Shown piece by piece: positions 1 to 64,000 of a stretch of 64,000 nucleotides of DNA. Origin of the DNA: Candidatus Pacebacteria bacterium CG_4_9_14_0_2_um_filter_40_15. Lineage in GTDB: Bacteria; Patescibacteriota; Microgenomatia; UBA1400; PJMF01. Both the position numbers and the translations under genes were made by a program. Each line of letters opens with the position of its first letter. The first letter of the stretch is position 1. The notes beneath the pieces were generated by a model that did not search any database, was not told the DNA's origin, and saw only the letters and a program-made list of their open reading frames with translations. The DNA lies in NCBI GenBank assembly GCA_002788675.1, contig PFRS01000005.1:314635-378634 (forward strand), given 5' to 3'.

Positions 1-326
1 CTATAAATAGAGTAATCGGTTTGAAAAAACGACAAGTAGGGTTACTCAGCGGTCTATGGCATGCCCTTAAACCAGGTGGTACACTTGTGTATTCTACCTG
101 TGCAGTTACTCCCGAAGAAGATGAGTGGGTGGTTGGCAAATTTCTGAAGAAAAGAAAAGGTGAGGCAACTCTGGTACCCTTTACAACCCCACAACAAGTT
201 CCTGGAAATCCTGGCATTCCAGGTGAATACGCTGTTGAGTATGACACAAGCCTAGTCCGCAGAGTGTTACCTCATACCTCAGGACTTGACCCTATGTTTG
301 TGGCGGTTTTTAAGAAAGCTTTGTAA
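1..326 (+). CDS. 16S rRNA m5C methyltransferase, RsmB/Sun (NOL1/NOP2) family, C-terminal fragment (5' end lies outside the window)
   Basis: The translation contains GGTLVYSTC, the conserved catalytic-cysteine motif of Sun-family RNA m5C methyltransferases. The ORF continues upstream of position 1. Confidence 0.6.
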   Translation, partial: INRVIGLKKRQVGLLSGLWHALKPGGTLVYSTCAVTPEEDEWVVGKFLKKRKGEATLVPFTTPQQVPGNPGIPGEYAVEYDTSLVRRVLPHTSGLDPMFVAVFKKAL

Positions 327-927
327 ACAACTCAGACTCTGGAAATCTAAATTTAGGTCGTGCTGGACCTTCTTTTCGGTACCCAAGTGCAAGCACAACT
401 ACTGGTATTTGATCTTCAGGAACTGAAAGAATTTTAGCGTACTCATTAGGTAAAAATCCCTCCATAGGACAGGAATCGATTTCTAACTCAGCAGCTGCCG
501 CAAGACCAAAACCTAGTGCAATGTATGCTTGTCGGGACGCCCAGGTTTCTTGTTGCTGATCAGACTTATTTGAGAGTGCCCCGGTCATCATGTTTTTCAT
601 TCCAGACAGTTTTTCTTTTGCCGCGCTATCTCCACCAGATAATTCTTCAACATATGCCGATACACGACCAACGGCATCGTTAAGTGCTGAGAAAACCAAA
701 ATATGAGAAGATTCAGTCAATTGAGCCTGATCATAAGAAGCAGCTCTTAGTTTTTCCTGAACAGATTTGTCTGAAATAATATGGACATGAAATGGTTGCA
801 AACCATAGGATGTTGGTGCTAAACGAACTGCTTCGAGAACTTTTGCTAAATCAGCATCTGATACCTTCTTTGTAGTATCAAACGACTTGGTGGCAAAACG
901 CCATGAGAGTTGAGATAAAAATGACAC
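310..927 (-). CDS. NAD(P)H nitroreductase family protein
   Basis: 205 aa with the typical nitroreductase layout: an N-terminal SxxK(R)FxxxxV region and a C-terminal GxxAxxxxLxAxxLGLGT-like block (ALGFGLAAAAELEIDSCPMEGF). Confidence 0.65.
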   Translation of the reverse strand: MSFLSQLSWRFATKSFDTTKKVSDADLAKVLEAVRLAPTSYGLQPFHVHIISDKSVQEKLRAASYDQAQLTESSHILVFSALNDAVGRVSAYVEELSGGDSAAKEKLSGMKNMMTGALSNKSDQQQETWASRQAYIALGFGLAAAAELEIDSCPMEGFLPNEYAKILSVPEDQIPVVVLALGYRKEGPARPKFRFPESELFTKLS

Positions 928-1118
928 ATGGTCCTTCCTTTTTATTGGAATAGTACTGTAGCATGTCTACTCAACTTTACAAAGGGTTGAAACTAGATAT
1001 AAGTCGAGCAATGTCTTTAGTCTAAGAGAAGGAAATTATATAACCTATAACTTGCAATCTAGGCTCTTTTTGGTATAATTTTCCCCATCTTACATCATGT
1101 GTCGTGTAATCACGATAT

Positions 1119-2366
1119 ATGGTTGGGATTATTTCGTTAACATTATCTGTTTTTTATTTTAATAAACCAAAAGAAACACAACCGGGGCTCAGCCCCAAAA
1201 GGTTAGAAACCGTGAGATACAGATTGAAAGTTCTAAATATTATTCTGCTTTTTGCTTTATTCTTGAGTGCATGTGGGCCAACTGGCTCTCCAGCACCGGT
1301 TCAAACTGTTGAGGAAACCACTGCTGGGCCAGCAATAAATGCAGTACCAACAGCAACCCTAGCCCCAGTTGCTGCTCCACCTCCCCCGCAACTCTATGAG
1401 CTGTATCCGGATGCAGATCCGGATGAGGTGTCCACTTACGCAGCAATAGCTGCGTGTGTGCCTGATCCCAACCTTACAAGTAAATTAGGTGGAATCTACA
1501 ACCTGCATCCTTGTTTAGACGAGGATTTCATGGCTGTGAGCAGTGTTCTCTCAGTGGTGACCCTGGCAAGCGTGTACTCTCTAAGTTCAGCTGAAGTAGC
1601 TGCAGGGACATTCACAATTGCCGGTGTTGTCACAACCATTGTGGCAGGTGTTGAAACTGTTGTAGCAGTGATAGTGGCTAGTCCTGTGACAGTACCAGCC
1701 GCAATTATAGCTGTAACAGGTCTTACGTTGTACGCATTCATTTCCTCTCCTCCCAGCATAACCGATCCTCGGCTAGCGGACTGGGTAGCAGGGGTCTATC
1801 CCAGTAAGGTAGCAATGATGGCTAATGGCCAATTTGCACTTGGCGGTGGAACTGCTGTCTTTACCGAGGACATGACCCGAATGAGTGAGGTTGATGTAGA
1901 TGCCTTTGTTGAGCGGTGGGATCTTACCCTTCGATTTACCAGCGGCCCAACAGCCGTAATTATCGAGGACCATCCGGTCCATGCGGCAAACGCCTACTTG
2001 GCGTTGTCAGCCTTGGGCTTTAAAGTCCTTGGCGTCTACCCAAGCTGCAGCTCATTTATGGGCAGCAGTGTAATGGGCTTAATCAGTGGAGGAATGTTTA
2101 TCAACCTCTACTTAATAGACGAACAGCTGTTGGGCGGCGAAAATGGCTCTGCCTGCGCAGTGTCCATCCGCAGCATTAGCCCGGCATCTTTTATTTTGCA
2201 TTACTCGTCTCTGGGGGGACGAGATATATTCGGTAACCAAATCCGTGCAACGAATCAGTTGAACGGTGCGACTGGCGTTACCGATGCCGTCCAAAAGAAG
2301 CAATCCATGTTCCGCTTTATCGAGTACATTCTCGAAAATGCGGACAAAATTGTTCCTCCTGGATAA
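1119..2366 (+). CDS. hypothetical Ala/Val/Thr-rich lipoprotein; true start probably GTG near 1213
   Basis: A signal peptide with the lipobox LFLSAC-G follows the RYRLK n-region. The body is low-complexity and A/V/T/P-rich. An AAAAGG RBS lies before the GTG. The antisense ORFs inside this gene are judged spurious. Confidence 0.45.
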   Translation: MVGIISLTLSVFYFNKPKETQPGLSPKRLETVRYRLKVLNIILLFALFLSACGPTGSPAPVQTVEETTAGPAINAVPTATLAPVAAPPPPQLYELYPDADPDEVSTYAAIAACVPDPNLTSKLGGIYNLHPCLDEDFMAVSSVLSVVTLASVYSLSSAEVAAGTFTIAGVVTTIVAGVETVVAVIVASPVTVPAAIIAVTGLTLYAFISSPPSITDPRLADWVAGVYPSKVAMMANGQFALGGGTAVFTEDMTRMSEVDVDAFVERWDLTLRFTSGPTAVIIEDHPVHAANAYLALSALGFKVLGVYPSCSSFMGSSVMGLISGGMFINLYLIDEQLLGGENGSACAVSIRSISPASFILHYSSLGGRDIFGNQIRATNQLNGATGVTDAVQKKQSMFRFIEYILENADKIVPPG

Positions 2367-2396
2367 TTATATTAAAAACAGATGAATGTTATTCAT

Positions 2397-2421
2397 AAGG
2401 CCAGGTATCACACCTGGCCTT
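2397..2421 (+). terminator. rho-independent terminator hairpin
   Basis: The perfect inverted repeat aaggccaggt-atcac-acctggcctt is followed by a T-rich tract, downstream of the 1119..2366 gene. Confidence 0.5.
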
Positions 2422-2554
2422 ATTTCGTATAACGATAATAAATGCGCGAGCCCTCTTGGCCCGCGCATTAAAATTGTGTCTGACCGACACCACATTTGAG
2501 TCTGAGAAAGCACAAATGTGTTTTGAACTAACAAAGAGGTACTACGCTCCTCAG

Positions 2555-3088
2555 TTAGTTACCGTGCATGCCCATTCCGCGGCCGGCACCTGAGCCATCT
2601 CCGCGACCTGCACCGGGGCCACCTTTCCCTTCACCAAGTCCCATGGGACCTACTAAAGAGATATCAATGCCTTGCTCTGATGCCCATGCTTCCATTTCGG
2701 AGCGGTGGGCGTCGCGGTAGGCGTCGCGTTCTTCAGGTGATGCGCTCAATAAAGCCTCGTGGTCTGCCTGCATTTCTTCATGCTTTTGTATTATGGCATC
2801 TGCCTGTTCTTGAGTAAGAGAACCATCTTCAACTTGAGTAGCTAAATGCTCTTCAAACCGTGATTGCATCGCGAGTTGATGCTCAACACGATATTGTGAA
2901 AATACTTCTTCTACTTCGCTCTCATTCAACCCAAACCGATCAGCGATTCGCTGGATGAGGGGAAGTCCGCGCTCGTTTTCCATAGCTTGAACCGTTGTAG
3001 CGGAAAAAGATCCGACTGCTAACAGTCCTGCTAAGGCAAGAGCTGGAAGAATGATTTTTTTGCTGTGCATAGATATTCCTTTCAGCAA
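2555..3088 (-). CDS. periplasmic CpxP/Spy/ZraP-family (LTXXQ) stress protein with Gly-rich C-terminal tail
   Basis: It has a signal peptide (ILPALALAGLLAVGSFSA) and an all-helical acidic body with an LTQEQ motif. The tail GPGAGRGDGSGAGRGMGMHGN is Gly/Met/His-rich like ZraP. It sits directly next to a two-component system, as cpxP and zraP do. Confidence 0.45.
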   Translation of the reverse strand: MLKGISMHSKKIILPALALAGLLAVGSFSATTVQAMENERGLPLIQRIADRFGLNESEVEEVFSQYRVEHQLAMQSRFEEHLATQVEDGSLTQEQADAIIQKHEEMQADHEALLSASPEERDAYRDAHRSEMEAWASEQGIDISLVGPMGLGEGKGGPGAGRGDGSGAGRGMGMHGN

Positions 3089-3152
3089 AACTATTTACTA
3101 CTAAGATGAAGTATAAGCAACTAAACTGAGAAAGAGCTTAAAACACAACAAA

Positions 3153-4220
3153 TTACTTTTGAGTAAGTGGCAATGAGACAGTAAAGGTGCTACCAGTACC
3201 GAGAGTACTTGAGACGGAAATAGAGCCTCCATGAGTCTCAACAATTTCCTTTGCGACTGCTAAACCAAGACCAAAACCTGCCTTATATTGTTGTGTTCTG
3301 GCAGTATCTACCCTATAAAATCGATTAAAGATGCAAGGTAATTCCGATGAACTGATACCTTCTCCTGTATCCTTAATCATCAATATGCATCGTCGACGTG
3401 ATGTTTTTAAAATAACATGTACTGAACCAGAAGCTGTATATTTTATTGCATTCTCAACTAAAATAGTAAGTAACTCTTGAATTTTTTCTTTATCAGCCTG
3501 AAGCTGCACACCTGCGCCCAACACTTCCAGATCTAATTCTTTTTCATCCGCAAGAGGTTTGAGCAAAGTCACCACTTTTTGCACTAATGGCTTAACCTCA
3601 AAAGTGCTAAAAGTAATTCTATGCCTGTTTCCTTGATACATTGTTAGTCGAAGCAGCTTATCAACAAGATACTGCAAGTTATCTACCTGTTCTAAAGAAG
3701 TTTCCACCACTTCTGAAACTTCTGTCTCAGAATGTTTTTTCTTTAATAAAAATACTTCCAATAGTATCTTTAGCGCTGTCACCGGAGTTCTCAGTTCATG
3801 AGAAGCATCAGCCACAAATTTCTTTTGATCTTCAAGTGCCTTTTGTATTGGTCCCAAGGTTTTACCTGCCAATAACCAACCTGCAAAAATAGCAAAAAGG
3901 GCTAAGATCGCGTTAATAGAAAATAATTGCCAAATAACAGACTCTTTTGCAACTTGAAGATCTTCAGTAAGTAACTGACTTTTTACAATGTGCTGTAAAC
4001 GAGGATCATCAAGCGTATCTAGTTGCTGACGCCAATGTGGAGGTAAGGCAATTCCATGTTCTTCAGCAAGCACACGTACTTTTGCTCGAGCAAAACTTCG
4101 TTCAAGCTCAACAGTAAATGAAAAATAGAGGGCTGTACTAAATAAAAGACTAATTGCCATTATGGTAAAGAGATACCAAATGGTCAATTTCATTCGAGCA
4201 GAATGGAACATTCCAAACAT
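3153..4220 (-). CDS. sensor histidine kinase
   Basis: Two N-terminal transmembrane segments are followed by the HisKA H-box ADASHELRTPVTAL and the HATPase_c blocks DTGEGI and GGFGLGLAVAKEIV. Confidence 0.85.
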   Translation of the reverse strand: MFGMFHSARMKLTIWYLFTIMAISLLFSTALYFSFTVELERSFARAKVRVLAEEHGIALPPHWRQQLDTLDDPRLQHIVKSQLLTEDLQVAKESVIWQLFSINAILALFAIFAGWLLAGKTLGPIQKALEDQKKFVADASHELRTPVTALKILLEVFLLKKKHSETEVSEVVETSLEQVDNLQYLVDKLLRLTMYQGNRHRITFSTFEVKPLVQKVVTLLKPLADEKELDLEVLGAGVQLQADKEKIQELLTILVENAIKYTASGSVHVILKTSRRRCILMIKDTGEGISSSELPCIFNRFYRVDTARTQQYKAGFGLGLAVAKEIVETHGGSISVSSTLGTGSTFTVSLPLTQK

Positions 4221-4222
4221 TG

Positions 4223-4909
4223 TTATTCTTTCTGGTCTTCTTGTATTGTATATCCAAAACCGCGCACCGTTTTTATAAAGGTAGGTTTACTGGAAAAAGG
4301 CTTCTCAAGTTTCGCTCGCAAGTAACCAACATACACTTCAACCGTATTTGGTAACACATCAGCATCAAATTCCCAAACTGCTTCAAGTATCTGATCTTTT
4401 GAAAGCACTCTACCCGCATTTTTAAGCAAATACACAAGCAATGAGAACTCTCTTTTTGAAAGGCTAATCGGGACATCATCCCGCAACACTGTCATAGCGG
4501 CAGTATCTACCCGTACATCATCATATTCTAGCACTTCATGTTGAAATGCCTTTTGTCTTCTAGCCAATGCCTGAACACGAGCTACTAACTCTGCAAATTG
4601 AAAAGGCTTCACAAGATAATCATCAGCCCCCGTCTGTAAACCACCCACCTTATCTTCAAGCGATCCTCGTGCTGTTAACATGAGAATTGGAGTGGTATTC
4701 CCTTCAGACCGTAATTCTGAACAAATCTCCATACCATTTTTTCCAGGAAGCATAAGATCTAAAAGTATCACATCATACGTTTCATTTATGGCTAAATCAA
4801 ACCCATCTAAACCATCGTAAGCTACATCCACAGCATACCCATGCGTCTGTAAACCTTTCTGAATTGACTCAGCAATAGTGTGATTGTCTTCGACAATAAG
4901 CAGTTTCAT
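4223..4909 (-). CDS. OmpR/PhoB-family response regulator
   Basis: The receiver domain (MKLLIVEDN...ILLDLMLPGKNG...) is followed by a winged-helix trans_reg_C domain (VEVYVGYLRAKLEKP...IKTVRGFGY). The start is set at MKLL rather than the longer ORF. Confidence 0.85.
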   Translation of the reverse strand: MKLLIVEDNHTIAESIQKGLQTHGYAVDVAYDGLDGFDLAINETYDVILLDLMLPGKNGMEICSELRSEGNTTPILMLTARGSLEDKVGGLQTGADDYLVKPFQFAELVARVQALARRQKAFQHEVLEYDDVRVDTAAMTVLRDDVPISLSKREFSLLVYLLKNAGRVLSKDQILEAVWEFDADVLPNTVEVYVGYLRAKLEKPFSSKPTFIKTVRGFGYTIQEDQKE

Positions 4910-5085
4910 ATGTGTACTATAGTATACCGGATTACTGAGAAAAACCTGAATGAGCTTTTTTTGACTGATGTATAGGTGTGTTTTACACACAGATTGCAGT
5001 GGTAATTTAAAAGTAAAAGTGATATACTACGTTTCTGCCTAAAACCAGGCTTCGTCTTGGTTTTTTTAGTTCTAGGAAGACATTT

Positions 5086-6918
5086 ATGCAAATGCTAAAA
5101 ATTCGAAACATTGCCGTTATAGCTCACGTTGACCATGGAAAAACAACTCTTGTGGACGCTCTCTTAAAGCAAACACACGTATTCCGTGATAATCAAAAGG
5201 AAATGAGTGAAGATCGTATTCTGGATAGTAATGACCTCGAGCGAGAACGCGGAATTACAATTTTGGCAAAAAACTGTGCAATCGATTACAAAGACTACAA
5301 AATCAACATCATTGATACTCCAGGTCACGCAGACTTTTCAGGTGAAGTTGAGCGAACCCTTTCAATGGCAGATGGAGCCCTGCTCATTATCGATGCGCAA
5401 GAAGGCCCAATGCCACAATCACGCTTTGTGCTTAAAAAAGCATTAGCTCTTGGATTAAAAATTATAGTTGTTGTTAATAAAATTGATAAACCTTTTGCCC
5501 GAACTGAGAAAGTTCTTGCAAAGGTAGAGGATCTATTCTTAGAGCTTGCTCAAGATGAAGATCAACTCCACTTTACTACCCTGTATGCAATTGCCCGAGA
5601 AGGTAGTGTTTTTACAGAAGTTCCTGAAGATTTAACACAAAAAGGAGATGTTACCCCACTTCTTGAGAGAATCGTCTCAGAAATTCCTGCTCCTCAAGTA
5701 AATCAAGACGGCCCATTCAAGATGGTTGTCTCAACTATCGATTACGATAAACATCTTGGTCGTATCAGTATTGGCCGTATCTCTCAAGGAACTATCCATC
5801 GTAGAGATACAATTATTGTGACTGATACTCCAACCAAAACTCACTCTGTAGAGCATCTTATGCTCTCTCGAGGTCTTGGACGTTATGAAACTGAAGAAGC
5901 TCAGGCTGGTGACATCGTCGCACTGACTGGTGTTTCAAATATCACCATTGGTCAGACACTTTCTGATCCAAGTGATACCACTTCACTCCACACTATTGAA
6001 ATTTCAGAACCAACGCTACATATGCAAATGGGTTCAAACTCATCTCCATTTTCTGCTCAAGAAGGTGACTTCACAACAAGTCGTCAACTTGAAGAGCGAC
6101 TAGAGCGAGAACTTGAAAGTAATCTTTCACTTCGTGTTGAAAAACTCGACGGGGGTCAGTTTAAACTTTCTGGTCGAGGTGAATTACACCTTTCTATTCT
6201 TCTTGAAAACATGCGCCGTGAAGGCTATGAAATGGAAGTAAGTAAACCTGAGGTTATTACCAAAAGGATTGATGGCATTCTTCACGAACCTATAGAAGAA
6301 GTAAGTATCATTGTTCCAGAGGAATTTAGTGGTGCAATTAATCAAGAACTCGGTAAACGATACGGTGAAATGCAAAAAATGGAATCAGTTACTGATACAG
6401 AAGTTGAATTTACCTATAAAATGGCAAGTCGAGCTTTAATTGGTCTGCGAAGTACGCTGCTAACACTCACAAAAGGCACTGCCTTAGTAAGTAGTCAATT
6501 TATCGCCTTTGAGCCAATGGGAAAACAAATTCCACAGCTGCGAAATGGTGTCCTTATCTCATCAGAAACTGGTGATGTAACTGCGTATGGACTCAATGCT
6601 GCCCAAGGCAGAGGTGTAACCTTTGTTAAACCAGGTGATACTATTTATGAAGGTCTTATTGTTGGTGTAAATGCTAAAAAAGAAGACATTGAAGTTAATG
6701 TCTGTAAGGGTAAAAAACTTACTAACATGAGAACTTCTGGTAGTGATGGTATTATCTCAATTATTCCACCACTTGAAATGAGTCTCGAGCAGGCGCTCGA
6801 ATTTATTGAAGACGATGAATTACTTGAAGTTACTCCTAAATCTATTCGTGTTCGTAAGAAAAATCTTACAGCAGTAGACAGAAAAAGACAAAAACGCAAA
6901 GAGCGAGAAACTAACTAA
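5086..6918 (+). CDS. typA: translational GTPase TypA/BipA
   Basis: IRNIAVIAHVDHGKTTLVD, DSNDLERERGITILAK and DTPGHADF match the BipA sequence pattern nearly residue for residue. The length is 610 aa. Confidence 0.9.
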   Translation: MQMLKIRNIAVIAHVDHGKTTLVDALLKQTHVFRDNQKEMSEDRILDSNDLERERGITILAKNCAIDYKDYKINIIDTPGHADFSGEVERTLSMADGALLIIDAQEGPMPQSRFVLKKALALGLKIIVVVNKIDKPFARTEKVLAKVEDLFLELAQDEDQLHFTTLYAIAREGSVFTEVPEDLTQKGDVTPLLERIVSEIPAPQVNQDGPFKMVVSTIDYDKHLGRISIGRISQGTIHRRDTIIVTDTPTKTHSVEHLMLSRGLGRYETEEAQAGDIVALTGVSNITIGQTLSDPSDTTSLHTIEISEPTLHMQMGSNSSPFSAQEGDFTTSRQLEERLERELESNLSLRVEKLDGGQFKLSGRGELHLSILLENMRREGYEMEVSKPEVITKRIDGILHEPIEEVSIIVPEEFSGAINQELGKRYGEMQKMESVTDTEVEFTYKMASRALIGLRSTLLTLTKGTALVSSQFIAFEPMGKQIPQLRNGVLISSETGDVTAYGLNAAQGRGVTFVKPGDTIYEGLIVGVNAKKEDIEVNVCKGKKLTNMRTSGSDGIISIIPPLEMSLEQALEFIEDDELLEVTPKSIRVRKKNLTAVDRKRQKRKERETN

Positions 6919-7129
6919 CTTTCACTTTAATTGGTACTTCATCTAACTCTATACCGTCATACTTAGCTATCGCTTGGTATGCTGCCATTGGTGGCATCTG
7001 AAATTCTACACAATGTTGGGCATGAGCCCCTGAATATTTAAATTGGGTGACTTCACCCAATTCTTCAAACATTTCAATTATGTCATTTTTAGACATGCTA
7101 TTAGGTAGTGCACAGACATGGACTCTCAT
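6911..7129 (-). CDS. small RRM-like RNA-binding protein (putative)
   Basis: The 72-aa protein has an RNP2-like stretch (VHVCALP), an RNP1-like stretch (AQHCVEFQM) and a beta-alpha-beta pattern ending in IKVKVS. Its stop overlaps the typA 3' end by 8 nt, in convergent orientation. Confidence 0.35.
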   Translation of the reverse strand: MRVHVCALPNSMSKNDIIEMFEELGEVTQFKYSGAHAQHCVEFQMPPMAAYQAIAKYDGIELDEVPIKVKVS

Positions 7130-7186
7130 AATGCTCGATTTTATACTTATTTTTTCTCCATAAAAAGTAGGAATATCTAGTATCTG

Positions 7187-8194
7187 TTACTTGGTCGGCG
7201 GGACCTCAACAGGATGTGCATTAACCCATTCATAGATATGTTTTGAGAGTTGTTCAAGCTGTGGTATTGCAGATCTTAGTTCTGGCAATGATTCAGATGC
7301 GGAGCTTACACATAACAGATACGGATTTTCAGGATGAAATACAATCTGACACTGATTAAAACGAAACTTCTCATGTGCCTCTGGTGGTGGATCATAATAA
7401 CCAAATTTGCTTGCTACTTCAATTTCATTGGGTATGCCAGCTACCAGCCCCATTTTGTACTGTGACTGAGTAAGTAATGACAATGCCTTTTCAGAGTTCA
7501 CCCTATTTAAATAACTAGCATTGTATAACATTCTAAACATATTAGAATAATCTTTAAGTGAAATTTCACCATCAAATTCCATGTGAGTCTGTTGCTCAAA
7601 TGATTGTAAAAAATCTGGATAATGCTTGTTAAGAATGTACTGTAATGAAGAAGCTGACTCATTATCAGAATACTTGATCATACGAGCGACCAGATCAGAT
7701 ACTGTATATTTTTTGCCATTTTCTAAAACCATATCTTTATATTCTTCAGTATCTAGATTGCGAGCAAAAAGAAACTGATTAGCATATAAAAATTCTTCAT
7801 CTAATAATGCTGGATACTCTTCTGATTTTTTATACACTGCTAATAGTATCAATACTTTACTAAGACTTGCCGGTGCAATTTTTTCGTTTTCGTTTATACC
7901 AAGCCATAATCCAGTACGCAAATTTCTATAATAAACATTAGTGGCATCACGCAGATGCAGTTGTTCCATTTTTGTAGTGATTTCTGTATCTAGTGCTTGT
8001 AACCTTGGCGACATGATATCAGCGTCACATTCAAGTAACGGCTCAATGTATCTATGACCAGTTTCTCTAATTTCCCGATAATCAGATAAAACAGTCTTTG
8101 ATGATTCAGATTGGTTCTTCCTTCCAAAATACAGTAACAAAGGAACTGATCCAAAAAGTACACCAACTAAAAATAAGATGAGATTTTTTTTCAT
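7187..8194 (-). CDS. class A beta-lactamase-related serine hydrolase (PBP-like fold)
   Basis: After the signal peptide come the SxxK motif (ASLSKV), the SDN motif (YSDNES) and a KTG-like motif (SKFGY). Confidence 0.55.
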   Translation of the reverse strand: MKKNLILFLVGVLFGSVPLLLYFGRKNQSESSKTVLSDYREIRETGHRYIEPLLECDADIMSPRLQALDTEITTKMEQLHLRDATNVYYRNLRTGLWLGINENEKIAPASLSKVLILLAVYKKSEEYPALLDEEFLYANQFLFARNLDTEEYKDMVLENGKKYTVSDLVARMIKYSDNESASSLQYILNKHYPDFLQSFEQQTHMEFDGEISLKDYSNMFRMLYNASYLNRVNSEKALSLLTQSQYKMGLVAGIPNEIEVASKFGYYDPPPEAHEKFRFNQCQIVFHPENPYLLCVSSASESLPELRSAIPQLEQLSKHIYEWVNAHPVEVPPTK

Positions 8195-8361
8195 GATCTA
8201 TAACAATTATTATCTTAACGAAGAATATGCTACACTCAGCATTTATGCAACGTACAAAATCCCTGTGTACAAGCCAAATATAGTTTCTTGAGTTTTGAAT
8301 AATAAACCCATAACTTATTTTTCTAAAACCCTCGGCTTTTACAGAACTCATGTGTTAGGGT

Positions 8362-8859
8362 ATGATATGGAGTATGTATCTTCACGATGTTTTAAAAAAA
8401 TACTTGCCAATACTTTTGATAAAAATAAGGTACCCCGGCACTCAGGTGGGATCACACTTTCAATGCTCAAAAAACTTCACTATTTTTCATGGTCAGAAAT
8501 CAGTACGTATCGGAAACCATTGCAATCTTGTTGATGCGCTCATTAACGCAGGCGACTCGTCAACAGTTTCCATCGGCGATTATGTTTTCTTTGGTCATGG
8601 AGTAAAACTTCTTGGCAGAGGCCATGATCTCAGATATAAGAATCAAAAACGTCAAACAACTATAACTGAAAAACCCATAACCATTGGAAATGGTGTTTGG
8701 ATCGCAACTGGTTCGACTATCTTAGGAGGAATAACTATAGGTGACCATGCAGTAATTGCAGCAGGAAGTATTGTGACTAAGAACGTTCCTCCAAACACAC
8801 TTGTAGCAGGTATCCCAGCTAAAGTCGTTAAAAAAATAGAGTTTAAAACAAATACATAG
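8362..8859 (+). CDS. hexapeptide-repeat sugar O-acetyltransferase (LbH family, maltose/galactoside acetyltransferase-like)
   Basis: It has tandem [LIV]-G-x-x-x-x-I hexapeptide repeats (IGNHCNL, IGDYVFF, IGNGVWIATGSTILGGITIGDHAVIAAGSIV) and the C-terminal NVPPNTLVAGIPAKVV. Confidence 0.7.
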   Translation: MIWSMYLHDVLKKYLPILLIKIRYPGTQVGSHFQCSKNFTIFHGQKSVRIGNHCNLVDALINAGDSSTVSIGDYVFFGHGVKLLGRGHDLRYKNQKRQTTITEKPITIGNGVWIATGSTILGGITIGDHAVIAAGSIVTKNVPPNTLVAGIPAKVVKKIEFKTNT

Positions 8860-9096
8860 TTACTTAACTGTATACCCCAACTTTGTTATCACGCCCTTAA
8901 GTTCATCTTCAGAAACCTTGGTCTTATCAAACTCAATCTCTGTTACTCCAGTCGCATAGCTAGTTGTAGCACTTGATACACCTGCAGTATCCTCAAGCTC
9001 TCCATCGATATTCATACTACAACTGGTGCAATGCATACCATCAACTTTCAACCTAATCTTTTCTCCACTTTGCTTTTTGTTTAAAAATGAAAACAT
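8860..9096 (-). CDS. copZ: copper chaperone CopZ (HMA domain)
   Basis: It carries the GMHCTSCS metal-binding motif (GMxCxxC) in a ferredoxin-like fold of about 70 aa. The start is set at MFSF. Confidence 0.75.
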   Translation of the reverse strand: MFSFLNKKQSGEKIRLKVDGMHCTSCSMNIDGELEDTAGVSSATTSYATGVTEIEFDKTKVSEDELKGVITKLGYTVK

Positions 9097-9107
9097 AGTT
9101 GCCTTTC

Positions 9108-10238
9108 TTATTTTACTTCCATTACTCCAGTATACATTCCCATTGAACAAGTAAAGGTAAATTTGCCTTTTGAAGTTGGTGTAAAAGTAAATGTCTGTGC
9201 ATCAGTGGCCTTAAGATTTGCAGAAATATTAAATTCTTTAAATATAAATGAAAGCGCACACGAATACGTTCCATTACTCTGCACTGTCAGTTCAACTGGA
9301 ACCCCTTGCTTTACTGTCACGTAATTTGGACTGTATCCCTGATTCACTGCGTTGATGGTAACCTTTTGCACTCCATTTACTACTTGTGCCATGCCACTTC
9401 CAGCTCCATTTGATTCTGCAAATCGGTCACTAGAAAAGAAATAGGTAACTGGGCGAACTATCTTGCTCAGCGTAATCGGTGCATCAGTAACAATCAGGAC
9501 CCCGTTCACAGAGTACAGCGCCATACCAATCAGAACAACAGAAGCAATCTTCGTAAATTTTTGATACCAACCTTCAGAGAGTTTTGCTGTAGCTACACCA
9601 ATTACAGCAAAAAGTGGAACGGTACCAAGCACAAAGGTACCTAAAATAAGTGCTCCACTGATTGGATTACCCGAGTTTATCGCAAGCACTTCCATTGCCT
9701 GAGTGACTCCACAAGGAATAAACACAGTGAGTAACCCGAGCAGCGCTGGGGCAAATAAGGCCTTGCTCTTACTAGAATTGCGAATATATCGCTGCAAAAA
9801 TTTAGGTGGCTGAAATGCAACATATCTAAAAATAGGATGGACATCAAGCAAATTCATTGCCGTCGCAAACATGAAAAATGCTGTGAAAATTTGGAAAAAT
9901 AACCGCACTTCTAAAGATAAAGTAATTGCGGATCCAAGCAGACCTAACATAAATCCTAAAATCACATGAGCCACAAATTTACTCAGTAGGAACATGCCCA
10001 CTGGCATCCAATCTAGCTCGTCGAATGAATCAAGACTAAATAGCGCCGATCGCTTTTGAAGAGCTTTTACATATGCAGCCTTCTTTTTTTCTTTTAGCTG
10101 TTTTTTGTCATTCACAATAGCTTCGTGCTCTTGATCCTTTTGGTTAGCAATTACACTTGCTAATAGTCCACCCTGCATTGCAGCACATGCGATTCCACCT
10201 GTAGTTAAACCAGTAATAAATATCAAAAATAAATTCAT
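9108..10238 (-). CDS. membrane protein with multi-TM permease-like domain fused to C-terminal cupredoxin-like domain (copper-resistance associated)
   Basis: About 6 to 8 TM helices with conserved Cys and Gly are followed by a C-terminal beta-rich domain (VKQGVPVELTVQSNGTYSCALSF...FTFTCSMGMYTGVMEV) that resembles cupredoxin_1. The gene lies between copA and copZ. Confidence 0.45.
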   Translation of the reverse strand: MNLFLIFITGLTTGGIACAAMQGGLLASVIANQKDQEHEAIVNDKKQLKEKKKAAYVKALQKRSALFSLDSFDELDWMPVGMFLLSKFVAHVILGFMLGLLGSAITLSLEVRLFFQIFTAFFMFATAMNLLDVHPIFRYVAFQPPKFLQRYIRNSSKSKALFAPALLGLLTVFIPCGVTQAMEVLAINSGNPISGALILGTFVLGTVPLFAVIGVATAKLSEGWYQKFTKIASVVLIGMALYSVNGVLIVTDAPITLSKIVRPVTYFFSSDRFAESNGAGSGMAQVVNGVQKVTINAVNQGYSPNYVTVKQGVPVELTVQSNGTYSCALSFIFKEFNISANLKATDAQTFTFTPTSKGKFTFTCSMGMYTGVMEVK

Positions 10239-10250
10239 AGAGACTGTTCC

Positions 10251-12497
10251 TTATACTAATCTTGTTCTTTTAAGTCTGAGTGCATTTGCCACCACACTTA
10301 CACTTGAAAATGCCATTGCTGCTCCAGCCAACATAGGATTAAGTACTACTCCAAAAATCGGATACAATGCCCCCATCGCAACTGGTATTAACACAATGTT
10401 ATATCCAAAGGCCCAAAATAAATTTTGTCGAATGTTACTCATCGTTGCTTTTGAAAGCTTAATAGACGTCGGGACTAAATTCACATCACTACGCAGCAAC
10501 GTGATGCCAGCAGACTCAATTGCCACATCGGTACCACCACCCATGGCGATGCCAACATCTGCAGTTGCCAAAGCAGGGGCATCATTTATGCCATCACCGA
10601 CCATAGCTACATATTCATATTCTGTTCTTAGGTTACGAATTGCTTCCTCTTTTTGATGGGGAAGTACTTCTGAAAGTACTTGTGATATCCCAGCTTGTTT
10701 TGCAATAGCTTGAGCTGTTTTTTCACTATCCCCCGTTATCATTACACTTGCTATACCCATCTCTGATAGTTCTAAAATCATAGCAGCTACATTTTCTTTA
10801 AGCGTATCTGCAATGCTAAATACTGCCGAGAGCTGCCCATCGATTGCCATGAAGACAACCGTATGTCCTTTTGCGGAATACTCAGCAAAGAAATCCTTTG
10901 CATCTTCGGAAACCGCAACCATATTTTCATGTAGATGTTTCATGTTTCCAATAAGAACTGAAGCCTTACCCACAAATGCTTCCACACCTTTCCCACTCAC
11001 ATCTTTAAATGCTGATATTTTCAATGCAGTTTTATTCTCCATTTTTTTAGCTGCATAATCTGCTAAGGCACTAGCCAAAGGATGGTGTGATTTTTCTTCA
11101 ACCCCGTGAAGGATACTCATAAGTTTTTTCTCTTCAGAATAGACTTTTTCAGCAACAACTATGGGTTTACCTTGGGTCAGTGTACCAGTCTTATCAAACA
11201 CTATGGCTTTAACTTTATTTGCAACCTCAAGAGCATTGGCATCTTTAATAAGAATGCCAAGTGAAGCACCTCTGCCCATCCCCACCATAAGTGATGTTGG
11301 CGTAGCCAAACCCAATGCACAAGGACAAGCAATAATGAGCACATTAATCATACTAACGAGTGCTCGAATAAATCTAGGCTCCGGCCCAACAACCAACCAA
11401 GTAACAAACGTTAGTACAGATAAGATGATAACAACAGGTACAAAATATGCAGCAATGACATCAACCAGTGCTTGAATTGGTGGACGTGATCCTTGTGCCT
11501 GCTTAACCAAGGTGATAATTGATGCCAACATGGTGTCACTCCCAACCTTTGTGGCCTGCATCTCTATACTGCCTGATTCATTTATGGTTGCACCAACAAC
11601 AGTGTCACCAATTTTCTTCGTAACTGGGAAGCTTTCACCCGTTATCATACTTTCATCTATAGAAGTTTCACCAGACATAACGACACCATCTACTGGCACT
11701 TTTTGGCCTGGTTTAACCAGAATAATATCACCCACAATAACCTCTGTAATTGCTGTTTCAATCCAAGTGCCACTTTGCTTCACGAGCGCAGTTTTGGGTT
11801 GTAATCCGAGTAACTTCTTAATTGCTGATGACGTTTGTGCCTTCGCCCTAATCTCTAAATATTTACCAAGTAAAATAAAGGAAATAATTGCGGCGGAAGC
11901 CTCAAAGTACACATGCGTTTCTATGCCACTGAGCACAAACCAATCGGAGAAAAGCGTCACAACAGTTGAGTAAGTAAATGCGACAAATGTTCCAAGAGTA
12001 ACAAGTGTATCCATGTTGGCTGTTTTGTTTTTTAGACCTGACCATGCACCCTTGAAGAAGCGTCTGCCTGCCCAGAATTGCACAATCGCAGACAAAAACA
12101 TGGCGAAGTATGGGTTATGTAGCTGAGAGGGTATAAATGGCATCATAAGACTCATGAGCACGATTGTGATACCAAGACTAACCAATAATTGTTGTTTTAA
12201 TTGCTTAAGTTCGATTGTGCGTTCTTTTTCGGCTAAATCACCTGCCGCATCATCATCCATATGTGCTGTATATCCTGCTTTTTTAACTGCCTCAGAAATT
12301 CTTTGTGTATTTATTTTTTCACCTGCAAATACTACCGTCGCTTGCTCATTTGCATAATTAACATTGGCGTCAGAAACTCCCGGTGTTTTTTTAAGTGAAC
12401 GTTGAATAAGGCTGGCACAACTTGCACAGTGCATTCCAGATACGTGAAATGACAGTGACTCTCCTTTTTGTGTGTTGTTTGGTTTACTTTTGGACAT
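10251..12497 (-). CDS. copA: copper-translocating P1B-type ATPase
   Basis: It has an N-terminal HMA motif (GMHCASCAS), the CPC motif in TM6 ([12 protein letters not shown]), the phosphorylation site FDKTGTLT, and the GDGINDAP hinge. Five antisense ORFs inside it are rejected. Confidence 0.9.
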
Positions 12498-12969
12498 ATT
12501 TTGAGGGGCCTTTCTTAAATGCAGTTAGACAACCACTGGCGCAAAAAAAGTAGTCATGGCCTTCATGTTCACACTGAAATGCAGCAGTCTTTGGTGATAC
12601 GCGCATTCCACAAACGGGATCCTGAACAATGGGGACAAGTTCTTTCATTTTATATTTCAACTCTTCAGCGAATGAGGTGTCATCCGAAGTATCAATTAAT
12701 AATTCTCTAAGCAAGTCACTGACTGCAATAATATTTGGGTGAGTCAAAGAGTAATACACCTGTTTTCCCTGTTTTTTGGTTTTAACCACACCCGCATCTC
12801 TAAGAACCATAAGGTGTTGACTAATATTTGCTTGAGGCAAATCTAACATCGTGTAAATGTCAGTAACAGGTAACTGCTGATCACGCAAAAGATGAATTAT
12901 TTCTAATCTGCGTGAATTTGAAAGCGCCTTAAGTAAGTCAGCTTGTTTTGTAAAAAGAATTTCATACAT
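12484..12969 (-). CDS. ArsR/SmtB-family metalloregulator with C-terminal TRASH/YHS metal-binding domain
   Basis: An N-terminal wHTH ([13 protein letters not shown]...[14 protein letters not shown]) is joined to a C-terminal DPVCGM...C...C YHS/TRASH cysteine motif. It sits upstream of copA with a 14-nt overlap, so it is the likely operon regulator. Confidence 0.7.
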
Positions 12970-13164
12970 ATTCTAATAATAGAATATGTTATGTGAATAT
13001 ACAACTGGCTAGTTTGATAATTATTTGATGACTAAAGAATTGGTTCATCACTTGGTACAGCTTTTGCTTGCTATCTTTTCTGTTCAACACAAAAGAGTAT
13101 TCAATAATTAAACTTTTATTGATACACTAGGATAAACAAACCACATAAGTGGAAAAGGAGTTGT

Positions 13165-13599
13165 ATGGCAAAAAAAATTCATGCCGATACCGGCATCATG
13201 GTACCAGTAACATTTATGAGTCTCTTTGTAGTAAGTAGTGCTGTTATCTTTGTTGCGAACAGTTTATTTCCGAGCCAAGTAGTATTAGGTACCCACTCAA
13301 TTACAGCTGGCTGGTCAATTTTGCTGAGTATAAGTGCTCTCTCTTTATTTAATACTCTTGCCGTACCCTTTATTAGAGAATATGAAAATAAAAAAGAAAA
13401 AATGTTTAGTGATAGAGATTGGATGCTTGCATACTTAGCCCTAAATTTTGCTGGGCTTTGGATACTCTCACGATTTGCAGAGCAGCTTGGCCTAGGATTG
13501 AGTTCATGGATCGTTGCTGCTGTCCTCGCAGCTATTCTTGATGTAACTCAAGGATTGGCAATTATGACCATACACAAGTATCGCGCGCGCATAAAGTAA
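13165..13599 (+). CDS. hypothetical membrane protein
   Basis: 144 aa with four predicted TM helices and no recognisable motif. Confidence 0.4.
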   Translation: MAKKIHADTGIMVPVTFMSLFVVSSAVIFVANSLFPSQVVLGTHSITAGWSILLSISALSLFNTLAVPFIREYENKKEKMFSDRDWMLAYLALNFAGLWILSRFAEQLGLGLSSWIVAAVLAAILDVTQGLAIMTIHKYRARIK

Positions 13600-13658
13600 G
13601 CAGGTTATGCCTGAATCTATGGTATCATTACACTATTGATATACCTATCGAAAGAACT

Positions 13659-13820
13659 ATGTCTAAACCAAAGAAAAAAAGAGATAAAAAATATTCTGCA
13701 AAAAGTGCTGCATCAACTCCCGGTAGTAATTTTCTAAAGACCCTTGGCCAGTTTAGCCAGCAACGAGCCCAAAAGAATACCCGAGCGGTTTCTATTCATA
13801 TTCCTAGAAAACCGAAATAA
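13659..13820 (+). CDS. small basic hypothetical protein (53 aa)
   Basis: The ORF (MSKPKKKRDKKYSAKSAASTPGSNFLKTLGQFSQQRAQKNTRAVSIHIPRKPK) is not in the supplied track. It is followed immediately by a perfect hairpin (tcagcctaa-c-ttaggctga at 13826..13844) and a T-run, which would terminate it. Coding status is not proven. Confidence 0.25.
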   Translation: MSKPKKKRDKKYSAKSAASTPGSNFLKTLGQFSQQRAQKNTRAVSIHIPRKPK

Positions 13821-13932
13821 TTTTTCAGCCTAACTTAGGCTGATTTGTCGGTGAGCAGCTGAACATCACACTTGTGGTTAGTATAAAACATACAATACCT
13901 ACATACTGTTTAAAAAATGGTATGATTCGATT

Positions 13933-15090
13933 ATGATACCGACAACTTCTTCTCGATTACCCAAATTTCTTATTGTTCAAGTAATTCCCAAAACCACTAA
14001 ACAAGAAGAAATCACTACCGAATTAGCTGAAACTAAACAGTTAATAGATACCTTTGGTGGTACAGTTGTTTCAGAAATAATACAACGACTTGATCATCCT
14101 AGTCCAAATTTTTATATTGGAGCAGGAAAAGTTGAAGAACTCAAACTGCTTTGCGATTCAAACGGCATAGATGTTGTTGTTGTAAATGGTTTAGTAAAAA
14201 GCAGTCAACTTTTCAGAATTGAAAAAGAGCTCTGGACTGTTTCGCCTAAAATTATGGTGTGGGACCGCATTGATCTTATTCTTAATATTTTTGATCAGCA
14301 TGCAACTACACTCGAATCAAAACTTCAAATTAAATTAGCTCGCGCTACCCACATGGGGCCACGTATTTATGGATTAGGTAAGACTGAACTCTCACGGCAA
14401 GGAGGCGGTGTTGGAACCCGCGGCAAAGGTGAAACAAATATTGAGTTCGAACGTAGACAAATAAAAGTAGATCAACAAAAGATTAAAAAGGAGCTGAAGA
14501 AACTCATTAAACAAAAACAAAATAGACTTACTAAACGTACCGAGATGGGCATCGGACCAGTTGCACTTGTTGGCTACACAAGTGCTGGAAAAACTACTTT
14601 GTTTAATACTCTTACAGGTAAACAAAAAGAAATGAACAAAGGACTCTTCACAACACTGGATACTGTTGTTGGAAAATTAAAATCTCCCAACTTTGAACAA
14701 CCCATTTTAGTTTCAGATACTATTGGTTTTATTAGTAACCTGCCGCCCGTCTTAATCGATTCATTTAAATCCACACTACTTGAGTCTCTTGAAGCAAAAC
14801 TGTTATTACATGTTGTAGATGCTCATGATCCACAAGTTTTAGAAAAGATTAGTGTAGTAGATGAAATATTACTAAGTTTGAAAGCAAATCAGCCAGTCAT
14901 CCTAGTCCTTAATAAATGTGACATTATTGATGAAGCTGCACTCCAAAGTATCCAAGAAAAAATTGAAAAATATATTTCATCTAGAGAAAGTGACGTACGC
15001 ACTGTGCAACTAATTTCAGCGCATACTGGAGCACACATTGAAGAATTAGTTTCACATATTGAAACTTTTTTTGAATCAAAAATGAGATGA
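13933..15090 (+). CDS. hflX: GTPase HflX
   Basis: An HflX-type N-terminal domain is followed by a G-domain with a P-loop (GYTSAGKTTLFNTLTG), DTIG (G3) and NKCD (G4). Confidence 0.85.
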   Translation: MIPTTSSRLPKFLIVQVIPKTTKQEEITTELAETKQLIDTFGGTVVSEIIQRLDHPSPNFYIGAGKVEELKLLCDSNGIDVVVVNGLVKSSQLFRIEKELWTVSPKIMVWDRIDLILNIFDQHATTLESKLQIKLARATHMGPRIYGLGKTELSRQGGGVGTRGKGETNIEFERRQIKVDQQKIKKELKKLIKQKQNRLTKRTEMGIGPVALVGYTSAGKTTLFNTLTGKQKEMNKGLFTTLDTVVGKLKSPNFEQPILVSDTIGFISNLPPVLIDSFKSTLLESLEAKLLLHVVDAHDPQVLEKISVVDEILLSLKANQPVILVLNKCDIIDEAALQSIQEKIEKYISSRESDVRTVQLISAHTGAHIEELVSHIETFFESKMR

Positions 15091-15139
15091 GTTCAATATA
15101 TGAACTACTCCTCGATAAGAATGATATACTATCCTGGCT

Positions 15140-16036
15140 ATGACACAAACATTAATTGCCAAAAATGCTAACTGGGAAGACTACGAACTACTTGATTCTG
15201 GTGAAGGCGAAAAGCTTGAACTATTTGGAGATGTGCTCTTAATCCGACCATATCCAGAAATAGAGTGGCCCAAATCACAACCGCCTGAACTATGGAAACG
15301 AGCAGATGCAGTCTTTATTAGAACCCAGGGCGATAAGGGGCACTGGCTAACAAATAAAAAACTGCCAGAATCCTGGCAAATGCATTGGCAAGATGCTATA
15401 GCTACTATTTACCTTTCACCCTTTAAACACACTGGCGTATTTCCAGAACAAAGCGCACATTGGGATTGGATGAAACAGATTTTGCTTGCAGATAAAAAAC
15501 AACGACCTGAGTATCAGCCACACGTACTTAATTTATTTGCCTACACTGGTATGGCAAGTGTCGTATGTGCTATGACTGGAGCAAAAGTGACTCATGTCGA
15601 CTCATCACGGGCAGCAATTGGTTGGGCAAAAGAAAATCAGGCCGCATCAGGACTCGATCAAAGATCGATTCGTTGGATTCTAGATGATGTTATGAAATTT
15701 GTGACTCGAGAAATAAAACGTGGTGTTAAATATGATGGCATCATACTGGATCCACCAGCATATGGCCATGGAGCAACTGGTGAAGTTTGGAATTTTAAAT
15801 CATCTTTTCCACGGTTACTTGCTCTGTGCAAAGAAATTCTTGTTGAAGATCCATTGTTTATGTTAATAAATGCTTATGCTGTAGCAATTTCTCCAGAAGA
15901 TCTAGAAAAAAAACTAGCTGAAGTAATGCTAAAAAAGGGACCAGGAACACTTGAGTCTGGCGAGTTAGTGCTACAGGAATCAAAGTCAGATCGGTTACTT
16001 TCCACTGGGATATTTGCTCGATATACCAAATCATAA
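15140..16036 (+). CDS. class I SAM-dependent RNA methyltransferase (RlmI/YccW-like)
   Basis: LNLFAYTGMASVV is a SAM-binding motif I variant. ILDPPAYG is the motif IV DPP(F/Y) characteristic of N/C5 RNA methyltransferases of the RlmI/RlmK type. Confidence 0.6.
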   Translation: MTQTLIAKNANWEDYELLDSGEGEKLELFGDVLLIRPYPEIEWPKSQPPELWKRADAVFIRTQGDKGHWLTNKKLPESWQMHWQDAIATIYLSPFKHTGVFPEQSAHWDWMKQILLADKKQRPEYQPHVLNLFAYTGMASVVCAMTGAKVTHVDSSRAAIGWAKENQAASGLDQRSIRWILDDVMKFVTREIKRGVKYDGIILDPPAYGHGATGEVWNFKSSFPRLLALCKEILVEDPLFMLINAYAVAISPEDLEKKLAEVMLKKGPGTLESGELVLQESKSDRLLSTGIFARYTKS

Positions 16037-16051
16037 CAATGTTTAAAAGGT

Positions 16052-16726
16052 ATGCGTAAAAATATTACACTCCTCATTCCGTTTTACAATGAAGCAAACA
16101 GAATTTTGACGGTGCTTACTGTACTTTCAAAAGTGAAACATATTGAAAAGATTGTGTGTATAAATGATGGCTCAACAGATGGGACCAGTGATCAAATACG
16201 AATACAATTTCCACAGGTGGCTCTCTATGGATATCCAGAAAATAAAGGAAAGTCTGCAGCAATTAAGTTTGGTTTATCTCATATCAATACAGAATTTATT
16301 TTATTATTTGATGCCGATTTACGTAACTTTTCTGTTCAAAATGTACAACAAGCAATTGATAGCATCCAAAATTCAAAAAATAAAATTGATGCTCTGTTTT
16401 TTAGACAAACCAATGACCCTGTACTGTCAAGACTACTCAGACAAGATATCCTTATTACCGGTGAGCGAATTGTGCGAACTAAAGATTTAAAAACTGTTTT
16501 AAAAAATAAAATTAATAACTATGAACTAGAACTGGCAATTAATGCATTTCTTTATAAAAATAATAAAAGAGTGTATTGGATTCCTTTTGCTTCAACTAAT
16601 CACTTTAAATTTGAAAAGTGGGCCATACAAACTGCAATAAAAAAAACATTTCAGTTTCAACACAAACTTATTTCAGCGAGCTATTTAAAACAACTCTTTT
16701 TCTTTAAACCCACAAAACTCTCTTAG
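16052..16726 (+). CDS. glycosyltransferase family 2 (dolichyl-phosphate sugar synthase-like)
   Basis: The N-terminus reads LLIPFYNEANRI...INDGSTDGT, and the acidic motif appears as FDADL. Confidence 0.7.
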   Translation: MRKNITLLIPFYNEANRILTVLTVLSKVKHIEKIVCINDGSTDGTSDQIRIQFPQVALYGYPENKGKSAAIKFGLSHINTEFILLFDADLRNFSVQNVQQAIDSIQNSKNKIDALFFRQTNDPVLSRLLRQDILITGERIVRTKDLKTVLKNKINNYELELAINAFLYKNNKRVYWIPFASTNHFKFEKWAIQTAIKKTFQFQHKLISASYLKQLFFFKPTKLS

Positions 16727-16765
16727 GTGTCATTAATACTCATTTTTAAGGTATAATAACTCTTC

Positions 16766-18391
16766 ATGTTAATTGGTACAAAGAACTTATCAAAATCTAT
16801 TGGTGCAAGGAATCTTTTTAAAGATTTAACCTTTACCGTTACCGACGGTAAAAAAATTGCTCTCGTCGGAAGAAATGGGTATGGCAAAACCACACTCCTA
16901 AAAATTCTTAGTGGTGAAGACCAACAATTTGATGGTCAAATTGATAGTCGAAAAGGCTTGCGTATTACTCTCACAAAACAGGAACACATTCATGAAACTG
17001 AACAGTCTCCATTAGCATACATTTTAAATAGTGTTCCAAATTTCTATGAATATAAAAAAATCATTGAAGATTATGAAGAAGGCAGAAGCACGAATCTTAA
17101 TCACTACTTACAAATTCTGGAATACTATACAGAACACCGTTACTTTAATATCGAAGCAGCTATCGAAAGCACCCTTCGAGATTTTAATCTTTCGGAAGAA
17201 GCAATTTTACAGCCTCTTGGGAATCTTTCTGGTGGTGAAAAAAGATATGTCGAGATGACTCGAATGATGTTCTCGCAATCAGATTTACTGTTGGTAGATG
17301 AGCCTACCAATCACATGGACTATCTTGGCAAGCAACGTTTTATAACTTGGATGAAAGCACTTCCCCAAACAGTAGTTGTTGTAACACACGATCGCGATGT
17401 ACTTAGAAATGTAACTAGAATTATTGAACTCAAAGAACAAAAAATTGATATCTTTAAAGGAAATTATGATCACTATATTTCCCAGAACGCTAATCAAACT
17501 TTGACTTCAGTTAAGCTGTACTCAGACCAATTGAACCGACTTCAGGAAGCAAAGAAAAAAGTCGACTGGGGTCTAAAAATGCGCGCCAAAAGCAAAGCCT
17601 GGAAAATTCGCTACGACCACTGGCTCCGTGACTACGAAAAAATAAAAGCTGAAACAGTCAAACCATCTTTTTGGATTGATCAAGATTCTGTGGATGCCAT
17701 GGATAAAAAGGTGGTTGATTCATACGAAAAATTTAAACAAAAAAATATTAAAATATCTGCTAATACTGAAGTTAAACGCGGCTCAGAATTAATCCGTGTT
17801 AAAGACTTAACGCTTGGGTACGGTGATGAACCAGTTTTTAGTAACCTGAATTTTTCAGTGGGTGCTACTGACAGAGTTTTTGTTAAGGGCAAAAATGGTG
17901 CGGGTAAAAGTACGTTAGTACGAACAATCATGGCCCTCTCTAAAGATCAAAAGCCAAAATCTACACTACTAAATGGCGAAATCGTTATCGACCCCGACCT
18001 TCAAATTGGCGAATACGAACAAGAGATTAGTCAGCGCTACCTAAATCTTGCACTTGAAGATGCCGTAATTCTTAGTTACCAAGAAAAAAATGTTCCCATC
18101 GACCTTCAGACTGTCAAAAAATTATTAGCTCAATATTTATTTGATCCAAAACAAGATGGCAGACAAAAAATAATGAGTTTATCAGGTGGTCAAAAAGCAC
18201 GTTTCCAACTTATAAAAATGTTTGTTGGTGATCCTAATTTACTAATCTTGGATGAACCTACCAATCACCTAGACTTACCGTCAATCGAAGAACTAGAAAA
18301 TGCGCTTGAAAAGTTTGCTGGCGGTATCCTGTACATCACGCACGATACCTACTTTATAAAACGTATGGGTGGAAAAGTGATTGAGATTTAA
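16766..18391 (+). CDS. ABC-F family ATPase (two ABC domains, no TMD)
   Basis: There are two Walker A sites (GRNGYGKTT and GKNGAGKST) and two signature/Walker B blocks (LSGGEKRYVEMTRMMF...LLLVDEPTNHMD and LSGGQKARFQLIKMF...LLILDEPTNHLD). The interdomain linker is about 100 aa. The EttA-like versus ARE subtype cannot be decided. Confidence 0.85.
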   Translation: MLIGTKNLSKSIGARNLFKDLTFTVTDGKKIALVGRNGYGKTTLLKILSGEDQQFDGQIDSRKGLRITLTKQEHIHETEQSPLAYILNSVPNFYEYKKIIEDYEEGRSTNLNHYLQILEYYTEHRYFNIEAAIESTLRDFNLSEEAILQPLGNLSGGEKRYVEMTRMMFSQSDLLLVDEPTNHMDYLGKQRFITWMKALPQTVVVVTHDRDVLRNVTRIIELKEQKIDIFKGNYDHYISQNANQTLTSVKLYSDQLNRLQEAKKKVDWGLKMRAKSKAWKIRYDHWLRDYEKIKAETVKPSFWIDQDSVDAMDKKVVDSYEKFKQKNIKISANTEVKRGSELIRVKDLTLGYGDEPVFSNLNFSVGATDRVFVKGKNGAGKSTLVRTIMALSKDQKPKSTLLNGEIVIDPDLQIGEYEQEISQRYLNLALEDAVILSYQEKNVPIDLQTVKKLLAQYLFDPKQDGRQKIMSLSGGQKARFQLIKMFVGDPNLLILDEPTNHLDLPSIEELENALEKFAGGILYITHDTYFIKRMGGKVIEI

Positions 18392-18398
18392 TTTTACA

Positions 18399-18953
18399 TT
18401 AGACTCGTACTGAGCCCCTAAATCCACGAGCTGCATAATACGATATCGCACCATTGTGATAGATAAAAACAGTGTCATATCTTCGGTCAGCAAAAAGTGC
18501 TCCACCTAGCTTTCTAATTTCTGGAGGTGTCACAATCCAACTTGAAGTTTTAAGATCAAATTTTCCTAACTCTTGTAGCTGTTTATATTCTGCCTCTGTT
18601 AACAACTTGATACCCATTTCAGCTGCCATATCTTGAGCGCTACTTTTAGGTTTATGTTCTTTTCGCTCATCCAGAGCCTTGCTATCGTAACAAAGACTAC
18701 GACGGCCTTTTGGACTTTCCTCACTGCAATCAAAAAAGATGAACTCACCGGACTTGGTGTCAAAACCTACTACATCTGGTTCACCACCGGTGCGTTCCAT
18801 TTCACTCAGTGTCCAGAGCTTCTTTTCATTTGCTTCTAACTTTGCTTGGACATCTGCCCACTTGATAGTTGCATGGCGAGGCATATGTTTTTTAAAACGA
18901 ACTTCTAGCGTTCTTAGTAATTCAGTTTTTTGTTCAGAAGATACATTTTTCAT
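18399..18953 (-). CDS. DUF4256-family protein
   Basis: The sequence MKNVSSEQKTELLRTLEVRFKKHMPRH...WADVQAKLEAN...LSEMERTGGEPDVVGFD...FFDCSEESPKGRRSLCYD matches my recollection of the DUF4256 family. The start is moved to the internal Met. Confidence 0.5.
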   Translation of the reverse strand: MKNVSSEQKTELLRTLEVRFKKHMPRHATIKWADVQAKLEANEKKLWTLSEMERTGGEPDVVGFDTKSGEFIFFDCSEESPKGRRSLCYDSKALDERKEHKPKSSAQDMAAEMGIKLLTEAEYKQLQELGKFDLKTSSWIVTPPEIRKLGGALFADRRYDTVFIYHNGAISYYAARGFRGSVRV

Positions 18954-18963
18954 GTTTAGTTTC

Positions 18964-19395
18964 CTAATTGTTACTACTATTCTGAGAGTTTTCATCTACT
19001 GCAACCTCTGGAGAAAAAGGGTTGAATGCGACCTCCCACACGTATCCATCGATATCTTTAAAATAGCCTGAATAGCCACCCCATGCACGAGCTACAGGTT
19101 CTGCAGTAATTTCTGCACCAACAGCTCTAGCCTCCTCAATAACAGAGTCAACTTGTTCTGTTGAGATGACATTATGTGCAAGCGTCATTCCAGAAAACTG
19201 TCCTCTTTGTGGAGACACGCCAGCCTCAGCTGCCAGTGACTCAAAACTAAAGAGCGAGAGCATCATAGTCTGTGAAGTTGAAATAAAGGTAATCCCGTCA
19301 CTACGTTTTACAAGAAAACCTAACTTTTCATAAAAGAGTGTAGCTTTTTCTACATCTTTGACGCCTAGTGTTATGAGTGAAATATGTGAGTTCAT
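18964..19395 (-). CDS. VOC-family (glyoxalase/bleomycin-resistance fold) protein
   Basis: The N-terminus ISLITLGVKDVEKATLFYEKLGF is typical of the VOC fold, and there is a second beta-alpha-beta-beta-beta module. Confidence 0.65.
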   Translation of the reverse strand: MNSHISLITLGVKDVEKATLFYEKLGFLVKRSDGITFISTSQTMMLSLFSFESLAAEAGVSPQRGQFSGMTLAHNVISTEQVDSVIEEARAVGAEITAEPVARAWGGYSGYFKDIDGYVWEVAFNPFSPEVAVDENSQNSSNN

Positions 19396-19430
19396 AGAGT
19401 AAGTATATCAGACCTGATAGATGTATCGTT

Positions 19431-19928
19431 TCAGCTGGTAATAGAATCCTCAGGCCCAACTTTTTCAATGTATTGCACTTCTGATAGTTCGCTCATTAGG
19501 CTTTCATTTTCAGCCTGCATTTTGTCAAAATTACTATATTGATCATCGGTTATTCTCTTAACAACAAGTTCCAGATCTAGATGGTACTTTGGCTTGTTCA
19601 TCGCCATTGCTCGCTGCAATAGCAGTTTTTCTAATGAAATAACTCGATAATTGCTTTCTTCAATTGCATTCTGGGACAAAAATGCATAATCAAAATAATC
19701 AATTGTTTTCCATATCTCAAACCCATGCACAGCTACGCCCAAGTCTCCCCAAAGATCTTTTAGATTTTTAGGATACAGCCGCACTAAGCTTTCAAAGTCA
19801 GATTTTGTAACAATAAAGTCACTATCATCACCTGCTTTTCTTAAATCATAGTACTCCATAGCTTTTCCACCAATGAGCAATGGTTTTTGTGAGAATGTCA
19901 TTTTTAATTGGGAGAAATCAATGTTCAT
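19431..19928 (-). CDS. putative minimal nucleotidyltransferase (GGx11DxD motif)
   Basis: LIGGKAMEYYDLRKAGDDSDFIV fits the hGGxAxxxY..R.T.DhD pattern of the small NTase fold used by Lnu/Lin/ANT-type enzymes. It is otherwise unassigned. Confidence 0.35.
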   Translation of the reverse strand: MNIDFSQLKMTFSQKPLLIGGKAMEYYDLRKAGDDSDFIVTKSDFESLVRLYPKNLKDLWGDLGVAVHGFEIWKTIDYFDYAFLSQNAIEESNYRVISLEKLLLQRAMAMNKPKYHLDLELVVKRITDDQYSNFDKMQAENESLMSELSEVQYIEKVGPEDSITS

Positions 19929-20027
19929 AGAAGAATTGCAAATTAATCTAACGGTTTATTACTTAACTCTATCAGACCTATTCCAACACTTCGAGAGGTA
20001 AAATGAGCAATGATATACAGGTGATTC

Positions 20028-20486
20028 TTATTTTCGCTGCTTTAAAGCTCGATCAATCAAAACCAGTTGATTAGTTCTTAAATGGGGTAAGTTTTCTTGA
20101 GAGAAAAATCCATACTCCGTTACCTCATGCGTTGGCTTAAACTCGCCACCAATATACTTCCCCACACAGCAAAAGTCGAGCCGAGCAGAGCTTCGATCTG
20201 TTCTGGTTTTAACTAAAGAGTCTGCACTTACAACTAAGCCAGACTCTTCAAAAATTTCGCGTTCAATCCCTTCAAGTGGATGCTCACCTGATTTTATGTA
20301 GCCACCGGGCAAACTCCATGAATGCGCTCGATAGACATGTTTAAAAACCAAGACTTCATTCTTGTCATTGAAGATAACTCCTGTGACTCCAACCAAAAAG
20401 ACATCTTGAAATAATCGCATAATAAAAAGCTGCACACTTTTGGGAAAGCGCAGATACTTCCAAAGTTTTGCTAATGTGAGTTTCAT
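20028..20486 (-). CDS. NUDIX hydrolase
   Basis: The Nudix box GGYIKSGEHPLEGIEREIFEESGL follows the pattern Gx5Ex7REUxEExGU. Confidence 0.8.
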   Translation of the reverse strand: MKLTLAKLWKYLRFPKSVQLFIMRLFQDVFLVGVTGVIFNDKNEVLVFKHVYRAHSWSLPGGYIKSGEHPLEGIEREIFEESGLVVSADSLVKTRTDRSSARLDFCCVGKYIGGEFKPTHEVTEYGFFSQENLPHLRTNQLVLIDRALKQRK

Positions 20487-20833
20487 AGTGAATTTTTGTC
20501 TGAACTGTCTGGGTCGTTCTCATTTTTTAGACCGACATTTTCTAATTCAAGCTGGTGCACTTTTCTTGTTAGCTCAACCACTTCTTTTTTTTCTTCTGTA
20601 ATCTGTTTGTGTTGTCCCCTAATTTTAAGATTCGTAGAAATTGAATTTATAAAACTAATACAATATGATAAAACAGCACCAAGAAGAATGGAACCGATTA
20701 TCACGTAGTTTATAGGAAGATCGGGAAATACGTAATTCAAAAAAGTCAGCGTAATCACTTCAGTGTTTTGCATCGACAAAAAAGTAATACCTGCCCCTAA
20801 AATTAAAAGAAAAATAAATATTAGCATAGGCAC
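20483..20833 (-). CDS. LapA-like (DUF1049) inner-membrane protein
   Basis: Two TM helices are followed by a coiled coil (VELTRKVHQLELENVGLKNEN). It overlaps the Nudix gene by 4 nt. Confidence 0.45.
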   Translation of the reverse strand: MPMLIFIFLLILGAGITFLSMQNTEVITLTFLNYVFPDLPINYVIIGSILLGAVLSYCISFINSISTNLKIRGQHKQITEEKKEVVELTRKVHQLELENVGLKNENDPDSSDKNSL

Positions 20834-20840
20834 CTAGTTG

Positions 20841-21086
20841 TTATTTCTTACGAAGAATTCTGCCAATAAAGATAACAACAGCAGCTCCAAGTGTCGCTAC
20901 AAGTACACTGTAAAAATTAAAGCCTGTTACACCCGGTTGACCAAAGAAATTCATAACAAATCCGCCTACAAATGCACCAATAACGCCCAGAACTATGTCT
21001 TCAAGGGTGCTATTATTACTCTTCATAAACAAGCTTGCTAACCAGCCAGCAAGTGCTCCAAATATAATCCATAGTAGTATGTTCAT
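20841..21086 (-). CDS. GlsB/YeaQ/YmgE-family stress membrane protein
   Basis: MNILLWIIFGALAGWLASLFM...GVIGAFVGGFV... is the hallmark of the transglycosylase-associated family. Confidence 0.65.
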   Translation of the reverse strand: MNILLWIIFGALAGWLASLFMKSNNSTLEDIVLGVIGAFVGGFVMNFFGQPGVTGFNFYSVLVATLGAAVVIFIGRILRKK

Positions 21087-21126
21087 ACAATTCTCTTTCT
21101 GTAACATTTGTTACAAAGGTATACGC

Positions 21127-21522
21127 TTATAAAACAATTTCAGTCGTGCTCAGCTGTTGCAGCTTTTGGAGCAACTCTTCTTTTGAGTATGAGGATGTGG
21201 ATATCTTTTGGTTCTCAAAAGTTCTGAGCCCTTCAATAATTCTGCGAGCATAAATTGCTTCACTTTGGCGCAGATTTCTAATTTCAATTTCGTTCTCTTC
21301 ATAGGTTTTCGAAATAATAACCAGCTGTGAAAAAAAGAGTGAGGTATTGATAAGCACGTTTGAAATATTTCGTATATCAACGCTATACACTTGTGAAGTA
21401 AAAAGTTCTCTAGTAACAATATTGACTCTACCTTCTTCGATCACCAAGGTGTCTGGAAAGAGGTCGATGGGAAACGCGTGAGAGGAAATACTGTATAAAA
21501 TACGATTCGATTTTTTCACCAA
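21127..21522 (-). CDS. hypothetical protein
   Basis: A 131-aa ORF with no recognised motif. The overlapping 21150..21419 ORF is rejected. Confidence 0.3.
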   Translation of the reverse strand: MVKKSNRILYSISSHAFPIDLFPDTLVIEEGRVNIVTRELFTSQVYSVDIRNISNVLINTSLFFSQLVIISKTYEENEIEIRNLRQSEAIYARRIIEGLRTFENQKISTSSYSKEELLQKLQQLSTTEIVL

Positions 21523-21637
21523 ATTAGCAACAAGGATGTTATCAGCTATCTTTTTTTGTAAAATTTGGTCTGCTTTTGATGGTATTTTTTTTGGTATAGA
21601 TCCTTAGTAGAGTGATACGATGTTAGGTAGTAATTAA

Positions 21638-22042
21638 TTATTCTGTAGTGACATCACTTGGTGATATTGGATAGACAAGATCTAGCAATCGAACGAGACC
21701 CCATGCAGCGCAGAAATAAACAACACCTGCTATAAGCGTTGGCCATTCGAACACATAGTTTCCTGATACAAATATTCCTAAGATTCCTCTAAAGGGGAGT
21801 GCTAATGGATCTGTAATTCCATATATAAAACTGGTAAATGTCGAAGATTGATAGGCACCAATCATTTTTAGAACAACTCTAAATGCAAGTAGCACTTCGA
21901 ATATTCCTAGCACATACCAAATAACTTGATTAATTCTAAGAATAGTTTTTTTCTTTTCAAAGGTTTTTTGTGGAGATTGCCCTCTGGCAGGTTGTTGTGA
22001 TTTCTTAATTGTTACTTCTCGATTTGTAATTGATTCACTCAT
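21638..22042 (-). CDS. YggT/Ycf19-family membrane protein
   Basis: Two TM helices, with the conserved YGITDPLALPFRGILG block typical of YggT. Confidence 0.5.
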   Translation of the reverse strand: MSESITNREVTIKKSQQPARGQSPQKTFEKKKTILRINQVIWYVLGIFEVLLAFRVVLKMIGAYQSSTFTSFIYGITDPLALPFRGILGIFVSGNYVFEWPTLIAGVVYFCAAWGLVRLLDLVYPISPSDVTTE

Positions 22043-22250
22043 CTAAGATGGTTACTTTCTTGATTATCGTTTCTTTAGGAAGGTACTGCAATAAGGCTTT
22101 TTCAACTAAGGCCGTTAAGGTCATCTCCTCGAAAATTGCTTCGGCCTTGGCATGCTTTAATATCGCCTTATTTAAAAAAAGTGTCACTCTTTGAGTGTCA
22201 TTTGTTGCCATACTTGTAATAGTACAGGTATTTGAAGTAGTTGTCAACAT
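22035..22250 (-). CDS. small ribbon-helix-helix (CopG/antitoxin-like) protein
   Basis: RVTLFLNKAILKHAKAEA...MTLTALVEKALLQYL has the beta-alpha-alpha pattern of an RHH. Confidence 0.3.
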   Translation of the reverse strand: MLTTTSNTCTITSMATNDTQRVTLFLNKAILKHAKAEAIFEEMTLTALVEKALLQYLPKETIIKKVTILDE

Positions 22251-22341
22251 GACACCACTTCAGAGACATGGCAATTAACTAACAACTCATTTTTTAAAAA
22301 AAAACCAGATACACACCGTTATAGTAAGAACAGCTACATAC

Positions 22342-22719
22342 TTGTATACTGGCAGTATGCAAGAACAAGAGAGACAACCCTCACTACCATTTTTCATGAC
22401 TGAACCTATTGCTGCTCAACAAGCTAAACAAGACCTACTAACAGTGGCTGCTCAGCAAAATGAAACTCAAATTATTGAAGCAGCCACAAGATTTGTAACT
22501 GAACTACAAGCTGAGGCAGAACAAAAATGGCCATCTGCATCAGAAAGAGACGTTTGGTTTTTCTACCAGTTAACTAAAACATACATACAAGCAGGCTTAT
22601 GGGATGCAGCTGTTGAAGCTGTTAATGATTTGCAAATGCTTGCTGCTAATACCACTCTCGGCCCAGCAGATTATAATTCTTTGGAAGATTTTATCATGCA
22701 GAAAACCACGGAAGTGTAA
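22342..22719 (+). CDS. hypothetical protein
   Basis: A 125-aa acidic, helical protein with no motif. Confidence 0.3.
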   Translation: MYTGSMQEQERQPSLPFFMTEPIAAQQAKQDLLTVAAQQNETQIIEAATRFVTELQAEAEQKWPSASERDVWFFYQLTKTYIQAGLWDAAVEAVNDLQMLAANTTLGPADYNSLEDFIMQKTTEV

Positions 22720-22724
22720 AAAAA

Positions 22725-22750
22725 AGACCTTCTTGTTACCAAGAAGGTCT
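22725..22750. terminator. bidirectional rho-independent terminator
   Basis: The perfect hairpin agaccttcttg-ttac-caagaaggtct is flanked by an A-run on the left and a T/C-rich run on the right, between convergent genes. Confidence 0.55.
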
Positions 22751-22776
22751 TCTGGTCAAAGTTTGGTAAAATGGCG

Positions 22777-23106
22777 CTAACGAGTCAATAGACCCTCAGC
22801 ACCACCCCACTTTCCTTTAACCCTTTGCCACCAGCATTCTACTGACTGGTCTTGATATGCCAATTTCTGCATAGTGGCTAATATTTCGGCCTGAGCAAAA
22901 ACAACCTTTTGTTGTAATTTGTCCTCATTATCTGTGACCCACCCGGTCACACAAAAAGTCGAGAGTCCTGAGTTTTTACCAAGGACTTTTGTCTCAAAGA
23001 CAACTTCCATACCAAAGGCTTTAGCTGCTTCGGCCTGAACAGCTAGTGCGATTTGATCGGCCTGAGCCGCACAACCACGCTTGTACCGCAACACAAATTC
23101 GGGCAT
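22777..23106 (-). CDS. hypothetical protein (possible tautomerase-superfamily, Pro1 N-terminus)
   Basis: 109 aa starting MPEFVL. There is no firm motif. Confidence 0.3.
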   Translation of the reverse strand: MPEFVLRYKRGCAAQADQIALAVQAEAAKAFGMEVVFETKVLGKNSGLSTFCVTGWVTDNEDKLQQKVVFAQAEILATMQKLAYQDQSVECWWQRVKGKWGGAEGLLTR

Positions 23107-23210
23107 AGTTTCACCTCCAAAGTGAAAAAATTTATGCGGATAAACTTGAGAGATTATATCAATAATATTGATAATTGCAAATACTATGGGTTTTTTTGAT
23201 AAAATTTTTT

Positions 23211-24191
23211 TTAACCAATAACATTAAAAAGTAATCCAATTATTACAATCCCCACAATCGTAATTCCAAAAAATACTGCAAGTAACTGAAAACGCATAAC
23301 CTTTTTAAGGATCAGCGCTTCAGGAATAGAGAGAGTAACCGTAGCCGTCATAAACGCTAACGCGGTTCCTAGTGGAATACCCTTTCCCACTAATGCCTCA
23401 ACAATAGGAATAACCGAAACAGAGTTAGCGTACAGTGGCACACCTAGCAAGACTGCAACTGGAACGCTCCACCAAGTGTTCATACCTAGATACTGTTCAA
23501 TCAGCGTCTGCGGAACATACCCATGAATGATAGCTCCTAAGGCAACTCCTAAAATAATGTAGGGGTACACTTTTTTTGTAATTCCCCAACCATCCTGCCA
23601 CCACAGTTTAATTTTTTGCGATAATTTTAGTTCTTCTCCTTCATTTTCTACTAACATTTGTGCGTTATTCTTGAACTTCAATACTGCGGGGTCTACATAT
23701 TTTTCCATCTTCAACTTTTCAATGAGCATTCCACCTACAATACTTACTACAATTCCCACCAAGTTATACAGGATAGTCATTTTTAAGCCAAAAATTGCAG
23801 GAAATAAAAATAAAGAAGCCTCATTCACCAATGGTGAACTAATCAAGAAGGTAAACGTAACACCCATAGGAATTCCAGCTGAGAGAAACCCAATAAATAA
23901 CGGAATCGACGAGCAAGAACAGAAAGGAGTAACGACTCCTAGCAAAGCTGCAAATAGGTAATCAATGCCGTACCAACGTCTTTTTGTAAGTAAGTCTCGA
24001 ACTTTTTCTATGGGAAAGTAGTAGCGGGTGATTGCCATCAAGTAATTAATGGCTACTAACAGAATGCCAATTTTTAGTACATCATAAATAAAAAAATTAC
24101 TCGCATTCCCCAAGTAACTATCTGGAGCAATTTTAAGCCAATTAAAAGTAACAGTATCGGCAAAAACCTGAATTGGACTAAATATGTCCAT
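23211..24191 (-). CDS. DUF318/ArsP-family permease
   Basis: A polytopic membrane protein with the conserved CSCSSIPLF motif (TPFCSCSSIPLFIGF) that marks this permease family. Confidence 0.6.
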   Translation of the reverse strand: MDIFSPIQVFADTVTFNWLKIAPDSYLGNASNFFIYDVLKIGILLVAINYLMAITRYYFPIEKVRDLLTKRRWYGIDYLFAALLGVVTPFCSCSSIPLFIGFLSAGIPMGVTFTFLISSPLVNEASLFLFPAIFGLKMTILYNLVGIVVSIVGGMLIEKLKMEKYVDPAVLKFKNNAQMLVENEGEELKLSQKIKLWWQDGWGITKKVYPYIILGVALGAIIHGYVPQTLIEQYLGMNTWWSVPVAVLLGVPLYANSVSVIPIVEALVGKGIPLGTALAFMTATVTLSIPEALILKKVMRFQLLAVFFGITIVGIVIIGLLFNVIG

Positions 24192-24426
24192 AGATTTTTT
24201 CCTTGACTATATCTTTATTAGCGTTGAAACCCACCATAACTACTTTGCCATCGACTACCAAAATTGGACTACTCATTGCCCCCATGCTGATAATTTTTTG
24301 TATTCCCTCTGGACCTGACAGATACTCGACCTCGTCATCTGAATGTAATTCAAAAACAATAGTCTTAACCATCTGATGTAACTTCTGACAGGTATGACAC
24401 CCTGAACCAACAACTTGAATTTTCAA
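24178..24426 (-). CDS. thioredoxin-fold small redox-active disulfide protein
   Basis: 82 aa with the CxxC motif GSGCHTCQKL in a Trx-fold context. It overlaps the permease by 14 nt. Confidence 0.55.
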   Translation of the reverse strand: MKIQVVGSGCHTCQKLHQMVKTIVFELHSDDEVEYLSGPEGIQKIISMGAMSSPILVVDGKVVMVGFNANKDIVKEKIYGHI

Positions 24427-24437
24427 ACTATTTCTTT

Positions 24438-24746
24438 CTAAATACTAAATACTTGTGCAACTATTTGCTTGCCGTTTTGAGTAAGGGAATAATGCACGTT
24501 TAATCCTGATTTTTTTCCTATAATGAGGCCTGCTTTTCGCAGATCTGCTAGGTGATGAGATAGTAAACTTTGTGATAATTGAATATGTTCAGAAAACTCA
24601 CACACACAGTGCGAGCCACTGCTTAGGATACATAAGATTTTTAGCCTGTTTGGCTCGGCGACTAATTTTAGGAGAGATGTTATCTTTTCAATATGCTCAA
24701 ACTTTGAGTCACTTGACTGGCAGCAACTATATGAAATCATATTCAT
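24438..24746 (-). CDS. ArsR/SmtB-family transcriptional repressor
   Basis: The wHTH PNRLKILCILSSGSHCVCEFSEHIQLSQSLLSHHLADLRKAGLI includes a CVC metal/metalloid-sensing site in helix 3. Confidence 0.75.
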   Translation of the reverse strand: MNMISYSCCQSSDSKFEHIEKITSLLKLVAEPNRLKILCILSSGSHCVCEFSEHIQLSQSLLSHHLADLRKAGLIIGKKSGLNVHYSLTQNGKQIVAQVFSI

Positions 24747-24803
24747 ATACTATCATTATTTCTATGAAATTAAAGCATACAAAGTCATTTGAAGTTTCAA
24801 CAA

Positions 24804-25247
24804 TTACAATAAGTTAAACAATTCATCAATAGTCCATATACCAGTAGGAACATCCTTCTCCAGAACTATTCGACCTTCTTTTAGAGCAGTATTAATATCA
24901 CCCCAATTTATCTCTAAGCTACCAAAGGAATCATCACCCTCACTATCCATCGTCCAAGCAGTGCCATCAAATGAAACATTCCATTTAGCAAACAAATCTC
25001 TAAGTTGTTGAAGTTGATCTTCATCAACCATCACATCGTATATAGTTTCAGAATAATCTAACTCATCACCATAAGCATCTGTGATAGCAATAAGATTTCC
25101 AGTCATGTCATCAATCTTAGCATTTAACTGAAGTATTTTCCCTGGGATGAGTTCAAAATCAATTCTTTTTTTTGAAATTGTTTCGTTTCCCGCCAAATCT
25201 TCTTGCATTCTTAGTCTCCTCTGTTTTTTATTACTTTTTACAGTCAA
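24804..25247 (-). CDS. hypothetical acidic protein
   Basis: 147 aa with no motif. Confidence 0.3.
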   Translation of the reverse strand: MTVKSNKKQRRLRMQEDLAGNETISKKRIDFELIPGKILQLNAKIDDMTGNLIAITDAYGDELDYSETIYDVMVDEDQLQQLRDLFAKWNVSFDGTAWTMDSEGDDSFGSLEINWGDINTALKEGRIVLEKDVPTGIWTIDELFNLL

Positions 25248-25249
25248 TG

Positions 25250-25873
25250 TTATTGGCCGTCTTTAAACTGCTCCATCATTTTTTGCAACTGCTCTTGGTC
25301 TCCAACATTCATTTCCTGTTTTTGCTGTGTGAAGGCGCTCAAATCAGTGAATGTTACATCTGCTGGAGGGGTGAAGACAGCATCATCAACAGATGTTACT
25401 TCACACACAATTGTGTACCCTTGGTTCTGATATTGATCCCAAGCATCCTTGCTGGAAAAGTCGGGAGCTTCTTGTTCTGGAGCATCTGCCTCATCAGCCA
25501 TATTTTCAGGTGCATTTACCGCAAATTTCATCCCTTTTTTTGTATCTTCACTCCAAGAGTAACCATACTCTCCATCGGATATGAACGAACCATTTGTAGT
25601 AGTAGCATCATCAGAGCTAACCGTCTCAAAACGAACTTTTTGTTCTTTCATGAAGTATCTACTTGAAATACCGTTTTCTGTATCTGTCATTTCGCAGCTT
25701 ACAGCTTGCCCATTTTCTAGTGCTTTACCAACTTTTTGCCACTCAGAAATACTTTCTTCAACGGGTTGATCAGCAGAGATTACTGCCTTTTCTGTTGGCT
25801 GTTCTTTGGTGGTGCAACCTGCAATGCCAACTGCGCTCATTAGTACTAGTGCTAAAAAGATACTTTTTTTCAT
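25250..25873 (-). CDS. hypothetical lipoprotein
   Basis: A signal peptide with the lipobox GIAGC follows MKKSIFLALVLMSAV. Confidence 0.45.
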   Translation of the reverse strand: MKKSIFLALVLMSAVGIAGCTTKEQPTEKAVISADQPVEESISEWQKVGKALENGQAVSCEMTDTENGISSRYFMKEQKVRFETVSSDDATTTNGSFISDGEYGYSWSEDTKKGMKFAVNAPENMADEADAPEQEAPDFSSKDAWDQYQNQGYTIVCEVTSVDDAVFTPPADVTFTDLSAFTQQKQEMNVGDQEQLQKMMEQFKDGQ

Positions 25874-25884
25874 ATGTCTCCTTA

Positions 25885-26466
25885 CTAAGCAGTATACATA
25901 ACTACATGCTCAAATTCATTAAGAACTAAAACCGGCAAATCAGATCTTTCATGCAGTAGCTTTAGTTTTATTTCTTTATGATCTTCTTTATCCCAATGAC
26001 ACAACGCTTGAATGGGCAGTAGTCCCAAGCCATCGTGCACTGTCTTTGAATCTTGGCTATCAAAGGATAATACATAGTGCTCAGCTGCAAAAAACATTCC
26101 CATTGAACTACCTGCAAAAACTTTTCCAACTAGCTTTTCCTTAATCGGGGCTAAATCAACATAGAGCGGCTCAATGTACTCAGCTTCCCCTCCAGCTATG
26201 TAGAGAACATCTGATCTGTCCAATTTGCTAAGTAAGTCTTCAGGAGTTTGCGCAACAAGAATCGTGACCTCTTTACTTGAATGTTTTACGATACTTTCAG
26301 AATCTCTTTGCACAAGTGCATCCCACTCGCCTTTTTCTCGAGAAAAATAACACAGAAGAACGGTTACCCTTTTACTAGCAACAAGTTGAGTGAACTGAGC
26401 AAAAAACGCATTGTTTTGTGCGTTTTGTGTTGAAGTCTTACCACCATGTAAAAGGTATGTAGTCAT
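25885..26466 (-). CDS. peptidase S51/type-1 glutamine amidotransferase-like protein (tentative)
   Basis: It has a flavodoxin-like layout (LYIAGGEAEY) and a GxSxG-like nucleophile elbow (FAGSSMGMFF). The assignment is weak. Confidence 0.3.
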   Translation of the reverse strand: MTTYLLHGGKTSTQNAQNNAFFAQFTQLVASKRVTVLLCYFSREKGEWDALVQRDSESIVKHSSKEVTILVAQTPEDLLSKLDRSDVLYIAGGEAEYIEPLYVDLAPIKEKLVGKVFAGSSMGMFFAAEHYVLSFDSQDSKTVHDGLGLLPIQALCHWDKEDHKEIKLKLLHERSDLPVLVLNEFEHVVMYTA

Positions 26467-26515
26467 ACTGTGAGTATATCAGATGAACTATTATCAGCTT
26501 GATCCCAGTAGAGTC

Positions 26516-26806
26516 TTAGTAATCTAGCTCAGGATCATCAGTTGGCTTACTGCCCCAGCGCCATTTGGGAGGAGGACCCATTTTGTATGATGTACCCACT
26601 AAAACACTTACTGAAATGATTGTGAGTAGTATAAAATTTCTTACTTCAGGTGTCAGGGTATTATTTTCAACATCTTTCAAGAATATCAAGCCATAAAAGA
26701 TTGGCAACATACATACTATAACTGTTACATGACCCTGCCAGGAACTCGGCATCCAACCATACCCATAGCGTCGTCTTTTAAACCAATATCTTTGCTTTTT
26801 TATCAT
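26516..26806 (-). CDS. hypothetical small membrane protein
   Basis: 96 aa with two TM segments. Confidence 0.3.
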   Translation of the reverse strand: MIKKQRYWFKRRRYGYGWMPSSWQGHVTVIVCMLPIFYGLIFLKDVENNTLTPEVRNFILLTIISVSVLVGTSYKMGPPPKWRWGSKPTDDPELDY

Positions 26807-26813
26807 TTCTTAA

Positions 26814-27299
26814 CTAATTTTCAATTTCGTATATATCAATTTCAGATTTTTCCTCCGATGAAAAACGGATAACTGCAGTTTTCTTAAACCCAAATGAAGT
26901 TCTTTCTACTTTTATGTTTTTAGGCTGAGCATCTGATTTTTTTACATCCTTAAAAAGTTCTTCGAACTCGGCAGTCAGTCTAGCTAAAAATCTGGGTTTG
27001 GTATCACCACCTGGCATTAATTGATATCCCACTTCCTGAATTTGCCCTAACATTTCATCAGTAAGAAACGTCTTCGCACCAGAGTTAGATGGAATATGGA
27101 CAATCATCATAAGAAATGAATTATCTGCTTTGCTTTTACCCCAAATAGGCACCGCAATACAATCAATAATTTCTTTTGTTGATACTCCCTCATATCTTTC
27201 ATCAGCTGCAAACACTATCTCCACTCCACCTGCTCTTGAAACTTCCTTAGTTTTTTCCAAAGCTATAGCCATATGTTCATATCTTGAAACTGTTTCCAT
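26814..27299 (-). CDS. hypothetical protein
   Basis: 161 aa with no motif. Confidence 0.3.
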   Translation of the reverse strand: METVSRYEHMAIALEKTKEVSRAGGVEIVFAADERYEGVSTKEIIDCIAVPIWGKSKADNSFLMMIVHIPSNSGAKTFLTDEMLGQIQEVGYQLMPGGDTKPRFLARLTAEFEELFKDVKKSDAQPKNIKVERTSFGFKKTAVIRFSSEEKSEIDIYEIEN

Positions 27300-27501
27300 A
27301 GAATCGTTCTATCCTGTTTTATTTGTAGTGCCCATTTGACGAGCATTCTGTAACACATCATCGTCTGACACAGGGCTTTGGCTAGATCCTACCGTAGAAT
27401 CTACGCTCATTTGGTGTCTCAATCAAGGTGTTAAATAGAGTATTATCTGTAGACATTGTAATCAGAATTGCACCAGGTTCCATGTTCCCATATGTGTGTT
27501 T

Positions 27502-28302
27502 TTATATTGGATCAGGCTCAAATTCCCCACCCATTCCGGAACATTGCATGTTTGAATATTCTTTTGTACGTATATTCAAGTCCATCTCACAACCAGCCTC
27601 CTGGTGAAAACCAGTAAGTACCTTACAATCTTCATCAGTGCATTGTATTGCCCCGACTATACCGACATTAAATCTAGGCAAGTCGATAGACTCTAAATAG
27701 AAGAAGTGACTGAGTGCCTCAGTAACATTTCCCTCTTTTTTTTCTACCTGATAACGATACCTGTCAATTTTATTCGTTTGACCATTCACTACCCAAACTT
27801 CATTACCAACTATTTCAAAAAGGCGATCCTCAGCATAAATTGGACTTGAAACAGAAAAAATGTGAGGGCGAAACTCACCTGCATCCAACTCAAGAGCAAA
27901 TACACCACTATTTGAATCCTCTGATAAATAATCACTCAACCTAAAAGCTCTTATTTTTCCACCATCGATATCTTTTTCCAGTAACAACCTTTGTTCGTCT
28001 TCTTTTTCAGCTTCACGATTCTGGGGTGACACTACGGGTGTTGCTAAAGGTGTCATATTAGGTAACACCACCATTTGTTGGCTTTGTTCTTGTGATGCTG
28101 TAAAAGTACTTAAAAAATAACCACCAACTACACCTATCACTAAAGTCAGAGCTATCAGAAATACTGGTACTGCTCTACTTGAAGGATAATTTTTGGATGC
28201 ATGCAGACCTAAATCCGATAGTTCTTCAGAAACGGGTAGTTGGGAATTTGTATGCATATTCATGAGTGTAACAAAAATGAATGTAGAAAAACACCAGAAC
28301 AT
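27502..28302 (-). CDS. hypothetical membrane-anchored protein
   Basis: A single TM helix (VFLIALTLVIGVVGGYFLSTF) is followed by an extracytoplasmic domain with a C-terminal Cys pair. Confidence 0.35.
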   Translation of the reverse strand: MFWCFSTFIFVTLMNMHTNSQLPVSEELSDLGLHASKNYPSSRAVPVFLIALTLVIGVVGGYFLSTFTASQEQSQQMVVLPNMTPLATPVVSPQNREAEKEDEQRLLLEKDIDGGKIRAFRLSDYLSEDSNSGVFALELDAGEFRPHIFSVSSPIYAEDRLFEIVGNEVWVVNGQTNKIDRYRYQVEKKEGNVTEALSHFFYLESIDLPRFNVGIVGAIQCTDEDCKVLTGFHQEAGCEMDLNIRTKEYSNMQCSGMGGEFEPDPI

Positions 28303-28356
28303 ACGCTCAGAAATTAGAACGAGTCTAGAAACTATTTCAAAATAAAACTAAAAAAA

Positions 28357-28578
28357 TTAGTAAGCTTTTGTCGCGCCGTCTGCAATTGCTTTTTCAGCAT
28401 TTGCTTTAGACATCATTGCACAAACTGTTGTTCCACACGTGTGCTTTCCTTTAGCCATGAAACCACCTTTTGCAGTTTGGTGAATAGCTGGTGCTGACAA
28501 TTCAACGCCTTTTTCTTTACATTTAACGCAGTATCCTGTGACCATGACTGTCTCCCTATAAATTATATCTTGGTACAT
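28357..28578 (-). CDS. small Cys-rich (zinc-ribbon-like) protein
   Basis: It has a CVKCK...HTCGTTVC arrangement of four cysteines. The start is probably at MVTGYC. Confidence 0.35.
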   Translation of the reverse strand: MYQDIIYRETVMVTGYCVKCKEKGVELSAPAIHQTAKGGFMAKGKHTCGTTVCAMMSKANAEKAIADGATKAY

Positions 28579-28702
28579 TGTACAGCCATTTTATGATGAT
28601 GCATACCTTAAAGATAAAAGCAGACCAATCTACTGTTTTTTTCGGTGGCAAATTCAAAATTTTGTATCAGAAAATATAAAACGTAAGCTCATAATTCGCA
28701 TC

Positions 28703-29155
28703 TTACAAATAATCATCGATCTTAATTTTCTTTTGCTGCATCAATATCTGAAATGAGTTTGGTCTCTGCATGAGTTCTTCTATATTTTCAGGAACAATTT
28801 GCCAACTCAAACCGTATGTATCTTTACACCAACCACACTGCTCAGAATCAGGATGTGCAGAAAGTTTACTCCAATAGTAATCTATCTCTGATTGGTCTTT
28901 ACAAAACACAGCAAAAGATACCGCTTCAGTAAATTTGAATTCGTCACCTGCATTTATAGCGGTAAAGGCCTGACCATTTAATTCAAAATCGATTGTTAAC
29001 ACCTTACCCGCAAATTCCTTTTGAAAATCTGCTAGGCCTTCTTCAGGATAGTAAACAGTACTAATAACTTTACTATCCTTAAAAACTGATGTGTAAAATT
29101 CTACGGCTTCTTGAGCATTTCTTGAAAACCACAAGTTGGGAATAATTTTTTTCAT
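28703..29155 (-). CDS. VOC-superfamily protein, PhnB/3-demethylubiquinone-9 3-methyltransferase-like domain
   Basis: The N-terminus IIPNLWFSRNAQEAVEFYTSVF is characteristic of the PhnB-like family, and the length is about 150 aa. Confidence 0.6.
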   Translation of the reverse strand: MKKIIPNLWFSRNAQEAVEFYTSVFKDSKVISTVYYPEEGLADFQKEFAGKVLTIDFELNGQAFTAINAGDEFKFTEAVSFAVFCKDQSEIDYYWSKLSAHPDSEQCGWCKDTYGLSWQIVPENIEELMQRPNSFQILMQQKKIKIDDYL

Positions 29156-29177
29156 ACTTTTAACCCTTTCAATGGAT

Positions 29178-29528
29178 TTATTTTCTTAAAATTTTTTCAA
29201 TTGTTTTACCTTTTGCCAACTCATCTATCAACTTATCCAAGAAACGGATCTCTTTCATTAGTGGTTCTTTAATTTCTTGTATTTTTACACCACATATACT
29301 ACCTGTAATCAAAAACCTAGAAGGATTTAATTTTGTTGCTTGTTTAAAAAAAGTCTCGAAGTCTGTTTGTTTTTTTATGTGAGCATCCAGATCATGTTGA
29401 GAGTAACCTGTTAACCAGGTAATAATCTCATCTACTTCTGATTTAGTTCTTCCTTTTTTCTCAACTTTTGCAATATAAAGTGGATACACACTGGCAAAAC
29501 TCATTGTATAAATTCTTTGTGAAGTCAT
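29178..29528 (-). CDS. DUF2200-family protein
   Basis: [39 protein letters not shown] matches my recollection of the DUF2200 family consensus. Confidence 0.5.
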
Positions 29529-29588
29529 AGTATGGTATATCCTTTTTTTGAATTATCAGTTTATAAATAGTTATTCGGCTAGAGCTAT

Positions 29589-29969
29589 TTATGCTTCAAC
29601 TTCAACAACAAAACCACCATATGCCATTTTTTTCATATCAAATGGCATTTGAAAATCTTTGTATTCTGAGGCATTTTCACCCATCTCTTCCATGACTTTA
29701 GCATTAACTTGATCCCGATGTTCTTTTGACTTAAACACTATAAATGAAAACCAAACCGATTCACTGTTTTTTGCGCCTGCCATTTCTGTAAATGAGCGTG
29801 ATTTTTCCTCACCCATTTCTTGTGCAGCCATGTCATCTCCACGACACTCATAATATTCTAATGCACCATGCTTCATCCAGGAATCTCTGCCATCTTCGGC
29901 CATTTTTTTATATTCTTCAGATTTGTCTTTTGGGACTACTAATACGAATCCATCAATATATTTTGACAT
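29589..29969 (-). CDS. DUF1428-family protein
   Basis: YIDGFVLVVPKDKSEEYKKMAE...GALEYYEC at the N-terminus and a C-terminal YGGF are typical of DUF1428. Confidence 0.55.
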   Translation of the reverse strand: MSKYIDGFVLVVPKDKSEEYKKMAEDGRDSWMKHGALEYYECRGDDMAAQEMGEEKSRSFTEMAGAKNSESVWFSFIVFKSKEHRDQVNAKVMEEMGENASEYKDFQMPFDMKKMAYGGFVVEVEA

Positions 29970-30146
29970 ATTTGCCTTCCGAATAGTTTACTTTTATGAA
30001 AGTATATCAGAAGTTTAAGCGTCCACTGCGTGGTATTACACCTACTTGAAGAAAAAAGTATTGCTGAGTATCTGGAACAATTGTGGTATTATTGGCTCAC
30101 AGCTATAGAGGAAATTAGAAACTGTTTTACCTGAAAAAATTGAAAA

Positions 30147-30428
30147 CTATGATTTGTTTTTCCCAGTGAGAATAAGTGTGTCTGAGGCGTCGTTGTGAAC
30201 TTTTCCACTACCGACATGTTTACTGCTGATTTTTGAACCGTTCTTAATGACATGAAACAATGCCATGCCATGTCCACGACCCAGCTCATACTCATCTTTT
30301 AGCCAAGTAAGTACTTCGCTTGCTTTAGTACTTTTACCAAAACCTTTCAGTTTAGCTTCATCTAAAAGCTGTTGTGGAGTTTTACCTGTTTTTTCTTCAA
30401 TTTTATCTAGGTATGCTTGAAACGACAT
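30147..30428 (-). CDS. DUF4287-family protein
   Basis: MSFQAYLDKIEEKTGKTPQQLLDEAKLKG is the recognisable DUF4287 N-terminus. Confidence 0.5.
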   Translation of the reverse strand: MSFQAYLDKIEEKTGKTPQQLLDEAKLKGFGKSTKASEVLTWLKDEYELGRGHGMALFHVIKNGSKISSKHVGSGKVHNDASDTLILTGKNKS

Positions 30429-30861
30429 AGCTCTATTATACGTTAAAAATCTATATTTTCCAAAAAAAAGGTTCTAACCTCTACTTCTGGGTATTATGTT
30501 ATTAAGATATTCTTCTTGAAGTAAAATAAAGGGCTCCCCAGAAAGGTTGTACTCGAACTAGGAGGTGGGTTGAAGGTTATTTATTCAAAAATAACAAACT
30601 CATCTTAAAATCTGCGTGTCAATTTTAATTCTATAGATTAGTTCGAGACCCATCGGGATCAATAAAAATTACTTGAGATAAAAAATTAAAGGTATTAAAC
30701 CCCAGGGCAAGCCCAGGACCAAATTCCGAGGCAAGCCTCGGGGTATTAACCGCATAAGGAAAAATTAAACTAGGAAAGACCCTTAATATAATATTTAGTA
30801 TTTGATCCCCCCCCACAATAGATCAATCACTCTAAAAGCGTAGGTATTGCTAGTAAAAATT

Positions 30862-31008
30862 TTATAATTTAAACCCTAATAAGCGGGCGATAAATACTAT
30901 TACTGCGATAACCAACAGCAGATGAATCATACCTCCCCCCATTTTTAAACCAAATCCACCTATCCACGAAATGACTAAAATTGCGATAATGATGTCTATT
31001 ATCCCCAT
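30862..31008 (-). CDS. lmo0937-family small membrane protein (48 aa)
   Basis: The ORF is not in the supplied track. MGIIDIIIAILVISWIGGFGLKMGGGMIHLLLVIAVIVFIARLLGFKL matches the conserved GGG(L/M)IHLLLVIAV core of this family, and an AGGAG RBS lies upstream. Confidence 0.5.
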   Translation of the reverse strand: MGIIDIIIAILVISWIGGFGLKMGGGMIHLLLVIAVIVFIARLLGFKL

Positions 31009-31047
31009 ATTTCTCCTTTTTTTAATTAACTACTAGTTCTAAATAAA

Positions 31048-31344
31048 CTATTTCTTCCAGATCTTTTTTACTTCTTTATTAGATTTTTTTGCAGCATCAG
31101 CTGTTTGTTCTAATTTTGATTTACTATCAGCGACTTGATCATTAGCTGTCTTCATATAAGTTGAAGCCTTTGCTTTTACGTCATCGACAATTTCTTTAAC
31201 CTTTTCTTGATTTTTATTATTTCTCATTGCCACTACTCCTGCAGCAACCACACTAGCGCCGACAACGGCTCCAGTGACAGCAGCGACGACTGTATTTGAA
31301 ACATTCTTTAGGTCATCCGATTTTTTTTGTTTAGTATTAGTCAT
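31048..31344 (-). CDS. YtxH-like membrane-anchored protein
   Basis: An N-terminal Ala/Gly/Val-rich TM segment (VVAAVTGAVVGASVVAAGVVA) is followed by a charged helical tail. Confidence 0.35.
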   Translation of the reverse strand: MTNTKQKKSDDLKNVSNTVVAAVTGAVVGASVVAAGVVAMRNNKNQEKVKEIVDDVKAKASTYMKTANDQVADSKSKLEQTADAAKKSNKEVKKIWKK

Positions 31345-31376
31345 AATTTTTAACTTTCTTTTCTAATTTATAGTAA

Positions 31377-31598
31377 TTATTCTATAGGGTTAGCTGGAGC
31401 ATCAACATTTACCTGTGGAGCCTCGACATTTATTTCTGGGGTTGGTACATTTACCTGGATTACTCTCCTGCTTTGCAATGCAGGAATCCCATACGTAACT
31501 AGTAAACCCAAGGAAACTATCAAGAAAACTACTACAATGATGAAGCCAAATCCACCAGAGTTTTGCTGTGGTGCTGGGTTATTTACAACTGTTGCCAT
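31377..31598 (-). CDS. small hypothetical membrane protein
   Basis: 73 aa with one TM helix. Confidence 0.3.
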   Translation of the reverse strand: MATVVNNPAPQQNSGGFGFIIVVVFLIVSLGLLVTYGIPALQSRRVIQVNVPTPEINVEAPQVNVDAPANPIE

Positions 31599-31715
31599 AT
31601 CACTCCTTTTATTTCAATTAATTATCTTCAAAGATAAGTATGCGCCGATTAATCACTAGATTCAGTGACTTGACACAGAAAAGGTTTGTGAGGGAAATTA
31701 CAAGTTAGCTGTGAG

Positions 31716-32375
31716 TTAAAGATTTTTTGTGCTAATGAGTTCTTGCTCTAACTTGGCAATATTACTAAAAATCATGTTATGATCGACAAATTCAACTAAT
31801 TTTTTTTGGGCTAATTTACCTAACTCAATACTAACTGTTTCTCTAGCGACCCCAACTAACGAGGCAATATCTTGATGAGTGAAACGATGCTGTACAATTA
31901 TTTTAGTCCCATTTTTATTACCAAAATAGGTAGCCAGGTAGAGTAGAACGGAAATAACTCTCCTGTACGCATCACTAAAAACTAAGTGTTCGATTCTTGC
32001 GAGTGATTCTTCATAGCGTCTGAGTAGTTCACACATTAGCTCAGAAATTAAATCTGGCTTGTTTTTAATAAACTCCAAGACCTGATTCTTTGGAGCTCTA
32101 CCAATCTCAACAGGTGTAAGTGCCTCATAAAAATATACGTTTGGCGTATTGTTGAAAGCCCATACCATGGGGAAATAGGAAATAGGTTGCAGAATATGTA
32201 AAGTTAATTCTTCACCAGTATGCGAAATAATATATTGGCGAACATATCCTTTAGTGAGGCAAAAAATACCTTGAGGGTCATCATCCGCCCTGATCAGCAT
32301 TTCTCCTTGTTTATACAATCGCAGTTGAAACTGAGAAAAAAATTCTTCAAATACTTTGGTTTTACTTTTATTCAC
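31716..32375 (-). CDS. Crp/Fnr-family transcriptional regulator
   Basis: A cNMP-binding-like beta-roll is followed by a C-terminal HTH (RFTHQDIASLVGVARETVSIELGKL). Confidence 0.7.
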   Translation of the reverse strand: MNKSKTKVFEEFFSQFQLRLYKQGEMLIRADDDPQGIFCLTKGYVRQYIISHTGEELTLHILQPISYFPMVWAFNNTPNVYFYEALTPVEIGRAPKNQVLEFIKNKPDLISELMCELLRRYEESLARIEHLVFSDAYRRVISVLLYLATYFGNKNGTKIIVQHRFTHQDIASLVGVARETVSIELGKLAQKKLVEFVDHNMIFSNIAKLEQELISTKNL

Positions 32376-32529
32376 TATCTTGATTATAGCCTATGCATAG
32401 CAAAATTTGTGAGCAATAGAGGTTAATGGCTCGCCGTGATGGACGATATTCGAACTGAGCTATTCAAAAAATCATTTCCATATTTGTCATATTCAGAAAT
32501 AGAAAACTTGCTAAATACAATTTAAAAAG

Positions 32530-33426
32530 CTAATCTTTCAAAGATGATATATCAATGCTTTCGGAAATATCACCTGGGTTTAAATCTAATTGAAAATATT
32601 GACTTCCGTCACTGCCTTTTGAATTTATTTCTATTTCTAAATTAACTGGCTTCTCATTAATAGTGATAAAAAGATAGTCATTGAAAAAAAATGCACCTTG
32701 CTCAGGCTTGATTTCAGAAATATCACAGCTTGCAAGTCTGTCAGAACATTGAATGTTTGTTCTGTAATTTCTAGTAATGTCAATATTAGGTAAAAATGAA
32801 GACAATCCCATTAAATAATTGTCACAAGTCGGCGTAGGTTTTTCTGGTAAATTTAAATCATAAATAGAGTCCTTAATATATCCCTCTGAAAGCCTTGCAT
32901 TTATTGATATACGTTCATCGTACCTATCTGAGTTAACCTTTAGCATAAAACAAATAGTATTTTTACCACTCTTGAAATATGAGTCCAATCTTTCAATATA
33001 ATCTTGAAGCAATTCGATGTAATCGGCTACATCTTGCCTTGATTTAATTCCATCAAAAGGAAATCTGATTAATGGATTAACTAAATTTGGTAGTTCTTCT
33101 TCCAATTCTTGAATCTCATCTTTAATTGCCCGCACTGTCTCTTCGGCTGTTAACTTATAAAAACTTGCATCTATTTCAAACTTTGTAGTTGAGTTTTTAC
33201 TCTTTTCATTTGCAATATATTCTTTTCTCCACACATTATATATGGATATAAAAACAATGATTATTAAATAATAATTAGTCAGACTTTTGGGTAAAGTATA
33301 TGCGTCACCATTGCTGATATAAACAGAAATAAAATCATAAACAGATGGGAGCAACAATGCCAAATTTGACCACTGCAAAAAAACTCTACTGATAAATATG
33401 TAAATTTTAATAATTTCTTTCTTCAT
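32530..33426 (-). CDS. hypothetical membrane protein, last gene of island cargo operon (possible effector)
   Basis: 298 aa with two N-terminal TM helices (LALLLPSVYDFISVYI and YYLIIIVFISIYNVW), then a coiled coil and an Asp/Ile-rich C-terminal domain. Its start overlaps the upstream gene's stop (ATGA), which implies translational coupling. Confidence 0.45.
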   Translation of the reverse strand: MKKEIIKIYIFISRVFLQWSNLALLLPSVYDFISVYISNGDAYTLPKSLTNYYLIIIVFISIYNVWRKEYIANEKSKNSTTKFEIDASFYKLTAEETVRAIKDEIQELEEELPNLVNPLIRFPFDGIKSRQDVADYIELLQDYIERLDSYFKSGKNTICFMLKVNSDRYDERISINARLSEGYIKDSIYDLNLPEKPTPTCDNYLMGLSSFLPNIDITRNYRTNIQCSDRLASCDISEIKPEQGAFFFNDYLFITINEKPVNLEIEINSKGSDGSQYFQLDLNPGDISESIDISSLKD

Positions 33427-35249
33427 AATTTCTCAAGTTCATTTTTCAAAAAATAGGCAGCAGACATGTGGTTTTTTGCAATGCTTTTATCTAAATCTCT
33501 ACTTAGCACTCTCTTACTTCTTCTTTCTATATCTCTGCTCAATCTATGTTTTAGTTCAATTAAATTTTCATTTTCTGTTCCTTCAAACTTAAACTTTAAA
33601 AAATGACATCCAGTGATTACATATACCTTTTCATCCAATCCTGCTTCCTCTTGGCTTTCCCACAAAGCTTTTGGGAAAGGTGCGCTCATATTTATTGTCT
33701 TATTAAAAAATAACTTAGCTACATTTACAGCATCAGTATTTTTTACAGATTTAACTGTTCCAATATAAGTTGATGCGCCCCCGTAAATGAAATTACTTGA
33801 AAGCACATGATTTGAGATGCAAGCATTATTAAAAACAAAAGGAAAGGACTCTGGGTCAGACAAACTTGAAAATGATGGAATAAAGTTCTTTGAAACTCCT
33901 TTTGTAACTATTACATTACAATAATTTACGTTTTTCACTTTTCTCTGTTTTAAAACTTTCCAATCTTTTCTCTTCAACTTTGAGAACTCTGACACTATTT
34001 TTTTCGATGAACCCGGTTTATAAGTTTTCTCATACCATGGGCTTCCATCTAACTCTACAAATTCATAGAAGCTTTTAACATTAATTATGGCATCTTCACC
34101 TGTCCCAAAACCTGTGGGTTCGAAGGAATCTATAGCATCAACCACTATGACATGCTCACAGCCTCTACTATCAACAAACTGTATATCAAACCTTTGACCT
34201 TCTGGAAGTCCTCCATGACTACATATAAACAATAAATCGTAGGGATAAAACTGAATAGAATTGCTTAATTCGTAGTTTGTAAATTGATTATCCCAAAACT
34301 CTTTGGTAATAACTTCTTTTTGAGCCAACAAGTCACTCACATCATCTGTTTCAGAATCAGAAAAGAATCCAGTATCTACGAGAAGCGCTGATTTCACGAT
34401 TATTTCAGGGTTTGCTATTGATTCAGCGATAAAGTAGCCAGGCATTATTCGTCCTAAAATATGAGTTGATGCAATATTAGGATAGAAATAACCATAAGGA
34501 ATTTCATCAGTATAAAATGTCACAAAATCATAAGCTTCGATTTCACCAAAGTCCGCATCTAGCTCTGATTTTATACTTGCATTAATTTCTCTAGCTACAT
34601 CGCCTCTCGCTTCATTTGAATCATTATCAAAAATCAAAGCGGCAATTTCTTTAGAGGAATATTCTAAATCTGTTTGTATGAATTTAATATCAGCGTTAAT
34701 GGAAAACGCATAGTTAGCAACTATGACAGGAGACAACTCATCATCAATATCGTAATAAACACAATGCTTACTTGTTTGTTTAAATGAATATTTATAATTA
34801 GCTTTATTCGTAATTACCAATCTTTGTTTGTTCTTTTTTGCTATTAAAAGTGCTTGAGCAACTTTCTGTTTTTCTGGCTCACATTCTAAATTCCCCTCAA
34901 ACACAATATTCATTGGTTCTGCGATTTCCGACTTTATTTGAGATTTTTTTGTTACTGTTATGTATCTTTCTTCTGGAATTCGCAATTGGTCTTTGATGAT
35001 TTTAATGTATTTAGGATTAACACCCGCAAAAATACATATCTCAGGCCTAATCTTAGCCAAAATATTGTTTAGCTTTATTAATTCGTTACTCCAGTCATCT
35101 CTCAAAAACCTTGGTAATTCAAAAACACAAAAATAATCATTTGGTTCATAAAAACAACTTGATATTTGAGCAGCTAATATATGGTTCCCACTTATACATA
35201 TAACTTTATTTTTTATTGTCGGTGCGTTATCTGAATAGCTATGCATCAA
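33423..35249 (-). CDS. large hypothetical protein with caspase/CHAT-like His-Gly and Ala-Cys motifs (tentative protease)
   Basis: 608 aa. LLFICSHGGLPEG has the hydrophobic-x-S/G-H-G pattern of caspase-fold His. About 130 aa downstream, FVFNNACISN has the hydrophobic-A-C-x-S pattern of the caspase-fold Cys. There is no P-loop. The function is inferred only from these motifs. Confidence 0.4.
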   Translation of the reverse strand: MMHSYSDNAPTIKNKVICISGNHILAAQISSCFYEPNDYFCVFELPRFLRDDWSNELIKLNNILAKIRPEICIFAGVNPKYIKIIKDQLRIPEERYITVTKKSQIKSEIAEPMNIVFEGNLECEPEKQKVAQALLIAKKNKQRLVITNKANYKYSFKQTSKHCVYYDIDDELSPVIVANYAFSINADIKFIQTDLEYSSKEIAALIFDNDSNEARGDVAREINASIKSELDADFGEIEAYDFVTFYTDEIPYGYFYPNIASTHILGRIMPGYFIAESIANPEIIVKSALLVDTGFFSDSETDDVSDLLAQKEVITKEFWDNQFTNYELSNSIQFYPYDLLFICSHGGLPEGQRFDIQFVDSRGCEHVIVVDAIDSFEPTGFGTGEDAIINVKSFYEFVELDGSPWYEKTYKPGSSKKIVSEFSKLKRKDWKVLKQRKVKNVNYCNVIVTKGVSKNFIPSFSSLSDPESFPFVFNNACISNHVLSSNFIYGGASTYIGTVKSVKNTDAVNVAKLFFNKTINMSAPFPKALWESQEEAGLDEKVYVITGCHFLKFKFEGTENENLIELKHRLSRDIERRSKRVLSRDLDKSIAKNHMSAAYFLKNELEKL

Positions 35250-35252
35250 TTT

Positions 35253-35924
35253 TTAATCCTGTCTCTCTTGCCAAGGGGCTATATTGCTCTCCCCAGTTTC
35301 TTCTGTTCTTACTTCTCTAGGACTAATGACCTCTTTACTAAAAACAATATCTGGTAAATCATATTTCTTATCGTATTCAAATGCCTCTTTTCCAACGTTA
35401 ATTTCAAAAACAGATGTTGTGGGGTTTACTACAACCAACTCAGCAATTGTATCCGGGTGGTTTCTCACATTCCTAACTGCCCATATTGGATAATCTATTA
35501 ACTTCTCATTTGCATACTTCTTTATCTCTTCATAATCAACACCATCTGTAGTAAATAAATGTACAAGCATCAAATATTCTGAAGAATAAGCTCCGCTCAA
35601 TTTCCTAGTCCTAATGAGCTGTTCAAGCAAAGACTCTTTAGATTTACGATAGCTAGTTAATTCAATAGTGGTTATATCCATTGACACACCATTTGGCTGC
35701 ATGAGATATGCATCTGGCGGGTCTTGCAGCGGCATTCGTAGATAAGTTGGCAAACCTCTAATTTTACTCAACACAAACGCTGCTATTGCAGCAATTCTAG
35801 ACTCTCTGACTACCTTATTCTCAGGTTTTATTAAAGCCCCAACACCTTGCTCCTGTTCAAATTTTTGAATATGCATGAATGTGTTTGTCGGAGAATGCCA
35901 TCTTTTATTAAATTGTCTTTTCAT
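35253..35924 (-). CDS. hypothetical protein (island cargo operon)
   Basis: 223 aa with no recognisable motif. It is tightly packed between neighbours, with a 4-nt gap to the downstream gene. Confidence 0.4.
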   Translation of the reverse strand: MKRQFNKRWHSPTNTFMHIQKFEQEQGVGALIKPENKVVRESRIAAIAAFVLSKIRGLPTYLRMPLQDPPDAYLMQPNGVSMDITTIELTSYRKSKESLLEQLIRTRKLSGAYSSEYLMLVHLFTTDGVDYEEIKKYANEKLIDYPIWAVRNVRNHPDTIAELVVVNPTTSVFEINVGKEAFEYDKKYDLPDIVFSKEVISPREVRTEETGESNIAPWQERQD

Positions 35925-36023
35925 CTTGATTTTATTGTATCAAAATAAAACATTTATAATAAAATGGATTTATGATATTGACTGGCGATTTATTAATTCT
36001 GATTTAAGGTAGTGCTTCTAACA

Positions 36024-36836
36024 CTATCCCTTAGCAATTGCGTCAGCCCAACTGTATTTATCATCTTTGTAAATCTTTTTCATTTTTCTATCAAAATCTC
36101 TCCAATTTTTTACCAACTCTGGCATCTCAATCTTTTGTTCGTGAGGAAGTCCTATATCTGCATTGAAATTTAGCGGATTAATTTGAAAACCATTTTTTGT
36201 AACTAGTGCAATCTGCAAATGTTTGCTCACACCCGGATGAGGATTTCTAAAAACATCGTATGACAATACAACTCCCAATACCTGTGCGTAACCAAATTGA
36301 TTTCCTACCTCCATCTGCATAAGCTTCTCAGGCTCACTATGAATTCTTTCCAAATCATCTAGATAGACTTGCTTATTGTTACCACTTCCAATCGATAAAG
36401 GACTATGCACCCTTGAAGCTTCATACTCAAAACTGGGTGCTTTTAACTTCGCTACAAAAGACTTTGGTTGTCCTTTACTCCCATTATCTGCTATAGGGTC
36501 TACTGCAACTATAATCATGGAGAACGGTCTTTTCTTTTCTTCAGGAAGCTTTGAGTATAGTTCTTTCGCCCTTTTACCCCACTCTCTGGCTAATTGGTCA
36601 GGAATCCATCCTCCTTTACTCCTGGATGACATAAAGTCCCTTAAGGCTTGAGTAAACATAAACCCTGTTTCTATATCACCACTAAAACCAGACATAGCAA
36701 ACTCACCTACTGGATATATTTTTTGAACAACATCATGGAAATCTTCTTTACCATCAGGGAAAGATACAGTAGCTTGAACATCAGAGATTAAAACACCATA
36801 GCCAAACATTGTAGGAATACCAATAACCCAAGTCAT
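36024..36836 (-). CDS. proteasome beta-subunit/Anbu/HslV-like Ntn-hydrolase (Thr1 peptidase family), putative
   Basis: The N-terminus MTWVIGIPTMFGYGVLISDVQATV has Thr at position 2, which would be the nucleophile once Met is removed. It continues as hydrophobic-G...GxVL(I/A)(S/A)D..(A)T with Asp about 17 residues after the Thr. QKIYPVGEFAMSGFSGDIETG then parallels the proteasome SKIhhI.....hGsGAGD block around Lys33. The length is 270 aa. Confidence 0.5.
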   Translation of the reverse strand: MTWVIGIPTMFGYGVLISDVQATVSFPDGKEDFHDVVQKIYPVGEFAMSGFSGDIETGFMFTQALRDFMSSRSKGGWIPDQLAREWGKRAKELYSKLPEEKKRPFSMIIVAVDPIADNGSKGQPKSFVAKLKAPSFEYEASRVHSPLSIGSGNNKQVYLDDLERIHSEPEKLMQMEVGNQFGYAQVLGVVLSYDVFRNPHPGVSKHLQIALVTKNGFQINPLNFNADIGLPHEQKIEMPELVKNWRDFDRKMKKIYKDDKYSWADAIAKG

Positions 36837-36870
36837 ATACCAATTATAACCCGAAAATAATTATTGCGAT

Positions 36871-37179
36871 TTAAGAACTTAAGTATTGCTCTTTACACTC
36901 TTTGCGAAGATTATCTCTGCCGTTTGATGTTGCATCATATAATCTTGTGCAATCTTCTCCCTCAAGTCCATTATTCTCACAAGCTCTAGGAAGTGCTTCT
37001 ATGTTGTTAGAGTACCATTCTTCAGCTTTACCTAAGCAGGATTCATATTGTTCCTGTCTGTCTTTTAGAGCCTCTTCCTCTTTAATTTTATCCTGTCTCC
37101 ACATAATGAATATTCCTAATATCGTGAACGAAATTATTAATGCTGCGATTACAAGTGAATTTATTTTTTTCATATTCAT
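36871..37179 (-). CDS. small membrane-anchored Cys-rich protein, first gene of cargo operon
   Basis: An N-terminal TM helix (LVIAALIISFTILGIFIMW) is followed by a charged domain with four cysteines. Confidence 0.4.
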   Translation of the reverse strand: MNMKKINSLVIAALIISFTILGIFIMWRQDKIKEEEALKDRQEQYESCLGKAEEWYSNNIEALPRACENNGLEGEDCTRLYDATSNGRDNLRKECKEQYLSS

Positions 37180-37191
37180 ATTTTACTATGA

Positions 37192-37215
37192 ATACTGCGT
37201 TGTTGCATACTGCGG
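37192..37215. promoter_or_regulatory. direct repeats ATACTGCG x2 in divergent promoter region between cargo operon and XRE gene (candidate operator)
   Basis: ATACTGCG occurs at 37192..37199 and again at 37208..37215, inside the 54-bp intergenic region between divergently transcribed genes. Confidence 0.3.
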
Positions 37216-37233
37216 AATAGTCAAGAATTACTC

Positions 37234-37455
37234 TTGATGGAAGAAAAGCAAAAAGTAACAGAACTAGTGGGAGATGAAATTCGAAAACACAGAGAAGAAT
37301 CTGGTCTTTCGCAGGAAGAACTTTCAGCAAAAGCTGGTTTATATAGAACCTATGTTGGTCATGTAGAAGTAGGTCGTTACACACCTTCAATCTATACTCT
37401 CTTCAAGATAGCCAGAGCTCTCAAAGTTAAAGTCTCAGAAATAATACCCTTTTAG
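37234..37455 (+). CDS. XRE-family helix-turn-helix transcriptional regulator
   Basis: The HTH_3 core is LSQEELSAKAGLYRTYVGHVEVGRYTPSIYTLFKIARALKV. Confidence 0.7.
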   Translation: MMEEKQKVTELVGDEIRKHREESGLSQEELSAKAGLYRTYVGHVEVGRYTPSIYTLFKIARALKVKVSEIIPF

Positions 37456-37633
37456 TGGGAAAAGACCCCTTATTCCCATATATGGAAAAAACTTTCTCTT
37501 TAATGAGAGAAGGTTAATAGCCTATGGGGGGGCTGGACATGGTAAAAACCCACCAAATAATTTCTGATATTGCAGTCTCAGCTCAAAAATTCGCACTAAA
37601 TTTTGTACTCGTATCTTATACAATATAGTTAAT

Positions 37634-38323
37634 ATGAGTATGATTATGGATAATGAAGAACTACATGAAGCTATTGCAGACTTTAGCATGAGTGAGCTTA
37701 GTGAAGTGAAAGACTTACTGGTTGAAATTATCTCAAGTTACAAAAACTTTCATAAGGATGAACTGGCATTTAGTATTCAAGTTGATACTAAAAAAAAGAG
37801 AACTATTTACCTTTTAGAAGGTTTACTATCACATGCTGATATCTACTACACTCCAAGCACATTACGATGGTCTAAAGATGGTGAATACTTAGTTGATTTT
37901 GGTGCAAAGGATGGTGATTGGCTTGAATACTCAGCAGTATCTACACTAGAGCAAATACGAAAAGCAATTAATGACAGACTTGTAAATCAAGCTGATTCAA
38001 AATTGAAGCTATCAACCAAAAACAACTTGATTCATATTGTGCATTACAGAAAAGATGGCTCAATAGTTACAGCAAAAATTTTAGGAAATTCTAATAGTGG
38101 AAAAATTTTAAGTTCTTTGAGAAAGAATTCAGCGATGACTCTAAGTGAATTATCTAAAGTCATGAATGAACCAAGAAAACATGCCGATAGTCCTCTTCCA
38201 GAAAAGAGAGTCCACGATGCCATCAAATACATTAGAGATAAACTCAAAATTGAAGCTAACTCACCAAATGACATTTTCAATATCGTTGGCAAAGAATGCC
38301 AGCTAATCATTCCTACTGAATAA
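37634..38323 (+). CDS. hypothetical protein with C-terminal OmpR/PhoB-type winged-helix DNA-binding domain
   Basis: The C-terminus RVHDAIKYIRDKLKIEANSPNDIFNIVGKECQLI parallels the trans_reg_C recognition region (VDVHIRRLRKKL....I.TVRGVGY.L). There is no receiver domain. Confidence 0.4.
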   Translation: MSMIMDNEELHEAIADFSMSELSEVKDLLVEIISSYKNFHKDELAFSIQVDTKKKRTIYLLEGLLSHADIYYTPSTLRWSKDGEYLVDFGAKDGDWLEYSAVSTLEQIRKAINDRLVNQADSKLKLSTKNNLIHIVHYRKDGSIVTAKILGNSNSGKILSSLRKNSAMTLSELSKVMNEPRKHADSPLPEKRVHDAIKYIRDKLKIEANSPNDIFNIVGKECQLIIPTE

Positions 38324-38421
38324 ACTTCCATAACTTCCGAAAAAATCCGACAAACTCTTGGCTAAATTGCTAAGAGTTTTTTGTTTTTAACCGAAGTAAA
38401 TTACTAGAGAATATATCTAGT

Positions 38422-38670
38422 ATGAAGAACAAAACGAATTATTATAGCTCTGATTTATCACTGGTCACTACTCTTTCTTTAGACTTTCCAATCATTGGAA
38501 TAGATAGAAGAAATCCATCTAGGATTATCTTTGAATTTGAAAGCTCTAGAGAATTATCCGCCCGAATAAAAGAATACTGGAATGCTGAATTATTTATTGA
38601 GCCACAACGATTTTTTACACAACTAAAGTATATAAAAGCACAAGTATTTGGGAGGCCTAATGCTGAGTAA
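38422..38670 (+). CDS. hypothetical protein
   Basis: An 82-aa ORF in the island backbone. Confidence 0.3.
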   Translation: MKNKTNYYSSDLSLVTTLSLDFPIIGIDRRNPSRIIFEFESSRELSARIKEYWNAELFIEPQRFFTQLKYIKAQVFGRPNAE

Positions 38671-38836
38671 TAAATCAGTAATCAGCCTCCAGCAAGTCAT
38701 GAACGAAGATGGTTTACATCTAAACCAAGAAGAGACAAGGTCTCTTGGTGAGTTGTTAGTCAGTATAGGACTTCAATTAAAAATGAGTATTAAAAATAAT
38801 AATGAATATGAAAATAAAAACACAAAGCGTAGTTGA
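38648..38836 (+). CDS. hypothetical small protein
   Basis: A 62-aa ORF that overlaps its neighbours. Coding status is uncertain. Confidence 0.2.
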   Translation: MGGLMLSNKSVISLQQVMNEDGLHLNQEETRSLGELLVSIGLQLKMSIKNNNEYENKNTKRS

Positions 38837-39644
38837 TACTGCACACTATTTTCTATCACAACGAGTAAGCATTATTCCTGTCACAAAAGACAAGAAGCCG
38901 TATGCAGGGTTTAGTTGGGATGCATATAAAAAACGCTTTCCCACTCAGGATGAAATAGATATCTGGTTTAGATATGTATATCCAAATGCAAATTTAGCCA
39001 TAGTAACTGGAGCGCTTTCAAAACTAATAATACTAGATATAGACCCCAGAAATGGTGGTGATATATCTTTGTTAAAAAACAATAAAAGCCCATCAGTTTC
39101 AACACCAAACAATGGAAAACACATATATTTCAGACCAACTAACCTTGTAAAATCTGCCAAGCATAGTGCACTAGGATATGACCTACTCTATGAAGCTTTA
39201 GCTCTTGTCCCGCCCTCCCTTACAGTAAATGGTGCATATGAATGGATAAACTCATTTAATAGAAATAACATAGAAGAGTTTCCAAAATATTTACTTAGCA
39301 AGCTAGAACTCATTCAACCTAAACAGAATGAAGCTTCTGCCAAACCACTTAGTCAAAAAAAAGGCAATCAAAAAACTCAGTTAAGAGGTATTGAGGTTAG
39401 GCACGCACGAGATTATCCCCTAGATAGATTGCTATTAAGTGATGGTGTAAATCTCATCCAACGAACAAATAGCTACCACCTTACCTGCCCATTTCATAGT
39501 GATAGGAAGTCTTCAGCTGTTTACTATCCATCCACCAACTTGGTTTATTGCTTCAAATGTTCAAGAGCATTTAATCCAATTGATTACCTAACGATAGCAA
39601 AAGGTTATTCATTCAGGGAAGCCTTAAAGGAATTAACAGAATGA
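38802..39644 (+). CDS. bifunctional primase-polymerase (Prim-Pol) N-terminal domain protein with CHC2 zinc finger
   Basis: The N-terminus IPVTKDKKPYAGFSWDAYKKRFPTQDEIDIW...NLAIVTG...LIILDID matches the Prim-Pol pattern (PVxxxKxP....W.......#....W......NhGhhhG...hhhhDhD). The C-terminal CPFHSD...CFKC is a CHC2 DnaG-type zinc finger. Confidence 0.6.
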   Translation: MNMKIKTQSVVDTAHYFLSQRVSIIPVTKDKKPYAGFSWDAYKKRFPTQDEIDIWFRYVYPNANLAIVTGALSKLIILDIDPRNGGDISLLKNNKSPSVSTPNNGKHIYFRPTNLVKSAKHSALGYDLLYEALALVPPSLTVNGAYEWINSFNRNNIEEFPKYLLSKLELIQPKQNEASAKPLSQKKGNQKTQLRGIEVRHARDYPLDRLLLSDGVNLIQRTNSYHLTCPFHSDRKSSAVYYPSTNLVYCFKCSRAFNPIDYLTIAKGYSFREALKELTE

Positions 39645-40051
39645 AAAGCAAGGCATTAAGAATAAAAGAAAAGAGAACAAAAGGTTTTCTTAAATTTCCA
39701 AGAAAACTTATTGAGCTTGTTCTCAGTGGAGATGTATCTGATAGAGCTTTCAGTCTATACCTGGTTATTATCAACCTTGCTGTTTATTCTGAAAATAGTT
39801 CCTACTATGGATGCCTTGAACTTAATCCTCATAACCTTTCAGAAATTTTCTCTAAATCTTCAAATACAGTTAGCAAAAACTTTAATGAACTTCTCTCACT
39901 TGGTCTCATTAACAAAGTAGACAAAGATTTGATTGAGGTTATCAACTTCAAAAAACTGTTTGATGATACTCAATATATGGAGGAAGCTTCCTCAGATTTA
40001 GTTAATAAAGTTTCAAAAATGAGAGGAGAAATATCACATATGAAAAGCTAA
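39641..40051 (+). CDS. hypothetical protein (island backbone)
   Basis: 136 aa. It overlaps the Prim-Pol gene by 4 nt. Confidence 0.35.
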   Translation: MKSKALRIKEKRTKGFLKFPRKLIELVLSGDVSDRAFSLYLVIINLAVYSENSSYYGCLELNPHNLSEIFSKSSNTVSKNFNELLSLGLINKVDKDLIEVINFKKLFDDTQYMEEASSDLVNKVSKMRGEISHMKS

Positions 40052-40175
40052 GCAGCACTTTTCACCTATGTACTGGTGAATTTAAATGCTTATTAAGGTT
40101 CTTAATGTTATTAGGTTTCTTAGTAAGAAATACATAAACAATAAAGTATATATACCTGTGAATACGTAGGTTAGA

Positions 40176-41780
40176 ATGAAAGATAATATGAACAATAAAA
40201 ACATAGCTGCACTCTGGTGCAGAGTAAGCAGTCCAGACCAAGAAACTTCTGGGTATTCACTACCTGCTCAGGAAGAACTTTTAAGAGAGTACGCTACACG
40301 AAAAGGAATTCAAAAGGTTGATTTTTTCTCTGTTTCAGAAAGTGCTAAATCTAGTCAAGTAAGAGCAAGTTTTAAAGAGCTGTTCAGCCATGTAAAAAAA
40401 CATAACATCAATATAGTAATTTGCGAAAAAGTTGACAGATTAACCAGAAACTTTTACGACATGATAATGATTGATGAATGGCTTGAGAAAGACCATGAAA
40501 GAGAAATACACCTCGTAAAAGATTCGCTAGTTCTTCACGCTGGCTCTCGTTCTCAGGATAAATTAAATTGGAACTTAAAAGTTTTATTAGCAAAAAATTA
40601 CATTGATAATCTCAGAGAGGAAGTTAAAAAGGGTCAACTGATGAAACTCAAGCATGGCTGGCTACCAACTAGACCTCCATATGGTTATAAAACTGAAGGA
40701 AACAAGGGGCACAAAATTCACGTCATAGATAATGAAACTGCACCAATTGTAAAGAAACTCTTTCAACTCTACTCAACTGGCAACTACTCACTTAAAGCCA
40801 TTACAGAAAAAGCAAATGAGCTTGGTTTAAGAAGTTCAAAGGGTAATCCAGTTGTTAAAAGTAGAATACACAAACTGCTTCAGGATAAGTTCTACATTGG
40901 CATTAATATTTGGAATGATACTGAGTATCCTGGTAAACAAGAAACATTCATCGAGGAAGAATTATTCTACCTGGTGAAGAGGGTTATGAAAGGTGGCTTT
41001 AACAATACACGCACTTACTCAAAGCATAACTATCTTTTTAGAGGAATGTTTAAGTGTGAACACTGTAAAGGCACAATCACCTGGGAAGAACAGAAAGGTA
41101 TTGTGTATGGTCACTGCAACCACTACAAACCATGCCCCTCAAAAGATTGGGCTCGTGAAGATTCTGTCGAAAAGCAAGTTAAAAAGTCATTAAAGTCACT
41201 GGTAATAAAAAACAAGCGAGTATTAAACTGGCTAAGAGATGAACTGAGCACACGCATTCATGAAGAAACTGATGTATATGTAGCTTCAATAGAACAACTT
41301 AAAAAAGACTTAGTGCTCACTGAAAGGGCTCAAGAGCGACTCTATGATGACAAGCTTTATGAACGTATCCCTGAGTCAATGTATGACCGAAAGGCAAATG
41401 AGTTTAAGAATAAGACTAAGAAGCTAGAGAAACAAATAAAGGAGCTCTCTGGTGGCACTGATAAAGCTAGACAGGTCGGACTAAGTATCTTTGACCTTGC
41501 ACAAGGTGGTCATATCATTTATGAAAAAGCTGATATTGAGAAACGTCAGCTACTTTTAAAACTGGTATATAAAACAAGAGAAATTTTCGAGGATACTTGT
41601 AGCTTAGAGTATACGGAAGAAATGGCATTACTATTGAAAGCAGTCAACCAGACTAATCGTTCGAAACTGGTGAAAAAAGTTGAGAAAATGGAAGCTACTT
41701 TCGAACCATCTGAAAAGATTGATTTAGCAAGAAAAAGTGACTCTTTTATGTCCTTGCGGACTGGTTTGCTCCCCCGGTAG
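40176..41780 (+). CDS. large serine recombinase (integrase)
   Basis: It has a resolvase-type catalytic domain whose nucleophile Ser lies in LWCRVSSPDQ and a conserved DRLTRN. A recombinase domain follows, then a zinc-ribbon (CEHCKG...GHCNHYKPC) and a C-terminal coiled coil. Its stop codon at 41778..41780 lies inside the tRNA-Asn 3' end. Confidence 0.85.
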   Translation: MKDNMNNKNIAALWCRVSSPDQETSGYSLPAQEELLREYATRKGIQKVDFFSVSESAKSSQVRASFKELFSHVKKHNINIVICEKVDRLTRNFYDMIMIDEWLEKDHEREIHLVKDSLVLHAGSRSQDKLNWNLKVLLAKNYIDNLREEVKKGQLMKLKHGWLPTRPPYGYKTEGNKGHKIHVIDNETAPIVKKLFQLYSTGNYSLKAITEKANELGLRSSKGNPVVKSRIHKLLQDKFYIGINIWNDTEYPGKQETFIEEELFYLVKRVMKGGFNNTRTYSKHNYLFRGMFKCEHCKGTITWEEQKGIVYGHCNHYKPCPSKDWAREDSVEKQVKKSLKSLVIKNKRVLNWLRDELSTRIHEETDVYVASIEQLKKDLVLTERAQERLYDDKLYERIPESMYDRKANEFKNKTKKLEKQIKELSGGTDKARQVGLSIFDLAQGGHIIYEKADIEKRQLLLKLVYKTREIFEDTCSLEYTEEMALLLKAVNQTNRSKLVKKVEKMEATFEPSEKIDLARKSDSFMSLRTGLLPR

Positions 41781-41840
41781 GATTCGAACCTACAACCTAC
41801 CGGTTAACAGCCGGGCGCTCTGCCATTGAGCTACAGGGGA
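41769..41840 (-). tRNA. tRNA-Asn (anticodon GTT), CCA not encoded
   Basis: A hand-folded cloverleaf on the minus strand has a 7-bp acceptor stem (UCCCCUG/CGGGGGA), a D-arm (GCUC-AAUGGCA-GAGC), the anticodon loop CUGUUAA, a T-arm (GUAGG-UUCGAAU-CCUAC) and discriminator G. Confidence 0.8.
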
Positions 41841-41985
41841 TTGTGTTGAATATATTTTCAGTAAAAAAATACTGCAAATAGAAATAAAAGAACGTAGTTA
41901 TTTTACCATAACCAGGCATCAAGTAAACAGGAAGCCGAGCTTCCTCTGACTAGCTTCTGCTGTTGAGCAGATAATTGTGAACTTG

Positions 41986-43188
41986 TTAGTGTCCATGCCC
42001 AGCATGTGTAAATTTTTTACTGTTTTTGGCAGCATCTTCAGCCGAAAGCAGGTACACTGCAAGAAATGTTGTGAGTGGCACTGCTAACACCAGGCCTATT
42101 GAGCCAGTAAGAGTACGTACAATTTCTTCTGCAATAACTTGATTATTCACCTTCACCCACCAAGGCACACCGCTGTCGACAAACACGAGCAGAAAAAGCG
42201 GCAGACTGGTACCGGCATAGGCTAAAAAGAGTGTGTTCACCAGTGAAGCCACATGATCTTTACCAACTTCTAAAGCTCTAAAATATATCTCTTGTTTTGA
42301 AAGGCTGCTATTTGCTCCAAGAAGCTGTTCAACCACAGAAACTTGTGCTACCACAATATCATCCAAGACACCAAGTGCCCCAATAATTATGCCCGCAAGG
42401 AAAAGTCCTTGTAAATTAATAGAACCATACTCTGCAAACTGCAAAAAGTACGCCTGTTCATCACCCAATCCTAATAATCTTGCAAGCTGGACAACATAGG
42501 TTGAAAGTAAAATTACCACTACAAGCACCGCAACAATCGAACCAAAGGCCACATGTGATTTTCTGTTAAAACCATGAGCTAAATAAATAGTCACTGCTCC
42601 AGCTGTGATTGAGGCAATGACACTTACCAACACTGGACTCGTGCCCTGCAGAATCGCCGGCAACATGTACCAACCCAAAATAAAGAATGTGGAGAGCATG
42701 CCAATAATTGAAAGCATACCTCTAGTGCCACCCACAACAGCCACCAACACCAAAAACACCATAGCTAAAAAGAGTAAGATTGGAATACGATACATGTCGG
42801 CAAGCACAGTAAATTCATTATTCTCTGCATCCGCTTGAGTAGTCAATATAACTTGATCTCCAACAGTAAATCGTTGTGCTTCAAGAACAGGTTGAAATTC
42901 ACTTCCAACCATAACTTCAGATATTTCATCAGTTTTCTGATTCTGGACTCGTAACTTCTGTATAAATGCTCTGTTACCATCAACTTCGAATTCCTCCTCT
43001 TCTATCACCGCAGTGACCTTACCAATATCATAGGCTTGCTGAGCAGGAACGGGGAGTACGTTTGCTGCTTCAGATGCAACAGGCGACTCCTCTTGAGCAA
43101 AAGTTTGAATACCACTTGCAAAAAAGATACATGCGAGTAACCCAAAGACAAAAAAACGTAGGTGTAGTGTAAAAGAAACATTCATCAC
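41986..43188 (-). CDS. YibE/F-family polytopic membrane protein
   Basis: An N-terminal signal/TM segment and an extracytoplasmic domain are followed by about 8 TM helices with Gly/Ala-rich packing that resembles YibE/F. Confidence 0.5.
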   Translation of the reverse strand: MMNVSFTLHLRFFVFGLLACIFFASGIQTFAQEESPVASEAANVLPVPAQQAYDIGKVTAVIEEEEFEVDGNRAFIQKLRVQNQKTDEISEVMVGSEFQPVLEAQRFTVGDQVILTTQADAENNEFTVLADMYRIPILLFLAMVFLVLVAVVGGTRGMLSIIGMLSTFFILGWYMLPAILQGTSPVLVSVIASITAGAVTIYLAHGFNRKSHVAFGSIVAVLVVVILLSTYVVQLARLLGLGDEQAYFLQFAEYGSINLQGLFLAGIIIGALGVLDDIVVAQVSVVEQLLGANSSLSKQEIYFRALEVGKDHVASLVNTLFLAYAGTSLPLFLLVFVDSGVPWWVKVNNQVIAEEIVRTLTGSIGLVLAVPLTTFLAVYLLSAEDAAKNSKKFTHAGHGH

Positions 43189-43253
43189 AGTAGGTCACAT
43201 TATATCGAGGTCTGTCCAAAAGGTCACTGTACAAACAGTCTCAGATCGGTAGA

Positions 43254-44381
43254 ATGGTCACAATGAGCAAACGCATTCTCCTTGTCACCGACACGTACCT
43301 CCCAACAATTAGTGGTGTAACCACTGTAGTCTCAGAATATAAAAAAGAATTAGAACTGCTCGGTCACTCAGTTGCTGTCGCAGTTCCTGAAACTGAGGAA
43401 ACAACCAAAATGGAAAATGTTCTCACTGTTCCAGGTCTTCCAAGTATTTTACGATCTGATACTGTTCTTCCATTGTATTTTGTTGGACTGGAAAATAAGA
43501 TAGATGCTTTTAATCCTGATGTCATCCATATTCATAGCCCAGGTCCATTGGGTCTTTGGGCACGCAAATGGGCAAAAAAAAATAACGTCAGAGTAGTCAC
43601 AACTGTCCACGCTACTCCGACTTTTTCTGCTAGCTATCTACCCTTTAGCTTTCTGTACGAAGATTTCATTAAAGAAAGTGGTTGGAAGTTTTGGGAATGG
43701 TTTCTGGAAACGAGCGACGTGGTCATAGCCCCTTCCTACTTCATAGTTGAAAAATTAAAAAAAATTGGCATTAAAAATACTATTTTTAGAGCTCCTTTCT
43801 GGATTGAACCTTACCAGCTCACAAAGAAAACTCAAAAGAAAAAAACAACCGACTTCCTCTTTTTTGGACGACTTGACCCTGATAAAAACCTACCTTTTTT
43901 ATTAGAGAGTTGGTCAAAAGTAAGTGTTCCAAATGCTCACCTAACTATTGCTGGCAGAGACCTCAAAGATCAAAGGAAAGATTTACAAACACTGGCAAAA
44001 ACACTTGGTTGCGAAAGCACTGTAACAGTTTTTGGGAAAGTCAGCGAAAAAAAGAAACTCGAACTTTTCTCCAAAACCGATTTCTTTGTCATGCCTTCAA
44101 AAGTTGAAGTGCAGAGTATTGTTACGTATCAGGCTGCTCTGTCCGGTATCCCAGTGGTGGTTGCGCGCGCCAGCGCGCTTCCTGAGATTGTAGCTCACTC
44201 CACTGCCCCTGATCTCATCTTCGATCCTGATGATCCAACCTCACTCACCAGAGTCCTGGAGAAGTGCTGTACGAAAAAAGCTTCCTACACCAAAAACTAT
44301 ACACTCTCAAAAGACTTCAGAAAATCTTTTACCAAAGAGACTATTCTTAATAATTTAGTGAAAAAGATATACTCAATCTAA
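43254..44381 (+). CDS. glycosyltransferase family 4 (GT-B, retaining)
   Basis: The C-terminal half carries the E-x7-E-like motif and TYQAALSGIPVVV, typical of the GT4 donor-binding domain. Confidence 0.7.
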   Translation: MVTMSKRILLVTDTYLPTISGVTTVVSEYKKELELLGHSVAVAVPETEETTKMENVLTVPGLPSILRSDTVLPLYFVGLENKIDAFNPDVIHIHSPGPLGLWARKWAKKNNVRVVTTVHATPTFSASYLPFSFLYEDFIKESGWKFWEWFLETSDVVIAPSYFIVEKLKKIGIKNTIFRAPFWIEPYQLTKKTQKKKTTDFLFFGRLDPDKNLPFLLESWSKVSVPNAHLTIAGRDLKDQRKDLQTLAKTLGCESTVTVFGKVSEKKKLELFSKTDFFVMPSKVEVQSIVTYQAALSGIPVVVARASALPEIVAHSTAPDLIFDPDDPTSLTRVLEKCCTKKASYTKNYTLSKDFRKSFTKETILNNLVKKIYSI

Positions 44382-44649
44382 CTTCTATCCCAGTCATAAA
44401 ATAAAAAAGTGTTACTGACTATAAAAAAAGATCTGGTGTATGTGCATTTTTGTGGTTTCATAAAAAGAATGATGTGCTATAATTCAAACTCTTGTGTTCG
44501 TTACTGCAACGAATAACAGGAACGCACTTTACTACATGCATACAACTTTAGTCAGATACCTGTGTTTCTTTTTTATGAAAGGAAATAGTGGTATCTGGCT
44601 AAAACCCAAATGGCCAGAGAAAATACATTTCAAGGAGAAAAGATTTTCC

Positions 44650-44769
44650 ATGAGCAAAAAAATGATGTCCATTTTGGCAGGCACATTTCTTTTGGTTGCC
44701 GGCGTAGCCGGGGCGTACTGGTATTTTCTGCAAAATCCTGACGCAGAAGTCCAGTACTTCGAACTTTAA
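44650..44769 (+). CDS. small hypothetical membrane protein (39 aa)
   Basis: An AGGAG RBS sits 8 nt upstream of the ATG, and the protein has one TM helix. The longer 91-aa ORF in the track probably starts too early. Confidence 0.3.
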   Translation: MSKKMMSILAGTFLLVAGVAGAYWYFLQNPDAEVQYFEL

Positions 44770-44799
44770 GAAAACGGCCGTAAGCATGTAACAAAAAAA

Positions 44800-44829
44800 C
44801 CCGCACCATGTACTGGAGCGGGTTTTTAC
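44800..44829. terminator. bidirectional rho-independent terminator
   Basis: The hairpin cccgcacca-tgtac-tggagcggg is flanked by an A7 run upstream and a T5 run downstream, between the convergent small gene and rpoD. Confidence 0.55.
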
Positions 44830-44850
44830 TTTTTATTTCAATTATTTGTA

Positions 44851-45942
44851 TTACTCTAAGAAATCCTGTAACTTCTTACGTCTACTAGGATGTTTCAGCT
44901 TGCGTAGAGCCTTAGCCTCAATTTGACGAATACGCTCGCGTGTTACACCAAACTGTTTACCTACTTCTTCGAGTGTCATCATTTTGTTGCCGCTTAAGCC
45001 AAAGCGCATCTTAAGCACTTTTGCTTCACGGTCGCTCAGAGCCCCAAGGACTTCTTCAACATTTTCGCGCAACATCTGCATACTGGTTGCTTCGTACGGT
45101 GAAACTTGACCATCATCTGAGATGAAGTCGCCCAACACACTATCATCATCTCCATCACCCACTGGGGATTCAAGCGATGTCGTGTTTTGAGAAATCTTAA
45201 GAATTTCGCGAACTTTTTCTGGATCCATCTCCATGGCCTTACCAATTTCTTCTGGTGAAGGCTCACGGCCCAAATCTTGCATAAGTCGGCGAGAAGTTCG
45301 CATTAACTTATTGATGGTTTCAACCATATGAACAGGAATACGAATAGTACGAGCTTGGTCGGCAATTGAACGAGTAATAGCTTGGCGAATCCACCATGTT
45401 GCGTAAGTAGAAAATTTAAATCCTTTAGTCCAATCAAATTTTTCAACTGCACGAATTAAACCTTTATTACCTTCTTGAATTAAGTCGAGGAAAGTCATTC
45501 CACGGCCAATATATTTTTTTGCAATAGACACCACCAAACGAAGGTTAGCATCAATTAAATCTTGTTTTGCTTTTGGATCGCCGGCCTCAACCTTTTGAGC
45601 TAAACGTATTTCTTCTTCTCTATTAAGAAGCGGAATACGGCCAATCTCTTTGAGGTACATACGCACAGGATCTGCAACAGTTCTGTCTTTAAGTGTAGAA
45701 AGTGTAGCAAGTTCTTGGGTAAGATCATCGTCACCGGTTTCTTCTTTTTTCTCGGCAACAGACTCAAAAATGTCTGTTCCCATTTTGACGAGTTCATAAT
45801 AAAAATCATCAAGTTCTTCAAGGTATTCTTCTGGTTCAACAAAAGCTTGAAGAATATCATCTTGAGTAAGGTATCCTTGTTTCTTTGCAAGTGAGAGTAA
45901 CTTATCAATATCTTTCTGAATGGCTGCGGGAAGTTTAGGCAT
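44851..45942 (-). CDS. rpoD: RNA polymerase sigma factor RpoD (sigma-70)
   Basis: Region 2 reads [56 protein letters not shown], and region 4 reads [31 protein letters not shown]. The start is set at MPKLP. Confidence 0.9.
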
Positions 45943-46149
45943 AAGAATAAAAAAAGAGGGCTGGCAATTACCAGCAATCATCTACTACTTTCTGTTCTGT
46001 ATAATTATACACCCGAATGTCAAGTTATCAAGCGCTGTCTGGTGAGAAGGTGACGCAAGTATATGTCTCACTTTCACAACTCCACATTCTAAGGAACTTG
46101 TGTGTTCAATTTTGAATTATTTATCGTATGTATACATATTTATTCTTCC

Positions 46150-46770
46150 GCTACAGAAAACCCCAGGCTTTCAAGCCTGGGGATGAATGGCAGTTGAGGC
46201 GAAAGCCGAAACTGCTATCTTGTATACTTGATGCATGACTAGAAAATACTGGACGGGAGCTCATACAACACATCGGTTGAGATTTCATATAGTTCTTTTA
46301 CCAAAATACCGCAGGAGAGTGCTCAAAGGCAAAATAGCTACTAGAATAAAGCAATTGTTCTATCAGGCGTGCCAGATGAATAAGTGGTGGATAGATGAAA
46401 TAAATCTCCAGCCAGATCACCTACACATGTTAATCCAGATAAAACCAAGGGAATCAGTGTCAAGTGTGGTGCAGTTACTCAAGGGAGGGAGTAGTAAGGT
46501 GATCAGGGTAGAGTTTCCAGATTTGGAAGAATATTTATGGGGAGATAGTTTTTGGTCAGATGGCTATTTTGCCGAAAGTGTGGGAACAGTAAACGAAGAA
46601 ATAATTAAGCAGTATATTAAAAACCAACATGCAGCAAGTATTGAGGGCGATTAGCCCTCATGCATGAAGCTCCGGCTTTTAAGCCGGAGAGACTGTTCAC
46701 TTTATATGCATCTAACATACTCAATGAAGTGCTGGTACCATTTGCGCCAGGCATTCTGCCTGGCGCAAAC
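46150..46770 (+). mobile_element. IS200-type insertion sequence (IS200/IS605 family, tnpA only); extent approximate
   Basis: The Y1 HuH transposase gene is flanked by subterminal perfect hairpins. On the left is ccccaggc-tttcaa-gcctgggg at 46161..46182. On the right are gagggc-gatta-gccctc, ctccggc-ttttaa-gccggag at 46670..46689, and gcgccaggca-ttc-tgcctggcgc at 46744..46766. Confidence 0.6.
46235..46654 (+). CDS. tnpA: IS200/IS605-family Y1 transposase TnpA
   Basis: The HuH motif is HLHMLI, and a conserved N-terminal H is present (HRLRFHIVLLPKYRR). The catalytic Tyr is in WSDGYFAESVG. Confidence 0.85.
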   Translation: MTRKYWTGAHTTHRLRFHIVLLPKYRRRVLKGKIATRIKQLFYQACQMNKWWIDEINLQPDHLHMLIQIKPRESVSSVVQLLKGGSSKVIRVEFPDLEEYLWGDSFWSDGYFAESVGTVNEEIIKQYIKNQHAASIEGD

Positions 46771-46805
46771 TCAAACTCAACTCAAATCTTACAACAAAAA
46801 ACGAA

Positions 46806-48104
46806 CTACACTCGCCCTCGCAGAATAAGTGTATCAACCACACTCTTTACAGCCTTAAGATAGGTCGCCATTCGAAGTGAAACCTGTTTCAACTCTTGCA
46901 TATCCCAAGCATCTGTCATTGCTTGCTTCATCAAAGGCTCCAACTTACTCAGCACTTCTGCGTGTGACCAATAGTAGCCTTGAAGGTTTTGCACCCATTC
47001 GAAGTATGAAGTGGTTACGCCACCAGCATTTGCCAGCACATCAGGCACAACCAAGATACCTTTATTTTCAAGAACAATGTCAGCTTCAGGTGTTGTTGGA
47101 CCATTTGCCATTTCAATAACTACTTTTGCATTAATTGTCGAAGCATTCTCAAGCGTAATAGCATTCTCAAGCGCCGCTGGCACCAACACATCAACATCAA
47201 GAGCAAGTAATTCTTCTGCAGAAATAACTTGGCTCGAATCCTCTGTTAATGACCCAGTTCTCTTTTTTGTTGCAAGAACGTCACGTGGACTCAGACCAGT
47301 CGCATCATACAAAACCTGCTTAGAATCAGAGACAGCCACAACTTTAAAACCACGCTCTGCTGCATGCAATGCAAACCAATAGCCAACATTACCAAAACCT
47401 TGAATAGCTATGGTCACATCATTGGGTTTCTTCCAGCCCATTTTTTTACATAAGATTTCGAGCACATATACTCCGCCCAAACCAGTAGCTTCTTCGCGGC
47501 CCTGTGAGCCGCCCAGTTCTAGTGGTTTACCAGTGAAGGTTGCCAAAGGATTTTCTGAAAAAGTTCCCATTGTCTCTTGTTGATACTGCTCGTACTCATC
47601 AACCATCCAAGCCATAATTTGACCAGTGGTGTTTACATCAGGAGCTGGGACATCAACCCAAGGACCCACAAATGGAGCGACAAACCGTGCGTACGCTCGG
47701 CTGAGACGTTGCAGTTCGGCCATACTTAGGTCACGAGGATCAACAATTATGCCACCCTTACTTCCACCATAAGGAATACCAGTAACGGCAGATTTCCAAG
47801 TCATCCAAGTAGACAGTGCCATTACTTCATCTTTACTTACATTTGGGTGAAAACGGATACCACCTTTGTACGGACCTCGAGCATTATCATGCTGTGAACG
47901 GTACGCAGTAAATGACTTTTCTGTGCCATCATCCATGGTAATCTGGAGTTCTGTCTCGTGAACTTGATCAGGTTCACGAAGTTTATTAATGGCAGCATCA
48001 AACTGAACCTCTTTGTCTCCAACATACGAATCACGAAGCAGTGCAGCAACTTGTAACAGTTGTTCAACTGCATGTGCGTGCGCAGAACTTTGTTTTTTTT
48101 TCAT
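46806..48104 (-). CDS. gdhA: NAD(P)-specific glutamate dehydrogenase
   Basis: GGSKGGI carries the catalytic Lys, and the nucleotide-binding site is GFGNVG. The length is 432 aa. Confidence 0.9.
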   Translation of the reverse strand: MKKKQSSAHAHAVEQLLQVAALLRDSYVGDKEVQFDAAINKLREPDQVHETELQITMDDGTEKSFTAYRSQHDNARGPYKGGIRFHPNVSKDEVMALSTWMTWKSAVTGIPYGGSKGGIIVDPRDLSMAELQRLSRAYARFVAPFVGPWVDVPAPDVNTTGQIMAWMVDEYEQYQQETMGTFSENPLATFTGKPLELGGSQGREEATGLGGVYVLEILCKKMGWKKPNDVTIAIQGFGNVGYWFALHAAERGFKVVAVSDSKQVLYDATGLSPRDVLATKKRTGSLTEDSSQVISAEELLALDVDVLVPAALENAITLENASTINAKVVIEMANGPTTPEADIVLENKGILVVPDVLANAGGVTTSYFEWVQNLQGYYWSHAEVLSKLEPLMKQAMTDAWDMQELKQVSLRMATYLKAVKSVVDTLILRGRV

Positions 48105-48193
48105 AATGCATCCTTTTTAAACTTATAATGGTCAAAAAGCTAACCATACGTTATTACGGCCAATATCTCTCTTATTTTACTCGGGGTCCTATA

Positions 48194-49261
48194 TTAGGAT
48201 TCTTGTCGCTCAAGCCATCGTTCAGCGTCTAGCGCCGCTGCACAACCTTGACCAGCTGCAGTAATTGCTTGCTTATAGCGCACATCGACATTATCACCAG
48301 CTGCAAACACTCCTTCAACAGAAGTCATGCTTGGGTACTGAACCAATCCTTCAGACAAAGCAGCTTGAGCCTTGGTAACACCAACTTCTGTTGCACTCTG
48401 ACGAGTAACAACATAGCCATGACCATCAAGTTCAACTTGATCAACAAATACACTTGTTTGTGGTCTGTGCCCAATGGCGATAAACACACCATCTGCTGAC
48501 AATACCTTTTCTTCGCCATTCTCTTTAACACGAACCCCAGTCACTTTTTGGTCACCAATAATTTCTTCAAGCGTTGTATTCCACAGCACCGAAATCTTTT
48601 CATTTCCCAACACGCGTTCTTGCATAATCTTACTTGCTTTAAATGAATCGCGACGGTGAATAACGGTAACATGCTTTGAAAATTTGGCCAAAGCCAGTGC
48701 ATCTTCCATAGCACTATCACCACCACCAACTACATAGGTTTCTTTATCTCTAAAGAAAGCAGCATCGCACACAGCACAGTAGCTTACGCCTTTGGCTGAA
48801 AACTCAGCTTCACCAGTAACGCCAGGCTTGATGGGACTTGCTCCTGTTGAGATAATAATTGAGTTAGCTACATACTCAGGCTCAGATGCCTTAATACTTG
48901 CTGCTAATTCTTTTTGCTGTTCTGGAGTGTAGTCATTGAGTTTTTGAGGATCGGTGCCTTCTGGCAACGTGGTCCAAATTTTAAATGGACGATGTGACAA
49001 ATCAACTGCTGTCACATGCATATCTACGATAGACGTCCCAAATCGTTCAGCCTGAGTTCGAAACTGCATCATCATTTTCGGCCCCATGATTCCTTCTGGG
49101 AATCCTGGGAAATTCTCCACATCTGTAGTGAACATAAGTTGTCCACCAGATTGGTATCCCGCAAATACTGTTGTTTCTAACTGTGCCCGACTGGTATAGA
49201 TCGCTGCGGTGTACCCAGCAGGACCAGAACCAATGACGGCTACTTGAACTTTCTTTGACAC
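48194..49261 (-). CDS. trxB: thioredoxin-disulfide reductase
   Basis: The FAD site is VIGSGPAGYTAA, the redox-active CAVCD is present, and the NADPH site is GGGDSAMEDA. Confidence 0.9.
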   Translation of the reverse strand: MSKKVQVAVIGSGPAGYTAAIYTSRAQLETTVFAGYQSGGQLMFTTDVENFPGFPEGIMGPKMMMQFRTQAERFGTSIVDMHVTAVDLSHRPFKIWTTLPEGTDPQKLNDYTPEQQKELAASIKASEPEYVANSIIISTGASPIKPGVTGEAEFSAKGVSYCAVCDAAFFRDKETYVVGGGDSAMEDALALAKFSKHVTVIHRRDSFKASKIMQERVLGNEKISVLWNTTLEEIIGDQKVTGVRVKENGEEKVLSADGVFIAIGHRPQTSVFVDQVELDGHGYVVTRQSATEVGVTKAQAALSEGLVQYPSMTSVEGVFAAGDNVDVRYKQAITAAGQGCAAALDAERWLERQES

Positions 49262-49302
49262 GCCTATCCTTTCATTTCTCTTATTTTTTTGCTGAACGTA
49301 CT

Positions 49303-49656
49303 TTATTCAAGTACTTTTTCAATCATATCGCGGTATCCCTGTTCTCCAGGAAAACCAACTTTTTGAGCCGCCAATTCGCCATCTTTAATGATAACTACTG
49401 TTGGAATACTCATAACACCAAAACTTGCTGGAACTTGATTGTTTTCGTCAACATTAACTTTAACGATATGAACTTTACCTTCGTACTCGCCAGCTAATTT
49501 ATCAACAATTGGAGCTGCCATTTGACATGGGCCACACCATTCAGCGTAAAAATCAACAAATACAGGCATACCTGCTTCTTTTGCGTCTTCTACATTTTTC
49601 TTAAAATCGGCATCTGTCCAGTGAGCTGCCTGTGCAGTTTTTTTATCGTCTGCCAT
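49303..49656 (-). CDS. trxA: thioredoxin
   Basis: The active site is WCGPC. The start is set at MADDKK. Confidence 0.85.
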   Translation of the reverse strand: MADDKKTAQAAHWTDADFKKNVEDAKEAGMPVFVDFYAEWCGPCQMAAPIVDKLAGEYEGKVHIVKVNVDENNQVPASFGVMSIPTVVIIKDGELAAQKVGFPGEQGYRDMIEKVLE

Positions 49657-49742
49657 ACGTCCTCCTTTGTGAGTACTTCGTACTACTATTACTTTATATC
49701 TAATACCTACTACTATACATGAGCGCAACTACTTAGGTTCCG

Positions 49743-49988
49743 CTATTCATACTTAAAAAGTTCTTTAAGCACTTGGTCTAAATCATCAGTTCTGGCTTCT
49801 TTTGAGCATTTACATGCTTCACCAGTGAGTAAATCACGGGCTGTGCGACCCAAAGAGCCGCGAACTGCAATAATTTGACGACAAATATCAATACAGGCAC
49901 GTTCTTCTTCGTACATTTTAACGATGCCTTCAATTTGGCCGCTGATGCGTTTAAGTTGTGCTAACTTTTTGTCTGTTTGCATACACAT
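49743..49988 (-). CDS. CsoR/RcnR/CstR-family (DUF156) metal/thiol-sensing transcriptional repressor
   Basis: LKRISGQIEGIVKMYEEERACIDI parallels the CsoR helix-1/helix-2 region with the sensing Cys. The C-terminus has a C-x-C pair and no His, which is a CstR-like persulfide/thiol-sensor arrangement. The start is chosen at the internal Met so that the palindrome lies upstream. Confidence 0.65.
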   Translation of the reverse strand: MCMQTDKKLAQLKRISGQIEGIVKMYEEERACIDICRQIIAVRGSLGRTARDLLTGEACKCSKEARTDDLDQVLKELFKYE

Positions 49989-50010
49989 AATATACCCCCG
50001 GGGGGTATAT
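49989..50010. promoter_or_regulatory. GC-core palindrome ATATACCCCC-GGGGGGTATAT, CsoR-type operator candidate
   Basis: A near-perfect 22-bp inverted repeat sits immediately upstream of the CsoR-family gene. CsoR operators are known to be TACCC...GGGTA-type GC-tract palindromes. Confidence 0.45.
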
Positions 50011-50045
50011 GGGTCAAGCACTAAAAATTGATCGATAAAAAGAAT

Positions 50046-51827
50046 TTATATGTTTTTTCGCAGCAACACAATTTCTTTGAGGAGCTGGTTTTGCTTCTCT
50101 TCTTCAGCTTCGGTTTTGTCTGGTTTATCATCGAGTAGAGCTAGTTTATAGGTAATTTGATTTATCCGCTCAGTGATACTGAGTTTCTGCAGTTTTGCCA
50201 GCGCTGTTTTCCATTCTTCGTCGCTTCCGTCTGAGGTTGCCGATGAGAATGAACGATACTCTGCCATAAGATCAAAAATCGTTTGCTTAAGATCTTCTGG
50301 TAAATGCATTGAAAAGGTCTTCACCGTTACGGTTCCTTCCTGAGAAGCTAATGAACGAATAATTTGATTGAGCCCTGCAGTCTCAAAATTAAACTCAGCC
50401 AACTCTTGTGCGCGATCAACCAGTCTCCGTTCATCACCGCTAAACAATAAATACACACAGTATTGTTCTTGCTTTTCTTTTGGTGAAAGTTTTTTGGCCT
50501 CAATCTTTTGTGCTTCAGTTTTTTCCTTCTTTTCTTCTGGAAGCTTCTTATGTTTCTTATATGACTGAATGTCATCCTTGACTGTCTGCTGCTGCACACC
50601 TAATTTTTCTGAAACTGATTTTATGTAGTGCTCAAGCTCGACTGCATGAGAAACACTCGAGAGAACCGGTGCCAACTCTTCCATAATTTTTCGTTTGCCA
50701 GATGGAGTAGTGGCATCAAACTGAATAAATGCAGCAGAAATTAAAAAGTCATAGGCTGTTACCGAATGTTTAACAGTTTCACGCCACAATTTAGGATCTT
50801 TGCGAATTAATTCGTCAGGATCTTTTCCTTCTGGCACCTGAAGAACACGAAGCTCAACTTTTGTTGACTTCAACACATCGATCGATTTTTTGGTTGCTTT
50901 CACACCAGCTTCATCACTATCGAGCGCTAACAAAACTGTGTCCGAAACTCGAGCTAACAGCTTTGCATGATCTTCAGTAAGAGCTGAACCTTTAATAGCT
51001 ACAATATTATTCACATGAGCCTGTTGTGAGGTAACTACATCGAACTCACCTTCAACAACAATCACGCTACCTGCTTTACGAATATGTTGGAACAACTCAC
51101 TAAAACCAAACAGCATCTTACTCTTGTGATACAGCAACGTTTCTGGCGAGTTAATATACTTTGCATCTTTAGCGGTGCCTTCCAGGACTCTACCGGAAAA
51201 GCCAACGACCCGACCTCGGCTATCTCGCAGAGGGAACATAACTCGGCCACGGAACCGATCGTAGTAGCGGCCATTTTTCCCTTTAAGTATTAAACCCGCT
51301 TGCTCGAGCAGATCGAGTGAGTACTTCTTTTTCTTATGCAGAAATGTCATCAGACCATCCCAGCCAGGCAGTGAGTACCCTAATTGAAATAACTTAATGG
51401 ATTCATTATTTACGTGGCGATTTTTGAGATACTCGCGGGCAACTTCACCCGTTTTATGTTCAGTAAGAAGATAGTGATAGTACTCTTTTGCTAGGTCAAG
51501 AACCTCAAGTAATTGCTCTTGCAGTTCATCATCACTTGACTTTTTATAGGACTCTAGAGTAATATTAGCCTTATCTGCCAAATGTTGAAGGGCTTCAGCA
51601 AAGCTCATCCCTTCATATTTTTCAAGAAAAGTGAACGCATCACCGCTCTCACCACAGCCAAAACACTTGTACCGCTGGAGGCGTTCATCGACAAAAAAAG
51701 ACGGACTTTTCTCGCCATGAAATGGACAGAGACCCCTAAAATAGGTGCCGCTTCTCTGGATCGAGATTCGCGACCCAATGACATCAACGATGTCGCTGGC
51801 TTCTTTTACTTCTTGGATTTGTGACAT
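50046..51827 (-). CDS. dnaG: DNA primase
   Basis: There is a CHC2 zinc finger (CPFHGEKSPSFFV...CFGCG), an RNA polymerase domain, and a Toprim region (VVVEGEFD...LDSDEAG). Confidence 0.9.
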   Translation of the reverse strand: MSQIQEVKEASDIVDVIGSRISIQRSGTYFRGLCPFHGEKSPSFFVDERLQRYKCFGCGESGDAFTFLEKYEGMSFAEALQHLADKANITLESYKKSSDDELQEQLLEVLDLAKEYYHYLLTEHKTGEVAREYLKNRHVNNESIKLFQLGYSLPGWDGLMTFLHKKKKYSLDLLEQAGLILKGKNGRYYDRFRGRVMFPLRDSRGRVVGFSGRVLEGTAKDAKYINSPETLLYHKSKMLFGFSELFQHIRKAGSVIVVEGEFDVVTSQQAHVNNIVAIKGSALTEDHAKLLARVSDTVLLALDSDEAGVKATKKSIDVLKSTKVELRVLQVPEGKDPDELIRKDPKLWRETVKHSVTAYDFLISAAFIQFDATTPSGKRKIMEELAPVLSSVSHAVELEHYIKSVSEKLGVQQQTVKDDIQSYKKHKKLPEEKKEKTEAQKIEAKKLSPKEKQEQYCVYLLFSGDERRLVDRAQELAEFNFETAGLNQIIRSLASQEGTVTVKTFSMHLPEDLKQTIFDLMAEYRSFSSATSDGSDEEWKTALAKLQKLSITERINQITYKLALLDDKPDKTEAEEEKQNQLLKEIVLLRKNI

Positions 51828-51896
51828 AGTGTAGATTCATTTTATACTGTATCAAAGCAGATCGCTAGCACTAGCTAGCAGAAAGACAAATAAAAT

Positions 51897-52277
51897 ATGA
51901 CAAATAACGATACATCAGACAAAAAAAATAAAAAAACAGAGACCTCTGTGTCGCACCACAGCACGCCATTTGCAAAATACTTTAATATCTTAAGTGATAT
52001 TGATAAAAACAAGCGTTATTCACAAGAGTATGGTTCTATACTTATCCTGAGTTTAGTTGAAGAAATTGGAGAAATGTCTCGTGCATACTTGGCTGAACAT
52101 GGCCGTAAAAAAAGCAACCTTAGTGCTCAAGCTGATGAAACATATGAGCAAGAGCTTGGTGACATTTTACTGGTTATCTTACGTTTTGCCCGCATAAAAC
52201 ATATTGATCTTGATGAACGCCTCATGTACTCACTCAATAAAATCCTTGCCCGCAAGGACAAACCAAAAGGCGCCTAA
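51897..52277 (+). CDS. MazG-like nucleotide pyrophosphohydrolase domain protein
   Basis: The helical NTP-PPase core has E-E...E...D acidic residues (LVEEIGEMSRA...ELGDILLVILRFA). Confidence 0.55.
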   Translation: MTNNDTSDKKNKKTETSVSHHSTPFAKYFNILSDIDKNKRYSQEYGSILILSLVEEIGEMSRAYLAEHGRKKSNLSAQADETYEQELGDILLVILRFARIKHIDLDERLMYSLNKILARKDKPKGA

Positions 52278-52322
52278 TCCTACGTTCTACCAGCCACACG
52301 TATCTAGTGTTACACTAGGTAC

Positions 52323-53900
52323 GTGCAAGATTTACTCGATTCAATAACCAAAAATAAAAAGGCTGTGCTAATTCTTTCGGCACTCATTTTTTTCTTTTCT
52401 CTCTTCTTCTTTCGATCTATCATGCTGCAAACCGCAGACCTGGGTAGATACTTAGTTAATGGCCGTGAAATCCTGTCTGGAAACTGGCAAGCTTTAGTTA
52501 CCACAAACTTCTACTCCTACACCTATCCCGACTATCCTTTTATTAATCATCATTGGTTTTTTGGTGTAATTGCCTACAGCATCCAACAAGCTTTTGGCTT
52601 TGCTGGGCTTTCGCTCTTTGGTGTAGTTACAACTACAACTGCTTTTGGGGCTCTAGTCTACTGGAGTTATAAACGATATGGCTTGGTTCCTGCAGTAACC
52701 GCTGGCTTCCTCATGATCCCACTCATAACCACACGACATGAAATTAGACCTGAATTGATTAGTTTACTGGGAGTTACCATATACTTTATTGTGCTTGAAA
52801 GATTCACACATTCACGTCTGAAGTGGTACTGGCTTTGGATACCGTTGTTCCTGACTCAACTTGTCTGGCAAAATACCCATTTATTTTTTATTCTAGGATT
52901 GTTTGAACTGTTTGTGTTCTGGCTCTACGCAGTAGCAAGCAAAAACTGGCACGCGAGCAAGCACCTTGGGGCACTCGGTGTCGTCTCTGCCGGCCTAACC
53001 CTACTTAATCCTAATACAGTAACTGGTGCACTCATGCCCTTCACTATTTTTAAAGAATATGGCTATCGTGTGGCTGAAAATCAGTCTTGGCTGTTTATGT
53101 TGAACTACTTTCACTATCATATTCAAATGTATGAACTTTTTATTGCGGTGCTCCTTGTACTGGTAGGAGGCTTCGTGCTTATAAAAACAGCACAAAAAAA
53201 ACGTCTCTTCCTTCTTACTCTTGCTACTATTTCTTTGACCTTTGGCATCGTCACTTTTAAAGTAAATAGACTTGCTTCGTTTTGGGGAGTTTTGAGTATT
53301 CCACTTGTTGCTGAACTTGTTGCATATTTCGCTCATACCTACAATAAAAAGTTTCGTGCCCTCTTCGACGACTCACTGGGGATGATGTTTCTATCATCAG
53401 TGGGATTTATCGCCCTAATAGCACTGGCTTGGACGGGGTTATTCATGCCATTTGCTGCCAACACAGGTATTGGACTTGCTCCTGGAGTAAACCAAGTTGC
53501 TGAATTCATAAAAAAACAACACCTTCAGGGGCCCGTTTTTAACAATTATGATATTGGCGGCTACTTGATCTATCATTTGTATCCCGAAGAAAAAGTTTTC
53601 GTTGATAATCGCCCCGAAGCGTATCCTACAGAGTTCTTTGAAAATGAGTATATTGGACCTCAAAATGATTCCAAGCAGTGGCGTGAGTTAGATAAAAAAT
53701 ATGATTTCAACCTTATCGTGTTCTACCGACATGACTTAACTGAGTGGGCTCAAAAATTTATGATTGATCGTGTTTCTGATGAAAACTGGGTTCCCATTTA
53801 TGTTGACAACTACAGCATCATATTTATAAAAAATGTGCCTGAAAATGCTGATGTTATTAGCATTTTTGAGCTACCGCAAAGCATGTTCGGCATCAAATAG
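52323..53900 (+). CDS. polytopic membrane protein with C-terminal soluble domain (possible GT-C-type membrane glycosyltransferase)
   Basis: About 11 TM helices over the first 370 aa are followed by a soluble domain of about 150 aa. No diagnostic motif was found. Confidence 0.35.
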   Translation: MQDLLDSITKNKKAVLILSALIFFFSLFFFRSIMLQTADLGRYLVNGREILSGNWQALVTTNFYSYTYPDYPFINHHWFFGVIAYSIQQAFGFAGLSLFGVVTTTTAFGALVYWSYKRYGLVPAVTAGFLMIPLITTRHEIRPELISLLGVTIYFIVLERFTHSRLKWYWLWIPLFLTQLVWQNTHLFFILGLFELFVFWLYAVASKNWHASKHLGALGVVSAGLTLLNPNTVTGALMPFTIFKEYGYRVAENQSWLFMLNYFHYHIQMYELFIAVLLVLVGGFVLIKTAQKKRLFLLTLATISLTFGIVTFKVNRLASFWGVLSIPLVAELVAYFAHTYNKKFRALFDDSLGMMFLSSVGFIALIALAWTGLFMPFAANTGIGLAPGVNQVAEFIKKQHLQGPVFNNYDIGGYLIYHLYPEEKVFVDNRPEAYPTEFFENEYIGPQNDSKQWRELDKKYDFNLIVFYRHDLTEWAQKFMIDRVSDENWVPIYVDNYSIIFIKNVPENADVISIFELPQSMFGIK

Positions 53901-54134
53901 TTTTTGCACCCCTTCCTCGAGCATAATATCCTATAACATTGACTTTTGGGTGTTTTTCTGCTATACTGGAAGATAGTATCCCAAGGTGCATCACTACGAT
54001 TCACCAATTGGGCTGCTCGCACATTAATATAACGAATTTTTATTTCTCCCACTTTGATGGGCTTAGTAAGCTTTTAAATTTTATTAAAATTTAGGGCTTT
54101 CGGGCCCATTAACTATCCTGGAGGATATTTTAAA

Positions 54135-54884
54135 ATGAAGACAATAGCTCTGTTAGTTTTGACTTTAATTGCCAACTTGCAATCATGCTTAGGTTTAGAT
54201 CAAGACGTGAAAGATTTGAATGCAATCATCTACAAAGAGGTAGCAGCAGAAATTACATCTGAAGCTTATCTTGATGATCAAATCATTATCGATATCACCG
54301 AAAATTCTGGTGAAATTACGATTAGTGATGGGAATGTGTCCCACACTATTGAGGTCATGCTCAGCGTTCTAGCTGAACAGGACTTTGATGCTGCCCATCC
54401 GACAATTTTAACAATTGTCAAAGTGGACAACAATGTAGCCTGCATGACCCAACAAAAAGACGGCCGGTTGCTTGAGGGCACCAACTATTCAATTGAAAAA
54501 TTTCAATGTGATCCCTTGTTCCATAACCTCTTAGCTAGCGGAAAGTGGGACATTGTTGAAAACGTTGATGGTCTTGCTTTTACAGAAGACTATAACTTGG
54601 TGCTACTCATTGATGAGGCACCAAACAATGATCAATTTTCTTATACTGGAAAGGACGGCTCTCCTCAGATTTTTGAAGTTAAACTTTTGAGCATGACGCC
54701 AAAGGAAAATACCTATCAATATACATACCTCGTTACCCATAATGGGACGAAGGTATGTACAATTAAAGAAATGACCGACGGCGGCATGTCTGAAACCTCA
54801 ATTTCAGGCTATGATAATTGTGGCCGGCAAACGTTTCTTGATGGGTATACCATCACTGTTGCTGGTCACTTTTTGGAAAAATAA
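54135..54884 (+). CDS. hypothetical secreted protein
   Basis: It has the signal peptide MKTIALLVLTLIANLQSCLG and is an acidic protein with conserved Cys pairs. Confidence 0.4.
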   Translation: MKTIALLVLTLIANLQSCLGLDQDVKDLNAIIYKEVAAEITSEAYLDDQIIIDITENSGEITISDGNVSHTIEVMLSVLAEQDFDAAHPTILTIVKVDNNVACMTQQKDGRLLEGTNYSIEKFQCDPLFHNLLASGKWDIVENVDGLAFTEDYNLVLLIDEAPNNDQFSYTGKDGSPQIFEVKLLSMTPKENTYQYTYLVTHNGTKVCTIKEMTDGGMSETSISGYDNCGRQTFLDGYTITVAGHFLEK

Positions 54885-54904
54885 AAAATATTCGTTATAT
54901 ATCA

Positions 54905-54934
54905 AACGCTCCTCATCCCGAGGGGCGTTTTTTG
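54905..54934 (+). terminator. rho-independent terminator
   Basis: The hairpin cgctcctc-atcc-gaggggcg has one mismatch and is followed by a T6 run. Confidence 0.5.
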
Positions 54935-54951
54935 TGGCTAAAAACAGAATT

Positions 54952-54971
54952 GGCGCACCTTGCGGTGCGCC
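54952..54971 (-). terminator. hairpin terminator for the minus-strand membrane-protein gene
   Basis: The perfect hairpin ggcgcacc-ttgc-ggtgcgcc is followed on the minus strand by a T-run. Confidence 0.45.
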
Positions 54972-54989
54972 AAATTCTTACTACTTTAA

Positions 54990-55583
54990 CTATTTTGGCT
55001 TGTTGTTCTCTTGAAAAATGCGCACAACTTCTGAAGTGCTCATGAACAAGAAAATGATGGCAATGGTGAAATACAACTCATTGCCAAAATATGCAACGAG
55101 CACACTTGTACAAACAATCACTGCCGTGCTGACCTTGTACCAGACCCAAAACTGTTTGTCTTCGACAAGCTTGATACGTGTAACCACGTAGGCTATGCCA
55201 TATTCAACAAACATAAATAATGCTATGGGAAACACAGCCAAAATGTCACCCAGAAGGACATACACTAACATGGCACCAAAACCCAAAGGGGTACTGATAA
55301 AAAGCATCCATTTGTATATTGGAATAATCCAAAGCATATCTGCATCACCCATTTGAGCGATGCTGCTTGTCATTGCCACAGCAAAAGCAACAATTGGCAA
55401 CAAACAAACTGCCACAACTGTTGCTATCTCAAGCCAACGGACATCAAAAAGCAAATGGACATAAAAACCACTGGCCAACGGGATAATCACTAAAAGCAAA
55501 AGAATTATGCTCAAGTAATACCCATGACCTTCACTAAAAAATGAAACTACTTTGTTTTTCATCTTTTTTTTCTGAACCTCCAT
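54990..55583 (-). CDS. hypothetical polytopic membrane protein
   Basis: 197 aa with about 6 TM helices. Confidence 0.4.
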   Translation of the reverse strand: MEVQKKKMKNKVVSFFSEGHGYYLSIILLLLVIIPLASGFYVHLLFDVRWLEIATVVAVCLLPIVAFAVAMTSSIAQMGDADMLWIIPIYKWMLFISTPLGFGAMLVYVLLGDILAVFPIALFMFVEYGIAYVVTRIKLVEDKQFWVWYKVSTAVIVCTSVLVAYFGNELYFTIAIIFLFMSTSEVVRIFQENNKPK

Positions 55584-55989
55584 TAAAGAACGTTTCTACT
55601 GCAAATATGTAATTAGCAGCAGAAAAATAGTAAGATCCTAGAATTATACTATAGAGACGTAGTAAAAGCAAAAAAAGAGCTCAGACTATGGGGGGGCCTG
55701 AGCTCAGATACAAACTGTTTTTCAATCCAAGTTACTATTTGTTTAAATTAAAATCACATCATAGAAGATAGGTCCTCCTTTTTTTAGCTCAGCCATTCCG
55801 ACTGGAGAAAGTTAGATCACCCCCTCTGTGTTGATTTTTAGTTTAATCATAGTTGCTTGCTCCTTGTTTGAAACAGGTTGTTAAGATTCAGCTTCAACTC
55901 CTTTGTGCGCCTTGCACGCTCGAGCTGAAGCAGTAATGTAGTATGTTACCACAGATACTCGAGATTACAATACGTCACAAATGCGTAAG

Positions 55990-57675
55990 CTATAAGATGC
56001 GCTTAAATAAACGATGCAAATCTTGCATTTCAAAATCAATGTACACCGGTCTGCCATGCGGACAGGTAAACTGTGTTTTGGTTGAAAATAATTTTTCAAG
56101 GAGTCTTCTCCGTTCATCTTGTGAAAGCGCTTCACCTGCCTTAATAGCCGTACGACAAGCCAAAAAAGCCAGAGTTCTATGCGTAGTGCTATCTAACTCT
56201 GAAATGGGTCTATCTTCCAATAAATCAGCAGCAAACTCCTGTAACAGCACTTCAAAGTTACGACCATGAAAAACTTTGGGCGCAGCTTTGACTGTGATCA
56301 ACGTATCTGCAAAAGTTAACACAAAACCCATTTTTGCTAAAACTGCATGATGCTCTTCAAGTGTCATATGCTCTGTTTTGGAAAGCACTACTTTAATAGG
56401 CTTAGAGAATTTTTGACTTTCCTGACTTTTTTTGGCTTCAAATGCTTCAAGAAATTGTTGATACAAAATGCGCTCATGGGCGGCATGCTGATCGATAATC
56501 ACAATCCCATGAGATGTCTGTGCAATTAAGTACAAATTGTGTACCTGCAGTATTTCAGCATTTTCCTTAAGTGAAAAATCTTTTACAGTCCACGGATCAA
56601 CATCTGCGCGCAACACTTGGGCAGTGATTTCTTCCATTGTGTTGTCTCGAAGCACTGAATCAACTCCCGTGCCATGACTGGCATAGTGCAAGTCCTCACG
56701 CTCAAGCACGCCGCGAACAGCATCTTGCACGAGCACACGGACTGCTTTCTCATTTATAAAGCTAACGGTATCTTTTTTTGGGGTAATATTTACATCGACC
56801 ATTTGTGATGGAATAGCCAAGTGCAACACAAACACAGGATAGGTGCGCGGTTCTAAAAGCGTTCCATAGACTTCCTTTATTGCTGCAGCAAGGTCAGGAC
56901 GCTGGACAGGTCGACCATTCACGAATAATAACTGTCGATGCTTTCCCTTATGTGCTAGCTGTGGAGCTCCTAAGTACCCAGAAATCGAGTAATGGTCACT
57001 GGAATGCGCCAACTCAAAGAGTAATTGCTGCCTAATCTGCAATACTGATTGAATTCGCTCTGCAGGCTTTTGGGCAGGTAAATCAAATAGATTCTTAGTG
57101 TTGTGTGTAACCGAAAAACGAATAGCAGCATTTGATACAAAGGTTGGCAACAAGACTCCTAAGTTTTTTTTAAGTTCGGTACTGTCCGACTTCAAAAATT
57201 TTCTACGTGCGGGAGTTTGTGCAAATAACTCAGTCACTGAAATCTGAGTCCCTACCGACATTCCAATCGCTGAAACTGAACTCAAGTTTCCATGCGAGAC
57301 TATAAGTTGTGCTCCAATTTTTTCCGAAGCTACTCTGCTCGCTATTTCGATTTTTGCAATTGTGGCCATGCTCGAAAGGGCCTCTCCTCTAAATCCAAAT
57401 GAACCTAAACTGAGCAAATCATCTAAAGAGGAGATTTTACTGGTACTATGCGCAGCCACAGCCAGTGGCAACTCATCAGGATACATACCGCCACCATCAT
57501 CAACAACAGTAATACGCTTAGTGCCACCTTCTTCGAGCATAATATCAATAGTCTGAGCACCAGCATCGAGTGCATTTTCAACCAGCTCTTTTATTACTGA
57601 TGCAGGATTTTCAATGACCTGACCGGCTGCTATCCGAGCGCGTACATCAGCTGAAAGTTCCTTTATTCTAAGCAT
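55990..57675 (-). CDS. mutL: DNA mismatch repair protein MutL
   Basis: The GHKL ATPase N-terminus reads VIENPASVIKELVENALDAGA, and a C-terminal dimerisation/endonuclease domain is present. Confidence 0.9.
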   Translation of the reverse strand: MLRIKELSADVRARIAAGQVIENPASVIKELVENALDAGAQTIDIMLEEGGTKRITVVDDGGGMYPDELPLAVAAHSTSKISSLDDLLSLGSFGFRGEALSSMATIAKIEIASRVASEKIGAQLIVSHGNLSSVSAIGMSVGTQISVTELFAQTPARRKFLKSDSTELKKNLGVLLPTFVSNAAIRFSVTHNTKNLFDLPAQKPAERIQSVLQIRQQLLFELAHSSDHYSISGYLGAPQLAHKGKHRQLLFVNGRPVQRPDLAAAIKEVYGTLLEPRTYPVFVLHLAIPSQMVDVNITPKKDTVSFINEKAVRVLVQDAVRGVLEREDLHYASHGTGVDSVLRDNTMEEITAQVLRADVDPWTVKDFSLKENAEILQVHNLYLIAQTSHGIVIIDQHAAHERILYQQFLEAFEAKKSQESQKFSKPIKVVLSKTEHMTLEEHHAVLAKMGFVLTFADTLITVKAAPKVFHGRNFEVLLQEFAADLLEDRPISELDSTTHRTLAFLACRTAIKAGEALSQDERRRLLEKLFSTKTQFTCPHGRPVYIDFEMQDLHRLFKRIL

Positions 57676-57676
57676 A

Positions 57677-60301
57677 CTATTTTAACTTCTTTTGTAATTT
57701 TTCGAGCGTCTTAAAAGCTTCTATTGGAGTGAGTGTATTCAAATTAACTGCTGCCAACTCTCTCAAAAGAGTAGCCTCAGAGGCATTTTTATTTGGTGAT
57801 ACATTTCCAATCTGAGCACCCTGCACGGACTGTGCTTCTAACTCAATTAAAATATGTTCAGCTCTTAGGGTGACTTTTGCGGGCACGCCTGCCATCTTAG
57901 CAACTGCCACACCAAAGCTGTGGGAGGCCCCACCAGCTAACACTGTGTGTAAAAAGGTTGGAGGTTCAGTTGTATCATCAATTGCCATGTGCACATTTTT
58001 AATACTTTTGGGGAAAAGTTCTTCAAGCTGCTGAAGTTCATGATAGTGTGTTGCAAATAATGTTTTAGGTCGACTCTTGGTATCTGAAACTAAAAACTCA
58101 GCAATTGCCCAAGCCAAACTAATACCATCGTAGGTACTCGTGCCTCGACCAATTTCATCCATAATAATTAAGCTCTTGCTGGTGGCATGATTTAAGATTG
58201 ATGCGGCTTCAACCATCTCCACCATAAAAGTTGACATGCCTGACGTAATAAAATCAGAGGCACCGCTTCTTACAAAAATTCTATCAACTAGGCTAATATG
58301 TGCATCCCTAGCTGGAACAAAGCTACCCATGTGTGCCATCAGCACAATCAAGGCAACCTGCCGCATGTACACAGACTTTCCGGCCATATTCGGACCAGTT
58401 ATCAGGAGTAGTTGATGTTCAGAGCCATCAAGCAGTGCATCATTGGGTACAAATCTACCTCGTTCGTGAATACTCTCAACTACTGCGTGCCGGCCTTCTG
58501 TTATGCGAATTTCATCACTTAAACCTACTACTGGCTTACAGTACCTTTTTTCAATGGCAGTTTGTGCAAAACTTGCCAAACAATCTACTTGCGCTGCGGC
58601 AGTTGCTGCCTCTTGTAGCTGTGCTAAGTAGGTCATTGTTGTAGTAACTATAGTTGCAAACAAGCCAACCTCAATTTTTTCAATCTGTTCTTCAGCCGTG
58701 AGAATTTTTTCTTCGTACTCTTTAAGTTCAGGCGTAATAAATCGTTCTGCGTTTACCAAGGTTTGTTTGCGATCATACTCTTTGGGTACCTGAGCCAGAT
58801 ACGATTTACTAATCTCAATATAATAGCCAAACACTTTATTGCTCTTAACCTTAAGCGTGATTATACCTGTCTTCTTTCGCTGAGCTGCTTCATACTCAAC
58901 AAGCCAAGCTTTGTCTCCTGACTGAAGTTTTCTGAGCTCATCAAGTTCCACATCAACACCAGCCGCAATCACCCCACCCTTTTTAACGTCTACTCTAGGA
59001 TCCTCTAAAAGGTTGTCATCCAAGTACTTCACAAGTTTCTCTATATCTTCAGGCATATGTCTCATCACCTCTGAAAGCAGTGGAGAACTGCATTTTTGCA
59101 ATGTCAGTTTACAGTTCAAAACTTCAAGTAGTGAATGTTTAAGTCTAATTAACTCTGGAGGCACCCCTAAACCAACTGAAAAGCGAGCCAAAATTCTTTC
59201 AATATCGTACATTCTAGACAGATTCTGTTGCAGCTCTTCGCGCAAATATTGGTTCGAAGCCAACTCATCCACCGCATCTAACCTCTGCTGAATACTCTTT
59301 TTTTGTGTGAGTGGCTCAACAAGCCACCTACGGAGCAAACGTGCGCCCACAGCACTTTTTGTGGCATCAATGGTATCAAGGAGCGAGCCTTTTTTATTTC
59401 CTTCACGAATGGTAGAAAATAACTCTAAATTTGAAATGGTTGATCGATCTAAAATTACAGCTTGAGCTTGCGAAAGTGCGTGAGGTGCCTGCAAATGTTG
59501 TACATCCATCTTTTGTGTGGTGCTCACATAAGCAAGAATAGCAGAACAAGCACGTTGCGCTTCAACCTTGTTCTCAATTCCAAATCCTGAAAGAGTGGTG
59601 ACTTTAAAGAACGAAGTTAATTGTTTTTTTGCATCCGAAGTTGCACTTTCCCACTCATGAAACACCGTCACGTTACAGTTTTCATACTCCGACAGAGTAG
59701 AAATAATCTCGTAGTTTGCATACTCAGTGGGTGAAACTAAAACTTCTCGAGGTTCATAGGTAACTAGAATGCCATCAAGCTCTTTTTGCCAGCCATCACG
59801 AGCTATCTCACAAGTGAAGAAGCTTCCAGTAGAGATATCAGCTAAAGCACAACCAACTTTTTTTGCTCCAAAAGAAATCGCACATAAATAATTATTCTTT
59901 CTTGAATGCAAAGAAGCGTCACTCATCACAGTGCCCGGAGTCACTATGCGAATAACTTCACGCTCCACAATACCTTTTTTGTCTGGCTCTGACATCTGTT
60001 CACAAATTGCTACTTTGTACCCTGCTCCAACCAGTTTGGCTAAATATGAATCTGCTGCATGAAAAGGAACACCTGCCATCGGAACGTGACCATCCTTACC
60101 TCGTGGCCGAGCGGTAAGAGTAATGCCCAAAACTCGAGCACCGACTTCAGCATCGTCTAAAAACAATTCGTAAAAGTCACCTAATCTGAAAAACAGCATA
60201 CAGTCGGGGTACTGGGCCTTTATATCCATGTACTGCTGCATCATTGGTGTCTGAAAATCTCGCATACGTATTTCACTATAGCACGCAGAGATATAATTCA
60301 A
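57677..60301 (-). CDS. mutS: DNA mismatch repair protein MutS
   Basis: The mismatch-binding N-terminus reads TPMMQQY...FYELF. The Walker A is GPNMAGKS, and the signature is ST(F/Y)..E. The gap to mutL is 1 nt. Confidence 0.9.
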   Translation of the reverse strand: MNYISACYSEIRMRDFQTPMMQQYMDIKAQYPDCMLFFRLGDFYELFLDDAEVGARVLGITLTARPRGKDGHVPMAGVPFHAADSYLAKLVGAGYKVAICEQMSEPDKKGIVEREVIRIVTPGTVMSDASLHSRKNNYLCAISFGAKKVGCALADISTGSFFTCEIARDGWQKELDGILVTYEPREVLVSPTEYANYEIISTLSEYENCNVTVFHEWESATSDAKKQLTSFFKVTTLSGFGIENKVEAQRACSAILAYVSTTQKMDVQHLQAPHALSQAQAVILDRSTISNLELFSTIREGNKKGSLLDTIDATKSAVGARLLRRWLVEPLTQKKSIQQRLDAVDELASNQYLREELQQNLSRMYDIERILARFSVGLGVPPELIRLKHSLLEVLNCKLTLQKCSSPLLSEVMRHMPEDIEKLVKYLDDNLLEDPRVDVKKGGVIAAGVDVELDELRKLQSGDKAWLVEYEAAQRKKTGIITLKVKSNKVFGYYIEISKSYLAQVPKEYDRKQTLVNAERFITPELKEYEEKILTAEEQIEKIEVGLFATIVTTTMTYLAQLQEAATAAAQVDCLASFAQTAIEKRYCKPVVGLSDEIRITEGRHAVVESIHERGRFVPNDALLDGSEHQLLLITGPNMAGKSVYMRQVALIVLMAHMGSFVPARDAHISLVDRIFVRSGASDFITSGMSTFMVEMVEAASILNHATSKSLIIMDEIGRGTSTYDGISLAWAIAEFLVSDTKSRPKTLFATHYHELQQLEELFPKSIKNVHMAIDDTTEPPTFLHTVLAGGASHSFGVAVAKMAGVPAKVTLRAEHILIELEAQSVQGAQIGNVSPNKNASEATLLRELAAVNLNTLTPIEAFKTLEKLQKKLK

Positions 60302-60326
60302 AGTGGGTCAATAAGTGAGAATTTTT

Positions 60327-60773
60327 TTACTGTAATTCGGATTTAAGAATTGCGATATCATCTATGGTAACAAGTGCCAGTGGCAACTGTTCAGCCTCTT
60401 CAAGACTAAACCAACCAATTTGATCACATTTTTCTAGCTCACAGTTGCGTGGTGTCCCACTCACAATGCGACACAAAAAAGTTTGTGCTACCCAATGCTG
60501 GTGCTCTTCGGGCAAAATATTGTCGACAATGTTGAATCTTTTTATAACGGAAACAGTCACTCCAAACTCTTCCATCACTTCCCTGTGGAGTGCTTCTTCT
60601 AAAGTTTCTCCAAACTCCACAGCTCCTCCAGGAATTTCCCACTTACCACGTTCATTTTTTGCTTTTTGACTTCGCAGAGCAAGAAACACTTTGTTTTCTT
60701 CGTTTGAAATGAGCGCACCAACACCAACACCGATACAATCTATACCAATTTTGCATACATTATTTGCAAACAT
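60327..60773 (-). CDS. NUDIX hydrolase (MutT-like)
   Basis: The Nudix box is GGAVEFGETLEEALHREVMEEFG. Confidence 0.75.
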   Translation of the reverse strand: MFANNVCKIGIDCIGVGVGALISNEENKVFLALRSQKAKNERGKWEIPGGAVEFGETLEEALHREVMEEFGVTVSVIKRFNIVDNILPEEHQHWVAQTFLCRIVSGTPRNCELEKCDQIGWFSLEEAEQLPLALVTIDDIAILKSELQ

Positions 60774-60993
60774 TATCAGTCCTTTCAAAGACTTTTTCTT
60801 TTGAAGTCAGTCCAGCAGAAAGCGTGAGTTCACTCTTTTTTATTCCCAAGTGCTTAGCTAACAGTGCAATCACTGCTTTATTAGCTTTACCTTTTTCTGG
60901 TGCCGCAGTGGTCCAAACCTTGTAAGAGGCATCAGACACTGTCTCAACTTTTGACTTTTTTGCACCGGGAACTACCCGCACTGATATATACAT
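60760..60993 (-). CDS. DUF167/YggU-family protein (UPF0235)
   Basis: The small protein has VRVVPGAKKSKVE...KGKANKAVIALLAKHLG, which is typical of YggU. Confidence 0.55.
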   Translation of the reverse strand: MYISVRVVPGAKKSKVETVSDASYKVWTTAAPEKGKANKAVIALLAKHLGIKKSELTLSAGLTSKEKVFERTDNVCK

Positions 60994-61030
60994 AGTTGGT
61001 TTATATCACACAAACTTGTGTGGTGCAGGT

Positions 61031-62029
61031 TTAGTGTACTGCTTCAACCTCTGCGGCTGGGTGTCCGAATGGAATTAAGTAGGTTACAGATTCATTAGGA
61101 TCTAAACCAAGCTCTGAAACCACTGAGTCAGAACTAAATCCACCGGTCACCACAGTGCCTAAACCAAGGCTTTCTGCCTGCAGATACAGATTTTGACCAA
61201 TATGTCCTGCTTCTAAATCAGCATTCATCTCAGCAGAATCCGGGAATTTTGCTTCAGATTTAGCGTAAGCTGTAGAAAGCACTATCACAACCGGCGCATT
61301 TTGTGAGTTATCTTGCACCTTAGCTGCATTAAGTTTATCACCAGCATCCGCTACACCCATATCTGAGAGTGAATGTGTTGCAGGCTCGTATCTATAAAGT
61401 CCAGGTTCAACACCCTCGACATTTCGCACAACCGCATAAAGTGTATGAGGATATGTTCCTCGACCAGATGGAGCAGCTCTATGGCCACTTTCATCAGTCT
61501 GTCCTTGTCCTGCCCACAGCATTTGTGACAAGTCAGCAATTGAAATAGCATCCTGAGTATATGCGCGCTTACTTCTTCTTATTGCAATTGCTTCTTCGAC
61601 AGGCATGCCTTTGAGCATTTCAGGTTCAGGTAATTCGACAGTCCCAACAGATGGAAGCATCTCTGGCATAACATACTGCAGTGCAGCTACTTCTTCCGTC
61701 TGCTCTGACTCGTCCATCACAACTGGACTCATAACCTCAGTTTTTTGCATTTCAGTAAACCAAAGCGTAAAGAACAATACAGAAATTCCAAGCAAAAAGA
61801 GGGACACAAAAGAGAGAACCTCAGGTCTCATGTGACGTGTATCCTTTACTTCAGTATGTACTGCTGGAGGTGCAATCTTTGGTGTAACAGCACCTGTCCC
61901 TTGTGCTTCAGATTGGATTGGAGTTTCAGACATAGTTCCTTCTACTTGATATATTTTATATACAAAATTAACAACACCTATCACAAAGATGTCACTCTCT
62001 ATTAAAGACTTTTTCAAAGCCAGAGTCAA
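61031..62029 (-). CDS. membrane-anchored nitroreductase-superfamily protein (SagB/ThcOx-like dehydrogenase domain)
   Basis: A single TM helix is followed by a C-terminal nitroreductase fold (AIRRSKRAY...MLWAGQG...GLGTVVTGGF). Confidence 0.5.
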   Translation of the reverse strand: MTLALKKSLIESDIFVIGVVNFVYKIYQVEGTMSETPIQSEAQGTGAVTPKIAPPAVHTEVKDTRHMRPEVLSFVSLFLLGISVLFFTLWFTEMQKTEVMSPVVMDESEQTEEVAALQYVMPEMLPSVGTVELPEPEMLKGMPVEEAIAIRRSKRAYTQDAISIADLSQMLWAGQGQTDESGHRAAPSGRGTYPHTLYAVVRNVEGVEPGLYRYEPATHSLSDMGVADAGDKLNAAKVQDNSQNAPVVIVLSTAYAKSEAKFPDSAEMNADLEAGHIGQNLYLQAESLGLGTVVTGGFSSDSVVSELGLDPNESVTYLIPFGHPAAEVEAVH

Positions 62030-62061
62030 GCAGTACCAAAAGCAAAAATAACTATATGAAG

Positions 62062-63360
<1,299 letters not shown>

Positions 63361-63554
63361 CTATTAACTAATTATGTGCTGCTAGCTACTACTATAGTAT
63401 GAACCTACCATAATCACAATCTTTTTTCTGAAATAGTTGAGTGAAAGTTGCTGCCGGCAGATGTCCTCAATGGGGATCTGTTATAATGAAACAGATTGAT
63501 ATCCCCGTTTACGCTTATTTACGTTACTCTTGCAGATTTCTCTAGGAAGGACTG

Positions 63555-64000
63555 ATGTCACAATTAATCTATCAATTCTATTCCCCAAAAGGGTTACAGA
63601 AAAATAAAAATGTTAGTAACAGTTCTCGGCTGGTACTCGTTGAAGCTGAAAAATATGGAGTCGAATGGAATATCCTTCCCGGCACACAAATAATTACCCT
63701 AACTTACAACGGTAAAACGCAAACGTACTACCATCAGGTTCCCTCTGCTACGACTGCACTTGCAATTTATTCTACCCAAAATAAACGTACAACGTCATAC
63801 TTACTTCAAAATGCAGGTATATCTGTGCCAAAGGGTTATCGCATTAAGAAGTCCGCATCACAAGAGTACCTACACTCACTCTTTGATAATCTTCAAAAAC
63901 CGCTTGTGGTAAAACCTAGTGATGGCACCTGGGGCGAAAACATAACTGTTAACATACAATCATTTGAAGAATTTACTCAGGCCATTCAAGTTGCTTTTCA
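63555..64000 (+). CDS. ATP-grasp family protein (RimK/cyanophycin-synthetase-like), N-terminal part; 3' end outside window
   Basis: An AGGAAGG RBS precedes the ATG at 63555. The N-terminal pre-ATP-grasp region has a VKPSDGTWG block in the position where the GxxG(K/R) motif of ATP-grasp ligases falls. The gene is truncated at the window end. Confidence 0.4.
   Translation, partial: MSQLIYQFYSPKGLQKNKNVSNSSRLVLVEAEKYGVEWNILPGTQIITLTYNGKTQTYYHQVPSATTALAIYSTQNKRTTSYLLQNAGISVPKGYRIKKSASQEYLHSLFDNLQKPLVVKPSDGTWGENITVNIQSFEEFTQAIQVAF

Follow-up and report, generated by a model that had tools for sequence, protein, structure and literature searches.

The window (the whole stretch of 64,000 nucleotides that was analysed) belongs to a genome of Candidatus Pacebacteria (CPR/Patescibacteria) and contains an intact tRNA-Asn(GTT) gene, predicted by ARAGORN and matched in Rfam at 41769..41840 (69.6 bits), towards which a gene encoding a large serine recombinase (integrase) runs on the opposite strand (Table 1). 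In Pfam, the integrase matches Resolvase (1.2e-17), Recombinase (4e-15) and Zn_ribbon_recom (4.2e-05; 24.3 bits, just short of the 25.3-bit cut-off), and its PHROG match is to an integrase family (2.6e-72). Residues that are invariant in the family alignment include R16, S18, Q22, D87, R88 and R91, S18 being the putative catalytic serine. As an earlier note on this DNA had described, the gene ends inside the tRNA gene: its TAG stop codon (41778..41780) is located 13 nt inside the tRNA 3′-end, and codons L532, P533 and R534 overlap the tRNA gene together with the stop.

Table 1. Coordinates of the genes and recombination sites at the tRNA-Asn locus of the window
Feature	Position	Strand	Remarks
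DUF4287	30147..30428		left of element
Crp	31716..32375		outside integrase-defined element
attL	32429..32455	+	GCTC-N8-GGACGA-N2-TTCGAAC; core GCTC 32429..32432, then element-derived P′ arm
attL P′ arm		+	GGACGA 32441..32446; TTCGAAC 32449..32455
Detached integrase 3′-end	32430..32525	+	31 codons and stop, LAVMDDIRTELFKKSFPYLSYSEIENLLNTI
c298	32530..33426	-	two N-terminal hydrophobic segments, read from sequence
c608	33423..35249	-	divergent CHAT (caspase-like) protease, N-terminal Rossmann-like domains
c223	35253..35924	-	
c270	36024..36836	-	
Small gene, 102 aa	36871..37179	-	divergent from XRE gene; from ORF list
XRE-family HTH regulator	37234..37455	+	first conserved-backbone gene
p229	37634..38323	+	backbone
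DUF5659 protein	38422..38670	+	
Small ORF, 62 aa	38648..38836	+	
PrimPol	38802..39644	+	C-terminal CHC2 zinc finger
Winged-helix protein	39641..40051	+	replisome-organiser/DnaD-like
Integrase	40176..41780	+	534 aa when integrated
attR	41738..41789	+	P arm (integrase 3′ coding sequence) to 41767; core GCTC 41768..41771
attR B′ arm		+	tRNA acceptor and T arm; TTCGAAC 41783..41789
tRNA-Asn(GTT)	41768..41840	-	intact; integration target

The genes between attL and the tRNA are laid out as a conserved backbone, running from the XRE regulator to the integrase, and a variable cargo slot that lies on the opposite strand and adjoins attL. The presence of a Prim-Pol gene with a CHC2 zinc finger, a winged-helix gene and an XRE regulator upstream of the integrase, as proposed earlier, is borne out by Pfam and PHROG matches. 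The XRE protein (HTH_3, 7.8e-15) is 72–74% identical to those of two related elements, L015 and L016; p229, which has no Pfam match, is 27% identical to its positional counterpart in L015, and the 62-aa ORF, called as 58 aa in other assemblies and annotated as a gene in L001–L003, is 35% identical to its counterpart in L016. The DUF5659 protein (PF18903, 2.4e-08) is a recurring companion of the integrase, a homologue being found 1–2.5 kb upstream of it in many of the 80 loci examined. PrimPol (Prim-Pol, 9.4e-17; Zn_ribbon_DnaG, 9.9e-12; DNA primase/polymerase families in PHROGs) is the putative replication initiator/primase, and the winged-helix protein matches Phage_rep_org_N below threshold (3e-04) and the replication initiation O-like (1.5e-06) and DnaD-like (2.1e-06) PHROGs. 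The 102-aa protein has an N-terminal hydrophobic segment, read from its sequence, and only a weak Rz-like spanin match in PHROGs (E 0.0055). No recombination directionality factor, transfer gene or packaging gene was identified in the element.

The cargo is a four-gene cassette (c298, c608, c223 and c270) around a divergent CHAT protease, for which no match was found in defence databases (PADLOC). The CHAT family (PF12770) is matched by 22 of 39 c608 homologues, among which H345 and C477, a His-Cys dyad, are invariant, and the AlphaFold2 model of c608 (pLDDT 91.9) matches SAVED-CHAT (8tl0), separase, gingipain, Csx29 and DdvA. A c608 homologue also occupies the cargo slot of L104, a further XRE-DUF5659-PrimPol element. 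The product of c298 has no match in Pfam or PADLOC, and that of c223 none in Pfam, PADLOC or PHROGs. A search of 5.8 billion proteins gave only two homologues of c270; T2, D19, K39 and SIGSG148-152 are invariant, and the protein may resemble Ntn hydrolases of the proteasome-beta/HslV type at the level of motifs. The hhalign probability for c270 against HslV is 0.45%, and the AlphaFold2 model has a pLDDT of 46. On the basis of the modelled fold and the genomic context, the cassette may serve as defence or abortive-infection cargo.

The left end was located with a position weight matrix (PWM) built from the P′ arms of 13 other loci, with the window excluded. It scored 37.4 at attL, compared with 8.5 at the runner-up site in the 64 kb, and the attL pattern occurs once in the window, where 0.01 occurrences are expected by chance; the same motif is found at the left ends of related elements and is common to 12 loci, including L015 and L016. 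A candidate attL at 30533, which is outside the top 10 PWM matches, was rejected. The left boundary, formerly placed between 30.4 and 32.5 kb, is therefore assigned by the attL motif to the inner of these limits, the junction of Crp and cargo at 32429..32432, and not to 30.4 kb, which leaves Crp and the noncoding stretch from 30.4 kb outside the element defined by the integrase. At the other end, attR was delimited by a family-wide alignment of attR sites. A long imperfect repeat of 41775..41790, which the earlier note suggested seeking, is absent; the two att sites share only the 4-nt core GCTC, as expected of a serine integrase, and in the tandem arrays of L070 and L048 the junction sequence recurs as far as GCTC. 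Crossover would occur at the dinucleotide TC within this core (32431..32432 in attL). The attP site has dyad symmetry: TCGTCC on the P side and GGACGA on the P′ side are each 9 nt from the centre between T and C. The P arm of the window deviates from this, with GTCCGC in place of the GGACGA of most relatives. The TTCGAAC motif falls at half-site positions 18–24 of the P′ arm and 13–19 of the tRNA arm, 5 bp nearer the core, and this shift fits the attP/attB model (16–24 versus 11–19) of Rutherford et al. (2013; PMC3783163). In the mechanism proposed here, attB is the 3′-end of tRNA-Asn, with GCTC as the antisense of tRNA positions of about 71–74, and the TTCGAAC of the tRNA T-loop appears to act as the outer (zinc-ribbon-domain) recognition motif, which is carried 5 bp further out in the P′ arm of the element. 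Insertion replaces no more than the last few tRNA nucleotides and the 3′-trailer, and because the incoming bases are identical, the tRNA stays intact.

Presence and absence of the element differ between strains. A co-occurring strain (L007) is 99.67% identical to the window over 11.4 kb of the right flank and has no element; the identity ends at 41767, 1 nt beyond the recombination core, and a second tRNA, tRNA-Ser (Rfam, 42.5 bits), lies past the point of divergence. The left arm of L007 (CATCAAAGTGTGCT followed by GCTC, then tRNA-Ser) does not match the left flank of attL in the window (AGAGGTTAATG followed by GCTC), and no tRNA-Ser occurs anywhere in the window, so that L007 does not represent a simple excision product. 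L015 and L016 have the same backbone, with integrases that are 54–57% identical, but different cargo (N6_N4_Mtase, DUF87 and a 446-aa protein in L015; DruA, a 412-aa protein and DUF87 in L016), so that what was found in relatives is not the same gene order without a recombinase. Nor is the composition uniform: the GC content of 32429..41771 is 0.340, compared with 0.372–0.377 in the left flank and 0.411 in the right flank, which includes a Pyr_redox_2 (trxB-like) gene as reported before, and the AT-richness claimed for the region is real, if modest. These observations support the proposed mobile element at tRNA-Asn, whose genes include a serine integrase and an XRE regulator as well as a PrimPol replication module. 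Very probably, the segment 32429..41771 (9.34 kb) is an integrative element of Candidatus Pacebacteria, probably capable of self-replication, that was inserted by its large serine integrase (attP x attB); the PrimPol may allow it to replicate autonomously.

A larger mobile unit, extending from about 30.5–30.8 kb to 41.77 kb, in which the motif at 32429 would be a relic junction of tandemly accreted elements, is doubtful but has several observations in its favour. Crp, attL and the cargo stay together on the contig of a variant strain (L103, 98.2% identity), which to the left of 30826 departs from the window and runs into a gene resembling an FAD-binding oxidoreductase (translation read by eye); the GC content of 30533..32428 (0.355) is below that of both flanks; the element is present on all 23 long contigs with the exact Crp protein; and members of the family often stand in tandem at the same tRNA (for example, in L015, L048 and L070). 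The DNA that such a unit would take in contains Crp, two small membrane proteins and DUF5670. Against it, no att-like motif was found near 30.5–30.8 kb and no integrase remnant left of 32427, in L016 and L099 the homologous attL has unrelated sequence on its left (an AAT gene and DUF1801, respectively), and 32429..41771 would still be the unit bounded by the sites of the resident integrase.

The 9.34-kb element might also be a decayed, immobile relic domesticated for its cargo, with the integrase tail segment as leftover sequence, which we consider unlikely. Neither the excised circle (attP junction) of the window element nor its exact empty site (attB with the left flank of the window) was found in one collection scan of partial coverage, from which known large JGI contigs were not returned; the element may be fixed in the sublineage, since all 23 long Crp-bearing contigs have it; and one relative (L099) has lost the backbone, while its homologous CHAT cassette remains, with a degenerate attL on one side and, on the other, ~85 nt of an integrase 3′-end adjoining tRNA-Asn; in this cassette, a c298 homologue (36% identity) comes directly after that of c608. 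However, the integrase ORF is full length and retains the family-invariant residues, including S18; none of the backbone ORFs is disrupted, and several samples share them with 100% identity; the tail frame of 31 codons is open and agrees with the family consensus; and the co-occurring strain lacks the element exactly at the core.

The relation between the integrase and the tRNA extends throughout the family, for which at least 537 related integrases were found in species-representative genomes. Where the integrase ends, 44 of the 80 loci examined have a tRNA gene (Asn 33, Gln 6, Asp 3, Val 1, Ser 1) on the opposite strand, and in all 44 the integrase ORF overlaps the tRNA 3′-end, by 13–63 nt; the G of the core is the third codon base of the integrase in 39 of 39 scorable loci. 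Unexpectedly, attP is located inside the integrase ORF: integration carries the segment encoding the tail to the opposite end of the element and leaves an integrase ending in tRNA-encoded residues (here LPR and stop), and excision would rejoin the tail in frame across the core, giving a protein of about 562 aa. Both protein forms occur among 120 database homologues, of which 16 have the tail (median 552.5 aa) and 53 continue into the sequence of the tRNA T arm (..DSNQ/DSNL..), the remainder stopping just past the core. A 9.8-kb contig (L106) carries a tail-bearing integrase and element-type genes without a tRNA. The two forms may differ in activity. At 13 of 15 attL sites (13 loci), an open integrase frame of 25–36 codons encodes the conserved peptide (consensus LAxWDDFRTIxWxxxxxxPxIxLxEIxxLL).

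The conserved open tail could alternatively be a by-product of constraint on the P′ arm DNA and not a translated, functional part of the integrase, an improbable reading to which the coincidence of the first ~8 codons with the GGACGA and TTCGAAC motifs, and the stop after 15 codons at the other two attL sites (L038 and L095), lend some weight. Conservation nevertheless continues for ~22 codons past the DNA motif with a hydrophobic periodicity (..P.I.L..EI..LL); codon differences in the distal tail number 71/46/103 at positions 1/2/3, a bias towards the third position, and 64 of 146 differing codons (44%) are synonymous; the frame relation to the integrase is kept in all scorable loci; and full-length tail-bearing integrases are predicted on contigs of many independent samples. 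A phage satellite or small temperate virus in place of a plasmid-like integrative element is quite improbable: the XRE gene and divergent small ORF are arranged like a lysogeny switch, phages and satellites also carry PrimPol and replisome-organiser modules, and the integrase has its PHROG match, but neither Pfam nor PHROGs revealed a capsid, terminase, portal, tail or lysis gene, no IMG/VR relative was found with the integrase or PrimPol as query, and 9.3 kb, half of it cargo, leaves little space for virion genes. The integrative element of the earlier note stands, but "typical" does not describe it: a serine integrase that targets a tRNA gene is atypical, as is an attP within the integrase ORF, and a 2015 reference states that serine integrases are not known to target tRNA genes.

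Among known systems, c608 shares the CHAT/caspase fold and conserved His-Cys dyad with SAVED-CHAT, Craspase Csx29 and gasdermin-activating proteases, and its cargo slot holds restriction or Druantia-like genes in sister elements; unlike these CHAT defence effectors, it has no partner of the SAVED, TPR, CRISPR or gasdermin kind, PADLOC gives no match, and its partners c298, c223 and c270 are outside known families. The tycheposons of Prochlorococcus are likewise small and tRNA-adjacent, with primase/replication modules and exchangeable cargo, and a large serine recombinase is found in 27 of 937 (Hackl et al., bioRxiv 10.1101/2020.12.28.424599); however, their recombinases are overwhelmingly of the tyrosine type, their hosts belong to another phylum, they have no reported split integrase ORF, and no sequence relationship to them was found. 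Pipolins are described as commonly integrative, bimodular platforms and a reservoir of exchangeable defence systems, and encode a primer-independent PolB (PMC11551731), whereas PrimPol and a serine integrase are found here.

The phiC31, Bxb1 and Listeria A118/LI integrases likewise have Resolvase, Recombinase and zinc-ribbon domains and short att sites that share few central bases, with dyad symmetry in attP and an outer motif 5 bp nearer the centre in attB. Their targets are protein-coding or intergenic, whereas here the target is a tRNA 3′-end that is functionally restored, attP lies inside the integrase ORF, so that integration alters the protein C-terminus, the host range is CPR/Patescibacteria, and no recombination directionality factor is evident. 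Islander-type islands, pSAM2 (an actinomycete integrative and conjugative element) and P4-like elements also have an integrase adjoining a tRNA 3′-end, restoration of the tRNA by sequence of the element, tandem accretion at one tRNA and cargo, but their integrases belong to the unrelated tyrosine family and displace a tRNA fragment of 25–76 bp; here the fragment is only ~4 nt, and the "tRNA plus tRNA fragment" signature is therefore missing. In mycobacteriophages BPs and Brujita, attP is located inside the repressor gene, and in SSV1-type archaeal integrases it is located inside int, which is split into two large parts; both use tyrosine recombinases. A review is available for the archaeal cases (PMC8371274). 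As in the phage and archaeal systems, attP in a coding sequence changes the encoded protein upon integration, although BPs remodels a repressor and SSV1 splits its integrase, whereas here a serine-integrase tail of ~30 residues is exchanged; by this comparison, an integration-dependent change of protein may let the element "know" its state.

The gene calls agree with the earlier note in placing a large serine integrase gene that ends in tRNA-Asn(GTT), with genes for a winged-helix protein, a PrimPol and an XRE regulator upstream (see the table); the TAG stop codon of the integrase (41778..41780) lies 13 nt within the 3′-end of the tRNA. The AT-richness noted for this region was also borne out, as the GC content is 0.340 in 32429..41771 compared with 0.372–0.377 to the left and 0.411 to the right. 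Ordinary core genes, encoding TypA/BipA, HflX and an ABC-F ATPase, occupy the left part of the window, so the island does not reach across all of that side. No virion, packaging, lysis or hijacking genes were identified in the element using Pfam and PHROGs, conjugation genes are likewise absent, and IMG/VR scans with the integrase and PrimPol as queries returned no relatives. At face value, this is an ordinary integrative element; it belongs, however, to a large family of serine integrases specific for tRNA genes, apparently not described before, that occurs in CPR bacteria and is characterized by an integration-dependent change of the integrase C-terminus and a swappable cargo slot.

Features of the element and of its immediate left flank
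Feature	Position	Strand	Basis and remarks
tRNA-Asn(GTT)	41768..41840	minus	ARAGORN, the sole tRNA called in the 64-kb window; Rfam 41769..41840, 69.6 bits
Large serine integrase, 534 aa	40176..41780	plus	Resolvase, Recombinase, borderline Zn_ribbon_recom; PHROG integrase, 2.6e-72
Winged-helix protein, replisome-organiser/DnaD-like	39641..40051	plus	Pfam, PHROG
PrimPol with CHC2 zinc finger	38802..39644	plus	Pfam, PHROG
DUF5659 protein	38422..38670	plus	Pfam; a small ORF lies between DUF5659 and PrimPol
XRE regulator	37234..37455	plus	Pfam; the gene for a 229-aa protein (p229) lies between XRE and DUF5659
Five genes	37179 down to 32530	minus	No Pfam, PADLOC or useful PHROG match
Crp	31716..32375		Followed further left by two small membrane-type ORFs, DUF5670 and DUF4287

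The integrase has the domain structure of a large serine recombinase: a catalytic domain (PF00239, 1.2e-17, residues 12–155), a recombinase domain (PF07508, 4e-15) and a borderline zinc ribbon (PF13408, 4.2e-05, 24.3 bits against a cut-off of 25.3 bits), in which the cysteines C294, C297, C314 and C320 are invariant in the family alignment. Residues R16, S18, Q22, D87, R88 and R91 are invariant in 16 homologues and appear comparable to residues reported for Bxb1 and phiC31 (PMC12884075), namely the catalytic serine and the conserved arginines of the pocket. The attachment sites, as judged from attL and attR sequences of more than 40 loci, also appear to have the geometry of this class, with a dyad attP and a zinc-ribbon motif that is 5 bp nearer the centre in attB.

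A scan with the integrase profile, covering one genome per species, identified at least 537 relatives. The best 80 of these show 36–51% identity and come almost exclusively from metagenome-assembled genomes of Patescibacteria. An opposite-strand tRNA gene is present at the 3′-end of the integrase gene in 44 of the 80 (33 Asn(GTT), 6 Gln, 3 Asp, 1 Val and 1 Ser), and at several of the other 36 loci the contig ends too near the integrase for a tRNA to be judged. The integrase ORF overlaps the tRNA in all 44 loci, by 13–63 nt, the G of the crossover core is the third base of a codon in 39/39 loci with a scorable core, and DUF5659 is found beside the integrase in many loci. The closest homologues of the integrase (57% and 54% identity; L015 and L016–L018) share the same backbone, consisting of small ORFs, XRE, a 204–230-aa protein, DUF5659, a small ORF, PrimPol or a 487-aa protein, a winged-helix protein and the integrase. 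The cargo is different: N6_N4_Mtase, DUF87 and a 446-aa protein in L015, and DruA, a 412-aa protein and DUF87 in L016. Second, distantly related large serine recombinases (24–39% identity) are encoded in L015 (172..1937), L026, L047, L048, L066, L070, L072 and L075, mostly several kb upstream of the family integrase; that of L015 (523 aa, with an HTH_17 gene before it) continues through the attL of the element that follows. In these loci, different serine-integrase elements are arrayed in tandem at one tRNA. Past the integrase of L016 (11581..11800), a tRNA-like sequence loses its match to the tRNA after the T loop (GCTCCCTGACTAGGAGCCGAAC..) and is followed by a tyrosine integrase gene and phage-like genes, suggestive of an additional insertion in this tRNA or next to it.

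The earlier note left the left boundary between 30.4 and 32.5 kb and suggested a search there for a short imperfect repeat of the sequence around 41775..41790. The tRNA 3′-end is not duplicated in the window, even with up to 3 mismatches allowed, nor was any direct repeat of 11 nt or more found; only GCTC is common to the two ends, because the core is only 4 nt long, as expected for a serine integrase. The boundary was instead fixed by comparison with relatives: the motif GCTC-N8-GGACGA-N2-TTCGAAC is located at the outer cargo edge of the window element, L015 and L016, and several kb upstream of the integrase in ten further loci (L021, L038, L039, L067, L070, L078, L083, L092, L094 and L095). 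It occurs once in the window, at 32429..32455 (0.01 expected by chance), and a position weight matrix built from the other loci only scores this site at 37.4, against 8.5 for the runner-up in 128 kb of both strands. The two GCTC cores, at 32429..32432 and 41768..41771, therefore delimit an element of 9.34 kb, and Crp and the region from 30.4 to 32.4 kb lie outside it. A degenerate att-like site at 30533 (GCTCCCCAGAAAGGTTGTACTCGAAC) falls outside the top 10 of the matrix and was discarded. A peptide encoded at 32.43 kb (WLAVMDDIRT..), which resembles the C-terminus of the second recombinase of L015, was considered as a pseudogene remnant of another integrase; no further integrase remnant exists upstream of 32.43 kb, the neighbouring integrase in the L015 tandem array reads through this very motif, and the peptide is the P′ arm and tail of the present element family.

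Alignment of attR from more than 40 loci revealed a conserved P arm (..CTCGTCC-N6-), followed by the core GCTC (GCTG at the tRNA-Gln loci) and the tRNA. TCGTCC (P arm) and GGACGA (P′ arm) are reverse complements, each positioned 9 nt from the centre between T and C, so that the reconstructed attP has dyad symmetry around a central TC that is not palindromic; as a caveat, the P arm in the window departs from this pattern, having GTCCGC instead of GGACGA. TTCGAAC, the outer motif, is found at half-site positions 18–24 of the P′ arm and 13–19 of the tRNA arm, the latter copy being antisense to the T loop. In the Listeria integrase, the motif of attB that is bound by the zinc-ribbon domain is 5 bp nearer the centre than that of attP, and bp 16–24 were mapped onto 11–19 in the model of Rutherford et al. 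(2013; PMC3783163); the shift of TTCGAAC appears to be a close fit to this geometry. In the tandem arrays of L070, L048 and L015, the junction is repeated only as far as GCTC, and the crossover was therefore placed there, probably at about tRNA positions 71–74. Such a crossover would exchange only the last tRNA nucleotides and the 3′-trailer, both for identical bases, leaving the tRNA intact. The predicted junctions of the element are ...CCTTGCGGACTGGTTTGCTCGCCGTGATGGACGATATTCGAAC... for attP and ...GCAATAGAGGTTAATGGCTCCCCCGGTAGGATTCGAACC... for attB. Neither was recovered in a degenerate-pattern scan of the JGI contig collection, itself incomplete, which matched an attL-bearing variant strain and an unrelated tRNA-Asn and nothing else.

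The position of the core within the integrase ORF has a further consequence. The P′ arm, read in the integrase frame (G|CTC), remains open for 25–36 codons at 13 of 15 attL sites (the 15 sites being from 13 loci) and encodes a conserved peptide, here termed the tail; in the window it reads LAVMDDIRTELFKKSFPYLSYSEIENLLNTI before the stop codon (32430..32525), and in L078 it reads LALTDDFITIDWAKEYPFPNIALAEIRSLLV before the stop codon. Joined across attP, the integrase is predicted to have a 562-aa form composed of residues 1–532 and AVMDDIRTELFKKSFPYLSYSEIENLLNTI. Both forms of terminus are represented in databases: among the best 120 homologues, 16 (median 552.5 aa) end in the tail (for example, ..WRRAWDDFRTLKWIEEIECPELIIKQVEQLLQAYN), 53 read into the T arm of the tRNA (..LLPRLDSNQQP..), and the remainder stop right past the core (..LLPG or ..WLRG). 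A 9.8-kb contig, L106, encodes a tail-bearing integrase together with element-type genes in the absence of a tRNA, which is the attP configuration. This contig (JGI 3300043569 Ga0453687_005727, 9769 bp) encodes an integrase of 552 aa, XRE, an M78 peptidase, Phage_rep_O and HTH_36, and no terminal overlap was found in it; its core (TGGCGGAGAGC) may represent the 3′-terminus of another tRNA whose CCA is encoded. In the tail codons past the DNA-recognition motif, differences number 71, 46 and 103 at codon positions 1, 2 and 3, respectively, and 64 of the 146 differing codons are synonymous; this third-position excess and synonymous share point to selection acting on the tail peptide.

With attP located inside the integrase ORF, the excised element would produce an integrase of approximately 562 aa, tail included, and the integrated element one of 534 aa, ending in LPR. 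The integrase might accordingly be its own sensor of the integration state, its two forms differing in directionality and supplanting or supplementing a separate directionality factor; we consider this possible and rather unlikely at present, and a role of the tail in directionality is offered as a hypothesis. For example, the tailed form could integrate, and the tail-less form could be excision-competent or locked. This reading would cover the large CPR family of serine integrases that read tRNA 3′-ends and have the universal T-loop sequence as the outer attB motif.

The cargo slot, next to attL, holds genes named here by the length of their products. c608 (33423..35249) has approximately 420 representative relatives at E ≤ 0.001; the CHAT family PF12770 is matched by 22 of 39 homologues, and the window protein itself has no direct Pfam match. 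H345 and C477, the His-Cys dyad of the caspase-like fold, are invariant among the homologues, and the structural model (pLDDT 91.9) matches the folds of SAVED-CHAT, separase and gingipain (E 1.7e-06 to 1e-04), as well as Csx29 and DdvA. c608 is a CHAT protease of divergent sequence, in which Rossmann-like domains make up the N-terminal part. Two hydrophobic segments are present near the N-terminus of c298, whose homologue in L099 is located directly 3′ of a c608 homologue. c223 is an orphan. c270 has two homologues in total, and the positions of its motifs are compatible with the proteasome-beta/HslV Ntn set (Thr nucleophile, Asp17/Lys33/Ser129-Gly type); a PDB profile search gave no match, the hhalign probability is 0.45% and the AF2 model has a pLDDT of 46, and its assignment as a proteasome-like N-terminal-nucleophile hydrolase is unproven. 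None of c298, c608, c223, c270 and s102 matches a family of PADLOC-DB 2.0 at E ≤ 0.01. For c298, c608, c223 and c270, no tblastn match was found in 84 related integrase loci, and this cargo is therefore specific to this element lineage. Judging from fold and context, a role in defence or abortive infection is plausible.

Homologues of c608 are also found in other settings. L099/L100 (8347..13190) contain a decayed sister element with no XRE-to-integrase backbone, in the order tRNA-Asn, an integrase 3′-remnant of approximately 85 nt, a 470-aa gene, homologues of c608 (52%) and c298 (36%), a 115-aa gene, a degenerate attL (GTTC GCAACCTTGAGACGAGATTCGAAC) and the flank genes DUF1801 and DUF4287; this element has lost its backbone yet retained its cargo. 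In L104, a c608 homologue occupies the cargo slot of a different XRE-DUF5659-PrimPol element, and in L105 one lies beside a restriction-modification system and a tyrosine integrase. Several homologues of approximately 844 aa (P0126, P0129, P0131 and others) have a conserved N-terminal extension of approximately 245 aa that is unrelated to c223 and c270, and one such extended gene stands alone near another serine-recombinase element (L101, 10001..12535). The possibility that c223 and c270 correspond to this extension, or to the 470-aa protein of L099, was dropped because no significant similarity was detected.

A protein named from Candidatus Pacebacteria bacterium CG_4_9_14_3_um_filter has the same sequence as the integrase. 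The whole arrangement recurs at 100% identity in assembly GCA_002792605.1 and in several groundwater metagenomes, on contigs as long as 338 kb. The comparison with an element-free relative that the earlier note had proposed was provided by L007, from a co-occurring strain (ENA ERZ27293386 k141_134178), which is 99.67% identical to the window across 11.4 kb of the right flank and the entire tRNA-Asn. At 41767 it departs from the window into a second tRNA, where the contig ends; this is a presence/absence polymorphism with its breakpoint exactly at the tRNA 3′-end. The second tRNA is a tRNA-Ser(TGA) (ARAGORN; Rfam 42.5 bits) at 11434..11518, 12 nt past tRNA-Asn, with an acceptor stem that is weak by manual pairing. 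L007 is not a simple excision product, because this tRNA-Ser occurs nowhere in the 64-kb window and the left arm of L007 is unlike the left flank of the window's attL: the site is bordered by tRNA-Ser in L007 and by Crp in the window. The tRNA-Ser also had no match in the JGI collection, which is incomplete to the extent that known large contigs were not returned. An empty site beside Crp was sought, and all 23 long contigs with this Crp carry the element; a synteny search of species genomes with the YibE_F flank protein found no relatives. In L103, from a more divergent strain (98.2% identity), Crp, attL and cargo are kept together, and to the left of 30826 the contig diverges from the window and carries a gene for a protein that, from a translation read by eye, resembles an FAD-binding oxidoreductase. 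The segment 30826..32428 may therefore have accreted earlier at this hot spot; it contains neither an att site recognisable by the weight matrix nor an integrase remnant.

Several further features of the window were recorded. A noncoding stretch of approximately 600 nt (30430..31010) contains paired hairpin-like repeats, such as CCGAGGCAAGCCTCGG and CCAGGGCAAGCCCAGG at ~30700..30745, and a C8 run near 30808. It adjoins a run of small accessory genes at 26814..30428 (DUF4287, DUF1428, DUF2200, PhnB-like 3-dmu-9_3-mt and DUF5679) that flanks the tRNA-Asn hot spot, as does a similar run in L099 (13247..21137), with a DUF4287 protein 66% identical to that of the window; these runs may represent a conserved variable region distal to the tRNA. 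Within the element, the contigs of two independent assemblies of a near-identical strain (L008 and L009; 5–7 SNPs) both end at 37469..37475, between XRE and p229, which suggests a branch point or microdiversity in this intergenic region; a G7 run is located at ~37526, and gene calls for p229 vary from 225 to 229 aa among assemblies. In the right flank, the gene calls of L001 include an IS200/IS605-type Y1 transposase (PF01797, 139 aa) at ~46235..46654, between sigma-70 and glutamate dehydrogenase genes. A metal-handling cluster on the minus strand (9108..12969) encodes a DsbD_2-cupredoxin fusion, a heavy-metal P-type ATPase with an HMA domain and an ArsR-type regulator with a YHS domain.

The mobile elements of CPR bacteria are poorly described, and the present ones appear to be among the main carriers of exchangeable cargo there, including Druantia-like sets, methylase/DUF87 sets and, here, an undescribed CHAT-protease cassette. 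If TTCGAAC is a fixed outer half-site motif, this would explain moves among tRNA-Asn, Gln, Asp, Val and Ser, and the family would supply a naturally occurring set of serine integrases whose attB sites can be predicted. How directionality is controlled is a central question for these enzymes and their use in genome engineering, and an attP within the ORF with a conserved, detachable tail offers a simple hypothesis for such control without a separate factor.

In our literature search, we found no published description of this CPR family or of tRNA-specific serine integrases in CPR, nor any natural serine integrase reported to contain attP within its coding gene. A passage in Hudson et al. (2015; PMC4383910) describes tyrosine integrases as the only type known to specify tRNA genes; against this statement stands a family of at least 537 members in species-representative genomes that targets tRNAs with a serine integrase. 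Islander-type tDNA islands use a tyrosine-family integrase and are recognized by an intact tRNA gene together with a displaced tRNA fragment at the opposite end, whereas the integrase here is of the serine family and the fragment is absent; island-finding software seeks such fragments, and these elements leave none. In a review of integrative mobilizable elements, serine-recombinase elements are described as inserting within genes and disrupting them. Among Tycheposons, a minority (27/937) have large serine recombinases near tRNAs. Known tyrosine systems with attP inside a gene include mycobacteriophage BPs, in which it lies in the repressor gene, and SSV1, in which it lies in the integrase gene; the arrangement described here is analogous to these, but involves a serine integrase.

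Follow-up and report, generated by a model that had tools for sequence, protein, structure and literature searches.

The DNA analyzed here (the window, 64,000 nucleotides of a Candidatus Pacebacteria genome) carries five consecutive minus-strand open reading frames, which we designate A to E in the order of transcription, and an XRE-family regulator gene transcribed divergently from gene A (Table 1), just where a sequence-only reading of the same stretch had placed them. The genes are closely packed, with intergenic gaps of 34 nt between A and B, 99 nt between B and C and 3–6 nt between C and D, and the ATGA overlap described for D and E is confirmed by direct reading. No terminator-like site is present in any of the A–E gaps, the sole site of this type on the minus strand lying inside gene C. 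We infer that A to E are cotranscribed, and the close packing and the lack of terminator-like sites in the gaps mean that B may be coexpressed with D in this host. Three further contigs (L117–L119, from three samples) were aligned, and in each of them the cassette is 100% identical. Twenty-three contigs of the organism carry gene B and were read, and 21 share one arrangement of A to E: the three aligned contigs and 18 more judged by having the same neighboring genes. Because these copies are identical and derive from one population, they carry no information on selection acting on A or C.

Table 1. Genes and other features of the cassette and its surroundings (positions counted from the first nucleotide of the window)
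Feature	Coordinates	Strand	Description
Gene E	32530..33426	minus	ORF, 298 aa, two N-terminal hydrophobic segments
Gene D	33423..35249	minus	ORF, 607/608 aa, predicted clan-CD cysteine protease
Gene C	35253..35924	minus	ORF, 223 aa
Gene B	36024..36836	minus	ORF, 270 aa, predicted HslV/proteasome-beta-like Thr-Ntn hydrolase
Gene A	36871..37179	minus	ORF, 102 aa
Two CGCAGTAT copies	37192..37214	minus	XRE/A intergenic region, candidate operator
XRE-family HTH gene	37234..37455	plus	73 aa, divergent from gene A, PF01381 HTH_3 (E=7.8e-15)
PrimPol + CHC2 zinc-finger primase	38802..39644	plus	PF09250 (E=9e-17), PF01807 (E=1e-11), PHROG primase families
Large serine recombinase	40176..41780	plus	Resolvase, Recombinase and Zn_ribbon_recom domains
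tRNA-Asn (GTT)	41768..41840	minus	ARAGORN; Rfam tRNA 69.6 bits

The proposed placement of the cassette on an integrative element is supported by its surroundings. The 3′ end of the large serine recombinase gene overlaps the 3′ end of the tRNA-Asn gene, which marks a boundary of the element, and the element also encodes PrimPol, a DnaD-like protein and DUF5659, in a region with a GC content of 0.32–0.36 as against 0.40–0.44 in the flanks. The components of a large-serine-recombinase element, namely the recombinase domains, an adjacent target and a replication/regulation module, are all present. The left boundary and att sites were sought and not found, so the location of A to E inside the element is putative. 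Downstream of D and E, the window is syntenic with another D locus (L002; DUF4287, DUF2200 and 3-dmu-9_3-mt), and these two genes may therefore lie outside the element.

Gene D can be read from a TTG start (608 aa) or from the ATG at 35246 (607 aa), the latter being the start used by gene callers of other assemblies; the NCBI annotation gives 545 aa. Homologues align from about residue 8, favoring the long form. Residues H345 (CSHGG) and C477 (NNACIS), which contain the HG and AC(x)S motifs that had prompted the comparison with caspase and CHAT proteins, are invariant in 48 sequences of the family. In the predicted structure they follow strands 339–343 and 471–474, respectively, and the predicted fold is of the caspase–haemoglobinase type. 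D itself has no match in Pfam; its homologue P0054 reaches 38 bits with CHAT (PF12770), for which the cut-off is 24 (E=1.6e-9), P0036 and P0045 also exceed the threshold, and 31 of the 48 family members match at E<0.1. The identification of D as a clan-CD (CHAT/gingipain/separase-like) cysteine protease with its predicted dyad, His345/Cys477, intact therefore holds. The N-terminal half comprises two flavodoxin-like alpha/beta domains with conserved ANYA, R215, T244, YGY and TH263 and no family assignment, and none of the 48 members matches SAVED or TPR domains. A signal peptide, a propeptide and Ig-like and adhesin domains are all missing from D, which is therefore predicted to be cytoplasmic rather than secreted.

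Caspase-like proteases have several precedents in bacterial immunity, including Craspase (PMC9729208), SAVED-CHAT (bioRxiv 10.1101/2023.06.23.546230), the caspase-like effector of type IV Thoeris (bioRxiv 10.1101/2024.10.24.620036) and the proteases that activate bacterial gasdermins (bioRxiv 10.1101/2021.06.07.447441). D resembles these enzymes (TPR-CHAT Csx29 of type III-E, SAVED-CHAT of type III-B, type IV Thoeris and gasdermin proteases) in its clan-CD fold, where the His and Cys of the dyad follow consecutive strands, in the CHAT matches of its homologues and in its occurrence in mobile or defense-like surroundings beside a possible, changing effector gene. It differs from them in having a locus free of CRISPR, TPR, SAVED, TIR or gasdermin partners and in its unassigned N-terminal domains, and its structurally closest protein is gingipain rather than a characterized immune CHAT protease. 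Membership in Craspase, SAVED-CHAT, type IV Thoeris or gasdermin-protease systems was rejected, none of the defining partners (Cas7-11 with TPR, a SAVED domain with a type III CRISPR locus, a TIR protein or a gasdermin) being encoded in A to E or the flanking genes. Identity to gingipain R/K (peptidase family C25) and separase is only 11–13%; D lacks the secretion and adhesin architecture of the former, and no securin-like partner, as for the latter, is known for D.

Elsewhere, D homologues lie within ∼6 kb of a serine recombinase in eight loci, and their neighbors include type III R-M, a McrB-like protein, NACHT, SLFN_AlbA_2 and DUF1016. Defense genes near D or B homologues are scattered (raw counts of at most 2–3 in 110 per family), and at L043 the D gene adjoins a Glu/Gln-tRNA synthetase, so not every D context is mobile.

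Gene E had been read as a protein with N-terminal transmembrane helices; two hydrophobic segments are indeed present, but they are marginal (Kyte-Doolittle 1.6–1.7) and clearer in an E homologue. E has no family match and no significant PDB match, and no similarity to any known effector was detectable in family models or the PDB. A PDB match to gasdermin-A3 at E=1 is at chance level. An E homologue (36% identity) directly follows the closest D homologue (52% identity) in the same arrangement. Among ∼85 other D loci, E is found only at L002, L003 and L032, such that it follows D in only one other lineage and the pair is known from two lineages in all. In other relatives the coupled slot beside D is filled differently: by a downstream PD-(D/E)XK nuclease gene (PF12705, E=1.4e-15) overlapping by 4 nt at L044, where D is 49% identical, by unrelated 1–2-TM proteins downstream at L048, L035, L104 and L081, and by DUF4238 at L070. 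The logic of a protease acting on a membrane effector, suggested originally for the whole cassette, remains plausible for D and E only and not for the five genes together.

Gene B belongs to a large unannotated family (∼265 aa, 708 clusters) in which nearly all members begin MTW, placing a threonine directly after the initiator methionine. At least 90% of members retain M1 and T2, and no variation is seen among 48 members at D19, K39, F51 and G53; the conserved residues align with GDGQVT, RK and AGFAGS of HslV. The family profile matches 14 distinct HslV sequences from the PDB at E<=0.05 (best E=1.2e-5) with Asp17, Lys33 and GFAGS in register; IGSG aligns only in a weak second segment. B as a single sequence has no Pfam match, and PF00227 is matched weakly by 13 of 48 family members (best E=0.0014, below the Pfam Proteasome threshold). 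Proteasome-fold proteins rank first even when a weak model is used, and the four-layer alpha-beta-beta-alpha Ntn fold of B is putative. With a Thr-after-Met nucleophile and equivalents of Asp17, Lys33 and Gly47 present in the family, the prediction of B as an HslV/proteasome-beta-like Ntn protein is supported, in agreement with the sequence-only reading. Its resemblance to HslV (ClpQ) thus lies in the match of the family profile, the residues in register and the threonine after methionine. B-family proteins nevertheless exceed HslV by ∼90 residues and have a conserved extension at the C terminus, and the family has a patchy, mobile distribution. An AAA+ gene is absent beside B in the window and none recurs in 28 B-family loci; with no adjacent HslU in either set, membership in HslVU was rejected.

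Anbu, like B, is a proteasome-like Ntn protein of ∼250–270 aa without an AAA+ partner. The B-family profile has no match to Anbu PDB chains at E<=10, and ATP-grasp, alpha-E and transglutaminase genes are missing both from the window and from the list of the 25 commonest families for 88 B-family neighbors, bearing out the earlier view that this is not the Anbu operon. B is similar in kind to the 22 uncharacterized proteasome-homologue families (including DPH, RPC, PMI-1 to PMI-6, GPH and WPH) described by Fuchs, Alva and Lupas 2021 (PMC8665760), which are reported there to lack an informative genomic context and an AAA+ partner. Both are orphan proteasome-like proteins with the conserved Thr1/Asp17/Lys33/Gly47 set and no such context or partner; the representative accessions of those families are absent from the B-family accessions recovered, in a comparison by accession only. 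B-family genes are solitary and lie near integrases, IS elements, toxin–antitoxin genes and HEPN genes, also on plasmids. Their neighbors include HEPN/AbiV, SLFN_AlbA_2, relaxase, HigBA and VapBC, and IS3 on Vibrio and Salmonella plasmids; a position after smpB also occurs. Across the 24 genome loci that contain B homologues, no neighboring gene is shared, and homologues of A, C, D and E are all absent. The best reading of B is a predicted stand-alone HslV-like N-terminal-threonine peptidase, lacking an ATPase or any other fixed partner, from a widespread family whose genes travel singly between plasmids and genomic islands.

Genes A and C are provisionally orphans within the sets searched. 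A, described as a small Cys-rich membrane protein, does have one strong N-terminal TM anchor (Kyte-Doolittle peak 2.94 at residues 9–25) but only four cysteines; it has no Pfam, NCBIfam or PADLOC match, and its spanin-like PHROG matches are weak (E>=0.005). C has no match in Pfam, NCBIfam, PADLOC, PDB, plasmids, phages or viral contigs, and homologues of neither gene occur in the 110 loci fetched. B, D and E, by comparison, are real genes because they have homologues elsewhere. In PADLOC, the XRE protein matches the “control protein” and capH models. Homologues of it (33–41% identity) lie near D homologues in about seven CPR-type loci, and XRE genes accompany D in six to nine loci, a recurrence that belongs to the recombinase element's own module. 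Within that control module, the XRE protein is probably the repressor of the leftward cargo transcript. Two copies of CGCAGTAT, with starts 15 nt apart in the 54-nt XRE/A intergenic region, are a candidate operator.

The sequence-only reading presented the five genes as a candidate defense or abortive-infection operon under an XRE regulator; in one system of this kind, the Ntn and caspase-fold proteases would act in a single pathway, for example a proteolytic cascade, ending at the membrane proteins. Same-strand packing with gaps of 3–99 nt free of terminator-like sites, and the constant arrangement on the contigs of this organism, are what such a system would display, and bacterial immunity does include proteolytic cascades, such as that of SAVED-CHAT acting on PCaspase (bioRxiv 10.1101/2023.06.23.546230). 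However, the B and D families never occur together in about 85 other D loci (where B absence was judged with the B profile) and 28 other B loci (∼113 in total), and no homologue of A or C occurs in either set. Each family is usually found without the other and with variable neighbors, E accompanies D in just the one other lineage, and the identical copies from one population have no comparative weight. A single conserved system is quite improbable, and in the loci examined the five-gene cassette was not conserved in other genomes, the B and D families occurring separately. The claim that no described system is represented stands, as no PADLOC-DB v2 defense model matches A to E at E<=1. The best reading is a cargo of two independent modules, C-D-E and B (possibly with A).

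What these modules do is a separate question. D-E, B or both could serve the element itself, as an addiction (post-segregational killing) module or a weapon against rival elements in which the protease controls a toxic membrane protein. In eight loci D lies at the far end of a serine-recombinase element; this position, the HigBA, VapBC and IS elements beside B on plasmids and chromosomes, and the adjacent XRE-type regulator all point this way. Yet no antitoxin-like partner was identified, the stretch examined around many of the D and B homologues contains neither recombinase nor plasmid genes, and by sequence such a module is indistinguishable from abortive infection. We regard this explanation as unlikely. 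Housekeeping or regulatory proteolysis seems to us quite improbable: here B would replace HslV-type quality control in a reduced CPR genome, and D would be a regulatory or processing protease acting on the membrane protein E, in the manner of separase or of the CHAT anti-sigma factor DdvA. A Crp-family regulator and a sigma-70 gene do lie nearby, and the window and L002 share part of their gene order downstream of D-E. Against this, both families are patchy across distant phyla, with variable neighbors near integrases, recombinases and IS elements, B occurs on plasmids, B has neither HslU nor another AAA+ partner as a neighbor in any locus, and regional GC is low.

We tentatively favor, at somewhat less than even confidence, a reading in which the cassette is the cargo end of a small serine-recombinase element at tRNA-Asn, with C-D-E an abortive infection-like module and B standing alone. 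The defense role of C-D-E is one that we infer from context. D would stay inactive until a cue from an invader is perceived, either by its N-terminal domains or via the variable upstream partner C. Once activated, it would cleave and activate the neighboring effector, here E, a putative membrane-associated protein translated from the overlapping start and acting on the membrane, or it may cleave host proteins. The predicted outcome is abortive infection-like growth arrest.

A direct connection between the two modules in this organism, with B or D processing or degrading the other, or C, to arm E, is highly improbable. If true, a proteasome-fold protease would here be used for the first time in an immune or conflict pathway, as would two unrelated protease folds in series. 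In a weaker form of this idea, the solitary B family may itself be a conflict module of a single gene, widespread and based on the proteasome fold. In this CPR genome, a gene for a predicted caspase-fold protease is coupled to a gene for a putative membrane protein, beside a stand-alone proteasome/HslV-like gene.

The cassette comprises five closely spaced minus-strand ORFs, genes A to E, and a divergent XRE regulator gene. This layout agrees with the sequence-only reading apart from small corrections. The gaps are 34, 99, and 3–6 nt, and the D/E overlap, read directly from the sequence, is ATGA. That reading had further proposed that the five genes form one protease-based defense system, with two protease folds and membrane proteins under the XRE regulator. 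This is contradicted by the loci examined for the two protease-like genes, B (HslV/proteasome-beta-like) and D (CHAT/caspase-fold), in which there is no co-occurrence of B with D, nor of A or C with them. We read the locus as stacked cargo, consisting of a C-D-E unit and an independent B, possibly with A. The juxtaposition of B and D is specific to the window's organism, and joint action of the two is unsupported. The assertion that no described system matches has held, as a PADLOC search with A to E gave nothing usable.

Features of the cassette and its surroundings
Feature	Position	Strand	Description
Gene A	36871..37179	minus	102 aa, one strong TM helix
Gene B	36024..36836	minus	270 aa
Gene C	35253..35924	minus	223 aa
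Gene D	33423..35249	minus	608 aa from TTG or 607 aa from ATG at 35246
Gene E	32530..33426	minus	298 aa, two marginal hydrophobic segments
XRE/HTH_3 gene	37234..37455	divergent	73 aa, E=7.8e-15
Octamer CGCAGTAT, two copies	37192..37214	minus	15 nt start to start, in 54-nt XRE/A spacer
Crp/FNR-family regulator gene	31716..32375	minus	cNMP_binding and HTH_Crp_2; 154 nt downstream of E, same strand
Small ORF	31377..31598		membrane-protein-like, after Crp/FNR-family gene
Small ORF	31048..31344		membrane-protein-like, after Crp/FNR-family gene
Small genes left of E	28703..30428		DUF4287, DUF1428, DUF2200, 3-dmu-9_3-mt
Y1 transposase ORF	46235..46654	plus	139 aa, IS200/IS605-type (PF01797 in matching JGI contig)

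The source is a Candidatus Pacebacteria (CPR) genome (locus tags CO156_01610 and CO156_01620). Of the 23 contigs read, 21 had the cassette in the same gene neighborhood; they derive from several samples. The cassette was 100% identical in the three contigs aligned (L117–L119), so that dN/dS is not obtainable from these copies and selection cannot be read from them. Gene D is 545 aa long in the NCBI record, whereas JGI gene calls give 607 aa and alignments of its homologs begin near residue 8 of the 608-aa form; the deposited NCBI start therefore probably lies about 62 codons too far downstream. The octamer repeats in the XRE/A spacer are preceded by a TTGACT hexamer and are a candidate operator for the XRE regulator. 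Scanning for promoters and terminators was uninformative, with fewer promoter-like sites than in shuffled sequence, and an Rfam scan returned tRNA only.

Single-sequence searches with A to E (Pfam, NCBIfam, PADLOC, PHROGs) and with B to E against PDB sequences gave nothing usable. D has 56 homologs, of which the closest (43–52% identity) are from CPR bacteria and the more distant from other phyla. Pfam CHAT was matched by 31 of 48 family members, and three of six homologs scanned singly passed its gathering score (best 38 bits vs. a cut-off of 24). In the 48-member alignment H345 (CSHGG) and C477 (NNACIS) of D are invariant. The acidic residue E300 is invariant as well, a hint that D may be specific for Arg/Lys. 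A D-family profile found no match among PDB sequences, and the fold of D is clear only from the predicted structure. Taken with this model, the invariant residues and the CHAT matches bear out the earlier assignment of D to the caspase-fold/CHAT proteases. Approximately ten homologs of 840–849 aa (in L001 at 8001-10535, L034, and L038; P0006, P0009, P0011, P0013-15, P0017, P0019, and P0024) are extended at the N terminus by ∼240 aa that are mainly helical. We considered this extension as a fused C or E and rejected the idea, as the sequences are unrelated; it is also unrelated to the 470-aa protein neighboring D in L002, another CPR contig. The long form in L001 has no co-oriented partner genes. 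The D family has its own conserved N-terminal domains, without a CRISPR, SAVED, or TIR partner.

Across ∼85 D loci, roughly 70 of them nonredundant, we found no protein matching the B-family profile and no homolog of A or C. Outside the contig of the window's organism, a homolog of E occurs only after the closest D homolog (L002; D 52% and E 36% identical), where it starts 4 nt downstream, so the D-E pairing is known from two lineages. In L044, whose D is 49% identical, a 4-nt overlap joins D to the gene that follows, here one for a PD-(D/E)XK nuclease (PF12705, E=1.4e-15), and elsewhere the tightly linked downstream genes encode unrelated 1–2-TM proteins (L048, L035, L104, L081) or DUF4238. 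The upstream slot is equally variable, holding proteins of 183, 205, 233, and 470 aa, none related to C; the 470-aa protein, in L002, was also ruled out as a relative of B. Neighbors conserved between loci by BLAST clustering and phmmer were limited to the recombinase, XRE, and E, in few loci: a large serine recombinase recurs within ∼6 kb in eight loci and an XRE gene in six to nine. The neighbors of D include type I and type III R-M, McrB-like, NACHT, SLFN_AlbA_2, and DUF1016 proteins. Of 2.9 million contigs in viral collections, 3 carry D and none carries B or C; D is likewise all but absent from plasmids. Phage records gave no match for B or C, and BFVD no structural match.

C-D-E is a tightly coupled unit. 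Its CHAT-type protease stands alone between partner slots whose occupants can be exchanged, a pattern reminiscent of a sensor or activator whose effectors are interchangeable. In characterized bacterial caspase-like systems, a trigger leads the protease to cleave and activate an adjacent toxin or to degrade host proteins (PMC9729208; bioRxiv 10.1101/2023.06.23.546230, 10.1101/2024.10.24.620036, 10.1101/2021.06.07.447441). By analogy, D would most likely be activated in a trigger-dependent manner, the active protease would cleave E, a putative membrane effector, or cellular proteins, and this cleavage would result in an abortive-infection-like arrest; here we infer co-transcription, the trigger, the cleavage of E, and a protective phenotype. 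A role in addiction or in competition between elements, instead of defense, fits the same facts, and sequence alone separates neither from the defensive role.

Gene B as a single sequence had no match in Pfam, NCBIfam, PADLOC, PHROGs, or PDB sequences, and a word-indexed search gave only two relatives. It is no orphan: an exhaustive profile search gave 708 clusters at E≤1e-3, with lengths of 255–275 aa in almost every case. In a 48-member alignment W3, D19, K39, F51, G53, G150, and G152 are invariant and M1 and T2 occur in at least 90% of members, giving an MTW start. The family profile matches 14 distinct PDB HslV sequences (E≤0.05, best E=1.2e-5), pairing SD-VT with GDGQVT (Asp17), QK with RK (Lys33), and GFAGSV with GFAGSV (Gly45-47 region); IGSG pairs with the HslV IGSGG only in a second, nonsignificant segment. 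With the profile matching HslV and the active-site residues in register, the HslV/proteasome-like assignment first suggested for B is supported. Pfam Proteasome was matched weakly by 13 of the 48 members, and a poor AF2 model built from three sequences is weak corroboration only. Unlike HslV, the family has a C-terminal extension of ∼60 aa beyond the Ntn core. In most members a conserved MPxVAxSYxEF segment is followed by a short tail, also conserved, that ends the protein in ...A-[IV]-[AC] (alignment A3). All are annotated "hypothetical protein" in every source, none with a Pfam domain. They resemble the 22 families of orphan proteasome homologs without informative gene context described by Fuchs, Alva and Lupas (PMC8665760); from its sequences, B belongs to an uncharacterized proteasome-like family that may or may not be among those 22.

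The context of B was sampled in 24 genome loci (Acidobacteriota, Oxalobacteraceae, Bradyrhizobium, Anaerolineae, Actinomycetota, Verrucomicrobiota, Omnitrophota, and others), three more with gene calls, and two plasmids. The B homolog was solitary in all of them, commonly with large flanking gaps. BLAST clustering and phmmer revealed no neighbor conserved across these loci, and they contained no AAA+ partner, no homolog of A, C, D, or E, and no caspase-fold protein. Pfam domains among 88 neighbors include phage integrases (3), HEPN (2), AbiV-type HEPN, SLFN_AlbA_2 (2), and a TrwC relaxase, with HigBA, IS3, or smpB beside B in individual loci. A Schlafen/AlbA_2 gene (PF04326, the domain scored twice here) adjoins D homologs (L030 4087-5430; L047) and a B homolog (L112 3997-5286) in unrelated genomes. 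When the cassette proteins were searched against plasmids only B gave matches; the two examined are WP_064487246.1 on Vibrio coralliilyticus p337 (L120 7001-7804) and WP_247594558.1 on Salmonella pRSE21 (L121 7001-8041). The Salmonella protein has 346 aa, and its similarity to B is confined to the first ∼150 (residues 1–152 of the query). The plasmids are large and come from culturable gammaproteobacteria, and the B-family genes on them neighbor IS3 transposases and toxin-antitoxin genes.

Beyond XRE, on its right, the DNA belongs to a small integrative element and encodes a 229-aa unknown, DUF5659, a PrimPol/CHC2 primase, a DnaD-like protein, and a 534-aa large serine recombinase whose gene overlaps tRNA-Asn at its 3' end. 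Together with a GC content of 0.32–0.36 vs. 0.40–0.44 in the flanks, this supports the mobile setting proposed from sequence. The window contained no convincing att repeats, nor was a left boundary found. The small genes left of E recur downstream of D-E in L002 (11247-16145), where no recombinase is nearby; these genes may be shared cargo, or D-E may lie outside the serine-recombinase element. The Y1 transposase ORF, ∼4.4 kb beyond tRNA-Asn, points to further mobile DNA nearby.

The locus thus holds a CHAT/caspase-fold protease with unusual architecture and swappable partners, beside a member of an uncharacterized proteasome-like family. The B family, with hundreds of clusters, no Pfam model, a mobile distribution, and no ATPase partner, is a large group that has been overlooked among the relatives of the proteasome, and it is experimentally accessible because it has members on Vibrio and Salmonella plasmids. 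In bacterial immunity, an executioner role is emerging for caspase-like proteases; to our knowledge, those characterized all rely on CRISPR, SAVED, or TIR as a recognizable sensor or generator of the signal, and we are aware of almost nothing on the conflict systems of CPR bacteria. If D is a self-contained sensor-protease, it would widen the paradigm of caspase-like immunity and offer a tractable entry to the conflict systems of the CPR.

Follow-up and report, generated by a model that had tools for sequence, protein, structure and literature searches.

There is growing evidence that CHAT and other caspase-like proteases serve prokaryotic immunity as executioners and switches, and non-defence roles of CHAT proteases also exist, as exemplified by HetF and the anti-sigma factor DdvA. 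To our knowledge, nearly all of the examples studied so far need an infection-sensing partner, such as CRISPR, TIR or STAND proteins. The catalytic His and Cys of CHAT domains are typically separated by about 25-50 residues. Several latent CHAT or caspase-like proteases that are activated in defence have been described. In SAVED-CHAT, the two dyad residues, H375 and C422, lie 47 residues apart (10.1101/2023.06.23.546230). The caspase of type IV Thoeris is also latent and, once activated by a signal, cleaves many proteins after Arg (10.1101/2024.10.24.620036). Further precedents of defence-activated proteases come from protease-effector modules (10.1101/2025.11.14.688446). In this study, we analysed a gene located within a stretch of 64,000 nucleotides, hereafter the window, for which a sequence-only reading had tentatively proposed a CHAT-type protease. 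We found that its product is very likely a CHAT-type protease of clan CD, and that it belongs to a distinct, uncharacterised and widespread family of proteins of about 600 residues.

The protease gene and its family

The gene lies on the reverse strand (33423..35249), and its assignment draws on the open reading frame, its homologues, an AlphaFold2 model and Foldseek searches. The frame opens with a TTG codon and encodes 608 aa. The second codon is an ATG (at 35246), which other gene callers take as the start of a 607-aa product, and the closest homologue likewise begins at the ATG position. The NCBI entry (P0001) comprises 545 aa; it starts at Met64 and so misses 63 residues, conserved positions among them. 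Hence, our analysis corrects a truncated database annotation from 545 to 607/608 aa. The sequence-only reading had singled out this frame, the motifs LLFICSHGG (residues 339-347) and FVFNNACISN (residues 471-480), and the ATGA at which the protease stop overlaps the start of a downstream 298-aa frame. All of these are real, and the start can be corrected to the ATG at 35246. The motifs by themselves are weak evidence, because the whole protein contains 10 His and 11 Cys. A scan for promoters and terminators yielded no useful signal, since shuffled sequence contained more promoter-like sites than the real one.

Homology searches recovered 56 homologues, the full-length ones with E-values from 1e-88 to 1e-38. 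The Pfam CHAT model (PF12770) was matched by 23 of 40 full-length homologues, with a best E of 1.6e-9. Nine matching homologues were examined, and these scored 25-38 bits against a gathering cut-off of 24 bits, covering both the His and the Cys regions. In eight homologues, profile positions 212-273 match the second half of the protease core (25-36 bits, cut-off 24), and in homologue P0033 positions 105-152 match its first half. The window protein itself has no match in Pfam, NCBIfam, PADLOC (E up to 1) or PHROG (E up to 0.1). Therefore, its CHAT membership is transitive, with the predicted structure as second support. The family proposed by the sequence-only reading is in this way supported through the homologues, and no Pfam match to Peptidase_C14 or C13 was found in the protease or its 40 homologues. 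Searches of PDB sequences with the protease, the full family profile and an insert-free core profile returned nothing significant. The best core-profile match, also non-significant, was the Csx29 'CHAT domain protein' (8d9h_E, E 0.86), in an alignment that spans the region after the Cys and includes the G-T motif.

Members of the family occur in many phyla, in contexts that are unrelated to one another. Some reach 844 aa through a 245-aa extension that is seen only fused and belongs to no Pfam family. We considered these longer proteins as fusions with the 223-aa protein encoded upstream of the window protease, and rejected the idea upon finding no similarity between them.

Predicted fold, catalytic dyad and N-terminal module

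The AlphaFold2 model of the protease is of high confidence (pLDDT 91.5, pTM 0.91), and the part of the chain that holds the dyad is predicted to be a caspase-type alpha/beta/alpha sandwich. The best PDB matches retrieved by Foldseek were SAVED-CHAT (8tl0, E 3.8e-6), separases, gingipain R (4ief), Csx29 (8eey/7zoq) and DdvA (8rw5). All 17 fold matches with E <= 1e-3 belong to the CHAT, separase or gingipain groups, and these three groups also make up the top 24 matches (all E < 0.01), with no caspases or legumains among them. The TM-scores of these matches are low (0.21-0.32) because the chain aligns only in part. Thus, the caspase-hemoglobinase fold presumed from the two motifs reappears in the top structural matches of the model.

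In the model, the C-terminal half (about residues 287-556) is shown to be the protease, with His345 placed after core strand 3 and Cys477 after core strand 4. The first half of the CHAT core (residues 287-350; 34200..34391, reverse strand) was delimited from the model and the Pfam CHAT match, and runs strand-helix-strand-helix-strand to end at the proposed catalytic histidine. The codon of His345 (34215..34217, reverse strand) comes directly after the hydrophobic strand 339-343. The second half (residues 469-556; 33582..33845, reverse strand), also placed by the Pfam CHAT match, carries the FNNACxS motif and a G-T motif (G497, T498). Here, the codon of the proposed catalytic cysteine, Cys477 (33819..33821, reverse strand), comes directly after the hydrophobic strand 471-474. 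Between the two halves lies a beta-rich insert (residues ~351-468; 33846..34199, reverse strand), recognised by secondary structure and conservation, which comprises roughly 85-120 residues and includes the conserved residues G351, D401 and W405. Two C-terminal helices (residues 557-608; 33426..33581, reverse strand) complete the protein and are the most variable part of the family.

Conservation of the dyad is strict. His345 is kept in 130/130 distinct homologues and Cys477 in 127/127 of those covering the site, the three remaining sequences being truncated short of the Cys. In an alignment of 40 sequences reaching down to 23% identity, the two residues account for two of only seven invariant columns. 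Across the 130 sequences, the motifs around them read S/T-H-G/C/A and N-N-A/S/T-C-x-S. The distance between His345 and Cys477 is 132 residues, outside the range typical of CHAT dyads. The sequence-only reading had noted a spacing of about 130 aa, longer than in classic caspases, and had taken it as a reason for doubt. The measurement holds and the doubt does not, since the spacing is accounted for by the conserved insert between His and Cys, and it represents a variant feature that leaves the fold unbroken. Altogether, family, conservation and fold tests support the CHAT-type protease call. In addition, a glutamate placed just before the first core helix, E300 (34350-34352), is kept in 129/130 homologues. 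In other clan-CD enzymes, the equivalent position holds the S1 specificity residue. By analogy, this near-invariant acidic residue suggests that the protease may cleave after Arg or Lys.

The N-terminal module (residues 1-286; 34392..35249, reverse strand) was defined from secondary structure, pLDDT and profile searches. The sequence-only reading had left the first 300 residues unassigned. It remains true that known families do not match them; the region (about residues 1-290) now appears as a family-specific, confidently folded module with two Rossmann-like alpha/beta lobes, at about 10-112 and 118-240. These are followed by a conserved beta/alpha linker (241-286), in which T244, G253 and H263 are near-invariant. 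A search of PDB folds with the module found nothing significant (best E 1.9e-3, TM below 0.31), SAVED and TPR folds were not matched, and separase was not retrieved when the module was searched alone. With a separate model of the module, racemases, ATCase and UDP-GlcNAc epimerase came up and were discarded as fold candidates, being generic two-lobed Rossmann-like matches with a probability <= 0.6. A profile of the module matched 556 representative proteins. The best 150 of these all have the ~600-aa architecture or are fragments of it, with the module always N-terminal, and it is nearly as conserved as the core of the protease. The model predicts that module and protease are packed together into a single compact body, of which the module is probably the regulatory or sensor part.

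Genomic setting and proposed function

Across 88 family loci, we found no conserved neighbour gene and no remote homology among the variable genes upstream and downstream; many copies have opposite-strand genes on both flanks. Given the lack of a conserved partner gene, the protein looks like a self-contained sensor and effector. Large serine recombinases lie near 13 of the 88 loci, from 10 distinct lineages. Other neighbours include GajA/GajB (Gabija), type III RM, LmuB (Lamassu), HmaB and ApeA-HEPN, as well as a KAP NTPase, an OLD-type nuclease and an Mrr nuclease. About 12 of the 147 neighbours are defence-type proteins, an association that is qualitative, with many loci holding ordinary genes. 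Overall, members of the family are located in mobile elements and defence islands. Neither cas nor CD-NTase families were found among the 25 commonest neighbour families listed per library. The family was absent from 50,697 phage records and 72,556 plasmids, occurred in one IMG/VR contig, and the protease had no match in the BFVD viral structure library.

In the window, the gene string of the protease adjoins a module of an integrative element on the forward strand (37234..41780), comprising genes for an XRE-type HTH protein, a 229-aa protein, a Prim-Pol/CHC2 zinc-finger primase, a replication-organiser-like protein and a large serine recombinase. The same gene order is repeated in 23 contigs of the window lineage. 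The recombinase gene and a tRNA-Asn gene (41768..41840, reverse strand) overlap by their 3' ends, and this overlap likely marks an integration site. Similar recombinase-tRNA overlaps occur at tRNA-Glu (locus L004) and tRNA-Trp (locus L007). At the left border of the element, neither a long direct repeat nor a displaced tRNA-Asn fragment was found.

From its sequence and predicted structure, the protein is likely an active CHAT-type protease that would act as a self-contained, regulated unit. The protease is probably latent until triggered: the N-terminal module would keep it so until a ligand or a protein trigger binds, and the activated enzyme would then cleave cellular or invader proteins. 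At the level of the family, such a protein would represent a self-contained sensor-plus-effector unit. The genomic company of the family suggests a role in conflict or defence, which we put forward tentatively as a quite possible one. A more specific proposal is that the ~600-residue family constitutes a new single-protein caspase-like immune module. Here, the two-lobed domain, of a kind not seen before, would detect infection by way of a small molecule or a phage protein and unleash the fused CHAT protease. The gene would travel as cargo of tRNA-targeting serine-recombinase elements and be located in defence islands in many phyla, including Patescibacteria, in which we know of few defence systems. 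We consider this proposal somewhat doubtful.

A different reading, which we judge unlikely, gives the central role to the downstream gene. In it, the CHAT protease alone would cleave or control the 298-aa protein as a two-gene module restricted to a subclade, the other neighbours being unrelated cargo. This protein (32530..33426, reverse strand) was delimited by its reading frame, the overlap and hydropathy, and consists of two N-terminal hydrophobic segments (hydropathy peaks 1.52 and 1.43), a helical region and a C-terminal domain. Translational coupling through the ATGA speaks for the module, as does the fact that both known lineages with this membrane-protein family have it directly after the CHAT gene. 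In the second lineage (L001/L092), the membrane-protein homologue (36% identity; hydropathy above 1.6 at residues 15-33 and 46-64) sits 4 nt after a CHAT gene whose product, the closest relative of the window protease, is 52% identical. In L001, the order is tRNA-Asn, a 470-aa gene, the CHAT gene and the membrane-protein gene, with housekeeping genes near and no recombinase, a setting that counts against a role of the protease in defence. However, the known lineages number only two, and their synteny extends beyond the pair of genes (tRNA-Asn, DUF4287, DUF2200 and 3-dmu-9_3-mt genes), so the adjacency of the two genes may be inherited rather than selected. Moreover, seven other relatives of the protease (43-49% identity) have no membrane-protein gene, and no further homologues of the membrane protein were found beyond the two lineages among 5.8 billion proteins and in a metagenome scan. 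The pairing is plausible within a small subclade, and the 298-aa protein qualifies as a candidate partner or substrate in this lineage, but not for the family as a whole. In the window lineage, this coupled, two-segment membrane protein could serve the protease as local substrate, effector or anchor.

Alternatively, the protease could have a housekeeping or element-regulatory function and cleave a repressor or an anti-sigma-type regulator of the element or the host. Such an activity is known from ImmA-type anti-repressors and from the CHAT domain of DdvA. Genes for an XRE-type HTH protein occur near the protease gene in the window and at six further loci, serine-recombinase elements recur, and DdvA is among the fold matches. 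Nevertheless, HTH and recombinase genes are both missing from the vicinity of most of the 88 loci, and the spread of the family over many phyla and unrelated contexts also argues against a regulatory role, which we regard as distinctly improbable.

The sequence-only reading had proposed a cascade in which an Ntn hydrolase and the caspase-like protease act on the membrane protein. In this scheme, the Ntn-type hydrolase (36024..36836) and then the CHAT protease would release or activate the 298-aa protein (32530-33426), in the manner of caspase and gasdermin. The putative hydrolase is a 270-aa protein encoded on the reverse strand, in the same gene string as the protease. Between both genes lies that of a 223-aa protein without known domain (35253..35924, reverse strand), which ends 3 nt before the CHAT start. 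The string is tight and on one strand, the CHAT and membrane-protein genes overlap, and the pair recurs in the second lineage. In addition, T2, D19, K39, GFxG and GSG150-152 of the 270-aa protein are invariant in its three homologues and collinear with the HslV motifs. We also counted in favour of the cascade that modules of a protease and a pore-former are well documented (10.1101/2025.11.14.688446). Against this, the 270-aa protein is a near-orphan with only those three homologues and a putative Ntn identity, with no match in Pfam, NCBIfam or PDB sequences; aligned by hhalign with an E. coli HslV sequence, it gave an E of 0.13. A 99-nt gap separates its gene from the others of the string. 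More importantly, the 223-aa and 270-aa genes accompany no other family member in the 88 loci, and the second lineage has the membrane protein without both of them, carrying the unrelated 470-aa gene instead. The four operon neighbours of the protease had no match in PADLOC-DB 2.0 (E up to 1), and the membrane protein matched no gasdermin, EACC1, Pepco or PADLOC model. The cascade thus finds no comparative support, and we consider it highly unlikely.

Finally, an inactive caspase-fold scaffold, or a chance resemblance in a protein of different fold, would fit the missing direct Pfam match and the unusual dyad spacing, and is largely refuted, to the point of being negligible, by the strict invariance of His, Cys and flanking motifs in 130 sequences down to ~23% identity, by fold matches that point to active proteases and by related sequences that exceed the Pfam CHAT threshold.

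Comparison with known caspase-fold proteases

The closest described counterparts of the window protease are SAVED-CHAT of type III-B CRISPR (8tl0), Csx29/TPR-CHAT of Craspase (8eey, 7zoq, 8d9h) and DdvA (8rw5). As judged from the model, it has in common with them the caspase-hemoglobinase fold, a dyad of His and Cys where two neighbouring core strands end, the G-T motif after the Cys, and the succession of a sensor (here a proposed one) at the N-terminus and a C-terminal protease. Unlike in SAVED-CHAT and Csx29, its N-terminal module does not belong to the SAVED or TPR type and has no significant PDB match. The dyad spacing also differs from that of SAVED-CHAT (132 versus 47 residues), owing to the beta-rich insert. 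Furthermore, in contrast to these systems, neither a partner of the CRISPR, CBASS or sigma-factor kind nor a conserved gene for a substrate was found at the 88 family loci.

More distant likenesses were found with separase (MEROPS C50) and gingipain R (MEROPS C25). Foldseek aligned separases over 375-390 columns (E 6e-6 to 1e-3), reaching beyond the active domain in a way that recalls the pair of pseudo-protease and active protease in separase; identity was only 7-11% and TM-scores were low. Separase is a eukaryotic enzyme with a very large helical N-terminus, control by securin and a short dyad spacing, unlike the window protease. Gingipain R (4ief) gave the highest TM-scores (0.32 query/0.43 target, ~457 columns), at 8-9% identity and without sequence similarity. 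Two alpha/beta subdomains make up its catalytic domain, and the second one contains the dyad. However, gingipain differs from the window protein in being a virulence protease that is secreted and in possessing a propeptide as well as an Ig-like domain.

Regarding defence systems, the proposed latent-then-activated logic resembles that of the type IV Thoeris caspase and PCaspase, and the near-invariant acidic E300 would be compatible with basic residues as preferred cleavage sites. Those enzymes differ in being of the Peptidase_C14 type and in having a dedicated signal partner (TIR, or CRISPR via SAVED-CHAT), which was not found here. Only in this lineage does the protease gene adjoin one whose product may act on membranes, an arrangement reminiscent of the protease-effector death modules with bacterial gasdermin, EACC1, Pepco, MBL or alpha/beta-hydrolase zymogens. 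The 298-aa protein nevertheless matches none of those effector families and is not conserved with the protease family. This compact family, in which a new, conserved module other than SAVED or TPR is fused to a CHAT protease with no conserved partner, would be a candidate self-contained sensor-effector. It would also open a way to study defence in the candidate phyla radiation, which is little understood. Our analysis further provides a dyad (H345, C477) that can be tested and, in E300, a hypothesis on specificity.

Protease gene and family membership

We confirmed the open reading frame of the protease at 33423..35249 (-). It encodes 608 aa starting at TTG, and other gene callers begin at the ATG that follows (35246), yielding 607 aa. 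The NCBI protein P0001 is 545 aa long and begins at Met64, without the 63 N-terminal residues that include the family-conserved P10, Y39, P46 and R47. Only 3 nt separate the gene from the end of the upstream 223-aa gene (35253..35924, -), and the protease stop codon shares an ATGA with the start codon of the downstream 298-aa membrane-protein gene (32530..33426, -). The motifs LLFICSHGG and FVFNNACISN occupy residues 339-347 and 471-480 and contain His345 and Cys477, respectively, with codons at nt 34215-34217 and nt 33819-33821 and a spacing of 132 residues. Since the protein holds 10 His and 11 Cys, these motifs are by themselves weak proof, and conservation is the real test.

Scans of the protease found no match with E up to 1 in Pfam, NCBIfam or PADLOC and none with E up to 0.1 in PHROGs, and a PDB sequence search returned nothing informative. 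A search among 5.8 billion proteins retrieved 56 homologues, including an identical hypothetical protein from a Candidatus Pacebacteria MAG; 13 distant homologues carried a precomputed PF12770 (CHAT) label. In a fresh Pfam scan, CHAT was matched by 23 of the 40 aligned homologues, with a best E of 1.6e-9. Nine CHAT-matching homologues that we examined scored 25-38 bits against a gathering cut-off of 24 bits, and together their matches cover profile positions 105-152, where the His lies, and 212-273, where the Cys lies. NCBI already names some relatives "CHAT domain-containing protein". Both His345 and Cys477 are among the 7 invariant columns of the 40-sequence alignment. We then extended the set with 80 loci taken from 185,579 scanned species genomes, which gave 130 distinct sequences. 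His345 was kept in 130 of 130 and Glu300 in 129; Cys477 was kept in all 127 sequences covering it, the region being missing from three truncated ones.

A subgroup of close homologues of 840-853 aa (P0003, P0006, P0008, P0010-12, P0014, P0016 and P0021; loci L003 8001-10535, L012 and L013) is longer at the N-terminus by a fused segment of about 245 residues, which matches no Pfam family and was found in fused form only. Its identity with the 223-aa upstream protein of the window was considered and rejected, as the two are unrelated.

Predicted fold and N-terminal module

Given the alignment, AlphaFold2 produced a confident model, with a pLDDT of 91.5 and a pTM of 0.91. All 17 PDB matches of this model at E <= 1e-3 are of one kind, namely CHAT, separase or gingipain. 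They include the SAVED-CHAT filament (8tl0, E 3.8e-6), separases of human, yeast and nematode, gingipain RgpB (4ief), Csx29 in Craspase (8eey) and the CHAT anti-sigma factor DdvA (8rw5). The modelled secondary structure is that of a caspase-type core, opening with strand 287-292, helix 301-310, strand 314-319 and helix 325-334. Strand 339-343 then leads to His345 and strand 471-474 to Cys477, followed by helix 481-490, strand 494-498 with a G-T motif, and more helices. The long His-Cys spacing is explained by a beta-rich insert between the two catalytic strands (residues ~351-468), with conserved G351, D401 and W405. Transitive homology and predicted fold place the protease in the CHAT family as a divergent representative. 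The sequence-only reading had tentatively proposed a CHAT- or caspase-type enzyme; the CHAT matches of its homologues, the conservation of the dyad and the modelled fold uphold this call at each of the three points where it could have failed.

Residues 1-286 form an N-module that is predicted to comprise two Rossmann-like lobes and a conserved linker with T244, G253 and H263. Modelled separately, it reached a pLDDT of 91, a confidence equal to that of the whole. Comparison with PDB structures gave nothing significant (best E 1.9e-3, TM-scores < 0.31), the matches being generic two-lobed alpha/beta enzymes. A profile of the N-module found 556 representatives among 1.84 billion proteins, and the best 150 of these 556 either measure about 600 aa and carry the module N-terminally or are fragments of such proteins. 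Judged from these 150 sequences, the N-module is family-specific. Its conservation nearly equals that of the protease core, and clearly greater variability is confined to the last two helices of the protein.

Neighbouring genes and island context

In the window, the protease belongs to a five-gene string on the (-) strand encoding a 102-aa membrane-anchored protein, a 270-aa Ntn-like protein (36024..36836), the 223-aa protein, the protease and the 298-aa protein. The 102-aa protein (36871-37179) has an N-terminal hydrophobic anchor at residues 3-29 and a Cys-rich tail, and shows weak PHROG matches to Rz-like spanins (E 0.006-0.035). A Crp/Fnr-type regulator with a cNMP-binding domain and HTH_Crp_2 lies at 31716-32375 (-), 154 nt downstream of the 298-aa gene.

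It had been proposed that the 270-aa protein, as an Ntn hydrolase, and the protease form a cascade acting on the 298-aa membrane protein. The 270-aa protein is a near-orphan with 3 homologues, in which T2, D19, K39, GFxG and GSG150-152 are invariant and ordered as in HslV and proteasome beta subunits. It matched nothing in Pfam, NCBIfam or PDB sequences, and hhalign against an HslV sequence gave an E of 0.13; a highly divergent Ntn hydrolase is therefore possible, as a lead. Neither the 270-aa nor the 223-aa gene lies beside any other family member, and the 298-aa protein is known from only two lineages, those of the window and of locus L001, so the three-protein cascade finds no support. A narrower pairing of protease and membrane protein within one small subclade is possible: the 298-aa gene directly follows the protease in both lineages, and its product has two N-terminal hydrophobic segments, moderate in the window and clearer in the homologue.

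Locus L001 (identical to L092) holds the closest relative of the protease, at 52% identity, and also lies just past a tRNA-Asn. There, tRNA-Asn is followed by an unrelated 470-aa gene, then by the protease and then by a membrane-protein copy of 36% identity; the locus has no recombinase, Ntn-like gene or 223-aa gene. Downstream of the protease, both the window (28703-30428, -) and L001 (11247-16145) carry small genes of the DUF4287, DUF1428 or DUF1801, DUF2200 and 3-dmu-9_3-mt-like families, so the two Paceibacteria genomes are syntenic around the tRNA-Asn island.

An integrative-element module adjoins the protease string in divergent orientation, with an XRE-type HTH protein, a Prim-Pol/CHC2 primase, a replication-organiser-like protein and a large serine recombinase whose gene overlaps the 3' end of tRNA-Asn with its own 3' end (40176-41840). 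A left border of the element was searched for in the window and not found. At least 23 contigs from other samples share the entire arrangement unchanged, with the protease annotated at 607 aa. The 229-aa protein of the module (37634-38323, +) has weak matches to Csa3 (PADLOC, E 0.014) and Effector-associated domain 4 (Pfam, E 0.09), which probably reflect mere winged-helix resemblance. Recombinase genes likewise overlap the 3' ends of tRNA-Glu in L004 (12073-13619) and tRNA-Trp in L007 (2070-3637), with the protease at the recombinase-distal end of the element. This convergent arrangement in three lineages suggests that candidate-phyla bacteria harbour a family of small tRNA-targeting integrative elements, with the protease at the far end.

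The protease family occurs in Patescibacteria, Pseudomonadota, Acidobacteriota, Bacteroidota, Planctomycetota, Bacillota and others. Across 88 loci we found no conserved neighbour, and opposite-strand genes flank many copies on both sides. Recurrent neighbours were limited to large serine recombinases (13 loci in 10 distinct lineages, mostly candidate-phyla bacteria) and small HTH proteins (7 loci). Within two genes of the protease, about 50 loci yielded, among others, GajA/GajB, type III restriction-modification, LmuB, HmaB, ApeA-HEPN, KAP NTPase, several PADLOC candidate systems, UmuC/UmuD and integrases. Among the genes directly coupled to the protease on its upstream side are those for an OLD-type nuclease, an Mrr-type nuclease, DUF2971 and YaaC, besides many unknowns. 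In L008 (1933-16444), the protease lies between a HATPase_c protein with a 323-aa HELAH (HExxH) protein and a DUF1156 methylase-like protein with an SNF2 helicase, with DUF499 upstream, an arrangement resembling a multi-gene cluster for DNA modification or defence. Neither 50,697 phage records nor 72,556 plasmids contained the family, which appeared once in 2.9 million IMG/VR contigs and had no match in BFVD. This distribution fits cargo of chromosomal and defence islands, an association that is suggestive only.

Proposed mechanism and comparison with studied CHAT proteases

Our results establish that the fold is of CHAT type and the dyad invariant, with a family-specific N-module fused to the protease and no conserved partner. 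The protein is very probably an active CHAT-type protease, and we somewhat favor a self-contained regulated unit; a role in defence is possible, with the balance tipped slightly against it. The protease would be latent and controlled either through its N-module or, like SAVED-CHAT and caspases, through oligomerisation; once triggered, it would cleave target proteins. The near-invariant Glu300 sits directly ahead of the first core helix, a position where caspases (Arg179) and metacaspases or paracaspases (Asp) have an S1 determinant. By analogy with these clan CD enzymes, an acidic residue at this position suggests cleavage after Arg or Lys.

Our literature search found no study of this subfamily. 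Compared with studied CHAT proteases, it has no CRISPR, CBASS or TIR partners among the neighbour families listed, and no conserved substrate gene. Its putative sensor module is neither SAVED nor TPR. Moreover, it carries a large insert inside the dyad, whose residues are separated by 132 positions in the window protease, whereas H375 and C422 of SAVED-CHAT are 47 residues apart (10.1101/2023.06.23.546230).
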